Below the pieces are notes generated by a model that was not told the DNA's origin, made no database searches, and saw only the letters and a list, made by a program, of their open reading frames with translations. This document shows, piece after piece, positions 1 through 64,000 of a stretch of 64,000 nt of DNA. The position numbers were made by a program, and so were the translations under genes. The stretch is from an uncultured Mollicutes bacterium (GTDB taxonomy: Bacteria; Bacillota_I; Bacilli_A; RFN20; CAG-826), in the NCBI GenBank assembly GCA_900540385.1, contig UQFY01000001.1, positions 11,344 to 75,343 of the forward strand, written 5' to 3'. Every line of letters begins with the position of its first letter. The first letter of the stretch is position 1.

Positions 1-1624
1 TATCCACAAAAGAATTTGGAAGAGGGGTACCTGTTAACGCAAGTTTGTAAATAGGTGGTTCAGCGCATCCTGTAAGTAAACTAATAAACGCTTTCGAGCG
101 AATCCCGACTATAGACTTTAGCTTGTGTATTTCGTCAAAAATGAGCAAGGTTTTGGAATCTAATGCTCTATTTTGTAATAGTTTTGCTTTTTCAGGAGAA
201 GAGAGCCATTCATAATTAAAAAGATAGACATCGTACTTATTTTTATCTAATGCTCTGACATAGTCTGATTTGTGCTCAGTTATGTCGAAAAAAGCCAATT
301 TTCTTTTTCCTTCGAAGATGGCGTTTCCTTCGTCCTTCCATGCTCTAAAACAATTTAGAGGGCCAAATACGACGATATGATTTGCTTTTTGACCATCCTT
401 AAAATGATGCGACAAATAAGCGAACAGGCCATAAGAAATATATGTTTTTCCAGTTCCAGGGACGGAATAATCTGCTGATGACTGCATAGCGAAATGGAAA
501 AAAGCGTTATCCATTTGCCTGTCTTTCAATTTTCTCGTCATTTCTTCGTCGACGATATTTTTAAACTCATAAAAGGAATTGCTCCACAAATTCATGTTTT
601 TCTTGTCTTTTATCGCAACTCCAAGTTTGATTCGCTTTTCTAAATTAAGATCATTTTCATCTAAATATAATTGGGCTCCGACGCTCAAAATGTAATGGAT
701 ACCAAACGTTTTTAATGTTGGAAGAATGATGTCTCGAAGGACGTGAACGCTTAAATCATTGATGATATATGTGGAGTCTTCTTTTTCTTCCCATTTGCTG
801 CCAAATTTTGTTTTGAGCACCATCGGGCTTTTTAATAGCTTTTCATTTGAATAGTCTTTCAAACGAAAACTTTTATTTTCTTTATCAACATCGATAACAA
901 CGCAGTCTTTATAAACGTAATATTCCTCCTCGGAGCCAAATATCTTGTTTTTAGAATAGGATTTAAGCTTCTCGAATAATTTTCCGCAAGGATACTCGGT
1001 GTGGACGGAACCTGGGGAATATGTGTTGTTCCAGAGCTTTTCAAACATAGATATTCCATCATCAACATCTGGATTTTGTCCGCTGAAATTTGTGAAAACG
1101 TGAAAGTTTTCGGCATTCCTAAGAATTCCGCTGACTGTTTCATTACCTGAACCATCAAAATAAACTATGTTTCCTTTAGAATCTTCAAAAATACCCGCTT
1201 TGATATGACATAGGGCAGATTCGCTGTTCAACATAAAAGCAATTTTCACCTCGGCCAGGCCATGTTCGATTAGATAGCTGAGATTGCACACTTCAAAATC
1301 ATCCATTAAAAAAGAATCGTTTCTATCCATTTCTTTTGCCATGTCATCCATTTTGGTCTTGTATCCTTCTTCAATGTTTTTCATTTCTTCCGGAGATATT
1401 TGATTGGAAAAAATGAAACGGATGTGGCCCTTATTAGCAAAAAATTTATGCAATCCAGAACAAAAACTTTTTAAAATGGCTGAAGAAAAATAAGCAGAAA
1501 TCCTATCATAACGGTTAGAAACGGATAAGCAAGGAAGGTAAAAATCCTTCAATAGATTTGAGCCATCCGCTGAAGGATCGTATCTTCGCTTTAGAGGTAT
1601 TTCTTTTAAACTACTTAGTGGCAT
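1..1624 (-). CDS. PLD-family nuclease domain fused to SF2 (SNF2/DEAD-like) helicase; N-terminal ~540 codons only, gene continues beyond window start
   Basis: Minus-strand frame open from ATG (reverse complement of cat at 1622-1624) to position 1 with no stop; hand translation gives a phospholipase-D signature HIKAGIFED...FDGSGNET (HxK..D..GSxN) and ~250 aa later Walker A VPGTGKTY plus DEIH box (LLIFDEIHKLKS). Absent from ORF track because its stop is outside the window. Confidence 0.6.
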   Translation of the reverse strand, partial: MPLSSLKEIPLKRRYDPSADGSNLLKDFYLPCLSVSNRYDRISAYFSSAILKSFCSGLHKFFANKGHIRFIFSNQISPEEMKNIEEGYKTKMDDMAKEMDRNDSFLMDDFEVCNLSYLIEHGLAEVKIAFMLNSESALCHIKAGIFEDSKGNIVYFDGSGNETVSGILRNAENFHVFTNFSGQNPDVDDGISMFEKLWNNTYSPGSVHTEYPCGKLFEKLKSYSKNKIFGSEEEYYVYKDCVVIDVDKENKSFRLKDYSNEKLLKSPMVLKTKFGSKWEEKEDSTYIINDLSVHVLRDIILPTLKTFGIHYILSVGAQLYLDENDLNLEKRIKLGVAIKDKKNMNLWSNSFYEFKNIVDEEMTRKLKDRQMDNAFFHFAMQSSADYSVPGTGKTYISYGLFAYLSHHFKDGQKANHIVVFGPLNCFRAWKDEGNAIFEGKRKLAFFDITEHKSDYVRALDKNKYDVYLFNYEWLSSPEKAKLLQNRALDSKTLLIFDEIHKLKSIVGIRSKAFISLLTGCAEPPIYKLALTGTPLPNSFVD

Positions 1625-2870
1625 CTTTGATTTCTTGAATTTTGCTCTCCACGGCATCAATTCTGCTTAATAATTCTTCTTTTTCGGAGCTCTTCAAATT
1701 TTGCACAGTTGAAAGTTCTATGGCGTTTAACGCTTTTAAAACGTTTTCCATTGCCTTAGCTGGACCGTTTGCCTCTTTTTCAATTTGCTGTTTGAAAACG
1801 CCATCTCTATAAGCTTTATTCAAAATGCTTTCCAAAGCGCTTTTATCCCTTGCCATTTGTTCACTTTCCTCTGGGGTCGTCGCTTGATAATCGATCTTGG
1901 ATACAACTTTAAGAATTTTGTTGCTTACGTCAGGGGTGTCCACGGTTTCTTTAAAAACATGGTATAGCGCGTCTTCCTTGACTGCGGAATTGAGCAATTC
2001 TCTCGTCTTTCTAGTCCTGTCCCCCGTTTGATCTATGGTCATGGCAGAATAGATATAAAACTTTTTCTCATTCCATTCTTCTTCGGACATTTTCGTTCTC
2101 TTTTTGGCAATGTCTTCGATTGGACCATCTAATTTTTCGTTTTTGAGAATATAAAAGGCCTTTGGCTTTCCTCTCCAATCAAGATAATCCAACATGGTTT
2201 CGACAACCGCTGTGTTCGTTTTAAACTCGTTGGCCTTCATTCCTGAAGCGTGGCAATAGGTTTTTTCATCGCAAAGTTTCGTTAACGGATTCATCACATC
2301 TTTATAGAAACTGACCAAGAAATCGATACGGTTATAGTCTTTCTTTTCATCCACGTCGAACTGAAGATTTAATTCGAGAAGTTTAATTGCAAGCCAAGCC
2401 GCTTTGTCGTTTTCTTGGGGAGCGGGAAGACAAACCGCTTCAAAGAAAGCAAATTTTAAATCGCCGGTTTCTTTGAAAAGTTCGCGCAGCGCGGTGAAAC
2501 GTCTATTGCCATCGATGATGCGCCCGTCCGAAAGAATTACACCTGGCTGTTGTTGTCCCTTTGCGCGGATATCCTCTTTTGTTTTGTTGAATGAAACCAA
2601 ATTGTCGGACGAGGATTCTTTGATAAATCCTGCAATAACATCGTTATATTTCTCTTTATCGCTTTTGAGCAACTCTTTTAAAGGAGAATTGTTATGGTTT
2701 TCGTCGTATTCTTCGATATATGTGGATATACGACCATTCATGTCGTTGTAATAAAGGAGATTTAATGGAATTTTGTAAGAAGCATATTCGCCAGGCATGC
2801 CGTTAATCGTTAGTCGTTTGGGCAAACCTTTCTCGCACTTGTTTAACTGCTCTTCTGTAATGATAACCAT
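1611..2870 (-). CDS. ParB/Srx-like nuclease-domain protein (DUF262/ParB N-terminal fold)
   Basis: 419-aa ORF with motif DGRIIDGNRRFTALREL resembling the ParB-type GxxRxxA/DGQQR box; 3' end overlaps start of downstream PLD-helicase gene by ~14 nt, same strand. Confidence 0.55.
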   Translation of the reverse strand: MVIITEEQLNKCEKGLPKRLTINGMPGEYASYKIPLNLLYYNDMNGRISTYIEEYDENHNNSPLKELLKSDKEKYNDVIAGFIKESSSDNLVSFNKTKEDIRAKGQQQPGVILSDGRIIDGNRRFTALRELFKETGDLKFAFFEAVCLPAPQENDKAAWLAIKLLELNLQFDVDEKKDYNRIDFLVSFYKDVMNPLTKLCDEKTYCHASGMKANEFKTNTAVVETMLDYLDWRGKPKAFYILKNEKLDGPIEDIAKKRTKMSEEEWNEKKFYIYSAMTIDQTGDRTRKTRELLNSAVKEDALYHVFKETVDTPDVSNKILKVVSKIDYQATTPEESEQMARDKSALESILNKAYRDGVFKQQIEKEANGPAKAMENVLKALNAIELSTVQNLKSSEKEELLSRIDAVESKIQEIKDATK

Positions 2871-2880
2871 ACTGTTCCTC

Positions 2881-3564
2881 CTAATTTTGTTGGATAATCT
2901 CTGCTATATATTTTTTGTTAAGCCAAAAAGATTGTTTTGAAAGACCAATGAACCTCGTATTGGCGTCTCTTTTTGGAAGATTGGCTAAATCCATGGAATT
3001 TCTTCCATGCGGCCTTACGTGACATACTTTCGTATCTTTTTCTTTCGGAAAATTCAGGACTATATTCCCTTTAGCATTAATTTGATTTACCACGTTGCCA
3101 GATAAAAGAATCTCTTTCGTCTTTAACCAAACGGGTTTTACTTCACCATCCAACGTCTTTTCTGACATTTTCCATAAGAAAACTTTTTGAAGAAAAACCT
3201 GCCTATTCTCTTTTTCTTCAAAAACAAAAAATAGGAAACGATATGAAAAATGCTTTCTTAGGGTAGAACTCTCCCATTTTTCTTCGATTAAAGAAGAGAA
3301 ATCCATGGTTGGAAAAGACATAGATTCGTTAGGTATGCCTTGACAATCGGTTTGAATCGTCTTTACCCAGATGGATTCATGTTCTAACAAAGCTTTGCCG
3401 TATCCCGCACCTTTGTAAGAATCGATTAGTTTATTTACTAATAAGGCGTTTCTGGACTTGGATTTAGAAACCATTTTCGTAAGGCGGGCCAAGTCATCAA
3501 AGCTCATGCCAATATATCGCTTTAAAAACTCTATTAAAGAGGATGTTTCTTGCTTGAAATCCAT
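2881..3564 (-). CDS. putative type II restriction endonuclease partner of the adjacent m5C methyltransferase
   Basis: 227-aa ORF immediately downstream of (1 nt after) the C5-MTase gene on the same strand; no strong recognisable catalytic motif by eye, call is by context. Confidence 0.35.
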   Translation of the reverse strand: MDFKQETSSLIEFLKRYIGMSFDDLARLTKMVSKSKSRNALLVNKLIDSYKGAGYGKALLEHESIWVKTIQTDCQGIPNESMSFPTMDFSSLIEEKWESSTLRKHFSYRFLFFVFEEKENRQVFLQKVFLWKMSEKTLDGEVKPVWLKTKEILLSGNVVNQINAKGNIVLNFPKEKDTKVCHVRPHGRNSMDLANLPKRDANTRFIGLSKQSFWLNKKYIAEIIQQN

Positions 3565-3565
3565 G

Positions 3566-4834
3566 TCATTTCTCCTCTTTCATAATTGGGATAATCACAT
3601 CGCCAATTCGTTTGACGATTCCGCAAACCAAAGCATTCCCCATCATGAAATAACGCTTTTTATATGGCATGGTATCAGTCCAGTTATCTGGAAATTGATT
3701 GATTCTTTCGCATTCGAGCGCACTTAATATTCTTCTTTTGCCTGTTTTCGGGTCGTCGATGATATGCGTAGAACGATTCACCGTTCCCTCACTTGTAAGC
3801 ATTGTTCTTGCGGGGCGATCTAAATAATCTGGGTTGGCTATCGGTCCCTCAGAATAATAGTATTTATGTCCATTTTTTGCCGTTCTTTCGATTTTTTTAC
3901 CGCCTTTTAAGTAATTAAACTTTTGAATAGCTTTCTCGGATAAGAACAACTCTTTTTTAACATCTCCGCGTTCAATTATTTCCCCCAACGTCGTTGGTTT
4001 TTCAAAGACTGGATTTGTTTTTGCTGTGTAAATGATTCCATCTATCATCAAACCGCTATTTTCAAAAGGGAACGCAAATTCTTTTTGCAATTCTAGGAGG
4101 TCCTTAAAAACCTTTTTGGAAATGTCCGTTTTCTTAATTTTTATTTCTTCTTTTTCAATGGGAAAGGCTTTAGCAAAAACGCCGCTTTCTTTAAAAACGT
4201 TCTCAGGACTTAAATCAATGATATTTCTATAGAATAAAGTGGTATTTCTATAGGCAAAAATGAACGTTCTTCTTCTGCGTTGAGGGAAACCATAATCGGC
4301 TGCATTAATAACTCTATATTCAACCGCATAGCCTTGCTCTGCAAAGCAACGAAGAATGATTCCAAAATCACGACCACGTTGTTTTGAAGGGGCCTTAATT
4401 AAACGGTCAACATTTTCTAACAGCACAAAAGGAGGATGCTTTGCGACAAGAATTTCGTTTATCTGCCACCAAAGTACCCCTTTTTTCCCTTCAATTCCTT
4501 TTTCATGCGTCAAACTTCTTGCGACAGAATAGTCTTGGCAAGGGAAACCGCCTGTTAAAAGAGTGTGCTCAGGTATTTCAAGGTTTTTATCTACCTTACA
4601 AATGTCCTTGTTGGAGTTGTGCTTAGATGGGAACCTAGTATTGTAACAATCAAACGCATATTGAGTTTTCGTTGAGGGCTCCCATTGATTTGCCCAAACG
4701 AATCTTACTCTCTCTCTCTCTCTCACCGCGCCGTTTTCGAAAGTGACTTCATTTAAGCCAACTCGGAAACCGCCAACTCCTGCAAAGAGTTCGATGGCAG
4801 TAGGTGTGATGGATGTATTGGTTCTTTTTGTCAT
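3566..4834 (-). CDS. DNA (cytosine-5)-methyltransferase
   Basis: Classic C5-MTase motifs in order: FAGVGGF (motif I), GFPCQDYSVA (PCQ, motif IV), ENV (motif VI), QRRRR (motif VIII), GNA (motif X). Confidence 0.9.
   Translation of the reverse strand: MTKRTNTSITPTAIELFAGVGGFRVGLNEVTFENGAVRERERVRFVWANQWEPSTKTQYAFDCYNTRFPSKHNSNKDICKVDKNLEIPEHTLLTGGFPCQDYSVARSLTHEKGIEGKKGVLWWQINEILVAKHPPFVLLENVDRLIKAPSKQRGRDFGIILRCFAEQGYAVEYRVINAADYGFPQRRRRTFIFAYRNTTLFYRNIIDLSPENVFKESGVFAKAFPIEKEEIKIKKTDISKKVFKDLLELQKEFAFPFENSGLMIDGIIYTAKTNPVFEKPTTLGEIIERGDVKKELFLSEKAIQKFNYLKGGKKIERTAKNGHKYYYSEGPIANPDYLDRPARTMLTSEGTVNRSTHIIDDPKTGKRRILSALECERINQFPDNWTDTMPYKKRYFMMGNALVCGIVKRIGDVIIPIMKEEK
4708..4724. repeat. (CT)8C dinucleotide simple-sequence repeat inside the 5' coding region of the m5C MTase (encodes VRERERVR)
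   Basis: ctctctctctctctctc read directly at 4708-4724; lies ~33 codons into the MTase ORF, downstream of motif I. Confidence 0.9.
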
Positions 4835-5397
4835 GTTAATTTTTACTAAATCGGCAAGGACACGATCGAAAACGAATAAATGTAACGATCGGCCCTTAAC
4901 GTTTTTACAAAACTAATTATAGAAGATAATTCTCGATCTTTAAGCGATTTTTTAGTCTTTGAAAAACGCTTGGAGCTGAAGAAATGCAAAAAGCGATGTC
5001 GTAAAGCTGATATCAGACCTTTTGCTTTCCGCTCAGCATGAACTGACTTTGCTTTTGACGTACGAATGAAGCAAAAGACCTTAAGCCAAAACAAACTATG
5101 AAGTATTCTTGAATCAAATCATTTTCTTTCTACGTTTTTTACGAATTTAAGTATACGATTCATAAAACAACGTCTTTTTTACTGCCCTATGCGATTGCTG
5201 ACGTTGGAAAGCCCAGTACTGCCTGAAAATGAAAAAACCAGCGTTCTTGCTATGATTTTTTACAATGCGCTTATAAAAATGCTCCCATGTTGTTTTCTAA
5301 AAAAGAGCAGGGGGTGCCGAATGGCACTTCTATGATTTTTCTTGTGTCGCTAAAATTTTCTAAATTCCCCATCCACTTATTGAAAAGGAGCTTAAAA

Positions 5398-6153
5398 ATG
5401 AAACGCAAAACGCTTAAAACGACGTTGTTATCTTTCATGATAATCCCTTTACTCGCTTCCTGCGGGCAGAAGGAACATAACTTTGATAAATCAAAGGAAG
5501 AAAGCACCTATACCATTACCTTTGATAGTAAAGGAGGAAGTGAGGTAGCAAGTATTTCCGCTCCAGCAGGCGCAAAAATTGAAGCGCCAGCTTCCCCAAC
5601 AAAAGAAGGTTTTCTTTTTGCTGGTTGGTATGAAAGCAATGATGGTGGAGCAACTCTAGCAGAAAAACCTTTTGAATTCACCTATATGCCTGCAAGATTT
5701 TTCACTCTCTATGCTAAATGGGGCTTTGATAGCATCAAAGGAAAAACCTTTAAGCACACGTCCTCGGTTTTAACTTGGAGTGGAACGGAAGAAGAAAAGA
5801 AAGCCTTCCTTGGGGAAATGGGGTTAACGGAAGAGCAATATAAGAAGATGAATGAAGCCGCGATTATCAACTTTACCTTTGATAAGGTAGAAGAAAAGGC
5901 TTCGGCTACCTTTGGCGTGGAAATGGAAGGAGAAACGAGTTTAGATAACTGTACCGTTCTTTATAAACTCACTGGAAATATCATCGTTTTCTATGATTCC
6001 GAAGAAGACTTAAAAGTGGGTCTTCCTGCTCATAAATATGGTTTATTTGCGGGTGTAACCTTTTCCCTTTCGCCTGACAGATCCCAAATGATTCTTACAG
6101 GAGTCACAGGAATCTTGAAACTAGAACATATTCTCTCTGTCGTAAAAGAATAG
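5398..6153 (+). CDS. lipoprotein with Listeria-Bacteroides repeat (Flg_new) domain
   Basis: Start chosen at ATG 5398 with SD aaaaggag 8 nt upstream (ORF track begins earlier at 5287); signal peptide + lipobox LLASCG; segment YTITFDSKGGSEV...PTKEGFLFAGWYESNDGG...FTLYAKW matches the Listeria-Bacteroides repeat consensus. Confidence 0.8.
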   Translation: MKRKTLKTTLLSFMIIPLLASCGQKEHNFDKSKEESTYTITFDSKGGSEVASISAPAGAKIEAPASPTKEGFLFAGWYESNDGGATLAEKPFEFTYMPARFFTLYAKWGFDSIKGKTFKHTSSVLTWSGTEEEKKAFLGEMGLTEEQYKKMNEAAIINFTFDKVEEKASATFGVEMEGETSLDNCTVLYKLTGNIIVFYDSEEDLKVGLPAHKYGLFAGVTFSLSPDRSQMILTGVTGILKLEHILSVVKE

Positions 6154-6215
6154 AAATATTCGATATAAACAGAGAAGAATGATGATAAATTCATCCCCAT
6201 TCCATAAGGAGGTGA

Positions 6216-6250
6216 TTACGCTACTGGGGAATAATAAATAAGTAGCGTAA
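6216..6250 (+). promoter_or_regulatory. perfect 10-bp inverted repeat hairpin (TTACGCTACT...AGTAGCGTAA) directly upstream of the RBS of the next lipoprotein gene
   Basis: Read directly; sits between two same-strand lipoprotein genes, no T-run after it, so terminator versus attenuator role unclear. Confidence 0.3.
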
Positions 6251-6257
6251 AAAGAGA

Positions 6258-8261
6258 ATGAAGAAGAAAAAACTATCCGCATTGGCTGTAACATTCTTCT
6301 TTCTTGCGACAGGCTCATTGGCTAGCTGTGGCAAGAAGAAGGAATCCAGCAGCCTTCCATCCGTTTTAGAAAGTGTTCATCAACACGATTTTTCTACTGC
6401 CTGGGCACATGATGAGACAAAACATTGGCACGCTTGCAAGGATACATCTTGCAATGAAAAGAAAGATTTAGCAGACCACAGTTTCGTTTGGAGCGAGAAA
6501 ACACCAGCATCTCTCCATACCAACAAAGTAGAAAAAGGAGTCTGCTCCGTTTGTAATTATGCAACCGAACGAACAGTAGAAAATACGGCAACCCATGAAT
6601 GGAGTGACGAGTGGAAGAAAGATGCAACTGGACATTGGCATGAAACAAGTTGCACTGACCATGATCCAATGAAGAAAGACTTTAGCGAACATCAAGGGGA
6701 ATGGACGGTTAAAGTTGAGGCGGCTTATCAACAAAATAGAGTAGACGAAAGAACCTGTACCGTTTGCGCCTTCCATGAAGAAAAGACCATTGAAGGAACT
6801 GCTCTTGCCTTTAAACCAAGAAGCATTACCGTCTCTCAAAGTGAATTCGTTTATAATGCAAAGCCTTATGCCTTAGATAGCTACATTACAACTGAAGATA
6901 AGGAAGGCATGCAAGTTGAATATAGAAAGAAAGGCACCGAAGCCTATTCAACAAGTGCACCATCTAACGTAGGCATCTATGAATATAAAATCACTCTTCC
7001 AAAAGCTGGAGAGTGGGATGCTGCCGAAAAAACGGGTGAAATGAAAATCGCCCAATACGAAGTGACATTGACAAAGAAAGAATTTTCTAGAGATTTAGGC
7101 TCTCAAGTTGTTGATGGACAAATCCAATTAGAAGAAATCGAAGTCAGTATCGACACTTCGACAAAAGAGAAAATAATGCTTACGCTTGATGCGTCTTTTG
7201 ATGTGGCGGGTGTTCAAAGCGTTCCTGCTACAGAATTAAAACTCGCCAATCCGAATTACGCATTAAATGTCGGGGAAATCACCGAAGTAACTTTGAAAAA
7301 CTACGATACTGCTGACTTCTATTGTGGTATCCAGGATATCTACACCTTCCCTAGTAAAGAGGGCGTCGCTATTCAAACGCAAATTGCTCGTGGAACACTC
7401 AAAGTCGGAGATTCTGTTTATATCCACGAAATCAAAAAGTCTGTGACTGTAACCGCTATGGAAGCAGAAAGAAAAAAATTAGAAAAAGCAACGGTCGGAG
7501 AAACCATCATGTTCCTCGTCACTGGCATTACCAAAACGGAAATTGCAAGAGGCTACACGGTAAGTAAAAAGGACACGCTATTGGAATACGATCGTGTTGT
7601 TGGGAATATTTATGTTTACACCAAAGATGAAGGCGGCAGACATACTCCATTAATGGATAGCACCAAGGAAGCATACCTTCCTACCATCAGGTTCGTAGAC
7701 ACTGGTTCGGAGAGAGAAGCAAGAATGTTCTTCCCGAAAGATACGACGATGATAATGCCAGGGGAAACAGTTGAGGGCGTTAGATTCTACTTCCCATACT
7801 CTATGCCTGCTTTCGTTGGACGTAGTTTTGTTCTGATAGAATCAGGAAGAACAATCGCCAAAGTCGAGATTACGGATGTTCATAAACACGATAGCAACTA
7901 CTATAGAGATGGTACTTGTAGAGACTGTTACTACGCTTCAGGGACTTCTTTGAATTTAACAGATAACAAAGTGGAAGTGGAGCGTAAATTCCTTAAAGAT
8001 GAAAATAGAATCTTCCTCCTCAAACTCACCGGCAATGGGAAGGGCGAAAGGACATATCGCTTCATACTTTCGGATACCACAAACTTCACAATGGTACTTA
8101 AAGCCACGCTTGGTAACACGATATACACCTTGACTAACAAAGGCGATTTCACCGTTGAAAATGATGGATATTACCATATCGCTATCAATATCACGGCTAA
8201 GAATCGTGGAACTTGTAAATTGACAGTATCTGAAGTATTCACCATTAAACCAATTGGTTAA
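6258..8261 (+). CDS. surface lipoprotein with N-terminal His/Trp/Cys-rich repeats and a C-terminal region homologous to EF-Tu domains 2 and 3
   Basis: Signal peptide + lipobox LASCG; aa ~360-540 (nt ~7340-7885) align convincingly to EF-Tu beta-barrel domains: RGTLKVGDSVYI, TVTAMEAERKKLEKATVGETIMFLVTGITKTEIARGYTVSK, IYVYTKDEGGRHTPLMDS...MIMPGETVEGVRFYF...GRSFVLIESGRTIAKVEI versus EF-Tu RGIIKVGEEVEI ... VYILSKDEGGRHTPFF...MVMPGDN...GLRFAIREGGRTVGAGVV. Confidence 0.85.
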   Translation: MKKKKLSALAVTFFFLATGSLASCGKKKESSSLPSVLESVHQHDFSTAWAHDETKHWHACKDTSCNEKKDLADHSFVWSEKTPASLHTNKVEKGVCSVCNYATERTVENTATHEWSDEWKKDATGHWHETSCTDHDPMKKDFSEHQGEWTVKVEAAYQQNRVDERTCTVCAFHEEKTIEGTALAFKPRSITVSQSEFVYNAKPYALDSYITTEDKEGMQVEYRKKGTEAYSTSAPSNVGIYEYKITLPKAGEWDAAEKTGEMKIAQYEVTLTKKEFSRDLGSQVVDGQIQLEEIEVSIDTSTKEKIMLTLDASFDVAGVQSVPATELKLANPNYALNVGEITEVTLKNYDTADFYCGIQDIYTFPSKEGVAIQTQIARGTLKVGDSVYIHEIKKSVTVTAMEAERKKLEKATVGETIMFLVTGITKTEIARGYTVSKKDTLLEYDRVVGNIYVYTKDEGGRHTPLMDSTKEAYLPTIRFVDTGSEREARMFFPKDTTMIMPGETVEGVRFYFPYSMPAFVGRSFVLIESGRTIAKVEITDVHKHDSNYYRDGTCRDCYYASGTSLNLTDNKVEVERKFLKDENRIFLLKLTGNGKGERTYRFILSDTTNFTMVLKATLGNTIYTLTNKGDFTVENDGYYHIAINITAKNRGTCKLTVSEVFTIKPIG

Positions 8262-8274
8262 AAGCATGAAACAA

Positions 8275-8303
8275 AGAGTGGGGCGTTTGCTCCACTTTTT
8301 TCT
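8275..8303 (+). terminator. rho-independent terminator after lipoprotein gene
   Basis: GC-rich imperfect hairpin agagtggggcg-ttt-gctccact followed by tttttt. Confidence 0.5.
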
Positions 8304-8559
8304 ATGCCCATAAATTGAATCTCAACATCTTGTTTTTGTAATGCTTATCTTGCCATATGATGCCAAAAACCAACGTTTCTCCCTTTCAAAACATTCTTCT
8401 ACATAATAATGCTCAAGGTAGACATAACAAATATTTTCAAATTAGCAAAAACAGCGAATATAACTGCTAAAAATACACGATAAAATAAAGAATGAGTTTG
8501 CAATTAGTTGAAACTTACCTTTTAAGAACTATAATTTTTTAAAGAAAAGAGGATGCTTG

Positions 8560-8729
8560 AATGCAAAATTTATTCTTAATCGGTGTCTTAAGCCTTGCGG
8601 TAATACTAACAAAGGGGGCTTCCGGTGGCAATGTGACCATTCAAAGTAACCTCTCTAAAACGAGCGGCTCTTTTAGAGCATACGCAAACATTGACGATGT
8701 CGAAAGCCTAATTTGGGAGAAATATTGAT
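8560..8729 (+). CDS. small (56 aa) signal-peptide-bearing ORF, overlapping the start of the next lipoprotein gene
   Basis: ATG at 8560 preceded by agagga SD; MQNLFLIGVLSLAVILTKGASG hydrophobic N-terminus; below ORF-track size cut-off. Confidence 0.3.
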
Positions 8730-9224
8730 ATGAATAAGGCATTTTGCATAGTTCCATTTATTTTTTTCCTGTTTTCCTGCCAGAATCAGAAAAGTGACCT
8801 TGAGATTTTGAAAGAAAATTCCTGCCTTCCTTTGGGAGGCGAACTTGAATCTATGAAAAACAGTTTGGAATTCGAGGAGAGAAGACAAGACGAATTCAAC
8901 GTTTATTCTATTAAGGCTGATAAACTGTACGAAGGAAGGAAAACCTATATCTATTTTAATGATGAAGGAGAATGCATCGGCCTTCTCACTAGGAATCCTT
9001 TCTATGGTTTTAACGTTTTTGGACTAGGGATTCACGATTCTTTTTATAGCCAATGGTATCCTCAAAAGGATAAAAAAGATGGTTGGCACGTTCTTGCTAA
9101 TGAATACAAGTATTACGAATGGCCTTTGGAGAATGCGAAAAACGAAGATGGAGAGGTTTGGTATGGAGCTACCAACCAAGATGAAACAATCCAATTAAAT
9201 TTCTCGATTGATTTCTCGGGCTGA
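8730..9224 (+). CDS. small lipoprotein, unknown function
   Basis: MNKAFCIVPFIFFLFSCQ signal peptide with lipobox. Confidence 0.65.
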   Translation: MNKAFCIVPFIFFLFSCQNQKSDLEILKENSCLPLGGELESMKNSLEFEERRQDEFNVYSIKADKLYEGRKTYIYFNDEGECIGLLTRNPFYGFNVFGLGIHDSFYSQWYPQKDKKDGWHVLANEYKYYEWPLENAKNEDGEVWYGATNQDETIQLNFSIDFSG

Positions 9225-9544
9225 GAGTATGATGAATCCACGGGCTGTATCCGTGCTTTAGAAGTGATTGTTAGTGAACGGTAAGCAAGAATATACGACA
9301 AAATGTTTTTGCCGATCATTTAAAATCAAATATGCTTCACCAATATTTAAAACGAAACCCTAGACCGCTTTTCTTGAGGGGCTTATCGTTTTTAAAAAAA
9401 GAATTGTTTTTCTTTTTTGTCTTCTATAATTTCCAATGGAAACGAATAACGTCATAAATGCATGGAAACAAATAACGTCATAACGACAAACAGAAATTCC
9501 TTGAATGTAAAAAACTGTGATTTCATTTAGGATAAAATAATAAT

Positions 9545-10207
9545 ATGAAATCACTTGTTATCAATTTCCTTGGCGATTCTATTACCGAGGGTGCGGGAGC
9601 TCTTTGTTCTGAAAATGCTTTCCCTGCTGTTTGTTGCCGTTTGGCTAAAGCAAAAGAAGGAAACTATGGCGTAGGAGGAACACGTATTGCTAAGCAACGC
9701 GTTAGCATCAATAACAATCCCGATGAAGAATTCATTCTCCGTGCAAGATGGATGGGTCCATGTGACTTTTTATTCGTATTTGGCGGAACGAATGACTTTG
9801 GACATGGTGATGCGGAATTAGGTGAGATGGGTGATAAAACACGCTGGACTTTCTATGGTGCTTTAGATGAACTCATCCGTTATCTTTTAACGCAAAAAGG
9901 ATTAAAGAAAGAACAAATTTGTTTCATTCTTCCAACCCCACGTCAAGATGAAGATAACCCACATGGAGATGGACGTAGCAAAACCTGGAAAGACTTTCCT
10001 CCTTTAGAGAGCTATCGTGAAGCCATCCGAAAAGAATGCGACGCTTTCGGAATCGAATACATAGAAAGCAAGCTTCCTGCTCCCCCGAAAGGACTTGCGG
10101 GTCCTAGTGACCTTTATATGGATGGACTTCATCCTAACGTTAAAGGACATTATCTCTTAGGCGTAGAACTATACGAATACCTTAAGAAAAAAGGCCTTGT
10201 TGAATAA
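9545..10207 (+). CDS. SGNH/GDSL-family hydrolase
   Basis: N-terminal GDSITEG block I and C-terminal DGLHPN block V (DxxH) motifs. Confidence 0.85.
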   Translation: MKSLVINFLGDSITEGAGALCSENAFPAVCCRLAKAKEGNYGVGGTRIAKQRVSINNNPDEEFILRARWMGPCDFLFVFGGTNDFGHGDAELGEMGDKTRWTFYGALDELIRYLLTQKGLKKEQICFILPTPRQDEDNPHGDGRSKTWKDFPPLESYREAIRKECDAFGIEYIESKLPAPPKGLAGPSDLYMDGLHPNVKGHYLLGVELYEYLKKKGLVE

Positions 10208-10296
10208 AACGGATAAGAAAGCGGACATATTCCCTTTTTTGCTTCATATCATTTTGCAATAAAACCTTGCTTACATGTTATAATCTTCCAATGAAA

Positions 10297-12084
10297 ACGG
10301 AACCCCTTTTTAAAAGACAAATCCCCTCCTTTTGGGAGAAGATTTTCTCTTATTTGAAAGCCCATTGGAAATGGATTGCTTTCGCTTTGGGCTGTATTCT
10401 TTTCCTCTATGTCGTCTATTTTATCTTTTGTTTTAAGACGGCTCCGACTTATTCTAGTGCCGATCAAAGCTATTGGAATGTTCGCGTTATCTTGTTCCGT
10501 GTTTTTTGCGGAGCTTTGGACGTGGCTATTTTTATTTGGGGCATGTGGCTTTATGCCAAAGGAAGACTCAATGCAGGTAACGCTTGTTTGTTATTGGCTT
10601 TGATGGCAATGACGATAGCAATGTGTTATTCCTTTAGCACACCGATTTGGGATTATGGCCGTCATTGGAACCAACATGACGATTATTATGCGTCTACAGG
10701 CGGACAATACCTTATGCAAGATGGGATTCTTGATGGGGGCTCAGGTCATTTTGGTCTTATTATGACTGTTTTCCGTACAGGAAGGGTACCAGAGATTATC
10801 TTTCAAAATGGCGCTTACGATTTCTCTTTCTCGGCTGTAGGGGAGAGATATCAACCAAAGACCTTCTATATGCTTACGGGCTTTTTTATGAAGGTTAATT
10901 CCCTTATGGTTCATGGAGCGGAAGGAAACGTTTCTATTTCCTCCTATGTGATGAGCAATACGGAATGGACCTTATTTGAAATGAATAGAATCCTTTGGAC
11001 GGGTTTTGTTTGGTTCACTTACTATTACATTTATAAAGCGTTGACGGCTTTAGGATTAAAGGGCAAAGCCCTTCCTTTAGCCTACGCTTGCATTGTCTTT
11101 TGCCCGATGTTTTTCTTCTTTGCAAATTGGGATAACAATGATGGCATGTCCGCTTTCTTTGCTTTTGCGGCTCTTTATCGTGGCATTACTTTCATGAAAA
11201 AGAGAGATTGGAAGAGTGCTATGCTTTGTGCTTTAGATATAGGACTTTCTATGTCTTGCAAACTTGGCGGTGCGATTGTTGCTTTGGCTCTTATTCCAAT
11301 GCTTGCGGTCGCTTTCATAGATAGTCTTCGAGCAAGCAAAGGACAAACTCTTTCTTTGAAAACGCCTTGGGTTCAATTACTTTTAAAAGGCGTTTGTTTT
11401 GCTTTGATTGTCTTTCCGATCGGTCTTTTTTGGCCTGTTTATAGCAAGATTCGTTTTGGACAAGATATATTCTTCTTCTCTGATGCAAAGAATGAGCGGT
11501 TGTTTATCAATATCCCTCTTTGGCAAGCTTGTTTCCTTTGGCCGAACAAGGAAAGTTTTTGGTCCATCTTCGTTTATCATTTTCAATATCCTGAATGGAA
11601 TATGATTCAAGATGTTTCCTTAACGAGCAATGTTTTGAAAAAGGCTCTTTATAACGAATATCAGTGGGGGCATTCTTATTGGCAACTTTCTGTTTTATAC
11701 GCTACAGCGCTTCTGCTTGTCCTTTATGTTTTAGTAATGATCCCCATCCGTTTTGTTTTTGCTTTGATTAAAAGGAATAAGCCCAAAGATTGGAGAAGAA
11801 GCTTAGCTATCGCATCCATTCTTATTTCCAATTGGGGATGGCTTGTATGGTTTATTTATAAATCGCCATACACTTGCAATTGCGATATCCGTTACATTCC
11901 TACTTTCTTGCTTGGATTTGGGGCTTTGTTTGGGGGTCATGTCGATTCAAGCGATAATATAAGCAATCCCAGATTAAAGAAATTGAACGATGTTTTTCAA
12001 ATAGGACTTGTTTCTTGCTTCGTTATGGCTAGCATTGTTACATATATAAGCGTGTGTCAATGGTACGCGCCTTTGCATGTTTAA
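10297..12084 (+). CDS. polytopic membrane protein, GT-C-type glycosyltransferase-like (ArnT/PMT-like)
   Basis: Start moved to ATG 10297 (MKTEPLF...) downstream of a TATAAT box at ~10279; >10 predicted TM segments; adjacent to GtrB-like GT2. Confidence 0.55.
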   Translation, partial: TEPLFKRQIPSFWEKIFSYLKAHWKWIAFALGCILFLYVVYFIFCFKTAPTYSSADQSYWNVRVILFRVFCGALDVAIFIWGMWLYAKGRLNAGNACLLLALMAMTIAMCYSFSTPIWDYGRHWNQHDDYYASTGGQYLMQDGILDGGSGHFGLIMTVFRTGRVPEIIFQNGAYDFSFSAVGERYQPKTFYMLTGFFMKVNSLMVHGAEGNVSISSYVMSNTEWTLFEMNRILWTGFVWFTYYYIYKALTALGLKGKALPLAYACIVFCPMFFFFANWDNNDGMSAFFAFAALYRGITFMKKRDWKSAMLCALDIGLSMSCKLGGAIVALALIPMLAVAFIDSLRASKGQTLSLKTPWVQLLLKGVCFALIVFPIGLFWPVYSKIRFGQDIFFFSDAKNERLFINIPLWQACFLWPNKESFWSIFVYHFQYPEWNMIQDVSLTSNVLKKALYNEYQWGHSYWQLSVLYATALLLVLYVLVMIPIRFVFALIKRNKPKDWRRSLAIASILISNWGWLVWFIYKSPYTCNCDIRYIPTFLLGFGALFGGHVDSSDNISNPRLKKLNDVFQIGLVSCFVMASIVTYISVCQWYAPLHV

Positions 12085-12096
12085 GGAGAAGACTTA

Positions 12097-13043
12097 TGGA
12101 TGAGATTGCCGTATTGATCCCTTGTTATAATGAGGGGATTACCATAGCTAAAGTGATTCTAGACGCGAAGAAATATCTTCCTAATGCGACCATTTACGTT
12201 TATGACAATAACAGCACGGATAATACTGTTTCCGAAGCCCTTAAAGCCGGAGCCATTGTTAGAAAAGAAGCTCGCCAAGGCAAAGGAAATGTTGTTCGCA
12301 GCATGTTTCGCGATATCGATGCCGAAGTCTATTTAATGGTGGATGGAGATGATACATACGGGTTAGAAACTTCTCCAGAGATGGTTCGTCGTGTTAAAGA
12401 AGAAAACGTTGATATGGTTATTGGCGATCGTCTTTCTGGAGCGTATTACGTAGAAAATAAGCGCGCTTTTCATAACTTCGGGAATGATTTGGTCCGTTTC
12501 CAAGTCAATCATCTTTTCCATACGAATGTGAAAGATGTTATGACTGGCTACCGCGCTTTCTCTTATCGCTTTGTGAAATCCTTCACGATTTCTTCAAAGG
12601 GCTTTGAAATTGAGACGGAGATGACTTCTTTCGCCGCTAACCATAATCTGCTTCTGTCAACACTTCCTATCACCTATCGTGATCGTCCTGAAGGCAGTTT
12701 CTCTAAACTTCATACGATTCGTGATGGGTTCAAAGTCTTAAAAACAATCGGAAGATTGTTCCGTGAATATCGTCCTTTAGCGTTCTATTCTTTTTTCTTC
12801 CTTCTTTTTTCCGCTCTAGGTATTGGTTTCTTTATTCCTAGTTTCCTTGATTATCTTGCGAATGGAGGGAGGGAGAATCTAGCAATATTCCTCGTTTGTT
12901 CTTTCTCTCTTTTTGTGGGTATACTTTGTCTCTTTTTAGGCCTTCTTCTTTCTTCTTTTCAAAAGAAAGAAAAAGAAGAATTCGAAAGATCCTTTATTCA
13001 GGCAGAGAGTATCTTTTCTTTAAAGAAAAATCAGAAATTATAA
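12097..13043 (+). CDS. GT2-family polyprenyl-phosphate glycosyltransferase (GtrB/CsbB/DPM1-like) with C-terminal TM helices
   Basis: Start set to ATG 12097 after SD aaggaga; motifs AVLIPCYNEG, YVYDNNSTD, VDGDDTY typical of GT2 bactoprenol glycosyltransferases. Confidence 0.85.
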
Positions 13044-15460
13044 GCAAAGAACGCTTCCTTTAAACGAAGAAGCAAGCCAAAGCAATTGCCCGCTTTCATA
13101 CCATCAAAGGAATCAAAATTTAGGCAAAGGCACACGAACGCGGATATAAGCATTATGAGGAAGCCTCCTCCTAATACCCAATTTTGTACAGGCGTATCTT
13201 GAACTCTTTTTTGTAATTGCAAGAAAGTAAAGACAGAGATAATCGTTGCAAGATGGAAAAATTCAATTAAATAACGTGGGCAAACGCCTGCTTTAGAATA
13301 GGTTGTAAAAGCAAAAAAGAAGAGGAAGAAAGGGAAAATGATGCCCATGATTTTCTCTGGATTTTTAGCCTTTTTTAAGAAAAGGAAAGGCGCAAATAAA
13401 CTTAACCAGAAGAAAGGAACCCCCAATAAACCATAACAAGAAGAGACGTATGGGGCTAAAGCAGTGCTTTCAAAGCTATAACGTTGCACAGTGCAAGATA
13501 TATAAGGGAAGACGTTATAGAAATTACCCCCTTGGCAAAAGAAATGGAAGAAGGTTGGAAGAAGCTTTTCTGCCGAATAAGAAAGATATCTTTGATCGGC
13601 AATATTTAACTGATAAGATTGGCCAAATTCAAAGATAGAATCGAAACGAGCATAATTATATAAACATGCCAAGATTCCCCCTGTAAGCAAGATTAGGAAC
13701 ATCGGAAGGAATTCGATGACTTTCTCTTTAGGAGAGGCCTCTTTTTCACGTAATATCCCCAATAAGAAAGGAAGAGCAAGCAATAATCCCAAAAACAAAT
13801 TTGGGCGGCTAAAAACAAGAAAAACAAAAGATAAACCAGCAAGTGCTAAAGGAAGAATGCGAAGTTTCTTTTTGCGGTAAGCATTCAAAATAAAACCAAA
13901 GAAAAGGTCAAAGAAAGCCAACCCATATATATCAGGAACGTGATAAATTGCTTCATGATAAACCCCATCTTTCCAAGTGTAGGCAAGAATCATCATGGAG
14001 GTAACACTTCCAAGGATAGCAAAGAAAAGATATTGCACCCAATCAAATTTCTTTTGCATGAGTTGGAAAATCTCAAGCAATACAAATAAGAAGGAAGGAA
14101 TTAAAATAGCCATTCCGATGGTTTCTAAGCCAAAAGCCGTTAAAACATAACGCATTCCCGTTAAGAAATAAAAGGGGAAGGAAATTAAAAGGACAGGCAT
14201 TGGCCCATAATAAGAATAATATTTGCCATTATAGAAAGCGTGGTCCCAATAATAGGAAACATTCGCCCAACTTCTTTCCGAAGGATTCCAAGGGTTCTTT
14301 AAGGATAATAGTTTGGGATCAACCGCCAAATCTAAATCGATTCTTCCTTTTCTAAAAGCGTCGAAAAGAGAAACGAATATATCCGTTTTCCCGGTGGTAG
14401 AAGATATATGGGCATGAAGATCTTCGGTGGAAATAGGGTAGGGCGTAGCAAAATCAGTTATATTGCCCACCATATAGAAGAAAGTCCCTAAGAACAAAAG
14501 ACAGGCAAATCCACCTAATATTAGATAAGGGGTTCTCTCTGAGATTTCTTTCCTGTTTCTATTAAGGAACGTACTTAAAGAAGAAAAGAAAAGCACAACG
14601 ATGGAAAAGCTTCCAAATCGAAGCAAAGAAAAATGAAAACGAAGGGGGACGTTTAGCGAAAAAGAAGAAAGAATGGCATTCGTAGGCGACGCATAATATT
14701 CATCTTGGAAAGAGAAATCGATACGGTATGCCTTGATTGTTTCTCCTGGATAAGTAGGCAAAGATAAGACATTAGAATTCCCGTTACTCGTATCAAGAAG
14801 GTAGTTTCCATCTTCACTGAAATTCACTAAATCGGTAGAAAAAGAGATTTTTGCCTTAATGGTTGCTCCATTTCTTTCGGAGAAATTCAAATAGATGTTC
14901 TTCGGCTTCTCTTCTTTCCCCCAATTTAAGATGAAATAAGACCCATTCTGTAATTGGATACGACCATCTTCTAATTTTTCATAGCTTCCTGATATGACAG
15001 AAGAAGTGCTAAGCGCATCAAAAGAATAAGCATTCCCTCCTAAAGGATAGGCTTGGAGGTTGCTTGTAAAGCTTTCTAAGAAGATGCCTAGCAGAAGTAA
15101 GGAAGAGCATATCAGTTTCTTCTTACTTGGCTTATTGCTTTTCCAAGGAAAGAAACGATAAGGATGAATGATAAGCAATAGAAGAGAGAGAAAGAAAAAA
15201 GGTAATGTCCCATTTAAGCAAGGGAAACGAGGGAAACAGAAATAGAAAATCAAAGCAAAAAGAAAGCCTAAACCGAAAGGAATTCCGTAACGGTAAAGAT
15301 CGTCTTTAGAAAAAATAGGATCTGTAGACTGCTCTTTCTTTTTCTTGAAAAGATGGCAAAGGAAATAAGCAAGAAACGCGACTAAATTTCCTAAAAACCA
15401 ACTTAAAAATGCCATGGCAAAATTATAATCCATGAAGATAAAGGTAAGCAACAAACCCAA
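13031..15460 (-). CDS. large polytopic membrane protein, YfhO/GT-C-like putative glycosyltransferase (start uncertain; ATG at 15433 possible)
   Basis: 809-aa highly hydrophobic ORF convergent with GT2 gene; track start is a TTG immediately after an in-frame TGA. Confidence 0.5.
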   Translation of the reverse strand: MGLLLTFIFMDYNFAMAFLSWFLGNLVAFLAYFLCHLFKKKKEQSTDPIFSKDDLYRYGIPFGLGFLFALIFYFCFPRFPCLNGTLPFFFLSLLLLIIHPYRFFPWKSNKPSKKKLICSSLLLLGIFLESFTSNLQAYPLGGNAYSFDALSTSSVISGSYEKLEDGRIQLQNGSYFILNWGKEEKPKNIYLNFSERNGATIKAKISFSTDLVNFSEDGNYLLDTSNGNSNVLSLPTYPGETIKAYRIDFSFQDEYYASPTNAILSSFSLNVPLRFHFSLLRFGSFSIVVLFFSSLSTFLNRNRKEISERTPYLILGGFACLLFLGTFFYMVGNITDFATPYPISTEDLHAHISSTTGKTDIFVSLFDAFRKGRIDLDLAVDPKLLSLKNPWNPSERSWANVSYYWDHAFYNGKYYSYYGPMPVLLISFPFYFLTGMRYVLTAFGLETIGMAILIPSFLFVLLEIFQLMQKKFDWVQYLFFAILGSVTSMMILAYTWKDGVYHEAIYHVPDIYGLAFFDLFFGFILNAYRKKKLRILPLALAGLSFVFLVFSRPNLFLGLLLALPFLLGILREKEASPKEKVIEFLPMFLILLTGGILACLYNYARFDSIFEFGQSYQLNIADQRYLSYSAEKLLPTFFHFFCQGGNFYNVFPYISCTVQRYSFESTALAPYVSSCYGLLGVPFFWLSLFAPFLFLKKAKNPEKIMGIIFPFFLFFFAFTTYSKAGVCPRYLIEFFHLATIISVFTFLQLQKRVQDTPVQNWVLGGGFLIMLISAFVCLCLNFDSFDGMKAGNCFGLLLRLKEAFFAYNF

Positions 15461-15555
15461 ATGCAGGGGGCTTCATTGCTTTCTTTTGATATTTCTAACC
15501 CATGTTTAGAATAATCTTTCTTAAAAGAATCCCCTCTAATGAGATTATTTCTTTA

Positions 15556-15660
15556 TCTAGAACATCTAGAAATTATCTAGAAACATCTAGAAATGTTTTA
15601 GACGTAAAATATTAAAACAGGCTATTTATCGAAAGAAAAATCTAGAAACATCTAGAAATA
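15556..15660. repeat. ~105-bp direct repeat, copy 1, composed of helically phased ATCTAGAA(A/C) motifs
   Basis: atctagaacatctagaaattatctagaaacatctagaaatg ... ggctatttatcgaaagaaaaatctagaaacatctagaaat read directly; near-identical copy at 17179-17284. Confidence 0.9.
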
Positions 15661-15708
15661 GTCTAGATACTAGTATAAAATTTAACAGGAATAAAAAGGA
15701 GGTTCTTT

Positions 15709-17184
15709 ATGAAAATTAACGAGCTATTTCCAGAAATAGATAATGAAAATTATGGTATAGAATTGAAAGTTCGCTTATTAACTGGTCTCGATAAGCAAGG
15801 CAACGATAACGAATTGAAATGGTTGAAGGAAATTGTTGCTTTCGCTAACACTCAAGGAGGCACTTTATTTTTGGGCGTTAACGATAAAACCCATGAATTG
15901 GAACCATTAGACCATTCTGGGATTGATGAAGCAGCAAGACTTCTCTATCAAAAAGTGGAAGAAAGAATAGAACCTGATATTTCCTTAAGAGTCAAAGAAA
16001 TAAGCTTAGGTAAGACGTATAAAGATCAATATATTCTTCGTATCGATGTTGAAAAATCAGAAAAAACCCCTGTCTATGTTCATGTAAATGGGATACCTGT
16101 GTGTTATATTCGTCAATTCGGTAGAGTAAAAACGGCCTCCCCTGAACAAATCGCTCAGCTTGTTGTGAAATCCACAAGGATTGCATACGATTTGGTTTTG
16201 ACTGATGAAATCTATAAGGAAAAAGACTACCAGAGGTTAATTGCTAAATATGAAGAAACGAATCCTGGAAAAAAACTAGATGATAAGACTTTGATTTCTT
16301 TCGGGTTTATGAATAATGAAAAACGTCTCTTTAAAGGTTCTTTATTATTCAAAGATAATTGCGAAGATTTAATAACTCTTGCTAAATGCTCTGTCTATCC
16401 TGGTTTTGATAAAGGCGGGAATGTTGTTTCCGCCTCTCAATCATATCAGGGATGTCTTATATCGGTCATTTACGAAGTCGTTGACTTTGTTAAAAATCAT
16501 TCCACTATTGGCTATAAAAAAACAAATGATTCGAGAATTGATCTCTCTTCTTATCCAGAAAGAGCGTTGTTTGAAGGAGTGGTTAACGCATTCGCTCATC
16601 GAAATTATTTTATTTTTGGTTCAGAGATACAGTTTGATATTTTTAAAGACCGCCTAGAAATCACTTCGCCAGGATCATTACTTGGTGGAAAGAACCTAGA
16701 ACAAGAAAAACAAATTAGCCAAATTATGCCAAAAAGAAGAAATGAGCTTATTTGCAAAATACTGGAGTCTTTGCACATGATGGAAGCCAAAGGGACGGGC
16801 TTTGATAAAATCGTTGAAGAATATCGTCAAGCTAAAGAATCTCAAAAACCATTTGTTAGTTGCAACGATGATTATTTTACTTTGACATTACCTGATTTGA
16901 CCTTCCAAAAAGGGGTACTCGGTGAAGGCAATCCTTATCCTGAAATCCATCTTTTAAGGGAAATTGCCTCTTCCTACGATGAGAGAATTCTTTCGTGTTG
17001 TTACTTAAAGGAAAGAACGATCACTGAAATTGCCTCTTTTTTACAAATATCTTCCTCTTCTCATCTTAGAAACGATATTCTCGAAAAACTAGTTGAAGAA
17101 GGATATCTTTTTAAAACACAAAAAGGAAAAGCGTTCTTTTATCTAACCAATAGGGCAAAGCTCGAAAAAGAAAATGCCATCTAG
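15709..17184 (+). CDS. AlbA_2 (Schlafen-like) domain ATP-binding protein with C-terminal HATPase-like/wHTH region; putative transcriptional regulator
   Basis: N-terminal LKWLKEIVAFANTQGGTLFLGVND matches the AlbA_2 divergent AAA box; SD aaaaggagg upstream. Confidence 0.65.
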   Translation: MKINELFPEIDNENYGIELKVRLLTGLDKQGNDNELKWLKEIVAFANTQGGTLFLGVNDKTHELEPLDHSGIDEAARLLYQKVEERIEPDISLRVKEISLGKTYKDQYILRIDVEKSEKTPVYVHVNGIPVCYIRQFGRVKTASPEQIAQLVVKSTRIAYDLVLTDEIYKEKDYQRLIAKYEETNPGKKLDDKTLISFGFMNNEKRLFKGSLLFKDNCEDLITLAKCSVYPGFDKGGNVVSASQSYQGCLISVIYEVVDFVKNHSTIGYKKTNDSRIDLSSYPERALFEGVVNAFAHRNYFIFGSEIQFDIFKDRLEITSPGSLLGGKNLEQEKQISQIMPKRRNELICKILESLHMMEAKGTGFDKIVEEYRQAKESQKPFVSCNDDYFTLTLPDLTFQKGVLGEGNPYPEIHLLREIASSYDERILSCCYLKERTITEIASFLQISSSSHLRNDILEKLVEEGYLFKTQKGKAFFYLTNRAKLEKENAI

Positions 17185-17284
17185 AACATCTAGAAATTAT
17201 CTAGAAACATCTAGAAATGTTTTTAGCATTAAATATTAAAAATGGCTATTTATCGAAAGAAAAATCTAGAAACATCTAGAAATT
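17179..17284. repeat. ~105-bp direct repeat, copy 2 (contains the TAG stop codon of the AlbA_2 gene in its first TCTAGA motif)
   Basis: Sequence near-identical to 15556-15660. Confidence 0.9.
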
Positions 17285-17352
17285 CAAGAAATATAGCCAA
17301 TGTTAAAACCCATTCATTTTTAGAATGGTTCTGATGGTTTTTCCTTTTGAAT

Positions 17353-17517
17353 ATTACTTTCCTTCCTTTTTCTTGGCTTTGTTATAGTCCTTTATGAGCT
17401 CTTTGGCTTTTCTAGAAACCTTCTTCTTTTTAAAAAGAAGGGGATATAGCTTATAGAAAATAACGGCAAGGATCGCTAAAACAACACATAAAACAACAAC
17501 GACATCTACCCAATTCA
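17353..17517 (-). CDS. small single-TM membrane protein translationally coupled to feoB (ATGA overlap)
   Basis: ATG overlaps feoB TGA stop; MNWVDVVVVLCVVLAILAVIFYKLYPLLFKKKKVSRKAKELIKDYNKAKKKEGK; below ORF-track size cut-off. Confidence 0.45.
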
Positions 17518-19632
17518 TAAGCCACTCACCCCCATAAAGCCATTACAGGCCCAGCCAATCGTCCCAATGATCGTAGATATTAGGTAAGCAATAAGCAATT
17601 CCATTCCCATGGTGAAGAGAAGTTTCTTTGCAGAACCTAACTCTCTTCTTAAGGTGGTCACGGCTGAGATACACGGGATAGAGAAAAGATTAAAGCAAAG
17701 GAAGGATAATGACGTAAGTATTCCGTTAGCGTCCATCGTAGCAAGGAAAGAGAATGGCGAAGAGGGGGAGAGGATGTTACTTCCTCCGCCTGCAATAACG
17801 GATAAAGAGGATACGATTTGTTCCTTTGCGATAAGACCTTGTATAGCAGAAACCGTTAATCCCCAAGAATAATGCCCTCCGAAAGCAGGGATAAACAAAT
17901 AGGCTAGAATCTTACCGATGCTCGCAAGTATAGAAGCAGAGACGTTCATTGAATCAAGATTCTTAAAACTTCCAACGGGTCCAACATATTGCATGCTCCA
18001 AGTAAATCTTGTGAAGAACCATACCAAAAAGGTACATAAGAAGATGGTGGTTCCCGCTCTTTCAAGGAAGTCTAGCGTCTTATCCTTTGCATCACGATAA
18101 ACATAATAGGCATTAGGCAATTTATATTCCGGCAGTTCAGAAATGAAAGAATCGTCTCCATCCTTAAAGAAAAATTTCTTCAAGATGATGGCTGCTAGCA
18201 AGATTATGGCAATAGAGAAGATATAGCAAAGGAAGGTTACTAACCACCCCGCTTTAGGGAAGATGAGACTTGCTAAAAGAGACATAATAGGAAGCTTGGC
18301 ATTGCAAGGAATAAAAGGAACAAGCATTGCCGTCATTTCTTTTTCCTTTGGATTTTCAACCGTTCTTGCCGTCATAATCCCTGGAACGGAGCAACCTGTA
18401 CCCACAATAAAAGGAATAATGGATTTGCCAGATAAACCGAATTTCTTAAAGACTGCGTCTAAGAAAAAGGCAATTCTAGACATATATCCTGTCGCTTCCA
18501 AAATGGATAAGCAAATAAATAACATCACTAATTGAGGAACGAAAGACAAAACAGTGGAGATACCTCCAATAATGCCGTTGGCAATCAAATCAGAAGCCCA
18601 AACGGAACCGCCTGCATTTTCGATAGCATCGCCTAATATCGGTCCTAAGCCTTCTATCTCAAAAGGAACTTCATGGAAGAAAATGCTTATGGAAGTGGAA
18701 CCGTTAAACAAAGCGTCGATGAAATCGCTCGTAATTGATCCAACAACCCCAACCGATAAGAAATACATCAAACCGATTGCCAACAAGAAAATAGGCAAGG
18801 CTAAAAACTTATTGAGGACGATTTTGTCTAATTTATCCGTCAAAGATTCAGGCATTGGACTTTGAGCGCAACATTCTTGCTTTATCTTCGTCACATACTG
18901 ATAACGACCATCCGCGATGATTTGTTCCGCATCCATGTCGTATTTCTTTTCTAAGGATGCAACCTCTTTCTTTGTTGAGCCGTTATTCAATGCTTGATAA
19001 AAAGGATCGTTTTCAAAGAGTTTTACGGCAGAGAAACGGAGTTCTCTCTTATCTTCTAGTTCGTTATAGAGGTCATTTTGCAAATGATCCAATTCTTTTT
19101 CAACATCTGGAGCAAAGATTTTCTTCTTCGGGTTCTTACGATATTTTCTGTCTCTAATCAAAGAAATAAGGTCGTCAATTCCTTCCCCTGTTTTAGCGGA
19201 GATTCGTACAATGGATACGCCTAATTCTTCTTCAAGCTTCTTAAAATCGATATGGATACCTTTCTTTTCTAGAATATCCGCCATATTCATTGCGACAATG
19301 ACATCCGCATCTAATTCCATCAATTGCGTCGTTAAATAAAGGGAACGTTCCATAGCGGTAGCGTCCACGATATTGACGATTAAATCAGGATTGGCATCTA
19401 AGCAAAAAGAACGCGTTACTTGTTCTTCGCTCGTGTATGGAGAAAGAGAATATACCCCAGGGGTATCCACTAAAAGGAGACTCTTTTCACCTTTGATATA
19501 TCCTTCTTTTCTTTCGATGGTCACGCCAGGCCAGTTACCGATTGTAGCGTTTTGACCAGTGAGGGCATTAAATAAAGTTGTTTTGCCAGCGTTCTGGTTA
19601 CCAACTAAGCCGATGATCATTTTCTCACTCAT
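17514..19632 (-). CDS. feoB: ferrous iron transport protein B
   Basis: N-terminal GTPase GNQNAGKTTLFNALTG, DTPG, NMAD motifs followed by large polytopic membrane domain. Confidence 0.95.
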
Positions 19633-19922
19633 TTTTCATTACCTATTACAACGACATCGATGTTTTTTAAATCTTCGATACGCATCGCTAATTCGTATCC
19701 ACGTAGCTCTATATCAATTGGGTTACCAAATGGCGCGACTTTTTTCACTTTCACTGTGACACCTCTGGTTATGCCCATATCTAAAAGATGTCTTTTTAAT
19801 GCAGCATTATCATTATGGAAGTCTAAGACTTTTGCAACTTGGCCTTTTCTTAAATCAGATAGATGGCCATGATCGCCTATCTTTAAGTTTTGGCGATGTT
19901 TCGTTGAATCGTTAACGCTCAT
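19629..19922 (-). CDS. feoA: ferrous iron transport protein A (FeoA, SH3-like)
   Basis: Small ORF overlapping feoB start by 4 nt; LSDLRKGQVAKV...GITRGVTVKVKKVAPFGNPIDIELRGYELAMRIEDLKNI typical of FeoA. Confidence 0.8.
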   Translation of the reverse strand: MSVNDSTKHRQNLKIGDHGHLSDLRKGQVAKVLDFHNDNAALKRHLLDMGITRGVTVKVKKVAPFGNPIDIELRGYELAMRIEDLKNIDVVVIGNEK

Positions 19923-20015
19923 ACTTATCCTCTATACTGGAATATTATAGCCTTTATCCTTATTAGAATATGCAAGATGCTATAAGCTTATTAAAAATGT
20001 AATAGCCTCACTTGT

Positions 20016-20056
20016 AAAAAGCCACGAAAGCAAAAAATATCGTTTCGTGGCTTTTT
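20016..20056. terminator. bidirectional terminator-like hairpin (AAAAAGCCACGAAA ... TTTCGTGGCTTTTT) upstream of feoA
   Basis: Perfect 9-bp stem flanked by A-run and T-run read directly. Confidence 0.5.
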
Positions 20057-20527
20057 ACTATATAACCATTCAAAAAGAACCTTCTATTTCTAAAATGAAG
20101 AGAAATATGCATAAATACTAAGTATTTTCTTATTTAATTGACGAAATGAATTGCAAAAAGGGTAATATTGAAGAAAGATCTTAGCCACGAAACGTTATTT
20201 TTTTGTTTCACGGCTACGATAAACAGGAGCATCTACGGATTATATAAAAACGAATATTCTTCCATATTTGCAAATGTTATAAGCCTAGATGATTTGCTCC
20301 GATTTTGATTTCTCCAATTTATAGTCATCGCTTAAAGAAGTGACGCATTAAGAACGTCATTACTTTTAACTTTCAACAAAAAAGCATGAATGATAGGGAT
20401 TTGTTTAACTGCTAGGGAATCTGTTTAAACTACTTTTTCTTTGTCTTCATTAGTATTAATTTGATGAAAAAGGAAAACTCATCCGAATAAAAAGAGCAAA
20501 AGAATAATCAATCGTAAAGGAAAAAAT

Positions 20528-21127
20528 ATGGCAGATTTACAGGCGATTTTTGATAGTTGTAGGGAGGCGTATAAAGAAAGCCACTTTAAGATTAGTGCGA
20601 TGGGAGAGTGGCTTAGCGAACGTTTGGACAATGGGAAAAAGGAAAGATTTAATTCGGAGCTTCTTTGTAGGAACTTTGATATCGTTCTTCAGTTCTCTTT
20701 GTTACAAATTGCGGTCACAGATAATGATTTAGACTCAAAAGAAGTGGTTTTCATTCGGGAATTAACAATAAATGGCGATCTTATTGAGTATCTTAATTCT
20801 CTTGTCGAAAACAAAATTGACTGGGAAACGGTCTATAATGCAGACGTTTTCGAATTGAAGAGATTACTTAAAGATGTTGAACCGCTTATAGAAAGTTTGA
20901 GTAATGATCTCGCTACCGCTTTTGCTATTTGTGATGCAAGTACTGTTCATAATTACGTATCTGATTTGAAAACGTCGATTTTCGTCATCGTCAATGGCTT
21001 AGGCAAAATGGATGGTGATTTCTCCTATTTAGAGCAACATGCCGATTGTCTTGTTATCCGTTTGGCTTCAGAAATTGAAAGAAGAAAACAAAAACTGAAA
21101 ATACAATTCCCGGAAGACTTTAATTAA
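20528..21127 (+). CDS. hypothetical protein
   Basis: 199-aa ORF with SD aaaggaaaaa upstream; no recognisable motif. Confidence 0.45.
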   Translation: MADLQAIFDSCREAYKESHFKISAMGEWLSERLDNGKKERFNSELLCRNFDIVLQFSLLQIAVTDNDLDSKEVVFIRELTINGDLIEYLNSLVENKIDWETVYNADVFELKRLLKDVEPLIESLSNDLATAFAICDASTVHNYVSDLKTSIFVIVNGLGKMDGDFSYLEQHADCLVIRLASEIERRKQKLKIQFPEDFN

Positions 21128-21273
21128 GGAAAAGTTTTATGGATAAAGCAACATTACAACAACTTAGTTATGCGAAGGGGTTTTGGAATTCCTGGATAAA
21201 TAAAGGTCCTGGAGTTTGAAGTGAGACCCAAATGGTGGATTTGCTTCTAATATCCCAGTTGAACAAAGGGTTT

Positions 21274-22626
21274 TTAATCGTTTATCGGCACAAAAGTTTT
21301 CATCATTCTTTTTAACAAAAATGTGCAGAAATATGGAAAAGTGTATATATGTTCGTTGTAACCGATATTGTTTGCTGATAATTTGAAACCGTATGCAATG
21401 TCCGGATATTCGTTAGAAGAGATCAATGTTCTTAAAGACTTTGAATGGCCGCCTTTTGCTTTTACTTCGATAGGTATCAGATTATTTGCCGTACGAATGA
21501 AGAAGTCTTCTTCTAATGTTCCATTCTCTTTTTTGTAGTAGTAGAGCTTGTAACCGGATTTAACTAACGCTTCAGCGACGATGTTTTCATAAAGCGCACC
21601 TTTATAAACACCAAGATTTTTATTTGCTCGCAAATCTTCTTGCGATTCTTCATCTAAGAGCGAAACAAGCAAACCCGTATCAGAGAAATACAACTTATAT
21701 TTGTCAATATCGCAATTCCCTGAGAGGGGTAATTCCGCCACATTCAAACAATAACACGCGTTGATGACTCCTGCGTCTACAAGCCATTCGGTGCAACCAC
21801 GATAATCACGGAATTTCGCATTTTTTTCGACTTTCGAAATCTGGAATTTTTTGTTTTCCTTCGCTAATTGAGACGGAACACTATTGAAAACGTTTAATAT
21901 TCTTGTTTGATCAATCCCCTCTGCATATTTCCTTATGTCTTCTTTATAGTCGGCTATAAGCTGATGTTGGGTATCGAGAGAGCCTTCAAAAGTCCCTTTC
22001 TCTATATATTCTTTTATAACTGCAGGCATTCCGCCAAGAATCACGTAGTCTAGGAAAATCCCATGAAATAGGGACATTTCAAGTTCACTAAAAGGAGTAA
22101 GTGTTTTCATGTGCGAAAGAATATCTTCTATTGTTGCTTCGCTATAACCCTTCGCCCATAGAAATTCTTCGAAATCCATTGAATACATCTCGTAGTCAGT
22201 CTTATATCCAACGCTGTTACTTTCAATCTTTTTGTAATTTATTCCAAGCATAGAGCCGCTGCAAATAACGTCAAAACGCCCATCTTCCTTAAAGAACTTC
22301 AAAGAAGTTGCAATATCGGGAAAATCGCTTATTTCATCAAAAAATATTAATGTTTTCCCAGGTATAAAGGATTTAGAAGGGTCCAGCAATGAAATATTTT
22401 TTATGATTGCTGAAGCGCTATACCCATCTAAGGTTATTTTTTTATACTTTTCGTCTTTTACGAAATTGATTTCAATGACACTTTGATAACCTGCCACTTT
22501 GGCAAAATGCCTAATGGATTCGGTTTTACCTACTTGTCGGCATCCCTTGACTATTAAAGGCTTTTTGTCTTTGTCTTCCTTCCATTTTAAAAGAAAGCCA
22601 TCTATCTTACGTTTTAAATAGGCCAT
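21274..22626 (-). CDS. AAA+ ATPase with DUF4143 C-terminal domain (COG1373 family), paralog 1
   Basis: P-loop LIVKGCRQVGKTE and family-typical C-terminal IEVK box. Confidence 0.85.
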   Translation of the reverse strand: MAYLKRKIDGFLLKWKEDKDKKPLIVKGCRQVGKTESIRHFAKVAGYQSVIEINFVKDEKYKKITLDGYSASAIIKNISLLDPSKSFIPGKTLIFFDEISDFPDIATSLKFFKEDGRFDVICSGSMLGINYKKIESNSVGYKTDYEMYSMDFEEFLWAKGYSEATIEDILSHMKTLTPFSELEMSLFHGIFLDYVILGGMPAVIKEYIEKGTFEGSLDTQHQLIADYKEDIRKYAEGIDQTRILNVFNSVPSQLAKENKKFQISKVEKNAKFRDYRGCTEWLVDAGVINACYCLNVAELPLSGNCDIDKYKLYFSDTGLLVSLLDEESQEDLRANKNLGVYKGALYENIVAEALVKSGYKLYYYKKENGTLEEDFFIRTANNLIPIEVKAKGGHSKSLRTLISSNEYPDIAYGFKLSANNIGYNEHIYTFPYFCTFLLKRMMKTFVPIND

Positions 22627-22698
22627 TTCTATAAAAACCTCCGAAAAATTCTAAAAATATTATGCTAAGTTTGTAGATAAAAATCAATGTCGCTCACA

Positions 22699-22756
22699 TT
22701 TTCGTAGCGAAAAATATTAATGTTAAACACCTTTTCGTAGCGAAAATAATGCACTC
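22699..22756. promoter_or_regulatory. two direct copies of an imperfect palindrome TTTTCGTAGCGAAAA upstream of COG1373 paralog 1
   Basis: cacattttcgtagcgaaaaata ... caccttttcgtagcgaaaataa read directly. Confidence 0.4.
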
Positions 22757-23013
22757 CACACACATTTTATTAGGGAAAAGATGTGTTCAACTGGTTTTTA
22801 ACTGCCAACTTATGGCGCTTTGTTGGTGAGTTTGGAATAGCAAATCGAATTCGATAAGCTTACGAAGGCTTTATGTTTTGATACTGAAACTCCTTAAAAA
22901 TGTTGTGGCAATTTTGGGAATTTCTTAAAAAATTGCTACATTCATGGGAAATCGTCTAAATGCTAACTGAAAGCCTTATGAGACTTATTGTGAAATAAAA
23001 CGTCCATCGGGAA

Positions 23014-24057
23014 TCAGTCTTTCTGTTGCTCTTCCATGCCTGCTGAAGCAGTCTTTTGTTCTTCGACAAACTTCTCAGCTTTTTTCTTTGTTTGCTCAGG
23101 AACGTGATATTCTTTCTTCTTCTTTTCTTCTACGACAACACGGTCATAGTCGAAATCGATACCGTTTTTCAAGAAAATCTGATGGTATTCTCTTAAGATA
23201 TCTCTTTGCACTTGGAAACGGTCCTCTTCTTTGCATTTAGCAAGGATCTTTAATACGGCATTGCTTGCTTTGTATTCGGAAACGCCTTTGTAGAAAGGCC
23301 CTTCAATGATTTCAGGGATCTTTTCCTTCATGGCAGGAAGGTTCTCTTTCAATATTTTCTCTACCAATTCGATAGGGACATCATAGCTGACTTCACAATC
23401 TACGACTGCTAAGGATAATTCACGAGAAAGATTAACGACATTCTTAATGTCAGAATTGTTGATGATTTTGATATTTCCAGCAGCATCCGTAATTTTTGTG
23501 GCGCGGATACCAATTTCCGTTACGGTTCCTCTAAAACCATCGATGGATACAATCTCACCAACGTTATACTCATTTTCAAAGATGATGAAAACGCCAGCGA
23601 TAATATCAGCGATAAGCGATTGGGCTCCAAGACCTATGATCAGGGTGATAACACCAACCGATTCCCAAATAGCTCTTGTATTCACGCCGAAAGCATTCAA
23701 GATAAGGAAGAAGAGGGCAATTGCACTTCCGTATTTGATAAGGCCATCCAATAGAGTGATAACGGTCTTGGCACGATCAGAGCGTTGCATGATGTTTTTA
23801 AAAATCATTCGAATTAGCTTAGATAAAGCGATAACGATAACAATTAAGATCAAGCAATGGATGAAAACCTTGTAGTTTGCTTGTAACATCCCTGGGATTG
23901 CGCTTAGGTCTATGACGTTTTCTTTTGACCAAGGGACGAAACCGTTCTCTGGTGGCAAAGCCAATTGCAAAATGCAAATCAAAACAAATAGAAATAAGAT
24001 TGCACTTAGCAATATCGTCGAGATCCATTTCGACACCTTTCTCTTTTTCTTTTCCAT
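23014..24057 (-). CDS. small-conductance mechanosensitive channel (MscS family)
   Basis: TM helices followed by MscS beta-domain GEIVSIDGFRGTVTEIGIRATKITDAAGNIKIINNSDI. Confidence 0.85.
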   Translation of the reverse strand: MEKKKRKVSKWISTILLSAILFLFVLICILQLALPPENGFVPWSKENVIDLSAIPGMLQANYKVFIHCLILIVIVIALSKLIRMIFKNIMQRSDRAKTVITLLDGLIKYGSAIALFFLILNAFGVNTRAIWESVGVITLIIGLGAQSLIADIIAGVFIIFENEYNVGEIVSIDGFRGTVTEIGIRATKITDAAGNIKIINNSDIKNVVNLSRELSLAVVDCEVSYDVPIELVEKILKENLPAMKEKIPEIIEGPFYKGVSEYKASNAVLKILAKCKEEDRFQVQRDILREYHQIFLKNGIDFDYDRVVVEEKKKKEYHVPEQTKKKAEKFVEEQKTASAGMEEQQKD

Positions 24058-24069
24058 ATCATTTACCTC

Positions 24070-26229
24070 CTATGCATTGATATTGAAATTGTATGTTTTA
24101 TATCGATTACCCTTCATCTCACACTCGGTTGAATAGGACGCATAATTGCCATCATATAAAGTCATACTCAACGTCATCTGTTTTCCTAGGACATTTCCAG
24201 GAACAAGAGACATATAGGAACCAGCATGTTCTACGTACTCATTAAAGTAATAATAAATTCCATCGATTAAAAGTTCGTTCTTGATGAAATAGTTTGAATG
24301 GTTATAGACGATAATCTTAGTGGAATTACTTGTTTCATCGTAACTTGCCTCGTAACGAACGGGTTCGTTATCTTTTAGCCTTAAAGAACCCGAAGGTATC
24401 TCTTTACTCATCTGATAGGTGATTCCGTCCTTTTCGTAATTTATAAAATATATTGGGCGATAATCAAGGGCTGGCAAATCTTCCATAATGGAATAGGTAC
24501 CTGTCGTTTTGCTATGTATGGCATTGGAATATTTCTTTTCGCCAGTGGTGGGATCTTCAGTGACTCCTTCATATAGCATCGTGTCTAAATAAATATTTGG
24601 ATCAGAAGAAGAGAAACCAACCTTTCGATAGACATTAACCGTATCATCATCGTTATAGGTGACGACAAAGTCATTCGGATTGACATAATCAGAGATTGTC
24701 GGTTCAACATACGTGCTACGGATTTCACTTACACCAAGGATTGTATAATCCGACACTTTCTTCCATTCGTTTCCATCCGGAGAGAGGATAGCAAGGGAAA
24801 GAGTATCCCCATCGGCAGATGGCACCTTCTTTAGATAATAAGAGTCCGTTAATGCGAATTTTTCATCGATTGTTCGATCTTGGTTATAAATAGCAATGGA
24901 ATAATCATTCGGAAGAAGATAATCGAATTCAAAACTCAAAGGAATGTAATCAGTTCCTACCTCTGTCAAATCTGCACGTAATGATGTGACATTGAGGTGA
25001 TATTGCAAATTGTAGGTGTTCTCAATAATAGGCACTTTATGTGCATAACTATCTAAGCTGTTATCTTGGAACTCTAATTCACCAGATAAAACAAGGTTTC
25101 CGATTTCACCTTCATACTCGTCTAAGACAATTGTTCCAGCTTTCTCCAAATTTTGAATTGTTTTCTTTTTCTTTCCTGCCCCATTATCTAAAGTGAGATA
25201 TAAGCAAAAAGAAGAAAACTCATAAATGGTGTCAAAAAAATAGGGCAAAGTGAAGTTTTGACCATCAAAACCAAATGTATTGTCAAAAGAAAGGCGAGGA
25301 AATGAGACTACGCTATAATCGGATGCCATATATTGCTCAGAAATAATTTCTTCATAGGCAAAATAAGAAATATTTTTATAAGCCAAAAAGAGATCCTGAC
25401 CGTATGGGACATGCAATTTCACTAAAGGGTCCGTTCCTTTATAGCTATCTAACACTTCGCCTTCTCTTGTAACAGCGGAAACCTCATATTGGAAAACATC
25501 TGGATAAGGACTTTGATATCCCGTATTAATTTCGACTTCATACGTATCTGTTTCGGTAAACGTTATCTTTGTTTCTGTTGGTTTTAGTTTTTGATAGTTC
25601 CCTTGGTAGCCTTGATCAAGATTAAACGGAATCAAAGAAGAGGAATAAATGACGTTTTCTTTTTCCTCCTCCGAATAGGAAAGAAGTGTATAGCGATAGG
25701 ATTCAAGACCATAGATTGCTTCCACATAAAAAGAAAAATGCGTATCGGTAAAGACTAAATCTGTATAGTATTCTTCTTTTCTCTCGTCTTTTCCGTATTC
25801 TTCCACCAATGCGCAATAACGGGAAACCTCATCACCAATCTCCATTTCTCCTTCGATAGAAATCTGATGAAAAGAAGTCTTATCAACCAAAGAGTCTGCA
25901 ATTAAAGTTCCAAACGGATTTTTCTCTTTAATTACTTCAGGTACAAATCCAAGGACGGTAGCGGAAACGACGGCAACTGCAGCCGTGGTAACAACCGTTG
26001 AAGTATGGGAAACAATCTTATCTTTTAGTTTATCGAACTTACTAAGCCCCTCTTTTTCTTCTTTCTTAGGAGGCTCTTCCCCTAAAGAGATTTCTTTTAC
26101 GTCAAAATCCTCTTTAGCTTCGTTTTTTAACTCTAGCGTTTTGTAATCTTCCGCAGGAAAAAGGGAATATTCTTCACATACGTTCTCTTCGTTGCCCGAA
26201 AAGATTTCAGAATCCCCTTTGCTTTTCAT
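24070..26229 (-). CDS. single-pass membrane-anchored protein with large Tyr-rich extracytoplasmic domain, unknown function; co-oriented immediately upstream of MscS gene
   Basis: 719-aa ORF, one TM segment (TVVTTAAVAVVSATVLGFV) after an acidic N-terminus. Confidence 0.55.
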   Translation of the reverse strand: MKSKGDSEIFSGNEENVCEEYSLFPAEDYKTLELKNEAKEDFDVKEISLGEEPPKKEEKEGLSKFDKLKDKIVSHTSTVVTTAAVAVVSATVLGFVPEVIKEKNPFGTLIADSLVDKTSFHQISIEGEMEIGDEVSRYCALVEEYGKDERKEEYYTDLVFTDTHFSFYVEAIYGLESYRYTLLSYSEEEKENVIYSSSLIPFNLDQGYQGNYQKLKPTETKITFTETDTYEVEINTGYQSPYPDVFQYEVSAVTREGEVLDSYKGTDPLVKLHVPYGQDLFLAYKNISYFAYEEIISEQYMASDYSVVSFPRLSFDNTFGFDGQNFTLPYFFDTIYEFSSFCLYLTLDNGAGKKKKTIQNLEKAGTIVLDEYEGEIGNLVLSGELEFQDNSLDSYAHKVPIIENTYNLQYHLNVTSLRADLTEVGTDYIPLSFEFDYLLPNDYSIAIYNQDRTIDEKFALTDSYYLKKVPSADGDTLSLAILSPDGNEWKKVSDYTILGVSEIRSTYVEPTISDYVNPNDFVVTYNDDDTVNVYRKVGFSSSDPNIYLDTMLYEGVTEDPTTGEKKYSNAIHSKTTGTYSIMEDLPALDYRPIYFINYEKDGITYQMSKEIPSGSLRLKDNEPVRYEASYDETSNSTKIIVYNHSNYFIKNELLIDGIYYYFNEYVEHAGSYMSLVPGNVLGKQMTLSMTLYDGNYASYSTECEMKGNRYKTYNFNINA

Positions 26230-26523
26230 GCTGTCTTCACTTTATCGAAAAAGGAGAAGATATTCAAAACAAAATATTTGTTTTCTACGAAATATTTGCG
26301 AGTTCTTCATTTACTACATCATTTCATAGTGAAATGGAATTTTTTGGAAAAGCCCGTTTTTAGATGCCATATTTGTTTGGAAAAGTCTCAAAAAGGATAT
26401 AAAAACATATTGGAAAAATCCCAATGAAAGTCTGGTTATTTTATCGATTGCTGTGGGATAGAGGTCTTGCGAATCAAAGTTAGGAGTGGATTTGGAGAAA
26501 GTCATCTTTAGAGAAATACAGAC

Positions 26524-26778
26524 TTATTTGGCTAATTCCTCATAGGCTTTGCGATACTTTTTCTCCGATTCTTCCGACAATTTTTCGAGAGTTTTCCTAT
26601 CCATGTATTGGATATTGGGATTCTTGGTGATTTTGAAAGGGATGCTTTGTTCTCTAAGAGCTTGTTTGACGAACATATTGAAGGCTGCATTCATTGTGAG
26701 ACCAAATTCCGAGAATAGTTTCTCTGCCTGTTCTTTATCATTGGCGTCCATTCTAATTGTTACGTTTACGCTTGCCAT
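26524..26778 (-). CDS. RelB/DinJ-family type II antitoxin (apparently orphan)
   Basis: MASVNVTIRMDANDKEQAEKLFSEFGLTMNAAFNMFVKQALREQSIPF matches DinJ pattern; ORF 26314..26505 in toxin position shows no RelE/YafQ features. Confidence 0.65.
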   Translation of the reverse strand: MASVNVTIRMDANDKEQAEKLFSEFGLTMNAAFNMFVKQALREQSIPFKITKNPNIQYMDRKTLEKLSEESEKKYRKAYEELAK

Positions 26779-27016
26779 AGCTAATATCTCCTTTTTCTAG
26801 ATACATTATACCAGTTGATTGAAAAGGAACAAATAAAAAAGAAGTGCAACATACGTGCAAAACAAATGCTTTCGCTAAAAAGTGTAGCATCGGAACAACA
26901 AACGTCATCACTTTCGTTGTTATAAAAACAGCGATTAAAACACTAGTCGACCAGTGTTTTCATCGGAAAATATATAAAAAGCTTACTAACGGATAATTTT
27001 GACGGGAGGCTAATAA

Positions 27017-27241
27017 ATGTATTTAAAACGAGAAATCGATCTTCTTTATGTGGATGAGGATGCCATTTATCCTATCGAAGTCAAAAAAGGCGAAGCACCA
27101 AATAAACGGACAAAGAACTTTAACGTTCTGTCGAAATACCATATGGAGATAAAATCAGGACTGGTGGTGGATTGTTACGATAAAATACGTCCAATTAACG
27201 AAAAAGCCTATACTTTCCCTGTTTATCTGTTAGGAGCATAA
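27017..27241 (+). pseudogene. C-terminal fragment of a COG1373 (DUF4143) ATPase
   Basis: 74-aa ORF EIDLLYVDEDAIYPIEVKKGE... corresponds to the family C-terminal IEVK box only. Confidence 0.5.
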
Positions 27242-27396
27242 ACATGAAATGAGCTAAATGGCTTTAAATGACATCGCTCTTTTGAAATGGAGAATAGAGA
27301 TATTTTGGTGGTTCATCTCCTTTGCTAATGAATGCCATGTAACTATGTGTCACGTTGTCCATAGGAGAAAAATTTATTTGCTTGCTTGAATGTCCT

Positions 27397-27427
27397 AACT
27401 AAAATTTTTGCAAGTCCTTGCACATTT
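27397..27427. repeat. CTAACTAAAATTTTTGCAAGTCCTTGCA motif, copy downstream of COG1373 paralog 2 (internal palindrome TGCAAG-N2-CTTGCA)
   Basis: Read directly; two further copies at 28725-28757 and 28790-28822. Confidence 0.8.
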
Positions 27428-27462
27428 AAAATTTAGAAATCGATAGGATTATAAGCGAATTT

Positions 27463-28713
27463 CTAGGATTTTATGGAATCCGGATCGATAAGGAATTCCT
27501 TCAAACCTAGGAAGAGAGTTCCCTTATCGTCTTTCCATTTCTTGATGTTATTTCTTACGACGATGATCTTTTTGAAACTGTCGTTGATGTGTAGCAATGA
27601 TTTTTCTTCCTGCTCTCTTTTTCCTTTTTCGTCGATAGTAAGTGCAGATTGTATGTAATATCTTTCGTATCCAAGATTACAAACAAAATCGACTTCCAGG
27701 TTCTTTCTTACGTAGTTGTTGTTCTCATTCTTTTCGCCGATTGTTACAACGCCGACGTCTACTTTATATCCACGGATTATTAATTCGTTGAAGATAATGT
27801 TTTCCATGATGTGATTTTCTTCTTGCTGCCTAAATCCCAGCCTTGCGTTTCTTAGCCCGATATCAGTGAAATAATATTTTAAAGGAGTGTCGATATATTT
27901 CTTTCCTTTGACGTCGTACCGATACGCTTTCTGTAGTAAAAAAGAGTCGGCACAACAATCCAAATACTGCTTTATCGTGTTGGGCGCCACATCGATGTTT
28001 TTAATGGATTTGAATGAATTTGATAGCTTGTTTGGATTCGTCAATGACCCGACGCTCGAAGAGACGATGTTCAAAACGTCTTCTAGAACTTCGGTGTTCC
28101 TGATGTTGTTACGATTGACGATGTCTTTAATATAGGTCTCAGTGAATAGATTTTCTAAATAATTGATCTTTTGTTCGTCACTCTTGCAGGTTAAAAGGTA
28201 AGGCATCCCCCCAAACATTGAATATTCATTCCACGCGTCATCAAAATCCATTTTGCAATAATCGAAATATTCTTTGAAAGACAGTGGTGATAGATAGATT
28301 TGATCACCTCTTCCTCTAAATTCCGTGATAATGTCTGAAGAAAGGAATTTTGCGTTGCTTCCTGTCACATACACATCGACATTTTTAATGTGGAGGAAAG
28401 AATTCAGGACGCTTTCAAAGTCGTGAACAAACTGTACCTCGTCTAAAAGAATATAGTATTTACCATTGTCGATAATTTGATTACGGACATATTCATATAA
28501 ATAATCCGGATTTTGGAATTTGATGTTTGATCTGTCGTCTAACTGCAAGGCGATTATATGGGATTTATCGACGCCGTTTTCTAGTAGATAGTTATAGAAT
28601 ATTTCGAATAAAAGGTATGATTTACCGCATCTTCTGATGCCAGTGATTACTTTTATCATCCCGTTCCCCATTCGGTCGATGAGCTTTTTTAGATAATCAT
28701 TTCTTTTAATCAT
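27463..28713 (-). CDS. AAA+ ATPase with DUF4143 domain (COG1373 family), paralog 2
   Basis: P-loop VITGIRRCGKSYLLFE; C-terminal VDFV box. Confidence 0.85.
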   Translation of the reverse strand: MIKRNDYLKKLIDRMGNGMIKVITGIRRCGKSYLLFEIFYNYLLENGVDKSHIIALQLDDRSNIKFQNPDYLYEYVRNQIIDNGKYYILLDEVQFVHDFESVLNSFLHIKNVDVYVTGSNAKFLSSDIITEFRGRGDQIYLSPLSFKEYFDYCKMDFDDAWNEYSMFGGMPYLLTCKSDEQKINYLENLFTETYIKDIVNRNNIRNTEVLEDVLNIVSSSVGSLTNPNKLSNSFKSIKNIDVAPNTIKQYLDCCADSFLLQKAYRYDVKGKKYIDTPLKYYFTDIGLRNARLGFRQQEENHIMENIIFNELIIRGYKVDVGVVTIGEKNENNNYVRKNLEVDFVCNLGYERYYIQSALTIDEKGKREQEEKSLLHINDSFKKIIVVRNNIKKWKDDKGTLFLGLKEFLIDPDSIKS

Positions 28714-28724
28714 GGCCTTCTCCT

Positions 28725-28822
28725 AACTAAAAATTTTGCAAGTTCTTGCATAAATATTATACAGCATGACGTTGATAGTAACGATTAATAAATAAAACTT
28801 TTGCAAGTTCTTGCATTTTTTA
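28725..28822. repeat. two copies of the (CTAACTAAAA)ATTTTGCAAGTTCTTGCA motif upstream of COG1373 paralog 2
   Basis: ctaactaaaaattttgcaagttcttgcataaat and aaaacttttgcaagttcttgcatttttt read directly. Confidence 0.8.
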
Positions 28823-29790
28823 ACCAAAAAGCCGTCTAATCCAAAGAACACCGCAAAAAACTGCTTTAAAAACGTCTAAATTTTCGATTGACCTTGGATT
28901 TCTTGTTTACTAGATTTGCTTTGAGGGCGACATTCTTCTTCAAGGGCTTTATAGCCTAGGGCATGATGTCTTTGACGCTTTGAAGAACAACGCTCTTACG
29001 GAAACGCGCCTTGAAATGGTGTGTAAAACTGTTCAATGGTAGTGAACAATAATATTGTATAGAGACAAAGTGTTCAGTAAAATTTTGACTTTACTAAGCC
29101 GAAGGTTCGTTCATGAAATGCTTTGTTCCATTTCGATAGCAAAACATCTTGCTTAAATCTTGCTTAATATCTTACTTAAAAAAGAAGCTAAATCGTTGAT
29201 AGATTTACAAGTCTTTTATCATCGCCTTTATGAACAAACTGCGCCTGCTAGGCAAATCTTTATTCTCCAAACAAAGGGTTATGAGAGCCAGTTCTAGCTA
29301 ATGTCAGGATAAGCTTGCCATTCACAGTTCTTGAAAACGAGAAACCAATCCCACTTTCTAAGCGTCACGCACATAAAAATGGTACTCTCTTACAAAAACT
29401 CGCTCATTTTTTAGTAATTATTGATTAAAACTCGCTCATTTTTTATAAAAAGACTAGATTTTATCTTTATTATTATTTGCAGGCTTATTGTCCGTTATGG
29501 TGGTGAGCAACAAAATTATTTGGATGAAGTTAAAAAACGGCGTTGATATTAACAAAGGCCGTATTGTGATTGAATGCGAATTAAAAGGAATCGCTAGTCT
29601 TTTAGACAACCAATAGGAATGACAAAAAACGCCATCCTCTCTTCGATAACCATATTCGGTTCCAGTGATGACAATCTTCAAATCAGGGAGTCTCAATGGC
29701 ATTTGTTTTTCTTTTTCGTTGTATTCTTTGATCAATCTTTCGATTTCACTTGAACCTAACTTGAATTCGAGCAAAACATATCTTCCATTT

Positions 29791-29880
29791 CCAATATTTG
29801 TGGCATTTCACTTCCAATATTTGTGGCATTTCACTTCCAATTTTTGTGGTATTTTGTTTCCAACTTTTGTGAATACGAAA
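29791..29880. repeat. four tandem ~23-bp direct repeats (TTCCAATATTTGTGGCATTTCAC x2 plus two degenerate copies), iteron-like
   Basis: Read directly. Confidence 0.85.
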
Positions 29881-29896
29881 GCACTTATTTATAGAC

Positions 29897-30106
29897 GTGG
29901 CCATTCTCTTTGGCAAAGAAAAGACAAGGGAATATTCCGGTATAACGAAAAACTTCTTTGACGAATATTTTAAGGACAGAAAGGTTGCTTGCGCTTACAA
30001 ACTTGGGAAAATCAAAGTATACGATGAGCCAAAGGCTTTAACGGAATTTGGTTTAAGAGTTGCCCCTCAACATTTGCTTATGCAAAATAACTTTACCCCT
30101 TTTTAA
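29897..30106 (+). pseudogene. truncated duplicate of the 3' half of the ASCH-domain gene at 32226..32597
   Basis: Protein REYSGITKNFFDEYFKDRKVACAYKLGKIKVYDEPKALTEFGLRVAPQ nearly identical to C-terminus of 32226..32597 product; DNA 29921-30201 parallels 32430-32700. Confidence 0.75.
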
Positions 30107-30166
30107 AGGATTATTATTCGCACTTATAACAAAAGCCTCCAGTTCCCTCGAGGCAATCTATCTATT

Positions 30167-30201
30167 TGGTGCGTCTGGCAGGAATTGAACCTGTATGAGT
30201 C
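30167..30201 (-). repeat. 35-nt partial copy of the tRNA-like 3'-end element, bracketed by CTATTTGG direct repeats
   Basis: tggtgcgtctggcaggaattgaacctgtatgagtc preceded by hairpin gcctccagttccctcgaggc; reverse complement ends ...GGTTCAATTCCTGCCAGACGCACCA. Confidence 0.8.
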
Positions 30202-30375
30202 CGCTTTATCTATTTGGACGATTGATTATTTGATATACTTATAAGCGCCGTTTTTCATAACCAACAATAGAGTTTCGGTTGTTAAATAGTAGTTTTAATG
30301 AATATCGCATGCAGACTCATTTTTATTTATTTGAATATTAGGTTTAAAAATTTAAATGTAAGGGGGTAAGTGAAT

Positions 30376-32229
30376 ATGAAATCGATTATTGCCAAGATTA
30401 GGCCGCAGTTTTTGCCCTTAATAAAAAACGGCATAAAAAAACACGAATACCGTCTTGCCTCCCCTAAATACACCTCTTTAAATGTGGGAGATAGATTGAT
30501 TCTCGTCTCAAATCAAAATTCTGGGGATTTCGCGGTTACCCGAGTGAATAAAATAACAAAGTTTTATGATTGGGAAAAAGCTTTGGAAAAACATTGGGAA
30601 GAGGATTTTAAAGGGCTTTATTCCGACTTCGACGAGCTAATTGAGGAATGCCATGGATTCTACACAGCCGATGAAATCAAGGGATACGGAATCGATGTTT
30701 TTGATATTTCATTAGATGAGCCCAAATTTCAAAACGCCCGATTTCTTCTTGATACGAATGTTATCATCCAAAAAGAAAGCGTGAATGATTGCTGTTCAGA
30801 AATCAATTTAGTTTATCAATCGATTGATAAGTTCAAAGGGACAAAGCTGTATCATCCAGCTACCGCAAAAGAGTTGAACGGATATAAGGATGAAAACATA
30901 AAGAAGACAATGATTGCCAAACTAAATTCATATGAAAAATTAAGCGAAACAACAATTTGTGATGCTTATTTCAAACAAATTGTCGCACTTTTTGAAAATG
31001 ACGAGAATAGTGAGAATGATAATGAGATTCTTTATCAGGTATATAGCGGAAGAGCTGATTTTTTAATTAGTGAAGGCCGTGGCATTTTAAGAAAAGCGGA
31101 GCGACTGTATTTACGAGACAGGGTGATGAGCCCAAGCGAATTCCTAACGAATGTTGAAAAACAAAACCCAAGTTTAATTTATTACGACGCGTTGTCCGTG
31201 TCTCTAGTCAAAATTAGCTCGTTAGATATCAATGATCACTTTTTCGATTCTCTTCGTGAAGACTATGGTGGAGAAGATTTTAACCAATGGCTAACGAAAA
31301 AATCAAAGGATGACGCATACGTTTTCCGAAATAAGGAAGGAATTCAGGGGTTTTTGTATTTGAAGGCCGAGGGAATAGATGAAGATTATTCCGATTTTAA
31401 TCCTCGCCTTACGCCGAAAAGAAGGCTTAAGGTAGGAACGTTTAAAATCAATAGCATCGGGATTCGTTTGGGCGAAAGATTCCTAAAAATCATCTTCGAC
31501 AACGCTTTGAAACGAGATGTTGATGAGATTTATGTCACCATGTTTAAAGACAAACGCCAGGAAGTGCGCGGCTTAAAGGAATTGATGGAAAAATGGGGAT
31601 TTGTCGAAAAAGGCGCAAAGGAAAACGGTGAAGTTTACTTAGTAAAAGACATGCGGAATTACGATGAGACGAAAAATCCAAAATTCAATTACCCACTTTA
31701 TAAGAACGATTGCTCGATTTCTTTTTTGCCAATCGTTTCCAAATATCACACAAAGTTATTTCCAGATCTTCACCTCAAGAATGAAAATCCCGCGCTTTTT
31801 GATACCGCATGCAGTTACGCAATTGAAAAGACTTATGTTACCGCGTGGAAAGGCGTTGATTTAGGACCAGGCTCTCTTTTATGTGTTTATTGTATGGCGG
31901 ACTATAATAAGAAATACCGTTCTGCCATCACAGGGGTGTGTATCCTTAATGAAGTAATTAAAACGTCGAGCGTCGATGAACTTGTTAAGGAATGCCAAAA
32001 CAGGTCTGTATTCACGGAGCCTGAGTTGCGCGAGCTTTATAATGAAAAGAATTACACAACCATTGTAAAAGTTTTGTATTTGAAGCCGTTTGACCATAAG
32101 ATAAACTACGATCGTTTGAATGCCGCTGGTTTGCTCGGCACTAAAGGTGGACCCCGATTGAATTCCAAACTTTCGTATGAAGAATATCTTGAACTAGTTA
32201 AATTAGGGGAAGGAGAAGAAATAATATGA
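30376..32229 (+). CDS. multidomain protein: N-terminal ASCH domain, central PIN-like domain, C-terminal GNAT-like region
   Basis: ATG 30376 after SD aaggggg (track uses upstream GTG); N-terminus MKSIIAKIRPQFLPLIKNGIKKHEYR paralogous to the ASCH protein next door; ARFLLDTNVIIQ looks like a PIN first acidic box; IGIRLGERFL...LMEKWGFVEKG resembles GNAT motif A. Confidence 0.55.
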   Translation: MKSIIAKIRPQFLPLIKNGIKKHEYRLASPKYTSLNVGDRLILVSNQNSGDFAVTRVNKITKFYDWEKALEKHWEEDFKGLYSDFDELIEECHGFYTADEIKGYGIDVFDISLDEPKFQNARFLLDTNVIIQKESVNDCCSEINLVYQSIDKFKGTKLYHPATAKELNGYKDENIKKTMIAKLNSYEKLSETTICDAYFKQIVALFENDENSENDNEILYQVYSGRADFLISEGRGILRKAERLYLRDRVMSPSEFLTNVEKQNPSLIYYDALSVSLVKISSLDINDHFFDSLREDYGGEDFNQWLTKKSKDDAYVFRNKEGIQGFLYLKAEGIDEDYSDFNPRLTPKRRLKVGTFKINSIGIRLGERFLKIIFDNALKRDVDEIYVTMFKDKRQEVRGLKELMEKWGFVEKGAKENGEVYLVKDMRNYDETKNPKFNYPLYKNDCSISFLPIVSKYHTKLFPDLHLKNENPALFDTACSYAIEKTYVTAWKGVDLGPGSLLCVYCMADYNKKYRSAITGVCILNEVIKTSSVDELVKECQNRSVFTEPELRELYNEKNYTTIVKVLYLKPFDHKINYDRLNAAGLLGTKGGPRLNSKLSYEEYLELVKLGEGEEII

Positions 32230-32597
32230 AAAAAATAATAATTTCAATCAATCCAGAACACGTGAATAACATCATAAACGGAACAAAAAAATACGAATAT
32301 CGTACCAAGGCGGCCAAGAAGGACGTCAATAAACTGATCATTTACGAAACCACGCCAATCAAAAAAGTAGTTGCCGAAGCCGAGATTGTCGAGGTGCTTG
32401 CTCTTGATCCAAATGCCCTTTGGGAAAAGACAAGGGAATATTCCGGTATAACGAAAAACTTCTTTGACGAATATTTTAAGGACAGAAAGGTTGCTTACGC
32501 TTACAAACTTGGGAAAATCAAAGTATATGATGAGCCAAAGACCTTAACGGAATTTGGTTTAAGAGTTGCCCCTCAATCATTTGCTTATGCAAAATAG
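32226..32597 (+). CDS. ASCH (PUA-like) domain protein
   Basis: MKKIIISINPEHVNNIINGTKKYEYRTKA typical ASCH N-terminus; overlaps upstream gene stop by 4 nt. Confidence 0.7.
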   Translation: MKKIIISINPEHVNNIINGTKKYEYRTKAAKKDVNKLIIYETTPIKKVVAEAEIVEVLALDPNALWEKTREYSGITKNFFDEYFKDRKVAYAYKLGKIKVYDEPKTLTEFGLRVAPQSFAYAK

Positions 32598-32673
32598 CTT
32601 TTGTCCCTTTCAAATGAATTATTATTTGCACTTATAACAAAACCTCCAGCTCCCCGGAGGCAATCTATCTATT

Positions 32674-32754
32674 TGGTGCGTCTGGCAGGAATTGAATCTG
32701 CATGAGCTGCCTCGTTAGATCCTAAGTCTCACACAGTCCTTTCTTTCGTTTGGA
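32674..32754 (-). repeat. ~80-nt partial copy of the tRNA-like 3'-end element with preceding terminator hairpin
   Basis: tggtgcgtctggcaggaattgaatctgcatgagctgcctcgttagatcctaagtctc... aligns to first ~95 nt of the full copies; hairpin cctccagctccccggagg at 32643-32660. Confidence 0.8.
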
Positions 32755-33018
32755 AGAGCAAAATGCATCCGATTGGAACAGGACGGAAAATAGCGTATTG
32801 TTTTCAACCTAAAGTACGAAAAATGATTGTCGATCATTTGGGCACTTTGGCTTTTCCAGCTCGCTCACTAATCAAACGCTTTTCGATGAATGTTAAGAAG
32901 GAACGAGACTTAAAAACATATCTTTTGATATACTTATTAATGCAAGCACATCTTACCGGCGTTCGCTGTTCATTTTTTGAACTAATGGTGCGTTTTCGGA
33001 TGTTGAAAAAGAATAACA

Positions 33019-35781
33019 ATGATACATGAATTTGATTTTCAATTTTGGAAAAACAACGTTGTCGATATTTGTGACTGGATAGATGCAACAATTAAAAGAT
33101 ATCCAGCTGAGGAACGAGAAACTGTTTCCACAGATGCGATAAAACGTTTGCGAGACTTGATTAATGCCGTTTGTGTTTGCTGCCTTTTAAAAAACAAACC
33201 CCAAACTTTTAAAAACCAATATGACTATATTGTTCAAGGCCTAAAATATGTCGAAGCCAATAAAAGCTATAAATTCATATATGACTTTTACAAACGTTCA
33301 AAAATAAGCCTGTCCCATTATTCTCCTTTTGGGGAAGAAGCAGAGAGATTAATGCTAAGATATTGCGAAAATCTACTTCATTTAAAAAACTATTTGAAAA
33401 ACGAACTTGGCTTGGACGTTCTTCATGAATTGGATCGTTTCCCGATGGACTTAGATGAAACGTTCGAAACATACTATTTGGAAATCATAAAAGCCATGCA
33501 ATCGATAGCCTTTGACGGTCGTTCTTCGAGAGGAAGAGATTTATATTATGTTCAGAAAAAGAAAACCATTTATTGCCAGAACGTTCTTTTTTATGAATAC
33601 ACTTTATCGAGCGCGAATGACGGCCTAAGCAAATTTGATCGCTTTACCGCCTTTTCAAAAATTGATGTTTTTGATAATTACGCCATCAAAGCTTCATTTT
33701 TGAAGAAACCTGTTTCACTTTTTGGCGTAGAAGTTCACCTCAATTTTTTGACGGATTATCAGGTTGCCATTCGACCTTGTGAATTTAGCCGTTTACTGCA
33801 AATTATCGGAATTACTTTAAAAAACACTTTTTCTCCAGGAAAAGAATACCATCGGTTGTTATCTTATATTCAGGAACACAAAGAGCCTTTAGATGAGCTT
33901 TTAATTGCAGATAAGTATGATTTCAAACGCCTTTTAGATACCATTCATATAACAAAAGAATCATATTTGTATCTCTTTTTAACTAAATCTCGAAGAATTC
34001 TTTTGAGTGATCAAATTGGAAAAAATGTTTATAAATATCTTCTTCGCACTATCAACAATAGAATTTTGAAAGAACAAATGCCTTTGTTGGGTTATTCCTC
34101 AATTTTAAGTAATGAAATCAGGGTCAGAAAAGCGGATTCTCTTTTCGATGGTATGCCATACGTTTTTTCTTTGGTCAAACATAATCCTAGATTTGAAACT
34201 CTGTTAGATTGTTTCCCTTTGGCGGAACATGAAGATGAAATGATTAAAAGATGGGTTAATAAAATGAGTTTGGATAAATCCGTACTTTACAATCAGATTC
34301 CTGGTGAAACCACTTTTGAGAAAATAGAAGAGAGTGTTCGCAGGTTTAATGCTCTGTGTAACGAAAAAGGTTTTAAAGACGAATATAAACTGCAGTTTTT
34401 CAAAAATTATATCTACGAAAACGGCACCGAACAAACTTGTCATAAACTGATAAAAAAGCTCTTGGATTTGGCGAAATGTTCAAATGTTCCCGATTTTACC
34501 TCCTACATTCAATCAAGGATTGAAGAGATAGGCTTTAAAATAGATGACCCGCAGAAAAGATCGGCTTTAAAAACAATGTATAAAAATGGTTCTCTTTTCG
34601 CCATATATGGCTGTGCGGGTTCCGGGAAAAGCACCTTCGCAAGCTATCTTCTTAAAATACTTGGTAAAGAAACAAAAGTACTTTGCTTGACCAACACAAA
34701 TCCAGCTTTAATGAATCTAAGAAAGAAATTGGGTGAAGAAGGAACTCAATATTTCACGACATATAGGTTTCTACGTTTGAAAGAAGAAAATGTCCCGGAT
34801 TGCGATTTTTTAATTATTGACGAATGTAGTAACATTTCCAATACAGATATGCTTGCCGTTCTTGAGAAAGCCCATTTTAAACTGCTTCTTCTTTTGGGAG
34901 ACGTGCATCAAATTGAATCAATACAATTCGGCAATTGGTATTCTTTGCTGTTCCATTTTCTTTCGGACACAGAAAAAATAGAACTTTGTTCAGCCTATCG
35001 AGCTCAAAAAAATGAACATTTATTGGGCTTATGGAAAGTGGTACGAGAAAACGATGATTCGATATTTGAACTATTTGAAAAGTGTAAAGTTTCTAAAAAA
35101 CTTGGAGATGAGTTATTCGAAACTTCAAGCTCGGATGAAGTCATTCTTTGCCTTAATTACGATGGCTTATATGGCTTGAATAACATTAACAATTATCTTC
35201 AAACAAGAAACCCAAATCCTGCGGTTTATTGGAAACAGTATACGTTTAAAAAGGGAGATCCTATTTTATTTATTGAAAACTCTCGCTTTGGTTCCCTGCT
35301 TTATAATAATTTAAAAGGGAAAATCGATGAAGTGGAAAAGGACGAAAAAGGCAATCTTCATTTTAAGATTGTGGTTAATAGATCCGTTAATCCTTTTGAC
35401 CGATTAGAAGGATTTGAGTTAGTAAAGAACTTTGGCGACGGACGGAGCCTTATTGCTTTTTCCGTTAGAAATCCTAAAGATATAGACTATGAAAACGATA
35501 TGAAGGAGGATTGCAAAATTCCTTTTCAGATTGCTTATGCTGTTTCTATACACAAAGCCCAAGGGCTTGAATACGATTCCGTTAAGATCGTGATAACAAA
35601 TGAAGTAGAGGAACTAATTACTCACAATATTTTTTACACAGCTATTACTAGGGCAAAAAATGATTTAACGATTTACTGGACGCCTGAAACCGAAAGAAAA
35701 ATCATTAAATCTTTGCAAATTAGAAACAACGCCAGTGATTTTTCCATTCTTCAAAATAAGTTCTCAGACTTGCGCAGATAG
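33019..35781 (+). CDS. SF1 (RecD/UvrD_C_2-type) helicase with ~500-aa N-terminal domain of unknown function
   Basis: Walker A IYGCAGSGKST, Walker B LIIDECSN, AYRAQ and SIHKAQGLEYDSV (UvrD_C_2 signature). Confidence 0.75.
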   Translation: MIHEFDFQFWKNNVVDICDWIDATIKRYPAEERETVSTDAIKRLRDLINAVCVCCLLKNKPQTFKNQYDYIVQGLKYVEANKSYKFIYDFYKRSKISLSHYSPFGEEAERLMLRYCENLLHLKNYLKNELGLDVLHELDRFPMDLDETFETYYLEIIKAMQSIAFDGRSSRGRDLYYVQKKKTIYCQNVLFYEYTLSSANDGLSKFDRFTAFSKIDVFDNYAIKASFLKKPVSLFGVEVHLNFLTDYQVAIRPCEFSRLLQIIGITLKNTFSPGKEYHRLLSYIQEHKEPLDELLIADKYDFKRLLDTIHITKESYLYLFLTKSRRILLSDQIGKNVYKYLLRTINNRILKEQMPLLGYSSILSNEIRVRKADSLFDGMPYVFSLVKHNPRFETLLDCFPLAEHEDEMIKRWVNKMSLDKSVLYNQIPGETTFEKIEESVRRFNALCNEKGFKDEYKLQFFKNYIYENGTEQTCHKLIKKLLDLAKCSNVPDFTSYIQSRIEEIGFKIDDPQKRSALKTMYKNGSLFAIYGCAGSGKSTFASYLLKILGKETKVLCLTNTNPALMNLRKKLGEEGTQYFTTYRFLRLKEENVPDCDFLIIDECSNISNTDMLAVLEKAHFKLLLLLGDVHQIESIQFGNWYSLLFHFLSDTEKIELCSAYRAQKNEHLLGLWKVVRENDDSIFELFEKCKVSKKLGDELFETSSSDEVILCLNYDGLYGLNNINNYLQTRNPNPAVYWKQYTFKKGDPILFIENSRFGSLLYNNLKGKIDEVEKDEKGNLHFKIVVNRSVNPFDRLEGFELVKNFGDGRSLIAFSVRNPKDIDYENDMKEDCKIPFQIAYAVSIHKAQGLEYDSVKIVITNEVEELITHNIFYTAITRAKNDLTIYWTPETERKIIKSLQIRNNASDFSILQNKFSDLRR

Positions 35782-35815
35782 TTAAAAGCGGCATTACGTT
35801 TTAGAGGAAAAATAG

Positions 35816-37018
35816 ATGAGAAAATACGATTTAATCCATAGCCTGCCAGCAATAAAGCTTGTTATAGGAAATGGCTTTGACTTATATTGTGGTTTAGAAA
35901 CTAGATATGTTGACTATTTCAATTCACGTAAAGAAAAATTCGACAGTATACGAAATTGCATAAATCAGCTTAAAAATGTTACAACAAAAAAATTTATAAA
36001 AGAAGCGTCCATCAATGAACTAATACCTCATGTTTTTCCAGGAAATAGAAATATCAAAGAAATAAATGTGTGGGATTTTTTGTTTGCAATATTGTCAGAT
36101 GAACACAAAGACGAAATCGAAGATTGGAACTGGTGTGACGTAGAAAGCGTAATGGCAAAATGGCTTAAAGATGAGCCTCATTCTGAAAACGAATGTGATT
36201 GGAATATTGTCTTTGAAGCCTTGAAAAATAATGTAAGCAAAGAACCAATGTCGTTTCAATATCGTTGTTTGGCCGCTTTCGTCCTTTTAAAAAATAAACT
36301 TAAAACTTTTGAAAGCGAAGACGCCTATTTCGTTTTTCTATTGGAGCAGCTTAATCAATTCGAAAAGGATTTCGGTGAATACATTCAAAACCAACTCATG
36401 ACTCGGATAGAAATAAGCTTTGGTATAAGAGAGAGGCTGGAACGGTTTTCTTCTGATTCTGAGCGGACAATACAAGAATTGTGTTCTCAAAACAGAATCA
36501 CAAGTATTGATACTTTCAACTATGACGCTCCGTCCATCGAAGGCCTTTACGATAAATTTCATCATATAAACGGCGATTTGGAGTCGCCGATTTTTGGAGT
36601 GGATACGACGTTATTTAAAGCGGATGACCCCAGGTTCATTTTTACAAAAACTAGCCGGAGAATGCATCTTGATATGATGCGCTCTGATAATTTCATACCG
36701 GCAGGATTTAGTAACGTCATTATTTTTGGTCATTCTTTAAATAGAGCTGATGATAATTACTTCTTTTCAATTTTTGATAAACTTGACATTACAAATCCAA
36801 GCAACAATTCAAAAATTGTATTTGCGTATTACGTTTATGATTCTCAAAGGCGTAGCGAAATAATATCTTGCGAGAGAAATAAAATCTCTATTCTTTTTCA
36901 AGAGTACTCTAAATATAAATTTGGAGATTTTCATGGTAACAGGCTGCTTGACGAATTAACTATACAGGGAAAAATTATTATGTATGAAATGCCAACATTG
37001 CCAAAGAATTATTTTTAA
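35816..37018 (+). CDS. AbiH-like abortive-infection protein
   Basis: N-terminal KLVIGNGFDLYCGLETRYVDYF matches the AbiH family N-terminal signature. Confidence 0.5.
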   Translation: MRKYDLIHSLPAIKLVIGNGFDLYCGLETRYVDYFNSRKEKFDSIRNCINQLKNVTTKKFIKEASINELIPHVFPGNRNIKEINVWDFLFAILSDEHKDEIEDWNWCDVESVMAKWLKDEPHSENECDWNIVFEALKNNVSKEPMSFQYRCLAAFVLLKNKLKTFESEDAYFVFLLEQLNQFEKDFGEYIQNQLMTRIEISFGIRERLERFSSDSERTIQELCSQNRITSIDTFNYDAPSIEGLYDKFHHINGDLESPIFGVDTTLFKADDPRFIFTKTSRRMHLDMMRSDNFIPAGFSNVIIFGHSLNRADDNYFFSIFDKLDITNPSNNSKIVFAYYVYDSQRRSEIISCERNKISILFQEYSKYKFGDFHGNRLLDELTIQGKIIMYEMPTLPKNYF

Positions 37019-37207
37019 TTAGTTCCGGCCAATTTTCTAAAACAAAATGGTTTTCTAAGAAGCATTTGAATGGAACACTTTTTTTTAGGTTTATGGTGTG
37101 CATTCATAAAAAGATTTAAAACATCAAAAAAAGTTTGACATATTCAAAAATAAATTGATGCTAAAATATATTTGTGATAAAAATAATGAATACTAAAGAG
37201 GTTTAAT

Positions 37208-37342
37208 ATGTCAGTCAGCTATAATAAACTTTGGAAAAGATTAATCGATGAGAAAATGAAAAAGGTTGATTTAATGAGAAAATCGGGAATTAGTACAAAC
37301 GCATTGACGCATTTGAGCAAAAATGAAATTGGATGGCATTGA
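37208..37342 (+). CDS. truncated XRE/Cro-type helix-turn-helix protein (44 aa)
   Basis: ATG 37208 with SD aaagagg; MRKSGISTNALTHLSKNE is an HTH_3 helix2-turn-helix3, but ORF stops (TGA 37340) where family members continue; overlaps next gene start. Confidence 0.4.
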   Translation: MSVSYNKLWKRLIDEKMKKVDLMRKSGISTNALTHLSKNEIGWH

Positions 37343-39041
37343 AGCTTTTAACCTGCAAAAAGAGGAGGATCTTATTCTCCCTTCTTTGCCTTGTGTCTCT
37401 TTCGAGGTAACAAAAGGCAACGAACTAGAAACCATTGACCAATATAGATTGGTTTCAGGAGAGCAAAACGAATACACGCTCCTCGTATCTTATATGAGTG
37501 ATGTACATCTTACGCATAAATTATTGGCTAATTCTTGCAAGACGATATACGATGCGGAAGAAGAAATTCGTGAACTCTCGAACGTTTTCTTTAATAAAAC
37601 GCAAACTAAGATTTCTTTGTTTGTAGGCGACCTTACTGACAAATTCGATTTATACGAGAAATTTTTGAAATGCCCAGTCTTGTTCCGCCACAAGAATAAG
37701 TTTTTCTTCACTTTAGGGAATCACGAACTTTGGGCATTCCCAAATCAAAGTTTGGAAGAAACAATAACTAAATACAGATGCCTTTTGGAAGATGAGGGGA
37801 TCAATCTTGTTCAAAACGATGTCTATTATTTTCAGTCTTCTGATCCTTTTTTCTTAAGAGATCCTATTAGGATTAGCGAACAAGAATTAAAGACTCTATC
37901 CTCTGACGATCTTCATAAAAAACTGAGGGATGCCTCTCTCATTATTTTTGGAGGCATTGGTTTTGCTGGCGCCAATCCTACGTTTAACGCTACGAGCGGC
38001 ATTTATCAAAACGTTTTGAGTAGAGAAGAAGAAATAGAGGAGACAAAAAAGTTCTGTGATTATTACAAGAAAGTCATCGATGCGACAAAGGGGATGCATC
38101 TTATTGTGTTGACCCACATGCCAGTGAAGGATTGGCTTGGCGAAGAAAAATACGAGCCCGGAGTCTTATACGTTAATGGTCACACTCACAATAACTATAG
38201 ATACGACGATGGGATAAAAAGAGTCTATTCAGATAACCAATCGGGATACATGTCTAAATCGATTTCATGGAAAGAAACTTCCACTGACTTTGGATTCGAC
38301 TGGTTCAAAGATTATAAAGATGGCATTTATCCAATAAGCCTTGCTGATTACCGAGTATATTATCGAGGAATCAATGAGAGGATGAATCTCAAGAAAGAAC
38401 CCGGGCAACTATATCTTTTAAAACGAGATGGCTTGTATATGTTTCTTTGCAAAAAGGAAAAACTGTATTTCATGCAAGGCGGGAAAAAACTTAATTTAGA
38501 GAATCAAGACGTTGAATATTATTATAAAAAGATGGAGGCGTATGCGAACTCTATCAAAGAATGCCTTTCCGAATATGAATTGGCCCAAAATCGCATAGCA
38601 AACGAAATCAAAAAGATTGGCGGTAGTGGTCTTATCCATGGTTGCATCATCGACATCGATTTCTTTAACCATATTTATCTTAATATCCTTGATGGAAAAG
38701 CAACTCCTTATTACGCTTCCTTCATAACAGCTAAAATGGCATATCAAAATGTCGCCAGTCTTCTAAGTGATAAATGTCCAACGCTATATTCCAAATATCA
38801 AGCCCTCATTGATGGGACAAAAGGCAACTCATTAACGACTTTAGGCGATAATAAGATTTCAAAAAAGACGTATTTCGTAACGGACACGAGCATGTATCGT
38901 ATCTCTAGACTGATTAAGCAACTCCAATTCATTGGAGACCATGGCTTGATAAGGCAATGGAATGATGAGGTTGCTAATAAAGCATCTAAAGAGAATGGAA
39001 CTCTTATTTTGAGAGATATGCTTATCGGAGAAGAACAATAA
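37323..39041 (+). CDS. calcineurin-like metallophosphoesterase with long C-terminal extension
   Basis: VGDLTD (GDxxD) and FTLGNHELW (GNHE) phosphoesterase motifs. Confidence 0.65.
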   Translation: MKLDGIEAFNLQKEEDLILPSLPCVSFEVTKGNELETIDQYRLVSGEQNEYTLLVSYMSDVHLTHKLLANSCKTIYDAEEEIRELSNVFFNKTQTKISLFVGDLTDKFDLYEKFLKCPVLFRHKNKFFFTLGNHELWAFPNQSLEETITKYRCLLEDEGINLVQNDVYYFQSSDPFFLRDPIRISEQELKTLSSDDLHKKLRDASLIIFGGIGFAGANPTFNATSGIYQNVLSREEEIEETKKFCDYYKKVIDATKGMHLIVLTHMPVKDWLGEEKYEPGVLYVNGHTHNNYRYDDGIKRVYSDNQSGYMSKSISWKETSTDFGFDWFKDYKDGIYPISLADYRVYYRGINERMNLKKEPGQLYLLKRDGLYMFLCKKEKLYFMQGGKKLNLENQDVEYYYKKMEAYANSIKECLSEYELAQNRIANEIKKIGGSGLIHGCIIDIDFFNHIYLNILDGKATPYYASFITAKMAYQNVASLLSDKCPTLYSKYQALIDGTKGNSLTTLGDNKISKKTYFVTDTSMYRISRLIKQLQFIGDHGLIRQWNDEVANKASKENGTLILRDMLIGEEQ

Positions 39042-39068
39042 GAATCAATGTTCTCTTTTAACAAAAAA

Positions 39069-39096
39069 GCCTTGAAGATATTCTTCTCCCCAAGGC
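39069..39096. terminator. bidirectional terminator hairpin GCCTTG...CAAGGC between metallophosphoesterase gene and repeat copy C
   Basis: acaaaaaaGCCTTGaagatattcttctccCCAAGGCaagtttcttatatttt read directly. Confidence 0.55.
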
Positions 39097-39102
39097 AAGT
39101 TT

Positions 39103-39505
39103 CTTATATTTTTGGTGCGCCTGGCAGGAATTGAACCTGTATGAGTCGCCTCATTAGATCCTAAGTCCTACATAGGGGGCTTCTTTCGTTTGGCTCGCTA
39201 AGGAACACGGAAGTGGAATCAGACGCACAGGAGGAAATTTGTTGCCAGTCCAAAGTAAGAAAAAGAATGCCAATCAATAGCGTACATTGGCTTTTGCGGA
39301 CGAGCTGCGGACGGAAGCGGACGGCCATGGCAAGCCTTATTTTAGACCTGCAGATTGATGGTGTTTCACCAGTCGGAACCGCCTTCGTTCCTGCAAGCAT
39401 TATAACAAAACAAAATGCGAATACAATAGGAAAAAACAAAGATTTCATCGAACTTTTTTCAATGCCCGGATAAGATTCTGTCGGGTTCTTTTTAAGGTAT
39501 GCGGA
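39103..39505 (-). repeat. ~400-bp GC-rich repeat, copy C; minus-strand 3' end is tRNA-like (T-arm CAGG-UUCAAUU-CCUG, acceptor CAGGCGC, A, CCA); candidate structured ncRNA
   Basis: Identical to 44296-44690 over ~350 bp, similar to ~390; reverse complement of 39103-39216 gives GCGUCUG...ACAGGUUCAAUUCCUGCCAGGCGCACCA with 7/7 pairing between ends including one G-U; internal GNRA hairpin AUGAG-GCGA-CUCAU. Confidence 0.85.
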
Positions 39506-39658
39506 CGCATCGGTTTAGCAAAAATGATGTCATTGTTTTAAATATCATCTCCCCTTTTTCAACTTAAGAATAGAAATATAAAAATCGGTTTCTTCGATGC
39601 CCCATCATAATCCTGCTATAATAATGTGAGCAATAAACATATAAGGAGCATAATCATC

Positions 39659-41566
39659 ATGGGAGATAACCAATTTGAACCCTATCCTTGGTCGCTTAAA
39701 CAGGTAGTTGAACAGAACTTCTATGAAGTCCCGATTTATCAAAGACCATACACATGGTCCACTCCGGAAGTGAATTCCCTTTTAGATGACATTTTTTCAG
39801 CTTATCGTTCTAATACGGATCAATCCCGAAATTGCCTTTTCACCGGCCAACTTTTCTTGCGCAAGATGGGTAAAGGGAGTGATGGTGTAAAAGACAAATA
39901 CGAAGTTGTTGATGGACAGCAGCGTCTTACAACTTTTTCTATGATTCTAATCGCCATTTTTTCCATTGCTAGAAAAAGAGGGTTTAAGGACGAGGATAAG
40001 GAAATTGCAGACCTTCGTTCTTTTTTATGGAAATACTCTCAAAGTCAAAGAAACTATAACAAGAATGAACGTTTAATCACTCTATCCAGTATTGACAAGG
40101 ATTTGTTCCAGTTCATTTTTGATTCCGCTTATGATAGTCCCACTGAGATTTTGAAACTTGTTGATGGTTATCCAATTGCATGTGCTACAGAGAGTAATCT
40201 TCGTCTCATGCTTCACAAAGTTTATGAAAGAATCGAAAAGGAGATCCCAATTAGAAAAGATGCTTCCGATGAAATTCTTCATTTTTTGTCGTTTTTATGC
40301 GATAAGACTCTTTTCATTGCTATCCAATCCTCAATCGATATGCCTCGTGTCTTCTCAGTTTTTGAGTCTATTAACAGCAAAGGAAAACCGTTGGATGACA
40401 TTGATAAAATCAAGACGTACATCTTCTCAATCTTGGAAGAAAAGGATTATTCCAGCTATCTCATGCGCTGGGGACAGCTCATCATCAAAACCGATGATAA
40501 ATTAGAGGAATATTTGCAGGTATACATTAAAGCTTTCCTTTTCTATTATCGCCAAAAAATCAACTTGAAGGAATTCAAAGCTATCGCTAGATGCTTACCC
40601 GGCATCTATGGTGTGTCATCTCTGGCCGAAGCATTGAAACGGCTGATTGACGAAATGCTGGCAAAAGCGGATAGCTTTGCTTTGCTCGGAAATGAAGCGA
40701 AAATAGAAAAACTTATCAACAAACCAGAATTCACGACCTTTTACAAGCTTTATTCTTTGAATGGCTATTCGCACCCTAAGTCTTTGTTCTTCCGTGCAAT
40801 GTGTGAATACTTACACACGAAGGACGACGGGACACCAGACCCACTTATTACAAAAGAAGGACTGACCAAGATTGTAAAATCGGCAACCTTGTTCATGTTC
40901 AAGTTCCAATCAATTAAGGGCGGCGATTCTAAAGATGCAATCAGATATTTTGAGAATATCGGTAAGAATTTCTATGGGAAAGTCGCTTTGGACCCAGATT
41001 GGATTTCTTCCGCTTTTGCCAACGCTCTTATAAAAGAAGGCGTAGACAAATCTACGATTCGCTCCGACTTTATCAATATGGACTTCTATTCTAAACGAGA
41101 CCTTGCTTATTGTGTTCTTTCTTTGCTTGAGTCCATTGATACAAAGAAAAATAAAGATGGAACCGTCAGTAACAAGCTGCTTTTCGCTCAAGCATCAGCA
41201 ATGCTGTCTCATATCAAAGATAAAACTTTCCAGGTAGATCATATGCTTCCTCAATCTCCCGATAAAAACGAGCCTAGATTCAAATATTATAAAGATGATA
41301 GTAAGAATCCTGCTGTTTTGGTTTTGAAGGAGGGAAATGATTTTCCAAAAGAAACTGTTATTGATGGCATGAGATATGATGAATTTGAAAGCAGAACAAT
41401 CAATCATATAGGAAACATTCAGCTATTAAACCCTCAGAAAAACGAAGAGAAAGGGAATGGAGTTTATCAACTCCCTAACCATGAAGAATTTACAACCTAT
41501 CAGCAGGTGCTTGATCGTTGTCAAAAAATGGCTGACTTGTTATTCAATACGTCGGATTTAAACTAA
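39659..41566 (+). CDS. GmrSD-family type IV (modification-dependent) restriction enzyme, DUF262 + DUF1524
   Basis: ATG 39659 after SD aaggag; DUF262 motifs YQRPYTW and VVDGQQRLTT; C-terminal His-Me finger-like QVDHMLPQS and INHIGNIQLL. Confidence 0.8.
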   Translation: MGDNQFEPYPWSLKQVVEQNFYEVPIYQRPYTWSTPEVNSLLDDIFSAYRSNTDQSRNCLFTGQLFLRKMGKGSDGVKDKYEVVDGQQRLTTFSMILIAIFSIARKRGFKDEDKEIADLRSFLWKYSQSQRNYNKNERLITLSSIDKDLFQFIFDSAYDSPTEILKLVDGYPIACATESNLRLMLHKVYERIEKEIPIRKDASDEILHFLSFLCDKTLFIAIQSSIDMPRVFSVFESINSKGKPLDDIDKIKTYIFSILEEKDYSSYLMRWGQLIIKTDDKLEEYLQVYIKAFLFYYRQKINLKEFKAIARCLPGIYGVSSLAEALKRLIDEMLAKADSFALLGNEAKIEKLINKPEFTTFYKLYSLNGYSHPKSLFFRAMCEYLHTKDDGTPDPLITKEGLTKIVKSATLFMFKFQSIKGGDSKDAIRYFENIGKNFYGKVALDPDWISSAFANALIKEGVDKSTIRSDFINMDFYSKRDLAYCVLSLLESIDTKKNKDGTVSNKLLFAQASAMLSHIKDKTFQVDHMLPQSPDKNEPRFKYYKDDSKNPAVLVLKEGNDFPKETVIDGMRYDEFESRTINHIGNIQLLNPQKNEEKGNGVYQLPNHEEFTTYQQVLDRCQKMADLLFNTSDLN

Positions 41567-42295
41567 GGATCTGAAACTGATTATAAAGAAGCATTCAGAG
41601 CTTTAGAATCTCCATGGATATAAGTATGGCTGAAGTTTTAGTGCACAGTTATTTTAACTACATTCTAGAACCCTAGAAATTAGTGACTAAACCCGCAACA
41701 TCCTGCCGGCAAGATTTGAACCCCACCAGCAATTAAGGTGGTTTTGTTTCAATTGGGGATGCTATTTAACGACGTATACCCTGGAAGGAGTCGAAAACGG
41801 CAATACGACCAACGGGGATGTATCCGTATCCTGGGAAGACGATGATGTTTCGAAGATTGTCTATTCCCTTGATGGAGGAGAGGGAATTCTATTTGAAAAC
41901 TGCGCTCTCTTCGACAAAGAGGTAAAGTATGTTGTAAAGGTGGTCGATAAGCTAGGAAATGAGACCTTAAAACCTTCACTATCGATAAGACTGTCGATCA
42001 CTCTGTGGCTACTTCGGACGGATATCGATTTTTGTTGTCTACTCGTCGATCTCTTTTCGTAGCACCTTATTCCATGCGGCGAGACCCTCCACGGATTTAT
42101 AGTTCTTATCAAACTGGGAGGTGGTTAGCTTCATTTCGGAGCTGAGCGCCTTTAAACACTGGTTGATGTCTACCAGTAGTGTTTTTTTGAACTCTTTTTC
42201 GCCTTCAAGACCGATCTTCAGTCCGAAACTATCTGCTATATACCGTCATCTCCTTGTAGATGGCATGAAAAAAACACCTTTTCACCGAGAAATTG

Positions 42296-42316
42296 GGACG
42301 AAACCGTCCGAAGTTT
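42296..42316. repeat. hairpin motif GGACGAAACCGTCCGAA downstream of COG1373 paralog 3
   Basis: Read directly; second copy at 43687-43708. Confidence 0.8.
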
Positions 42317-42394
42317 TCGGTGGGAGCCTTCCTGATGGTACGAAAAAGGAGTGTCCCTGAAAGGCCACTCCTCGTAGACATATGAGTTATTTTG

Positions 42395-43678
42395 TCAGAA
42401 CAATTCTACCCGGCCAAGCAGCAGGTCGATCAGATTGCAGTGGAAGATGCCGTTGTCGTCATAAAAATTGTGCTGCACATCCATGCGAACGATAATCTTT
42501 TTGAAGAAATCCTTGGTAAGCATCAGCGATGCCAGTTCGGAAAATTCCTTTTTATCGGTATCCATGCGGAAAGCGGACTGAATATAGATTTTTTTATCCG
42601 CATCGTTTACCACAAAGTCGATCTCTTTCTGAACCTTTCTGTCGCCCGTGCGGTCGCAAACCACACCGACATCAACGGAGTACCCGCGTCGCAGAAGTTC
42701 GTTATAGACCATGTTTTCCATGATATGACCGGGATCGTATTGGCGGTAATTCAGCCGTGCGTTCCGAAGCCCGATATCTGTATAGTAGTATTTGTTCGGA
42801 TATTTGAAATAGGTCTTTCCTTTGACATCATATCGCTTTGCCATTGAAATGAGAAAAGAGTCGATAACATACTGCACATAGTTTGAAACCATCGCAGGAT
42901 TGATTTTTTCGTTCTTCATGGACGCGATGGCGTTTGCGATATTGGTCGGATTCGTCAGCGAACTGATCTGCGAAGCAAGGAAGTCCAGAATATCATTTAG
43001 AACATCCTCGCGCTCGATGCCGTTTCGCTCCACAATATCCTTAACATACAATTCGTTGTAGAGGGAGGTCAGATAATCCTTCTTATCTTTGTCATCCTCC
43101 AGTGCTAAAAGTCTCGGCATACCGCCATAGAGCATATAGGTATCCAGCGCTTTTCGCTCGTCGCCGCCCACGGCAGAATAAAACTCCGCAAATGACAAAG
43201 GGAACACGTGGATCTGTGTAGCACGACCGCGAAACTCTGTTGCGATATCTTTTGACAACCCTTTGGAGTTACTGCCGGTGACATAAACATCAAGGTTTTT
43301 ATATGCCTTGAGTTCGTTCAGCATATCGTAGATGGTAACCTCGATGCCACCGTTTTCCTTGTCCACTACTTTTGTGGTGAGCTGCACCTCATCAATGAAC
43401 AGATAGAATTTTTCATCCTTCCTGCCCTGGACGGCGTTTTCTACATATTCGCACAAAGTGATCGGATTCCTGAGCTTATAGTACCGCCGCTGGTCCAGTT
43501 CGATTTTCAAAATATGATCTTCCGAAACGTTCTGCGAAAGAAGATACTCGAAAAACAGATCGAAAAGCAGTACGGACTTGCCGCATCTGCGTATGCCTGT
43601 GACGACCTTTATCTCGCCGTTCCACATACTGTGGATCAGTCTGTTCATATAGGAATCGCGTTTAACCATATATTTCAC
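42395..43678 (-). CDS. AAA+ ATPase with DUF4143 domain (COG1373 family), paralog 3, in a GC-richer patch
   Basis: VVTGIRRCGKSVLLFDLF P-loop; C-terminal EIDFVV box. Confidence 0.85.
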   Translation of the reverse strand: MKYMVKRDSYMNRLIHSMWNGEIKVVTGIRRCGKSVLLFDLFFEYLLSQNVSEDHILKIELDQRRYYKLRNPITLCEYVENAVQGRKDEKFYLFIDEVQLTTKVVDKENGGIEVTIYDMLNELKAYKNLDVYVTGSNSKGLSKDIATEFRGRATQIHVFPLSFAEFYSAVGGDERKALDTYMLYGGMPRLLALEDDKDKKDYLTSLYNELYVKDIVERNGIEREDVLNDILDFLASQISSLTNPTNIANAIASMKNEKINPAMVSNYVQYVIDSFLISMAKRYDVKGKTYFKYPNKYYYTDIGLRNARLNYRQYDPGHIMENMVYNELLRRGYSVDVGVVCDRTGDRKVQKEIDFVVNDADKKIYIQSAFRMDTDKKEFSELASLMLTKDFFKKIIVRMDVQHNFYDDNGIFHCNLIDLLLGRVELF

Positions 43679-43686
43679 CTCGTACT

Positions 43687-43708
43687 TAGGACGAAACCGT
43701 CCGAACTT
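43687..43708. repeat. hairpin motif GGACGAAACCGTCCGAA upstream of COG1373 paralog 3
   Basis: Read directly. Confidence 0.8.
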
Positions 43709-44295
43709 CTATGTGTAATATACCACGATTTTCGAAAAACATTAAGACTATACGAAAAAAGCTCACAAAGAAGTTACGACGGAAATGGGCTTAGTTCGAG
43801 GTGAAACTGCCGGATATGGGTCAAATGCCGTCCGGGATAATATCGTCGATATGATGCTCTCGTGCCGGGGCGTCCTGCCCGTTATACCGCTTGTGGCACT
43901 CCCATAAGTTCAAAAGCAGGGCAAACGGCATCAGACACGCCTCATCCTGCGACCGATGAAGGTGATCAATTTTACGGTAGCGATATTGATCGGTTTTATA
44001 TTAGCACCACCATTCCTCTCAAGATTCTCGTCAAGGAAGGCCGCTAGAAGGCAGCAAAGCGCCTGATTGAGGAACTTTCCGCTCCGGGAGCCTTCAACCT
44101 CGAATCCGTCAATGCGACAAATCAGAGATTGACTGTGGGTTTAAATTATATGAAGCCGCTCCATATCTTTTCAAAATCGCTGATTCTTGTTATTACATTT
44201 GCATCGGTGACCTGAAAATAGTGGTTTCATCATTTTTAATACTGTATTCCTGTAATTAAATCCCCTTCATTTGAAGGGATTGCTATCTATCTATT

Positions 44296-44690
44296 TGGTG
44301 CGCCTGGCAGGAATTGAACCTGTATGAGTCGCCTCATTAGATCCTAAGTCCTACATAGGGGGCTTCTTTCGTTTGGCTCGCTAAGGAACACGGAAGTGGA
44401 ATCAGACGCACAGGAGGAAATTTGTTGCCAGTCCAAAGTAAGAAAAAGAATGCCAATCAATAGCGTACATTGGCTTTTGCGGACGAGCTGCGGACGGAAG
44501 CGGACGGCCATGGCAAGCCTTATTTTAGACCTGCAGATTGATGGTGTTTCACCAGTCGGAACCGCCTTCGTTCCTGCAAGCATTATAACAAAACAAAATG
44601 CGAATACAATAGGAAAAAACAAAGATTTCATCGAACTTTTTTCGATGCTCGGATAGGGTTCTGTCGTGTTCTATTCAAGGCATGCGGATG
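44296..44690 (-). repeat. ~400-bp GC-rich repeat with tRNA-like 3' end, copy D, preceded by terminator hairpin ATCCCCTTCATTTGAAGGGAT
   Basis: Identical to copy C over ~350 bp. Confidence 0.85.
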
Positions 44691-44890
44691 CATCGGATTT
44701 TGGATGGGGCTATCTTTTGATATACTTATAGAGGCCAAATCAATTGAGAAAAATTAATGGATGCTTTTGTGCTGACTGACCAACTTGTTGTGCATTTGGT
44801 TTAATTTGTTCCTAAGTCTTCTTCTATTAAAAAACAATTGAATGTCACAAGTCAGTAATGAACACGGTTCATTTTGAAGGGGGCTAAATC

Positions 44891-46276
44891 ATGGATTTAG
44901 AAGATAAGATAGGTCGGCAAGAATTTGTGGATAAAGTTTGTGGGGTGATTGATTCACTGAAAAAGGACAACCACATCTGCCTGGCAATTAATGGGTCCTG
45001 GGGAAGCGGGAAGTCGTTCGTTTTAGGAATGATTGAAGATAAGCTTTCACAAAAGCCTGAATATATCGCCATCAAATATGATGCCTGGGAAAACTCTTTT
45101 TATTCCGATCCGCTTATATCTATCCTTTCCTGCATCATTGATGAAGTAGAGGAAAAGTTCCCTTTGCCACCTGGAAAAGAGAATATCAAGCAAGCCGTAA
45201 AGGCTGGCTTTGAAGCTATTGCCGAGGTAACGCCTAAACTACAAAATCTGAAGGCTATCATCAAAGGATTGACTGCCGTTATAAAAAGCTTTCAACATCC
45301 CATTGATACGGCAGATCTTGATGAATTCAAATCGTACAAGAAGCTTTTGAAGGAAACGAAAGAACTTCTGAATAAACTTGCGTCATCGGAAGATGGCGCA
45401 AGTCAAAGCAAACTTATCATCCTTGTCGATGAGATTGATCGTTGCTTGCCTGATGAGCAATTGAAGATATTGGAACGGCTTCACCATTTGTTTGATGTGA
45501 AGAACTGCGCGGTCATCGTTACGATGAATCAAAGCTCTGTGGCAAAAACAGTGGAAACAGTCTATGGAGTTGATGGCTATGAATATCTTCGCAAGTTCTT
45601 TGACTTCACCTTTAGACTCAGCGTGTCTGCGAAAGATTATCTTAGAAATCTACTGAATGATTGCACCAAGATTTTTGTGAAAATGGGCGTGCCCGAAGAC
45701 AAGGCCGAAATTCCCACCAAGCTGGCTTGCCAATGCTTGCTGTACGGGGATAAAAAAGTCCTGGATAAAACAGATAACAGAGAGCTTACCCGATATTACG
45801 AAGGGGTAATGAATGTTTGCAATGACTTTGGATGGGAGAGAATAAGAAATCCCTATTATGTTTTCTTTGTTTTGGTGGCTTTATACATTCGAAGAGTAAT
45901 TGATCCCTCATTTTTAGATACAGAGATGATTTTGTCTAATCAGGCTAAATTTTCAAATGATTTTAAAAGCCTCTCACGGGAAGAAAGAGAGATGAAAATG
46001 CCCTATTTTGATTACTTGAAGAAGCACATAGGATTCGATAGAGAAAACCCTCCAGAAGCATTCGAACAGCTTTATCGCTGGGGAGGAAGCGACATGGCTG
46101 AGTATTGCTGGACCTTTAATGAAACTATTTATTATTCTTTGGCAAAAGAAATTCCCAACAATGATTGGAGAAGATTTTACAGCCAACCGACTGTTAATCC
46201 GGATGATTGCAAAGTGTTGTGTAAGCTAATTGTCTTATATGGCGGGGAGCAACCGAATGTAGTTGATAAAAAGTGA
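44891..46276 (+). CDS. KAP-family P-loop NTPase
   Basis: LAINGSWGSGKSFVLG Walker A and LIILVDEIDRCLPDE Walker B. Confidence 0.8.
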   Translation: MDLEDKIGRQEFVDKVCGVIDSLKKDNHICLAINGSWGSGKSFVLGMIEDKLSQKPEYIAIKYDAWENSFYSDPLISILSCIIDEVEEKFPLPPGKENIKQAVKAGFEAIAEVTPKLQNLKAIIKGLTAVIKSFQHPIDTADLDEFKSYKKLLKETKELLNKLASSEDGASQSKLIILVDEIDRCLPDEQLKILERLHHLFDVKNCAVIVTMNQSSVAKTVETVYGVDGYEYLRKFFDFTFRLSVSAKDYLRNLLNDCTKIFVKMGVPEDKAEIPTKLACQCLLYGDKKVLDKTDNRELTRYYEGVMNVCNDFGWERIRNPYYVFFVLVALYIRRVIDPSFLDTEMILSNQAKFSNDFKSLSREEREMKMPYFDYLKKHIGFDRENPPEAFEQLYRWGGSDMAEYCWTFNETIYYSLAKEIPNNDWRRFYSQPTVNPDDCKVLCKLIVLYGGEQPNVVDKK

Positions 46277-46446
46277 AAACCCCAAAATTTAAGAAAATCG
46301 AGTGAAACTACCTGTCAAGTCCTGAAATTCATAACTTTTGAAACTATAATATAAGCATATTGAAGGGCCTATGGCTCCATTTGCTTACGATCATGGAGTA
46401 CGTAAGGAAACAAGACTCCTTTAAGGAAGAAATAGGAGGATTTTCT

Positions 46447-46600
46447 TATGAACTATGAGTACACAGTCTTTTCAGAGAACAACTATGGAGTTCTCAAACA
46501 GGAACTAAACGATTATGGAAGATATGGCTGGAAGCTTGTCAACGTCGTCTGGGATAATGATAATGCCTGTTTGGTTGCCGTGATGATAAGAGAAAGATAA
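46447..46600 (+). pseudogene. DUF4177-like small ORF, apparently split by a +1 frameshift at a G-run near 46498-46502
   Basis: ATG 46447 with SD aggagga gives MNYEYTVFSENNYGVLKQ; the downstream +1 frame gives ELNDYGRYGWKLVNVVWDNDNACLVAVMIRER ending at 46600; joined they match the DUF4177 pattern (M.YEY......GW.LV.V). Depends on exact G-run length at a line break, so low confidence. Confidence 0.3.
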
Positions 46601-46618
46601 GAGCAAAAAAGAAGTTGA

Positions 46619-46891
46619 TTATTCAACACTCTCTTTGCATTTTTGAATGCATTGATCATATTTTTCTTTATTAAGTTTAAGAGAAGATATTTCTTCTTCG
46701 ATGGCCTCTCTCACTGCCTGTGCAAAAAAATCAGTATCAAAGTTTTCAGCAGGACATTCACATGTAATCTGAGAAACATCAATCTTTTCGGTATCTGTAA
46801 CAAATTTCACTAATTCTGAAAGTGAAGGTGTGTTAGTTTTTAGCTTTGCTATTTGTTGGCCTTTATAAAGAATTATGATTTCATTCGCCAT
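46619..46891 (-). CDS. hypothetical 90-aa protein, last gene of the 7-gene operon, overlapping PHP-ATPase gene end
   Basis: Overlaps upstream gene by 11 nt; no recognisable motif. Confidence 0.5.
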   Translation of the reverse strand: MANEIIILYKGQQIAKLKTNTPSLSELVKFVTDTEKIDVSQITCECPAENFDTDFFAQAVREAIEEEISSLKLNKEKYDQCIQKCKESVE

Positions 46892-49232
46892 ATTTTAATA
46901 ATCTCCGTTCTATTGCACGTTTTCCGCCATCTAGAATTTTAGATATCTTATCAAGAATGTCCTTGTATTCTAGAGCGCCATATTCGTAATTAAATTCATC
47001 ATCAGCTATTTGACTACTCAAAACAACGTTTTCGGAATCGGAATTTACTACAATGTTTGCATCATGCGTTACCACAATAACTTGTCTTTTCTTTTTGAGT
47101 TCCGAGAACCAGGTTGTCAGTTGAGTATAAATTGTTTCGTTGTCTATGTTATCTTCTGGCTGATCAATAATGATAGGGTCGTTGCTTTCTTTGAAAACAA
47201 TATATTCAAGCAAAAGATTTGCTCTAGTTCCTGGAGAGACTGTTTTTAAATCTTTCTTATTGCCAAACTCATCTTGGAATATTATTTCGTTGGTCAATTC
47301 GATTTTGTAGCTCTTAAGATGGTTTAATTCATCATCTAATTCATAGTCTTTTTTTGATTCCAGAAGAACTTCGGAACAATGGTAGCAATATACCTGAATT
47401 AGTTTGAATAGGTCTGCTTTGTCTTTTCTATTTATGTAGAACGATTTCAGCTTATTTAAATCAAAATAGCTGTTAAAAACATCAAATAAGTAATCGTTTA
47501 GGTTCTGAAAATGCAGGCTTCTTTGAAAGTAAAATTTTCTAGAATTGTAACCATTACTTTCTTTTTTAGAGCATTTATTGAAATTAAAATCAAAGATGGC
47601 CAAGTAATTATTCATCAAATGAACTCTAAAATTTATTTTATCGAATTGAGATGCAAAAGATTGTTTAAAAGTTTTAATAGCATCGTCTTTCTTTTTCTTT
47701 TCTTTATTTTGCGCATTGACTTTTGCTTGATACTTATCCGGAATTAAATATCTAAGGTTTTCTAAAATAGCCTTCTTGTTAAAAGTGAAAGTAGAAGAAT
47801 AAATTGCCTGAATATACTTTATTGCTGCTTCTTTAATTTCGGGACAATCGGCCAATTCTTTCGGGACAATTTCATTATTTGTGAGTTTTGAAAACAAGTC
47901 CTGAAAATTGCTATAAGCGACTTGATTATCTTCTTTGCCTTTGGCCCACAAAGAAATTACTTTGCAATCTTGCAGATGGACTACCTTTTTATCTAAAGAT
48001 GTAATGTTCGAATTTGTGGGAGAAGTCTGTTCAAAGCAAGTGATCTTATTTAGTAAATTATTCTTTTCTTGTTCGATACTATAAGTTTCCAAAGAAGAAA
48101 ACTCATCTTTGAAATAAACCGTGGAAACCAAATCACATTTTTTACGGAATAACTCTTGTGCGTATCCCTGATTATAATAGTCAAAATGAAAATCGTGCCC
48201 TTTTAGCGGTTCGCCATTTAAGTCGGAAACACAGTATTGAAGCTTTTCCAAGTAATCAATTCGATCTGGCTGAGATTCTGTGAAAATACTATTGGACAAG
48301 GCTGGGTTTAAATAGAAAGCAGCTCCATCAATTAAGAGACTTTTTCCCGATCCTCTACCGCCAACAACAGAATTTAGACCGGGACTAAATAAAATCCTGT
48401 TATTTCCTTGAGTTATTTCTCCAATGCATTTTCCTTTCATGTCACTTGTCAGCGTTTTTCTTTTTTTGGCAATTCGGTGGCAATCAGTTCCGACTAGTCT
48501 CAAACCATTAAATGTAGGGAGGGAATTGAAATACTGCTTTGGATTGTTGAGGTAGTTTTCTAATTTTTCGAAATTGTTGGAGTCAGAAAATGATATTACT
48601 GAAACTCTGTCTCCTCTGTCGAAATCTTTTAATAGCTCAATTGCTCTTTGAACGTTGGTGTTATTTGACGCCTCCCAAAAGCAGCACATTTGATCTATGT
48701 ATTTATCTATGTTTTGCTTTGTCGACTCTTCATCCCAATTGAATTCAATTCCACGTTTGTCTTGCTTTATGAAATGTGGGCTAATCAAAAATGGAACTTT
48801 TATCTTTGTTATTAAGAAATTTAAGAAGTTGGCAAGCGTTGGAATGTGATTATTCTTAAGAAAGGAGTTTATTTTTTCGGCTTGTGTGTTTAAATCAAAC
48901 TTTTCATCGTCAAAGTAAAATATGATGTGTTTGTAATTGTCTCCGCTCTCGCCCTCTTCTAAATATAAATCTGCTTCTAACCCGATTAGCAGTTTAACGC
49001 TAGTGTTTTTTGATAGGAATTTCTTATAAACCTCCGTGCTAATTTGGTTGTGATCCGTAAAACTGATCATCTCCAAATCTGAATGCTTTGAAAACAATGT
49101 GATTAATCGACTGATGTATGCATCCACGGACATTTTTGAAAATTCATTAGACCCTTTCGGGCATAACGGGGTGTGTATATGAAGATCCCAAACAGAACCT
49201 TCATAGGCTATTGCTCTGTTAATATCTTGCAT
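46881..49232 (-). CDS. PHP-domain phosphoesterase fused to ABC-type (AAA_21/SbcC-like) ATPase
   Basis: N-terminal PHP motifs WDLHIHTP, SFTDHN, GLEAD, SPHF; P-loop VVGGRGSGKSLL; C-terminal Walker B IIIDQPEDNID and H-loop VVTHD. Confidence 0.75.
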   Translation of the reverse strand: MQDINRAIAYEGSVWDLHIHTPLCPKGSNEFSKMSVDAYISRLITLFSKHSDLEMISFTDHNQISTEVYKKFLSKNTSVKLLIGLEADLYLEEGESGDNYKHIIFYFDDEKFDLNTQAEKINSFLKNNHIPTLANFLNFLITKIKVPFLISPHFIKQDKRGIEFNWDEESTKQNIDKYIDQMCCFWEASNNTNVQRAIELLKDFDRGDRVSVISFSDSNNFEKLENYLNNPKQYFNSLPTFNGLRLVGTDCHRIAKKRKTLTSDMKGKCIGEITQGNNRILFSPGLNSVVGGRGSGKSLLIDGAAFYLNPALSNSIFTESQPDRIDYLEKLQYCVSDLNGEPLKGHDFHFDYYNQGYAQELFRKKCDLVSTVYFKDEFSSLETYSIEQEKNNLLNKITCFEQTSPTNSNITSLDKKVVHLQDCKVISLWAKGKEDNQVAYSNFQDLFSKLTNNEIVPKELADCPEIKEAAIKYIQAIYSSTFTFNKKAILENLRYLIPDKYQAKVNAQNKEKKKKDDAIKTFKQSFASQFDKINFRVHLMNNYLAIFDFNFNKCSKKESNGYNSRKFYFQRSLHFQNLNDYLFDVFNSYFDLNKLKSFYINRKDKADLFKLIQVYCYHCSEVLLESKKDYELDDELNHLKSYKIELTNEIIFQDEFGNKKDLKTVSPGTRANLLLEYIVFKESNDPIIIDQPEDNIDNETIYTQLTTWFSELKKKRQVIVVTHDANIVVNSDSENVVLSSQIADDEFNYEYGALEYKDILDKISKILDGGKRAIERRLLKYGE

Positions 49233-49255
49233 CGGTTTCTCCTGCTACGAAAGCT

Positions 49256-52117
49256 TTACTCCTTGAACTTCAGGAAACCTTTTGTAAACCCATCTGGATT
49301 AACAAACTTTTTCTCGCCGACAGCAAAACGGACGGTAAGGTATTTGTCTTTCTTATCTATATTTATGATCTCACCATCACCGAATTTGGCATGGACCACT
49401 TTTGCACCGACTACAATCTTAGAAAAGTCTATGTTCATCGCTTCTGTATAGTCGTTTACTTGTTTCAAGATAGGCTTGATAGTGGTCTTAACTTTATTAT
49501 CTACGGGTTCTGATTTATCCGCGTTAGAAGGTTCGGGCGGAATCGGAAATTCTGAGTTCTTCATGGTTGCCTGCTGGTTATAGAAGAGTTTTTCGTATTC
49601 CTCTCTTCTGATGACGGTATCCCAACCACCGATATCCTCGCTCGTGTGTTTTTCAATGCCGGTGTAGGAAAGAGAGGAATCCTCATATCTCTTGAATTTG
49701 AAGATGGCGTCGTTCATTAAGGACGAGTTGAAAACGCCAAGAGAGCAAAGGAGTTCGAAATCTTTGACATCCAGGCCTGTGACCTTCTTGAAAAGACCAG
49801 GCTCAAGCTGTGTGATGACATCTTTGAGACATCTCTCTCTGTAATCAGTGAGATACATGAAAACAGGAATTCTGGTCGCAAACTTGATGAGCTTCTCCTG
49901 GATTTCCTTTCTCTTTGATTTGTATTCCTTCTCCTCTTCGGTGAGTTCCTTCTTTTCTTTTGGAGTGAGCTTTTCGTCCCCTTCTTGCTTTGCCTTCTTG
50001 ACATGCTCGGACTTGTTGATGATGGTCTCGATATCCGAGTTCAAGGATCGGAATCCTTCAATGCTCATCAGAGCATCCAATGCGTCTTTGTTGTTCAAAA
50101 GCTTATTGAGAGTATCGTTATCGACATTGACCAAAAGAGCGGATTCCCATCTTCTCGCAAGCAATGTCGCGGAAGTGCCGGCCATAGCGATATCCAAGAC
50201 ATCCTGAGCGTTAATCTGCTTCATGGTGGAGCCATCGTAAGCGAGCACAGGAAGGAAATTGATGAATTCAGCAACTTTTTTCTCTGGATCAGAACCATCC
50301 GGATTGAGACGACAGGAATAGTCCGAAATCTGTCTCAAGGCACGGTCCAAGGCAAAATCAAAGACGTAGCATTCCTCTTTGAGGATTGTCTCGGTTCCAT
50401 TCGAATTCTTAATCGTCCATGGGGACTGGACTCTGAAAGCCGCCTGGAAATAGGTTTCTGGCGATTTCAGATTTCTCAGCATAAAGATGCCAGTCCATGG
50501 ACGGATGGTGACACCTGTTGTTAATTTTCCGCAGGTTAAAGTGATTGTCTTTTTTTCTAAGGCAGGATCCATTGACCGTTTTACTGGGTCTACAGCGGCC
50601 AGGCCAATGCCTGCCTTTGTTCCTGCACAGAGATTGATGGTGTAGTCATGATAGAAAGTGTTTTGTCTTTCTCTGAGAAGGTTGTACATGGCTTCGCAGG
50701 AAGCGACGTTAGGCAAAAACCACAAAGTGTGAGAAAGGACATTCAGAAGACGGGTATCAGAAAACGGCATCGGAGGACGCTTATCCTGACCTAATTTTAA
50801 ATCATCAATGCTGGCGGTGAGATATTGTCCTCTGATCAAATCAAGCCATTTCTGAACTTCGTTCTTGTATTTGAAGGTGGCGTTTGCTCCTTTTCCTTCT
50901 GCGGAGAAGAAGACGTTGAGATCGAATTCGTTGAATTCGCCGTCCATGGCCACCTGTTTGATGCTGTCAGGCATCTGATAGGTCATCAAAACCATTCTCG
51001 GCAAAGAAAGATATGGGTTATTGGAACCTTTCCAATTCTCTTTGGCTCTTTGCTCATCGGAATAGGTCCAGTTGTAGATTTGGTCTTCGATGAATTCTCC
51101 GCTGCTGATGGCTCTGAACGGTGTTCCGGAAAGGAAGAGATAGTAATTTGTCGTGATAGGAAGGAAGGTTTCGTTGTACGCATTGCCGGCTTCATCGTTT
51201 TGGTATTTCTCGACATCGAAATCGGCGTCCGCTTCCTCATCCGGGTTCTCGAAAAGCTTCTTTGCGTTTTCACGCCAGGCACCGAAATGATATTCGTCGA
51301 AGATGACCATATCCCAGTTTTCTGTATGGATGAATTCGTTCTTGGCTTTGATTCCGCCATTGTCGTTCGTTCCGAGAAGGTTCTGGAAGGAACCGAAAAC
51401 GACAATAGGTTTGGATTTGTCACAGGCTTCAAATTCTTTGTCCAAGCGGGTGCTCGAATCTTTGGCATCGTTATCGGAAACGAACTGCCATCCTTCGAAA
51501 TCAATATGTGTGAGCAGATCCTCTTTCCAAGCAGATTCGACTGCTGGTTTGAAAGTCAGGATAAGGATTCTCTTTAAACCCATGCTCTTTGCCAGCTCAT
51601 AGGAAGCAAAAGTCTTTCCAAAACGCATCTTGCAGTTCCATAGGAACTTCGGTGCCTTATTCGGCTCTTCCTCTTTGGCTTTCTTGAAGTATTCTTCCGT
51701 GTATTGGACGGCTCTAACCTGTTCAGGTCTCATCTTGAATGTTGCCGTTCTTCCGCGGGTAGTGATGATGCCGGCACTGACTTCCTCGATGGCCTTCTCT
51801 ACATCTTCTTTAGTGCATTTGAACCATTCGTTCTTGTCTTCTCCGTTATAGAGCTGTTTGAATCCTTCTCTCTTTAAAATCGCATGGATATCATGATCCA
51901 TGAAGCACGTTCCATCGGAACGCACAGCAGATCTAACTAATTCGGTCTTATGTTTCAAACCACTGGTATGAAGCTGTTCGTTGATTCTGTCTTCGTAGTC
52001 CCCACGATCGGTGTATCCTATTTTCAGATATCCCTTATGAGAAGGAACATCGGGTAAGCTATAGGCATATATGGTCGGCTTGACCTCAGGTCTTTGCTTG
52101 AAAAATTCCGTTGCCAT
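49256..52117 (-). CDS. T5orf172 (GIY-YIG-superfamily, MUG113-like) domain fused to SF2 DEAD/DEAH-type helicase with C-terminal small beta-rich domain
   Basis: N-terminal TIYAYSLPDVPSHKGYLKIGYTDRGDYEDRINEQL fits the T5orf172 pattern; Walker A MRFGKTF and DEAH-like VIFDEYHF; 4-nt ATGA overlap with upstream MTase gene. Confidence 0.7.
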   Translation of the reverse strand: MATEFFKQRPEVKPTIYAYSLPDVPSHKGYLKIGYTDRGDYEDRINEQLHTSGLKHKTELVRSAVRSDGTCFMDHDIHAILKREGFKQLYNGEDKNEWFKCTKEDVEKAIEEVSAGIITTRGRTATFKMRPEQVRAVQYTEEYFKKAKEEEPNKAPKFLWNCKMRFGKTFASYELAKSMGLKRILILTFKPAVESAWKEDLLTHIDFEGWQFVSDNDAKDSSTRLDKEFEACDKSKPIVVFGSFQNLLGTNDNGGIKAKNEFIHTENWDMVIFDEYHFGAWRENAKKLFENPDEEADADFDVEKYQNDEAGNAYNETFLPITTNYYLFLSGTPFRAISSGEFIEDQIYNWTYSDEQRAKENWKGSNNPYLSLPRMVLMTYQMPDSIKQVAMDGEFNEFDLNVFFSAEGKGANATFKYKNEVQKWLDLIRGQYLTASIDDLKLGQDKRPPMPFSDTRLLNVLSHTLWFLPNVASCEAMYNLLRERQNTFYHDYTINLCAGTKAGIGLAAVDPVKRSMDPALEKKTITLTCGKLTTGVTIRPWTGIFMLRNLKSPETYFQAAFRVQSPWTIKNSNGTETILKEECYVFDFALDRALRQISDYSCRLNPDGSDPEKKVAEFINFLPVLAYDGSTMKQINAQDVLDIAMAGTSATLLARRWESALLVNVDNDTLNKLLNNKDALDALMSIEGFRSLNSDIETIINKSEHVKKAKQEGDEKLTPKEKKELTEEEKEYKSKRKEIQEKLIKFATRIPVFMYLTDYRERCLKDVITQLEPGLFKKVTGLDVKDFELLCSLGVFNSSLMNDAIFKFKRYEDSSLSYTGIEKHTSEDIGGWDTVIRREEYEKLFYNQQATMKNSEFPIPPEPSNADKSEPVDNKVKTTIKPILKQVNDYTEAMNIDFSKIVVGAKVVHAKFGDGEIINIDKKDKYLTVRFAVGEKKFVNPDGFTKGFLKFKE

Positions 52118-52120
52118 CGC

Positions 52121-53674
52121 TTAGTCCTCCATCGATTCGACGTTGTTTTCGATGAAATCTATTTCTTTTTGATTAAGACCGTATTTCTCATAGAGTTCTT
52201 TGTCGGTCCACGGCTTAGAAAAGTCTTGGAGAGGGACGTATTGATAAACTCCGGAAGCTGCTCCTTGGTCATTTTTCTTCACACCAACAAGTGCACGGAA
52301 AAATTTAGTTTTTATGTAAGACCAGCAATTCATCATTTCTTTTTCTGTTTTGAATCCACCAATAACAACGAAAGTTTCTGTACATAGTTCTCCTGGTTTA
52401 GCAAAAACAGGTTCAGAGAATTTTTCTCCAAATAAACCTGCCCCTTGGTTTCGTGCCATAAACATTTTGTAGTCGTTAATGAAATCTTTCTTTGGAATAG
52501 GATAATTAGATGGAATGTATCGTATTGCTCTTTTTGCACCATCTAATCCATAAATAGAATAGCCATTTTTAAATGGAGTTTCACTTACTGCAGGAAGCCC
52601 ATATTTTGAGGGGTTTTTGAACATGTCGCCACGAAAACCAAACGGTTTTTGTGGCGACACATGTAAGGAAAACGATTCTTCATTAAATTTCTTTACTTTT
52701 CTATAAATCGAAACCAGTTCATTATTTCTAATGAAAATATCACATCCATCTTCTAACATTGTTCTATCAGTTTCGGTCGCGACTTGGTTTCCGTTGTCGT
52801 TGATGATATGTACGACAGGGCTTGTCTTATCTCTATCCCAAAGGAAGTAATTAACACCACCTTTGATCTCAACACCTGTAAAACACAGGGATGCGTCTTT
52901 GAAATCGTGGATGATGGACATTCTGTTGTCATGGAGCATTTCGTTTCTAAAATCGTCAAGGCCCTTGCCGCCTGTCATCCAACGGGAAGGTACAATCATG
53001 GAGAGATATCTTGGCTTGAGCTTGATGGCTTGCTGAATGAACTTTTGATAAATGGGGCTGGCACTAGCTTGGGCACCTCCGTCATTGAGCTGATAAGGTG
53101 GGTTACTGATAATGACATCGAACTTCATCTTGAATACCTCCTCCACGTTCATTCCATGAATGAACTCATATGCATGTGTTTCTAAATCTTCTCTTTTTGT
53201 TCCACCCAATTCCTGTTCGCTTGCTCCGCAGTAAACACATCTTCCGTTTTTGAACGTGTGGCTGCAGTTCTTGAATCGGATGTTTCCGTCCGCATTTTCG
53301 AAATGTGTGATAGAGAACTCGCCGTTTGCGTATTTAGAACAATAGACACCGCGTCTTGAAAGAAGACTGGTCAGTTCCGTGATTGCGATTCCATAAAGCT
53401 GTTTATGGAAGATATGGTCGACTCTATCCTGAAGATCAGGGATTTGGTTTTCTAGTCCTTTGAGGAGTCTTTTTGCGATTTCTCTCAGAAAAACGCCAGT
53501 CTTGCAGGCAGGATCAAGGAATGTCGTATCCGGATTCTCGAACAGCTCTTGAGGGAGCATGTCTAACATCTGGTTGACGACATCCGGGGAAGTGAAGACT
53601 TCATCGTTGGAGAGATTGGCCAAACAGCTCAATACGTCAGGGTTATAAACCTTGCTGAATAAATCATCACTCAT
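52121..53674 (-). CDS. N6-adenine DNA methyltransferase (gamma-type motif order, Eco57I/TaqI-like) with Cys-cluster insertion
   Basis: Motif I TFLDPACKTGVFL, motif IV VIISNPPYQ; CSHTFKNGRCVYCG between them. Confidence 0.85.
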   Translation of the reverse strand: MSDDLFSKVYNPDVLSCLANLSNDEVFTSPDVVNQMLDMLPQELFENPDTTFLDPACKTGVFLREIAKRLLKGLENQIPDLQDRVDHIFHKQLYGIAITELTSLLSRRGVYCSKYANGEFSITHFENADGNIRFKNCSHTFKNGRCVYCGASEQELGGTKREDLETHAYEFIHGMNVEEVFKMKFDVIISNPPYQLNDGGAQASASPIYQKFIQQAIKLKPRYLSMIVPSRWMTGGKGLDDFRNEMLHDNRMSIIHDFKDASLCFTGVEIKGGVNYFLWDRDKTSPVVHIINDNGNQVATETDRTMLEDGCDIFIRNNELVSIYRKVKKFNEESFSLHVSPQKPFGFRGDMFKNPSKYGLPAVSETPFKNGYSIYGLDGAKRAIRYIPSNYPIPKKDFINDYKMFMARNQGAGLFGEKFSEPVFAKPGELCTETFVVIGGFKTEKEMMNCWSYIKTKFFRALVGVKKNDQGAASGVYQYVPLQDFSKPWTDKELYEKYGLNQKEIDFIENNVESMED

Positions 53675-54359
53675 AATCTTTTAACCTCTTGTAGTTCATT
53701 ACGCTCCGATGGACGAATTTGCCTTCTCCGTTGTTATTGTCGAAGAGGGTTTCCTGTCCATTTGTGTCTTGCTTAGGATTTTCGTTTTGCTTAAGAATCT
53801 CATCGAATGTGTATTCGCTTCGGGATAGCTGAGGCCCGGTTACGAATCCCCATTCGCTGAAGAGAATCGGATCTTCCTTGTCGTTTCCATTTTCATCGAC
53901 TTCATGGAGCGTCAAAGCATTCCCGCAGACGATATTCTTGGAAAGGATGAAACGGATGGAATCCCGCATATCCTCGCTGCATTCCTTTTTGCAGACGGCT
54001 TTATATTGCTTGTCCCAGATTTTGAAAAGACGCTCACGGCACGCAATCACATTGTCCATCATAATGTCCACACCATAAAGGCTAGATACCGCAAGCAAAG
54101 AGTTCTTTTCAAAATCCATGACACTTCTTCTGTATTTTTTCTTCACAACAGCCAGTTTTCTGTCGAGAATCTCTGCTAAGAAGTTTCCGTCTCCACAGGC
54201 AGGCTCCAGGAATCTGGAATCGATTCTCTGTGTTTCGTCGTTCACAAGATCACACATTGCTTTGACTTCACGCTCATTGGTGAAGACCTCGCCGTGGTCG
54301 ACGACACGCTTTCTGGATTTGATCTGCTTGTTTGCTTTCTGTTTCGTTTCTTTTGGCAT
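53667..54359 (-). CDS. methyltransferase-like N-terminal paralog (motif I present, no NPPY)
   Basis: EVFTNEREVKAMCDLV...FLEPACGDGNFL parallels the N-terminus of the downstream N6A-MTase but the 230-aa ORF lacks a (N/D)PP(Y/F) motif; overlaps MTase start by 8 nt. Confidence 0.55.
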   Translation of the reverse strand: MPKETKQKANKQIKSRKRVVDHGEVFTNEREVKAMCDLVNDETQRIDSRFLEPACGDGNFLAEILDRKLAVVKKKYRRSVMDFEKNSLLAVSSLYGVDIMMDNVIACRERLFKIWDKQYKAVCKKECSEDMRDSIRFILSKNIVCGNALTLHEVDENGNDKEDPILFSEWGFVTGPQLSRSEYTFDEILKQNENPKQDTNGQETLFDNNNGEGKFVHRSVMNYKRLKDYE

Positions 54360-54574
54360 TACTCGTCTACCTCGATCTTGTGTTTCTTGAAGTAGGGAGC
54401 AAGCTTTCTCTTTGCTTTGATGGTCGGCTGATGGGCGCCTCTTTCCCAGCGGTTCACAGTCTGAAAGGAAACACCCAAAAGATTCGCAAGTTCCGTCTGG
54501 GATAAAATCAGAGTAGTTCTCAGCTTCTTAACAGCTTCAGCATAGGTCATATGTTTGCTCCTGTTCTTGGTCAA
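54359..54574 (-). CDS. XRE-family HTH regulator (controller/C-protein-like)
   Basis: LSQTELANLLGVSFQTVNRWERG HTH_3 signature; stop overlaps downstream MTase-like gene start. Confidence 0.75.
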   Translation of the reverse strand: MTKNRSKHMTYAEAVKKLRTTLILSQTELANLLGVSFQTVNRWERGAHQPTIKAKRKLAPYFKKHKIEVDE

Positions 54575-54635
54575 AAGTATACCATTTTCTTCTCATTCTG
54601 TCGATGAATAGGACGATAAAAGTTTCGGCTTCTCC

Positions 54636-56503
54636 TTAGTTCTTGACCAACTGTTTAAGATATTCGCGAAGATTGTCATCTTCTGCATAGATGAACGTTC
54701 CTTTTACACCTCTGGTCAGAAGAACCTTATAGGTGTTTCGAATCAGTTTCTCTGCCAAAGCGCCATCTGCAGTTCTGATTCCACTTGCGGAATCACTATG
54801 GGCATTCATTTCTTTGTGGAATTCAAGCTTGCCTGTTTTCTTGTTGTAGGTAAGGTCTTTTCCAATGATGACGCCTGCATATTCGACTTCCAGTCCCTGG
54901 ATGGTATGGATACAGAACACATTCTCTTTCTGAGTTTCATCCAAAATCGCGGCTCTATCCGCCTTCTTGATATTCCAGCGAAGCTTGGTTCCGTCTTGGT
55001 ATTCGAAATCATATTTATCCAGATCATATTGGCTGACCCATTCATGGGTGTAACCGGCCATGAGTCTCATCTGATGGTTGGAATCCCAGAGTTCACTCCA
55101 TTTCTTCATCATGTCCTTCATGGAATCCATGATTTCTACTTTGTATTTCATTCCTTTTAAGGAGACATAGTCATTCGTGTAACCCAAGAAATGATTCACA
55201 AAGGAGATGTACTGTTCTCCTCCGACGCAACGGAACTGGGAAGAGAGAATCATTCGATCATCTTCAATCACCTTCGAACCATATTTTTCAGCGTATTCCT
55301 TTATCTGTTTGATGGACAAGTCATCGGAAGTGGTGACAACCTGGTCTTCGTCAACCAAGAACACATTGACTCTTGATGCATTGAATAATTTATCGATGAC
55401 ATCGACGCTTCTCTGCACGCCCCATCCGAACTTCCATTTCAGCATTCGATGAGCTTCATCGACGATGATGCAGTCGAAGTCATAGGCAGCCGATTTTGCA
55501 AAGGCGGCAGGGGTTTTGAACAACTCCTTGATGGCTTTCTTGGTGAAATCTTTGGTGAGGATATCGCCAAAATAGGTACGAGGCGTGAAATTTGCAGTCA
55601 CATAGCAGGCATTTCTTCTTTCTGAACCATCCTTCGGATGCATAAGCTGACCTAGGGCATTGATAGCCACGATGGATTTTCCAGATCCCGGTCCACCTCT
55701 TACGATGATAGTTCTTCTTTCCCCTTTTTCTAAAGCTTCCTGAACTTCACTTACTATCTTTGAAACAGAATAGGACTGCTCGGCGTCATAAGAAAAGAAT
55801 GGTTCACCGTTGATGGCATCGGCAACCATCTTGGAGAAGCCTTCGCTTGGTCGGATTTGAGAACTATCGATTTCATAGAGCGTGTTGTGACTATAAGGTT
55901 TCTTTATATATTTTGCGATGAACTCGCTGAGTTTCTTCTGATCATCTTTTAAGAATGCAGGTGCCTCATGGACGAGAGGGTATTCCTTTTCGTTTTTCAA
56001 AAGGACTTCATATCCCTCTGGCATGTTGTGGAGATAAGAGCAGGCATTCACACCGACCTTGTTGGTGTAGATGTACTCGTTGAAGTCTTTCATGATGTTG
56101 GCGTAGTTCAACGCCTGATAGGAAGGATGCCAGTAATCATCCATTCCATGCCCACCATCTGTTACGACATAGTCTTTTAGTGATGATCTTCTTACTGTAC
56201 TCCATTGTTTGAGCTCAATGAGGATGACATTTTCCTTGTCTTCTTCGTCTTTTCCAAAAATCAGGAAGTCCACTCTTTGTTTCGTGTCTACGAGTTTGTA
56301 TTCGACACCGACGCCTGCCTCTTTGGGAATGGAATTATCCTTCAAGGCTTCGGCGACCTTTGGAAGGGAGTGAATCCAGGAGTTGTACTCGCTTGGAGAA
56401 CCGCCGCCGATATGGTTCGCTTTGAATTCGTTTAAAAGCATTCGGCCGATAATCGGATTTGATCCGCTGCAACTGCTTATGAAATTTCCTACAGTATCGC
56501 TAT
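54636..56503 (-). CDS. DUF2075-like SF1 P-loop NTPase/helicase with N-terminal PD-(D/E)xK-like nuclease motif
   Basis: Start set to ATG at 56503 after SD GGAGGG (track uses a longer alternative start to 56564); VDFLIFG...ILIELKQW (D...ExK), Walker A RGGPGSGKS, Walker B CIIVDEAHR. Confidence 0.7.
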
Positions 56504-56919
56504 ATAAAATCATCAGAAACCCCTCCCATGTCCTTGCTATTAGTTTATAACAAAGATATGTCACTTTGGAAATTTTATGGAAAAAATTGACGAAAAGGCT
56601 TATGGTCGAAACTCATCATTTCTTTAAAAACGTAAAGTAATAAGCGAAACCGGGATTGCATCTCTTGATTTTGACAAAGAAAAAGGCAAATAAACGAAGA
56701 ATATAGGCGCTTTCAGCTAATGGCATGTTTAAATATTAGGGAGCCTAGGGAAGTTCTAGGTTGTTGTCCTGGCAACGTGATTAGCAACTCACGACCCGAT
56801 CAACGCATCAACGGCCTGGTTGCTGGGCTGTCTGCCTGATTAGGAGAGCAGCTTCTGATAGACAGGCAACGACGACCTACTCTTTTCACTTGTCTGTTCT
56901 CCTGAAAGGAGGACAGCCG

Positions 56920-57393
56920 ATGGCTGTCAAGATAATAACAATGGAGATCGTCTCCAAGAAGTCCGGAAAGGCCATAGAGGTCTCTTTTCCGATGGACGAA
57001 GGCCTTTTTAAGGCCTCGTTCTCCCTTCCGAAGAAGAAACGCATCCTGTTCCTTACGGAAGCGTACCGTGAGTTCAAGCACGAGGAGAAGAGAAAACGTA
57101 GATTGCTTTCCCTCGAATCCATGCTCGAAGACTGTACGGAGTTCGAAGACGGACTTGTAGACGATAGCCTCAACCCAGAAGAGCAGTGCCTCAGAAACGA
57201 AAGAGACGTTCTTCTTTACGATGCCATATCCAAACTCAACGAAAGACAGAGAAAAGTCATCGTTGGGCTTTTTTACAATGGGAAGACTCAGAGACAATTG
57301 GCCGAGGAAATGGGCATGACGGAGTCCGCTATGTCACATTTCGTTGATTATGTCTTAGCAAAGCTAAGAAACTGCCTTGAAGGAAAAATCTAA
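56920..57393 (+). CDS. sigma-70 region-4-type HTH regulator (conjugative-transposon Orf7-like)
   Basis: ATG 56920 after SD aaaggagga; C-terminal LNERQRKVIVGLFYNGKTQRQLAEEMGMTESAMSHFV is a sigma-70 region 4 HTH. Confidence 0.6.
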   Translation: MAVKIITMEIVSKKSGKAIEVSFPMDEGLFKASFSLPKKKRILFLTEAYREFKHEEKRKRRLLSLESMLEDCTEFEDGLVDDSLNPEEQCLRNERDVLLYDAISKLNERQRKVIVGLFYNGKTQRQLAEEMGMTESAMSHFVDYVLAKLRNCLEGKI

Positions 57394-57583
57394 AAATTTT
57401 TTCTCAAGTTTTGCCGTTTTCAGGGCGTCTAAAGTGAGGGGCCAAAACATTCCAACAATCACAGTGTCCAAGAAGTGTGCTAGGTATAGCTCCTAGTAAA
57501 TACACTAGACAAACTAAGCGTGAAGCTTAACAGGAATGAGAGGCCCCAAACTTTATGAAAAAAGAAAAAGGAGGCTGTATGTC

Positions 57584-58048
57584 ATGTGCGAAAGCAATGT
57601 CTTGAACACGAAGCAGATCACAAGATGCACCCTGCGTTTCTATGATCCTAGCTTCGTGGAAAAACTAAATTCCCTCTACAAGAAGGTAGGAGGTACTCAG
57701 TCCTCCTTCCTAGGAATGCTCATCAAGGAAGGATACAAGGTGATGTCTCCTCTCTATGAGAGCAATGAGGAACCTGTGTCTGAATCCGTATTGGGGGTTC
57801 TAGGGGACAAGCTCGAGAGTTCACTTTCCGAACTTAAGGAGATCCTTCTCGAGAAATCGGATGCCGAGATGAAAGGAATCTCGTCTTTGTCAGATGACCA
57901 CGTCGAGCTGCTCCGCTTCCTCTCTTGCATCTACAACCTCTTCGTCTTGATCTCCATCAACGACAAGGAAGTGAAGGACATCGCCGAGGAAGGAGGACTC
58001 GACAGAATCCCGAAGAGATTCCAGAAGGCAAACAACGCCAAGAGATGA
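57584..58048 (+). CDS. MobC-like relaxosome accessory protein (ribbon-helix-helix)
   Basis: ATG 57584 after SD aaaggagg; ITRCTLRFYDPSFVEKLNSLYKKVGGTQSSFLGMLIKEG fits the MobC RHH pattern. Confidence 0.55.
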   Translation: MCESNVLNTKQITRCTLRFYDPSFVEKLNSLYKKVGGTQSSFLGMLIKEGYKVMSPLYESNEEPVSESVLGVLGDKLESSLSELKEILLEKSDAEMKGISSLSDDHVELLRFLSCIYNLFVLISINDKEVKDIAEEGGLDRIPKRFQKANNAKR

Positions 58049-59229
58049 GCACTTCCCCGAACATCCTTCTCCGTGTCCATTACTACGAGCCTAAAAGCGA
58101 GAAACGAGGCTTCTATTCCTCAGAACGTACCAACAGCGATTACCTCGGCTACATGGACAAAGGGCACAGAAGCGGGAAGTACTCCGACTACATGGATTAC
58201 CAGGGAAACAGAGAAAAAAGCTCCGGCGTGTTCGACGGGAATGGTCTGATGGATGAGAAGAAGAAATCCGAGTTTCGGAAAGAGCTCAAGGAAACCCTCT
58301 CTGTCATCTGGGACATGATCGTCTCCACGGAAGAAGAATATGGGAAAGAGAAGCTATCTTCCTGGAAATCCGCCATGGAGCTAATCAAGGCGGAACTTCC
58401 GAAGTTTCTGGAGGACAACCACATGTCCATTGATAACGTCGGATGGTGCGGAGCACTCCATGAGAATACCGACAACCGCCATATCCACCTGCTTCTATTT
58501 GAAAAGAAGATGGAATGCTTCAATCCAGACACCAAGAAGATGAGATTCCATCAGGGAACTTTGAACAAGCTCTCGATGGAGGACTTCAAGATACGGATTG
58601 AGCAGAGACTCGATGGTCATGAGCATTCCTTCCACCGGTACAGAGACAAGCTCCTGGCCATGGAAAAGGAAAGACTCGAAGAAGTGGACGATAAGGCTGT
58701 CTACAGCAAAGACCTCAAATCGATGCTCTTGGAGCTATACCGCAAAGCTCCGAAAGGAACCTACGGATACAGAAGCGAAAAAGCGGATCCGATAAGACCG
58801 TTGGTGGACAGCATCACAACCTACATGCTCACCGGTGACGAATCCTCCCTCCTTCTCTTCATGGAGCTTCTTGGAAAGCTCAAGAAGAGAGACGAGGAAG
58901 TCAAAAGAATCTGCCAAAGAGACAAGATCGATCCTTCTCCGCATCTGTTGGCGGAGAAGTTCAAGGAGGATCTCTACCGCCGCTGCGGAAACGAGATTCT
59001 CGGCTATATCCGCAAGGCAGATACAATGGAATCGAAGATAGGCAACGGCGATGCCGTCAGAAAAAGACGCTGGGACGAAAAGAAAAAACGCGGATACCTC
59101 TTCAGTAAAGCGATGAAGCTGGATGGGCTCGTCAGCCAGGAGAGAATCAGCGTGTTCGACGAATACCGGAGAGCGCTTCAAAATGCGGAATACCAGAGAC
59201 TGAAGGAGGAAGGGGTCATCGAAGTATGA
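58045..59229 (+). CDS. MOBP-type relaxase/mobilization nuclease
   Basis: ATGA overlap with MobC stop; histidine triad ALHENTDNRHIHLLLF (HxD/N...HxH). Confidence 0.8.
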   Translation: MSTSPNILLRVHYYEPKSEKRGFYSSERTNSDYLGYMDKGHRSGKYSDYMDYQGNREKSSGVFDGNGLMDEKKKSEFRKELKETLSVIWDMIVSTEEEYGKEKLSSWKSAMELIKAELPKFLEDNHMSIDNVGWCGALHENTDNRHIHLLLFEKKMECFNPDTKKMRFHQGTLNKLSMEDFKIRIEQRLDGHEHSFHRYRDKLLAMEKERLEEVDDKAVYSKDLKSMLLELYRKAPKGTYGYRSEKADPIRPLVDSITTYMLTGDESSLLLFMELLGKLKKRDEEVKRICQRDKIDPSPHLLAEKFKEDLYRRCGNEILGYIRKADTMESKIGNGDAVRKRRWDEKKKRGYLFSKAMKLDGLVSQERISVFDEYRRALQNAEYQRLKEEGVIEV

Positions 59230-61445
59230 AAAAGAAGAAAGCATCGAAGATATTCCTGATTCTCCTCATCGTGTTCTGGATTTCCTATCTCCTTGGTCTT
59301 GTTCTCTCTTGCCTAGTGCATAAGGGATTCGAACCCCGTTGCCTTATCTCCAGGGAGACGATGGGATTCACAGCACTGTTCCTTCTTCTGTCTTTGGTGG
59401 CAGTCCTTCTATACGCCTACAACCATTGGTGGATCTTCCGCTCGAAGAAGATCATGGAAGGGAAGGACAGCGACCTCCATTTCTCCGCCAACCTCGAGGA
59501 AGCGAGATTCCAGAGCGAGGAAGAGATGAACAAGAATTACGGAACCTATGATTTCGAAAAGCTCAAGGACAGGGAAATCACTGGAGCCATCATCAAGGCA
59601 AAGGAGGTAGACGGAAAACTGAAGGTAACCTTCGCAAAACCCGCCCATACGTTGGTCATAGGGACTACGGGCTCTGGGAAGACCGCTACCTTCGTCAACC
59701 CTTCCATCCAGATCCTAAGCGAGCTGAAGAACCATCCGTCGATGCTCATCAGCGACCCCAAAGGAGAGCTCTATCAGTCCAATGCCAAAGCGCTGAGGAA
59801 CAAAGGATATGAGGTCAAAGTCCTTGATCTAAGAAATCCGTACAACTCCGTGAGATGGAATCCGTTGGAAAGACCTTATCTGCTCCACCAGAGAGCAATG
59901 GGGCTCGAGAAGGAAATCACAACGGACGAGGAGCAGGGTTGCTACTTCTTCGAAGGCAACCAGTATTGGTCTAAGGAAGAAGTGGACTGCGCCATCCAGG
60001 TGAGAAGACAGCAGCTCAACGACCAGGTCTACGAAGACTTGAACGACATCTGTGCCGTCCTTTGTCCGGTGACGAACAAGGAGGAGCCCATGTGGGAATC
60101 CGGAGCCCAGCACCTGATTCTGGCGATTGCCCTGGCCATGCTCGAGGATTCTGGCGACCCGAAGCTAGGGATGACGAAGGAAAAATACAACTTCTATTCC
60201 ATCATGAAGGTGGCAACTTCTACGGAGGACGAGTGCAAGGAGCTCATCGACTACTTCCACAATAGAAGCCCTCTTTCGAAATCTTCTTCCCTTTCTAAGC
60301 AGGTCATGGATTCCTCAGACAAGACCAGAGGCTCCTATCTTTCTTCCACGTTCGACAAGATATCGATGTTCTCGGATTTGTCGTTATGTGCATTGACCTC
60401 GTCAAACGAAATAGAGTTCGGCTCCATGGGAGAGAAGCCCATCGCACTGTTCTTGCAGATACCGGATGAGAAGGAGACAAGACATACCCTTGCATCCATG
60501 GTGATACTCCAGGCCTACAAGGAACTTGTGAACAAAGCAAACAGCTATCCTTCTTTGTCTCTTCCAAGACCCGTCTACTTCCTTCTCGATGAGTTCGGAA
60601 ACCTCCCGAAGATCCATAAGCTCGAGCAGATGGTGACGGTCGGAAGAAGCCGCAACATCTGGCTTGACCTCGTCATACAGAGCTATTCCCAGCTTTCGAA
60701 GGTCTACGACGAGAAATCCGCCGACATCATCAAGAGCAACTGCAACATCCAGGTCTGGATAGGATCGACCGATTTGAAAAGCGCCGAGGAGTTCTCCAAG
60801 AGATGCGGGAACTATTCCATCGTCCAGAGAAGCGTCGGATACCAGAGTGCGAAAGCCGATGACATCAGTTCGAACTCCAGCGTGAAGGAAAGACCTCTTA
60901 TCTATCCTAGCGAGCTTCAGACTCTGAACAATCCTCGGGACATGGGCCATGCCATCGTGACCGTGTTCGGCTACCAGCCGATAAGAAGCACGTTCACGCC
61001 TTGCTTCCAGGTTCCCCAGTTCGATATGGAGAAGATCGATCAGAAGCTTGAAAAAGGACGCTTTTTCGACGAGAAGAACGCCTATTACGACATGAAGAAC
61101 AGAAACAGGATCGTGATGGAAAACCGAGGGAAGAAAACCTCTGCCGTCTCCGATCTGCCGAAGAACAGCAACGAGCAATACCGCACCAAGCTCATCCTGG
61201 AGCAGATCCTGAAGAAGGCGGAAGACGGGATAGATGGAATCCTGGATGACGCTGATTCGGCTTCCTTGGCCGATGCCATCCAAAGACATGACACCCAAGG
61301 TTCCGTCGCTCTTATAGAGAAGGCGGAGAAGAAGGCAAGAAGCAAAGGGAAACTGAGCAACCTGGAGATATTGGAAGACGTAAAAGGCCGGATCATCTCC
61401 TTCTTCGCAGAAGAGGAGAGGCCGCCGATGAACAGAAAAAGCTGA
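59226..61445 (+). CDS. type IV secretion coupling protein (VirD4/TraG/TcpA-like)
   Basis: Two N-terminal TM helices; Walker A LVIGTTGSGKTATFV; Walker B-like VYFLLDEFGN; ATGA overlap with relaxase stop. Confidence 0.85.
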   Translation: MKKKKASKIFLILLIVFWISYLLGLVLSCLVHKGFEPRCLISRETMGFTALFLLLSLVAVLLYAYNHWWIFRSKKIMEGKDSDLHFSANLEEARFQSEEEMNKNYGTYDFEKLKDREITGAIIKAKEVDGKLKVTFAKPAHTLVIGTTGSGKTATFVNPSIQILSELKNHPSMLISDPKGELYQSNAKALRNKGYEVKVLDLRNPYNSVRWNPLERPYLLHQRAMGLEKEITTDEEQGCYFFEGNQYWSKEEVDCAIQVRRQQLNDQVYEDLNDICAVLCPVTNKEEPMWESGAQHLILAIALAMLEDSGDPKLGMTKEKYNFYSIMKVATSTEDECKELIDYFHNRSPLSKSSSLSKQVMDSSDKTRGSYLSSTFDKISMFSDLSLCALTSSNEIEFGSMGEKPIALFLQIPDEKETRHTLASMVILQAYKELVNKANSYPSLSLPRPVYFLLDEFGNLPKIHKLEQMVTVGRSRNIWLDLVIQSYSQLSKVYDEKSADIIKSNCNIQVWIGSTDLKSAEEFSKRCGNYSIVQRSVGYQSAKADDISSNSSVKERPLIYPSELQTLNNPRDMGHAIVTVFGYQPIRSTFTPCFQVPQFDMEKIDQKLEKGRFFDEKNAYYDMKNRNRIVMENRGKKTSAVSDLPKNSNEQYRTKLILEQILKKAEDGIDGILDDADSASLADAIQRHDTQGSVALIEKAEKKARSKGKLSNLEILEDVKGRIISFFAEEERPPMNRKS

Positions 61446-61458
61446 AGGAGGAAAAAGA

Positions 61459-64000
61459 TTTGAACAGAAAGAAGACGAAATACCTGCCGCTTGTCCTTAT
61501 GCCTGCAATCCTTGCGGGATGCGGCAAAGCACAGGCACCATTGGTTCTGAATGGGGCAGAGTTGCCTTATAAGGTGAATTCCGCTTTGAGAGAAGGCATT
61601 GCCAGAAGCAGCTACCAGAGAACCGGATACCCATCTTTTTACGGGAAGGAGACGCACAAGCAGACCGTAGAGGTGCCATTGTTAGGAAATGTTCCCGATA
61701 TAGGGGACGAATCCGTATACGACGACTCCGGAATCAAGTTCTACTGCAGCGGGACCTCGACTAACGTCGGTTCCACGAACAGCATTGTATTAGGAAAGAC
61801 CGGAGTCTACATCGACTTCACCGATGCCGAGATGAGCTATCCCTATACCGTCAAGAAGCACATCGACTTCGTCAAATCCCAGCAGGGGAATGAGTCCGTC
61901 AAGCTTCCCTTGCTCCGCCATTTCCGCCTGGAAATCCTCAATTCCTACGGAAGCAAGGCCTTCTTTGTCGACATGAAGACCGTGGAGCAGGATACCTACG
62001 ACAAGTTCGTCGTGAACAAGAACGGAACAAGCACGACGGTCACGGACGAAAACGGAATCGACCCAATGACATTAGGGAAGATCAGCGCTTCCCTCTACAA
62101 CGGCTCCTACACCATCAAGCTTACGACCGAATACGTGTGGATCTACGCCGAAGGGACTCCAATCAACACCATGGGGACGGTGTGCGGCTCCTCGTCCTTG
62201 ACCGGCACGCTGCTCATCGACTCCATCGCTCCGACTCTGACAGCACTCAAGACAAGCGACAAGTCCTACGTCAAGGACGGAAGCTACGTGGATTCCAACG
62301 TCAAGGTCGTTTCCAACGACGCCAACCATGGCTACATCTATTTCAAGAAGCCGGATGGATCAAACCGGAGCACGACTTTGGACAGCTTCACGACCGACAC
62401 CGATGGACAGTATGAGGCTTATTCCGTGGACCAAGCCGGGAACCAATCTCCGGTCCTCCGCTTCTACGTCGACACCAAGGCGCCTAACGGAAAGCTCTTT
62501 GCCAACGGCAAGGAAATCGGCAGCGGAAGCTACGTGGACACAAGCTTTTCCTATGTTGCCTCCGATACAGGAAGCGGAATCAGGGAATGCTATTACAAGT
62601 CTCCGGTCTCGAATTCCTTCGTCCAGTACTCCTCCGGTTCCATCATTCCGAACAGCAGCGAGGAAGGCTGGTATGAGTTCTATTCCGTCGACAAGGCAGG
62701 AAACGAATCCAGCCACAGCAAGGTCTATCTTGAGACAACGAAACCTGTCGTCTCTATCCTCCGAAACGGAAAGGAAGTCTATTCCGACACCATCGTGAGC
62801 TCTGGAAATATCGATACCGGCCTCTATTTCAACGAAGGCGACAGCGTGCAGTTCAAATACCAATCCACAAGCGGGGTCCACACCGGAGGTGCCTTCTCAT
62901 CCGGGACGAAGTATTTCCTGAAGAAAAGCGCCTACCCTGACGACACCTATCGGAACACCATCGTCACCGCCACCGGTACCAAGGTCACCTATCAGTTCGA
63001 CATCGTGAGAGAAAAGCCTTATCTGACAATCGGAGGTGAGCGCTACGAGGATGGGGCCGTCATCCGCTTTGCAGAGGATCAGGATGCCCTCTTCGGAATC
63101 GACTCCGTCATCGATTCCGGGAAGAACGAAGCCGAAATCTCCTTTGACGGCTCGATTATCACCAAAGACATCCTCAGGGGAAAGGGAACTCTCCTTTCCG
63201 CAGAAGACGGAGAGGAAAAGGCGTATGGAATCACCTTGAAGGACGCAGCCGGGAATTCCTCTTCCTTCACCGTCATCATCGACAAGGAAGGTTCGAAGGG
63301 GCAGTGGATGCATGATGAAGCAATCATCGAGGACGGAAGCTATGTCAACCATCCTGTCTCCTTCGTCTATTCCGAGGATGGGACCATTGCCACCATCTCC
63401 AAGGACGGAGAGGAAACAAAGAGCTACGTTAGCGGAACGGAAATCAGACAGGACGGCTCCTATACCATCGTTCTTAAGGATTCCGTGGGGAACACATCCC
63501 TGTTCCATATCGTCATCGACACCGTTCCTCCGAAAGGGACTGTCTACGTCGATGGAAAGCCATCGGAGAGCGGAACCGTCACTTCAGAGAAGATCTACTT
63601 CACCTGGGACGGAGACGACACCTGTCTTGTGAATGGGGAAGAGTACTCAAAGAACACCCTTATCGACGAACAAGGGATTTATGAGTTCGTTCTCTCTGAC
63701 AAGGCGGGGAACAAGACTGCTTATACCGCAGAGATCGACAGAACCGCACCTTGCTTCAACAAGGATTTCCTGGAAAACAAAGGCAATGACGACCTCGCCG
63801 TAAGCAAGTGGTACAGAGTCTCTTTCAGTGGAACCGAGAAGGACTTCAAAGACAAAGCGGATGCCTTGGATTATGCCAAAGGGCTCGAAAGAGAGGCGAA
63901 TGTCAAAGAGCATCAGCTCGATGACGTATCGAAGCTCCCGTCTCAGGGCCAGATTGCCGACAACGGGGATCCGGAGAACCATGACGATGAGGTTAGAACC
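61459..64000 (+). CDS. large surface lipoprotein with repeated Ig-like domains, 5' part only (runs off window end)
   Basis: TTG 61459 after SD gaaggagga (or in-frame ATG 61498); lipobox LAGCG; open frame to window end with recurring units such as VDQAGNQSPVLRFYVDTKAPNG, VDKAGNESSHSKVYLETTKPVV, KDSVGNTSLFHIVIDTVPPKG; not in ORF track because no stop in window. Confidence 0.7.

Follow-up and report, generated by a model that had tools for sequence, protein, structure and literature searches.

The window, by which we mean the whole 64,000-nucleotide stretch of DNA analysed here, carries a gene whose product joins a PHP phosphoesterase to an ABC ATPase and, overlapping its 3' end, a gene for a small acidic protein; throughout the unnamed clade to which the large protein belongs, the two genes are strictly paired. 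By analogy with the defence protein Ppl, the reading that we favour, with a probability of about 0.6, is that the pair forms a two-gene, defence-island nuclease cassette that works like Ppl and has the small protein as its regulator. The fusion of PHP and ABC ATPase domains is already known from Ppl, TrlF, Spaf_1101 and PDC-M49A; what is new is an unnamed branch that always comes with a tiny acidic partner gene, one with no detectable relatives in the libraries tested. The two genes and the domains of the large protein are as follows.

46881..49232, minus strand: PHP-ABC ATPase gene, ATG start, 783 aa plus stop, Ppl/TrlF-like, of an unnamed clade
48468..49196, minus strand: PHP phosphoesterase domain, about residues 13-255, from motifs, alignments and Foldseek
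48144..48425, minus strand: N-terminal lobe of the ABC ATPase head, about residues 270-363, with Walker A and Q-loop (Pfam SMC_N at 278-313, PDB profile at 274-309)
47313..48143, minus strand: helical insert between the head lobes, about residues 364-640, from model secondary structure and Foldseek matches to SMC/Rad50 heads with coiled coil
46884..47312, minus strand: C-terminal lobe of the ABC ATPase head, about residues 641-783, with signature, Walker B, H-loop and conserved C-terminus
46619..46891, minus strand: conserved small partner gene, 90 aa, acidic (pI 4.7)

The coordinates, strand and length of the large gene agree exactly with those of an earlier, sequence-only reading of this DNA, and a Shine-Dalgarno sequence (AGGAG) lies 8 nt 5' of its start. 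More than 120 full-length homologues of the 783-aa protein were found, and residue conservation was counted in a family alignment of 42 sequences. The protein, whose AlphaFold model has a pLDDT of 85.4, has a PHP barrel at its N-terminus and, at its C-terminus, an ABC ATPase head of the SMC/Rad50/RecN/AriA-like type, with a helical insert between the two lobes of the head.

The ligands of the PHP domain are an HxH pair (H18, H20), a DH pair (D60, H61), E86, H102, H153 and D217, each of which is present in 42/42 sequences with the exception of H102 (40/42). The Pfam PHP model (PF02811) matches residues 16-107 with 20.6 bits (E=5.9e-4), below its gathering score of 26.4, and covers only positions 1-79 of the 164 in the profile. 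This score alone is insufficient, and the assignment is made because the ligands are conserved across the family, because all PHP motifs are in register with those of Ppl and TrlF when the N-terminal domains are aligned directly, and because the model matches PHP folds, namely those of RNase AM (9etk, 7ug9) and Pol III alpha (3e0d, 2hpi), with Foldseek E-values of about 1e-4. The sequence-only reading had made its claim of an N-terminal PHP domain depend on the motifs aligning to profiles, and both the alignments and the model support them, with the caveat that motif IV, a D-x-H element, lacks its final histidine. The motif reads SDSN in the window protein, whereas Ppl keeps the canonical form (SDAHH), and D217 falls on the aspartate of the latter. 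Position 219 is asparagine in the window protein and in 26 of the 42 sequences overall, the others including lysine (6), serine (5) and histidine (2), and the final histidine is also missing from some TrlF proteins and from the Enterococcus family in the N-terminal domain alignment. A histidine at this position would, as we presume from E. coli YcdX, serve a third metal site, which its replacement would alter.

The C-terminal half carries a Walker A motif (291-GGRGSGKS-298, with K297), a Q-loop (Q355), an ABC signature (SPGT, 666-669), a Walker B motif with the catalytic glutamate (687-IIIDQPED-694, with D690 and E693) and an H-loop (H723), and the C-terminal lobe also contains a conserved C-terminal block, 'ILDGG..A.ERR..KYG'. 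K297, Q355, S666-P-G668, D690/E693 and H723 are invariant (42/42). The best Foldseek matches of this half are the heads of SMC, RecN, condensin, AriA, Rad50 and JetC (E 6e-8 to 1e-4), and a PDB profile search returned AriA, Rad50 and SMC at residues 274-309. The assignment is far above chance, and the full ABC ATPase that had been recognised from P-loop, Walker B and H-loop stands. In the model, the insert forms a short coiled-coil-like arm made of a long helix (464-528) and a second one (531-545); the same insert is about 100-200 aa longer in Ppl and TrlF, the difference for Ppl being about 110 aa.

An ATPase head split by a helical insert is likewise found in PARIS AriA-AriB, Gabija GajA, OLD, Lamassu LmuB, Wadjet JetC and Rad50-Mre11/SbcCD, and the logic of an ATPase sensor combined with a nuclease effector is common to these systems and the window protein. 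Sequence similarity to their ATPases is confined to the P-loop and Walker B regions, that to AriA and GajA being at P-loop level only, and the nuclease differs, being an N-terminally fused PHP domain in the window protein in contrast to the TOPRIM, HNH, Mre11 or Cap4 nucleases of the others. Searches with Pfam, NCBIfam and PADLOC found no TOPRIM domain in the 783-aa protein or its neighbours.

By profile comparison, the window protein is placed in the Ppl/TrlF/Spaf_1101 superfamily, and it reaches the curated cutoff of none of the named families. In NCBIfam it scores 218.1 bits against TrlF (E=3e-64; cutoff 350), 103.2 against Spaf_1101 (1e-29; cutoff 475) and 95 against Ppl (3e-27; cutoff 1000). 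The best stretch against the TrlF model (NF045780) joins residues 388-782 to model positions 564-944, the Ppl model (NF042955) aligns only residues 588-777, to positions 697-878, and the Spaf_1101 model (NF045781) aligns only the C-terminal 110 aa, a C-terminal-lobe match below family level. The PADLOC model of Ppl (PDLC02208) gives 1.6e-22 with only residues 633-777 aligned, and matches to PDC-M49A score 36.9 and 20.7 bits, with residues 16-302 matched at 4e-10. A profile built from the family recovers genuine proteins of both TrlF and Ppl (1e-28 to 1e-38), and hhalign relates the family to Ppl with a probability of 98.6%; ten more distant relatives score 184-324 bits against the TrlF model and are likewise below its cutoff. 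A sequence search for a solved Ppl-like structure found none. A PHP partner in cis, which the sequence-only reading had called unusual, is in fact an established layout, with 1,122 superfamily representatives at E<=1e-30 and 7,244 representative clusters at E<=1e-3.

The clade itself comprises about 30 clusters, found in gut Bacillota, Coriobacteriia and Mycoplasmatota, and because its members fall below the cutoffs for Ppl, TrlF and Spaf_1101 they are annotated merely as 'hypothetical protein'. Its distribution is patchy and crosses phyla, with one archaeal MAG besides the three bacterial groups, a spread typical of mobile defence genes. Ppl/TrlF-type proteins are frequent on plasmids of enterobacteria, with matches in 1,166 plasmid records, and tblastn against phage genomes gave C-terminal-lobe matches in 7 records only, none of them a clade member.

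Ppl, of which the E. coli example (L016:1778-4450) has 891 aa, resembles the window protein in having an N-terminal PHP domain followed by an ABC/SMC-like ATPase on one polypeptide, with PHP motifs, Walker A and C-terminal lobe in alignment, and in occurring on mobile DNA in defence contexts. In terms of sequence identity, however, it is only the C-terminal lobe that aligns (about 29%), and Ppl is encoded by a single gene, with no overlapping small partner at the E. coli locus, in contrast to the two genes of the window clade. TrlF, which takes its name from the temperature restriction locus of Photorhabdus, scores best among the named families and shares both the layout and the C-terminal block 'DQPEDN.D ... 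THDAN/THNAN ... GG..A..R..KYG'; identity in the C-terminal lobe is 29-41% across TrlF and Ppl. TrlF proteins are longer (873-992 aa versus 783 aa), some are next to or inside restriction-modification (R-M) operons, and the curated members examined are single genes or stand with a TrlG-like AlbA_2 protein, as in locus L017, where a TrlG-like gene (TrlG being AlbA_2 + HATPase_c_4) lies 3' of TrlF. None has an acidic downstream partner, and an overlapping small partner was absent from the four TrlF loci examined. Conversely, no AlbA_2/HATPase_c_4 (TrlG-type) gene was found beside the cassette in the window or in 7 family contexts; the sole AlbA_2 gene, in the relative L001, lies 9 kb off on the opposite strand. 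PDC-M49A, an Enterococcus plasmid 'histidinol-phosphatase' (locus L015), is a related PHP-ATPase of 558 aa whose downstream gene is non-overlapping and about 350 nt away. PDC-M49 was considered as the identity of the cassette and rejected, since PDC-M49A is an Enterococcus plasmid family, a true member of which scores 650 bits against 37 for the window protein.

The small gene, which the sequence-only reading had overlooked, is the distinctive feature of the locus. It shares 11 nt (ATGGCGAATGA) with the 3' end of the large gene, and a GGAG sequence lies 12 nt upstream of its start. A small gene is present in 7/7 diverse metagenomic contexts and in 30/30 of the usable genome loci of the close family, where random positions would give a rate of 0.084, and the small proteins are homologous across loci, with the motifs (S/T)(N/D)TP(D/S)..L and FD(K/T)xxF. 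The small-protein family numbers 74 clusters and has neither a Pfam domain nor a name; comparison with Pfam, NCBIfam and PADLOC at permissive E-values gave nothing credible, the best matches being CdiA_helical (0.016) and PDC-M04B (0.0059, for one member). Its predicted fold is a beta-hairpin, a helix, a strand and a long C-terminal helix (model pLDDT 83.7), for which structure comparison against the PDB and BFVD returned no match. The idea that the partner corresponds to a segment fused inside the longer Ppl and TrlF proteins was tried and gave no signal, and no member of fused length was found in the clade, where lengths range from 770 to 823 aa. Among 29 distant, sub-threshold TrlF-like relatives, 25 have small, mostly acidic ORFs at the equivalent position, from Bacteroides, Clostridia, Nitrospirae and Patescibacteria; by hmmsearch, homology to the clade partner was not demonstrated (E>=0.024), so that what these ORFs share with it is position, size and acidity only.

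The cassette lies in a defence-island and mobile-element context. Its neighbours in the window are GmrSD, AbiH, a KAP NTPase (PDC-S20), two AAA_14/DUF4143 genes (PDC-S01), an R-M-like array and a Schlafen-type helicase, and these defence genes adjoin a MobL relaxase and a T4 coupling protein. Other clade loci have Dnd, DndB, a retron-type RT/PRTase, AIPR, Mrr, Fic, integrases and transposases as neighbours. Scanning the window for Rfam families and tRNAs gave no hits.

From these features and from the characterised relative, we infer a nuclease activity and an anti-phage role for the cassette and a regulatory role for the small protein. Ppl is an experimentally supported single-gene defence system with PHP and ATPase domains (PMC11482910), and is described as a PHP 3'-5' ssDNA exonuclease that is coupled to an NTPase and gated by NTPs and 3'-OH ends (PMC12904381, a review), in line with the metal-dependent nuclease or phosphoesterase effector that the sequence-only reading had predicted. 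By analogy, the ATPase head would dimerise to form a nucleotide-gated sensor of DNA or DNA ends, and through this sensor the PHP domain would be allowed to break down the nucleic acid of an invading phage or plasmid exonucleolytically. The translationally coupled protein of about 90 aa would be a stoichiometric regulatory subunit, which may lock the enzyme, inhibit it in the manner of an antitoxin or serve as an adaptor on the ATPase head or arm. The transfer of the Ppl mechanism is an analogy because the window protein is below cutoff everywhere and a good alignment is limited to its C-terminal 120-250 aa. The replaced histidine of PHP motif IV speaks against the favoured reading, as does the founding TrlF operon of Photorhabdus, which was linked to growth arrest and not shown to be a phage defence.

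Several ABC/SMC-like defence ATPases need a small bridging or kleisin-like subunit. A more specific version of the favoured reading, which we put forward tentatively, is that the ~90-aa protein is an obligate subunit of a PHP-SMC-like nuclease, either a mini-kleisin-like lock or an antitoxin-like inhibitor removed upon phage infection; the clade would then constitute a distinct two-component system, and the ORFs of the 25/29 distant relatives would be fast-evolving versions of the same subunit. If this is true, most 'short' PHP-ATPases would be two-component machines, unlike the single-gene Ppl.

The tight, translationally coupled pairing with a small acidic partner, and the location on or beside mobile elements, would also suit a toxin-antitoxin-like or growth-arrest module, in which a conditionally toxic PHP-ATPase is held in check by the small protein and serves to stabilise mobile DNA or to stop growth under stress. 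We regard this as unlikely. In classical type II systems the antitoxin gene usually precedes the toxin gene, but here the small gene lies 3' of the gene for the presumed toxin. Growth arrest is indeed caused by the TrlF-containing TRL operon of Photorhabdus (trlR-trlF-trlG), in a temperature-dependent manner at 36 C, but the phenotype was mapped to trlG and not to trlF, in which there were no suppressor mutations (bioRxiv 10.1101/2020.06.02.129163). The small protein of that operon, TrlR, is moreover encoded by the first gene, upstream, and is transcription-factor-like, in contrast to the downstream, acidic product of the window's small gene. Such a module also has much in common with abortive-infection defence and is hard to tell apart cleanly from a two-gene defence cassette.

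Directly upstream of the PHP-ATPase gene lies an adjacent, co-directional R-M-like array of four genes.

49256..54574, minus strand: R-M-like array, four genes upstream of the PHP-ATPase
54359..54574, minus strand: HTH_3 controller
53667..54359, minus strand: 230-aa MTase-like protein
52121..53674, minus strand: 517-aa Eco57I-type MTase
49256..52117, minus strand: 953-aa T5orf172 (GIY-YIG-like) and SF2 helicase protein

The gap between the array and the start of the PHP-ATPase gene is 23 nt, and the six genes all run in the same direction, overlapping or separated by no more than 23 nt. The sole good promoter-like site is 5' of the HTH gene, and no minus-strand terminator-like site lies between the R-M genes and the cassette. 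It is thus conceivable that the PHP-ATPase and its partner are accessory to the upstream system in one six-gene restriction operon, comparable to the TrlF genes in some Type I R-M operons, such as that of an E. coli IncC plasmid, where TrlF lies between hsdR and hsdS/hsdM. The arrangement is repeated in the 74%-identical relative L001, but there a transposase disrupts the MTase and the cassette is untouched, and in six other lineages (35-57% identity) the cassette has no R-M genes beside it (0/6) and upstream gaps of 240-570 nt. TrlF is likewise stand-alone in 4/5 of the curated loci examined. An accessory role in restriction is on these grounds quite unlikely, and the array, being confined to the window's own shallow lineage, was rejected as a conserved part of the cassette.

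A housekeeping role in DNA repair, with end-processing of the SbcCD/Mre11-Rad50 or RecN kind and PHP in place of the Mre11/SbcD calcineurin-like nuclease, is very improbable: the fold does resemble Rad50, RecN and SMC heads, and the PHP domains of PolX and Pol III act as exonucleases in proofreading or end processing (PMC11482910), but the cassette is distributed patchily across phyla, its flanks are variable, it is invariably found in a defence island or mobile element, the modelled arm is very short compared with Rad50/SbcC, and the nearest named relatives are defence-associated.

The preferred reading, a Ppl-like nuclease with a small regulatory protein, concerns a sizeable, cross-phylum clade of gut-bacterial PHP-ATPases that are strictly coupled to a small protein. 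Should the small protein turn out to gate the nuclease, it would offer a way into how SMC-like sensors of this class are kept inactive and what triggers them, a question that for Ppl has been addressed just recently. Defence annotation would gain as well, through a two-gene rule that would cover the clade and perhaps many TrlF-like proteins scoring below threshold.

The cassette comprises two overlapping genes:

46881..49232, minus strand, PHP-ATPase gene (ATG start, 783 aa)
46619..46891, minus strand, small partner ORF directly 3′ of the large gene (90 aa, acidic, pI 4.7)

The sequence-only reading had placed a PHP phosphoesterase fused to an ABC/SbcC-like ATPase at exactly the first of these positions, but missed the small partner. 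The large ORF is preceded by an AGGAG Shine-Dalgarno sequence 8 nt upstream, and confidence in its architecture and superfamily assignment is very high. The Pfam PHP match is weak (residues 16–107, E=5.9e-4) and, since its 20.6 bits fall under the gathering score of 26.4, Pfam alone leaves the PHP call open. The assignment is settled by the family alignment, the register with Ppl and TrlF motifs and the structural matches of the model. Among 42 full-length homologues (35–74% identity), H18, H20, D60, H61, E86, H153 and D217 are invariant and H102 is found in 40 of 42, and every PHP motif is in register in an N-terminal alignment with bona fide Ppl and TrlF proteins (DLHIHT/DFHNHT, SFTDHN/VISDHN, GLEAD/GVELT, KHII/VHIL, SPHF/LAHI, FSDSN/GSDAH). 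An AlphaFold2 model built from the 42-sequence alignment (mean pLDDT 85.4, pTM 0.68), a check the earlier reading had proposed, finds structural matches at E ~1e-4 in RNase AM (9etk, 7ug9) and Pol III alpha (3e0d, 2hpi), in each case to the PHP domain. The one departure from the expected motifs is in motif IV (D-x-H), which lacks the last His and reads SDSN; across the family position 219 is N in 26, K in 6, S in 5 and H in 2 proteins, and this His is independently absent from some TrlF proteins and the Enterococcus family too.

The ATPase motifs, of which the P-loop, Walker B and H-loop had been claimed from sequence, are complete and invariant across the same alignment (n=42): Walker A (GGRGSGKS, K297), Q-loop (Q355), signature (SPGT, 666–669), Walker B with the catalytic Glu (IIIDQPED; D690, E693) and H-loop (H723). 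Pfam places an SMC_N P-loop region at residues 278–313, and the fold resembles SMC, RecN, condensin, AriA, Rad50 and JetC heads (E 6e-8 to 1e-4), with sequence-profile support too. The two ATPase lobes are separated by a helical insert of ~280 aa, with long helices at 464–545 in the model. The protein has two intact, strongly conserved catalytic centres and an SMC/Rad50-like head with a short arm.

A PHP domain in cis, which had been called unusual, proved common. Searched exhaustively with an HMM, a set of 1.84 billion representatives yielded 7,244 relatives at E<=1e-3, of which 1,122 reach E<=1e-30; with the named families, these make the PHP-ATPase architecture a large, named class. Three NCBIfam families with this layout match the window protein: TrlF family AAA-like ATPase (NF045780, E=3e-64, 218 bits, curated cutoff 350), Spaf_1101 family AAA-like ATPase (NF045781, E=1e-29, 103 bits, cutoff 475) and anti-phage protein Ppl (NF042955, E=3e-27, 95 bits, cutoff 1000). 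Because every curated cutoff is missed, the protein is not a member of any of them as defined. The PADLOC hits are Ppl through the C-terminal lobe (1.6e-22), PDC-M49A through the N-terminal half (4e-10) and mad3. With hhalign the C-terminal lobe aligns to E. coli Ppl at 98.6% probability, and a profile built from the window's family recovers genuine plasmid-encoded TrlF and Ppl proteins (1e-28 to 1e-38). Enterobacterial plasmids often carry TrlF and Ppl (1,166 matching plasmid records); compared with these two, the window protein is 90–200 aa shorter, the gap being located in the middle insert.

The window protein belongs to a compact clade of ~770–820 aa proteins, with ~30 clusters (50% identity) above ~590 bits and the next scores, after a gap, at ~250 bits. 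More than 120 full-length relatives, nearly all unnamed, are present in a 90%-clustered database. The clade is represented in gut and rumen Bacilli, Erysipelotrichales, Lachnospiraceae, Coriobacteriia (Collinsella, Atopobiaceae, Eggerthellales) and Mycoplasmatota, and in one archaeal MAG. Among named relatives of the window protein, one in Candidatus Enterosoma is the closest, and human gut metagenomes contain identical proteins.

In the window the partner gene shares 11 nt with the large gene (ATGGCGAATGA), and a GGAG lies 12 nt upstream of it, which suggests translational coupling. An equivalent small gene follows the PHP-ATPase in 7/7 diverse metagenomic contexts, where all other neighbours vary, and the small proteins are clearly homologous, with a common (S/T)(N/D)TP(D/S)..L and an invariant FD..F. 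In a census of 75 reference-genome loci, 30 of them usable and close-family, a small ORF starting within −80 to +10 nt of the stop codon was called mechanically in 29/30, against 0.084 at random positions. The apparent exception (L034) also carries the partner, its ORF call having extended upstream, so the partner is present in all 30 and the coupling to a small acidic protein is strict. The partner family (74 clusters, all 62–105 aa) has no Pfam domain and no name. Its model (pLDDT 83.7) shows a β-hairpin, a helix, a strand and a 37-residue C-terminal helix, and has no PDB match (best E=1.4) or BFVD match (best E=0.12).

In contrast, none of the Ppl and TrlF loci examined has such a partner: the E. 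coli ppl gene and four TrlF genes (S. aureus, P. amygdali, Shinella, K. pneumoniae) stand alone, and a fifth TrlF gene belongs to a Type I R-M operon, with a gene for a TrlG-like protein after it. Nor do the longer Ppl or TrlF proteins contain the partner as a detectable segment. TrlF is named after trlR-trlF-trlG, the temperature restriction locus of Photorhabdus, in which trlF was annotated as a histidinol phosphatase and the small protein, TrlR, is instead encoded first and is transcription-factor-like (bioRxiv 10.1101/2020.06.02.129163). Among sub-threshold TrlF-like proteins (L058–L092; 766–890 aa, 184–324 bits to TrlF) from Bacteroides, Clostridia, Nitrospirae and Patescibacteria, small (70–142 aa), mostly acidic ORFs start within a few nt of the stop codon in 25/29 loci, against 0.065 at random (L085:8289-8564, L077:6458-6700 and L066:8552-8842, for example). 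The pattern is suggestive; these ORFs sort into several sequence groups, none of them detectably homologous to the partner of the clade (E>=0.024).

The cassette lies in a defence island spanning ~27–57 kb of the window, with these features around it:

27463..28713, minus strand, AAA_14/DUF4143 gene (PADLOC PDC-S01)
30370..41566, plus strand, run of defence-type genes: ASCH-domain (619 aa), SF1 helicase (920 aa), AbiH (400 aa), calcineurin-like phosphoesterase (572 aa), GmrSD (646 aa)
42395..43678, minus strand, second AAA_14/DUF4143 gene (PDC-S01, E=1e-112)
44891..46276, plus strand, KAP-family NTPase (PADLOC PDC-S20, E=8e-52), convergent with the cassette
49256..54604, minus strand, C-protein-style R-M-like operon
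54359..54574, minus strand, HTH_3 controller-like gene (71 aa)
54604..54576, minus strand, promoter-like site
54636..56564, minus strand, Schlafen-type protein (642 aa) with a Schlafen group 3 (DUF2075) helicase domain (E=1e-69)
57925..59229, MobL relaxase
59226..61445, T4 (type IV) coupling protein

The Schlafen-type protein has only faint NERD and PD-(D/E)XK hints in its N-terminal 260 aa and weak PADLOC matches to PDC-S41, AbiO and Nhi. GC rises from ~0.35–0.40 to 0.45–0.53 at ~56000..64000, and as this segment encodes the relaxase and coupling protein, the island borders on an integrative element of the mobilisable or conjugative kind. Neither tRNA nor Rfam matches were found anywhere in the 64 kb. 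AAA_14/DUF4143 genes also occur near the cassette in the 74%-identical relative L001 (12138-13508) and, in L005:8761-10011, immediately upstream of the PHP-ATPase, overlapping its start by 11 nt; the recurrence may reflect a loose association or coincidence among defence-island genes. In some metagenomic variants of this locus (L095, L096) two ORFs of 309 and 146 aa take the place of the intact KAP NTPase gene, which is apparently a pseudogene there. RNase III-like genes lie directly upstream of the cassette in two lineages whose PHP-ATPases are 53% and 47% identical to that of the window (L003:187-717, minus strand; L012:6628-7668, plus strand), and one of the RNase III-like products, 346 aa long, carries Dicer_dimer and dsRBD domains as well.

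The co-directional R-M-like array ends 23 nt upstream of the cassette. After the HTH_3 gene it encodes, on the minus strand, a 230-aa MTase-like ORF, a 517-aa Eco57I-type MTase and a 953-aa T5orf172 (GIY-YIG-like) and SF2 helicase protein. The last two match the C- and N-terminal parts, respectively, of a fused PADLOC Type IIG model (PDLC03626, 1359 aa) and look like a split version with swapped gene order. The 230-aa and 517-aa proteins each match the N-terminal part of MmeI_Mtase, and so look like paralogues rather than halves of one gene. Among the contexts examined the arrangement recurs only in L001, and array and cassette are therefore treated as a lineage-specific docking of two defence modules rather than as one system. 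In L001 (1018-3528) a DDE_Tnp_1 transposase insertion truncates the Eco57I-type MTase (357 aa), while PHP-ATPase and partner are intact.

An R-M accessory subunit is one less likely alternative reading of the cassette. An E. coli IncC plasmid (L017, NZ_CP099755.1) carries a curated TrlF gene within a Type I R-M operon (hsdR, trlF, a putatively TrlG-like 'RNA-binding domain' protein, hsdS, AAA ATPase, hsdM); this order echoes the Photorhabdus trlF-trlG pairing and suggests that TrlF/TrlG can act as an R-M add-on. In the contexts examined, the clade's own cassette adjoins an R-M-like array only in the window and L001. Also less likely is a TA-like growth-arrest module, a reading that the strict pairing with a small acidic protein would fit. 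A housekeeping repair factor, despite the SMC/Rad50-like head, sits poorly with the mobile, defence-island context.

The reading preferred here, an anti-invader nuclease cassette, is given a probability of about 0.6, largely by analogy with Ppl. Ppl is an experimentally supported single-gene defence with 'an ATPase domain and a PHP domain' (PMC11482910); a 2026 review describes it as a PHP 3′-5′ ssDNA exonuclease whose PHP and NTPase domains are subject to inhibition by NTPs and which responds to 3′-OH ends produced by phage homing endonucleases (PMC12904381). Judged by this characterised relative, the earlier prediction of a metal-dependent nuclease or phosphoesterase is probably right and stands with the domain calls, unlike the supposed rarity. 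By analogy with Ppl and ABC-ATPase defence systems generally, the ATPase dimer would sense nucleotide state and DNA or DNA ends and license degradation of invader nucleic acid by the PHP domain. The small protein may be a stoichiometric regulator (lock, inhibitor or adaptor), any specific role being tentative. The window protein is an unnamed branch of a known class, set apart by a conserved, uncharacterised partner gene.
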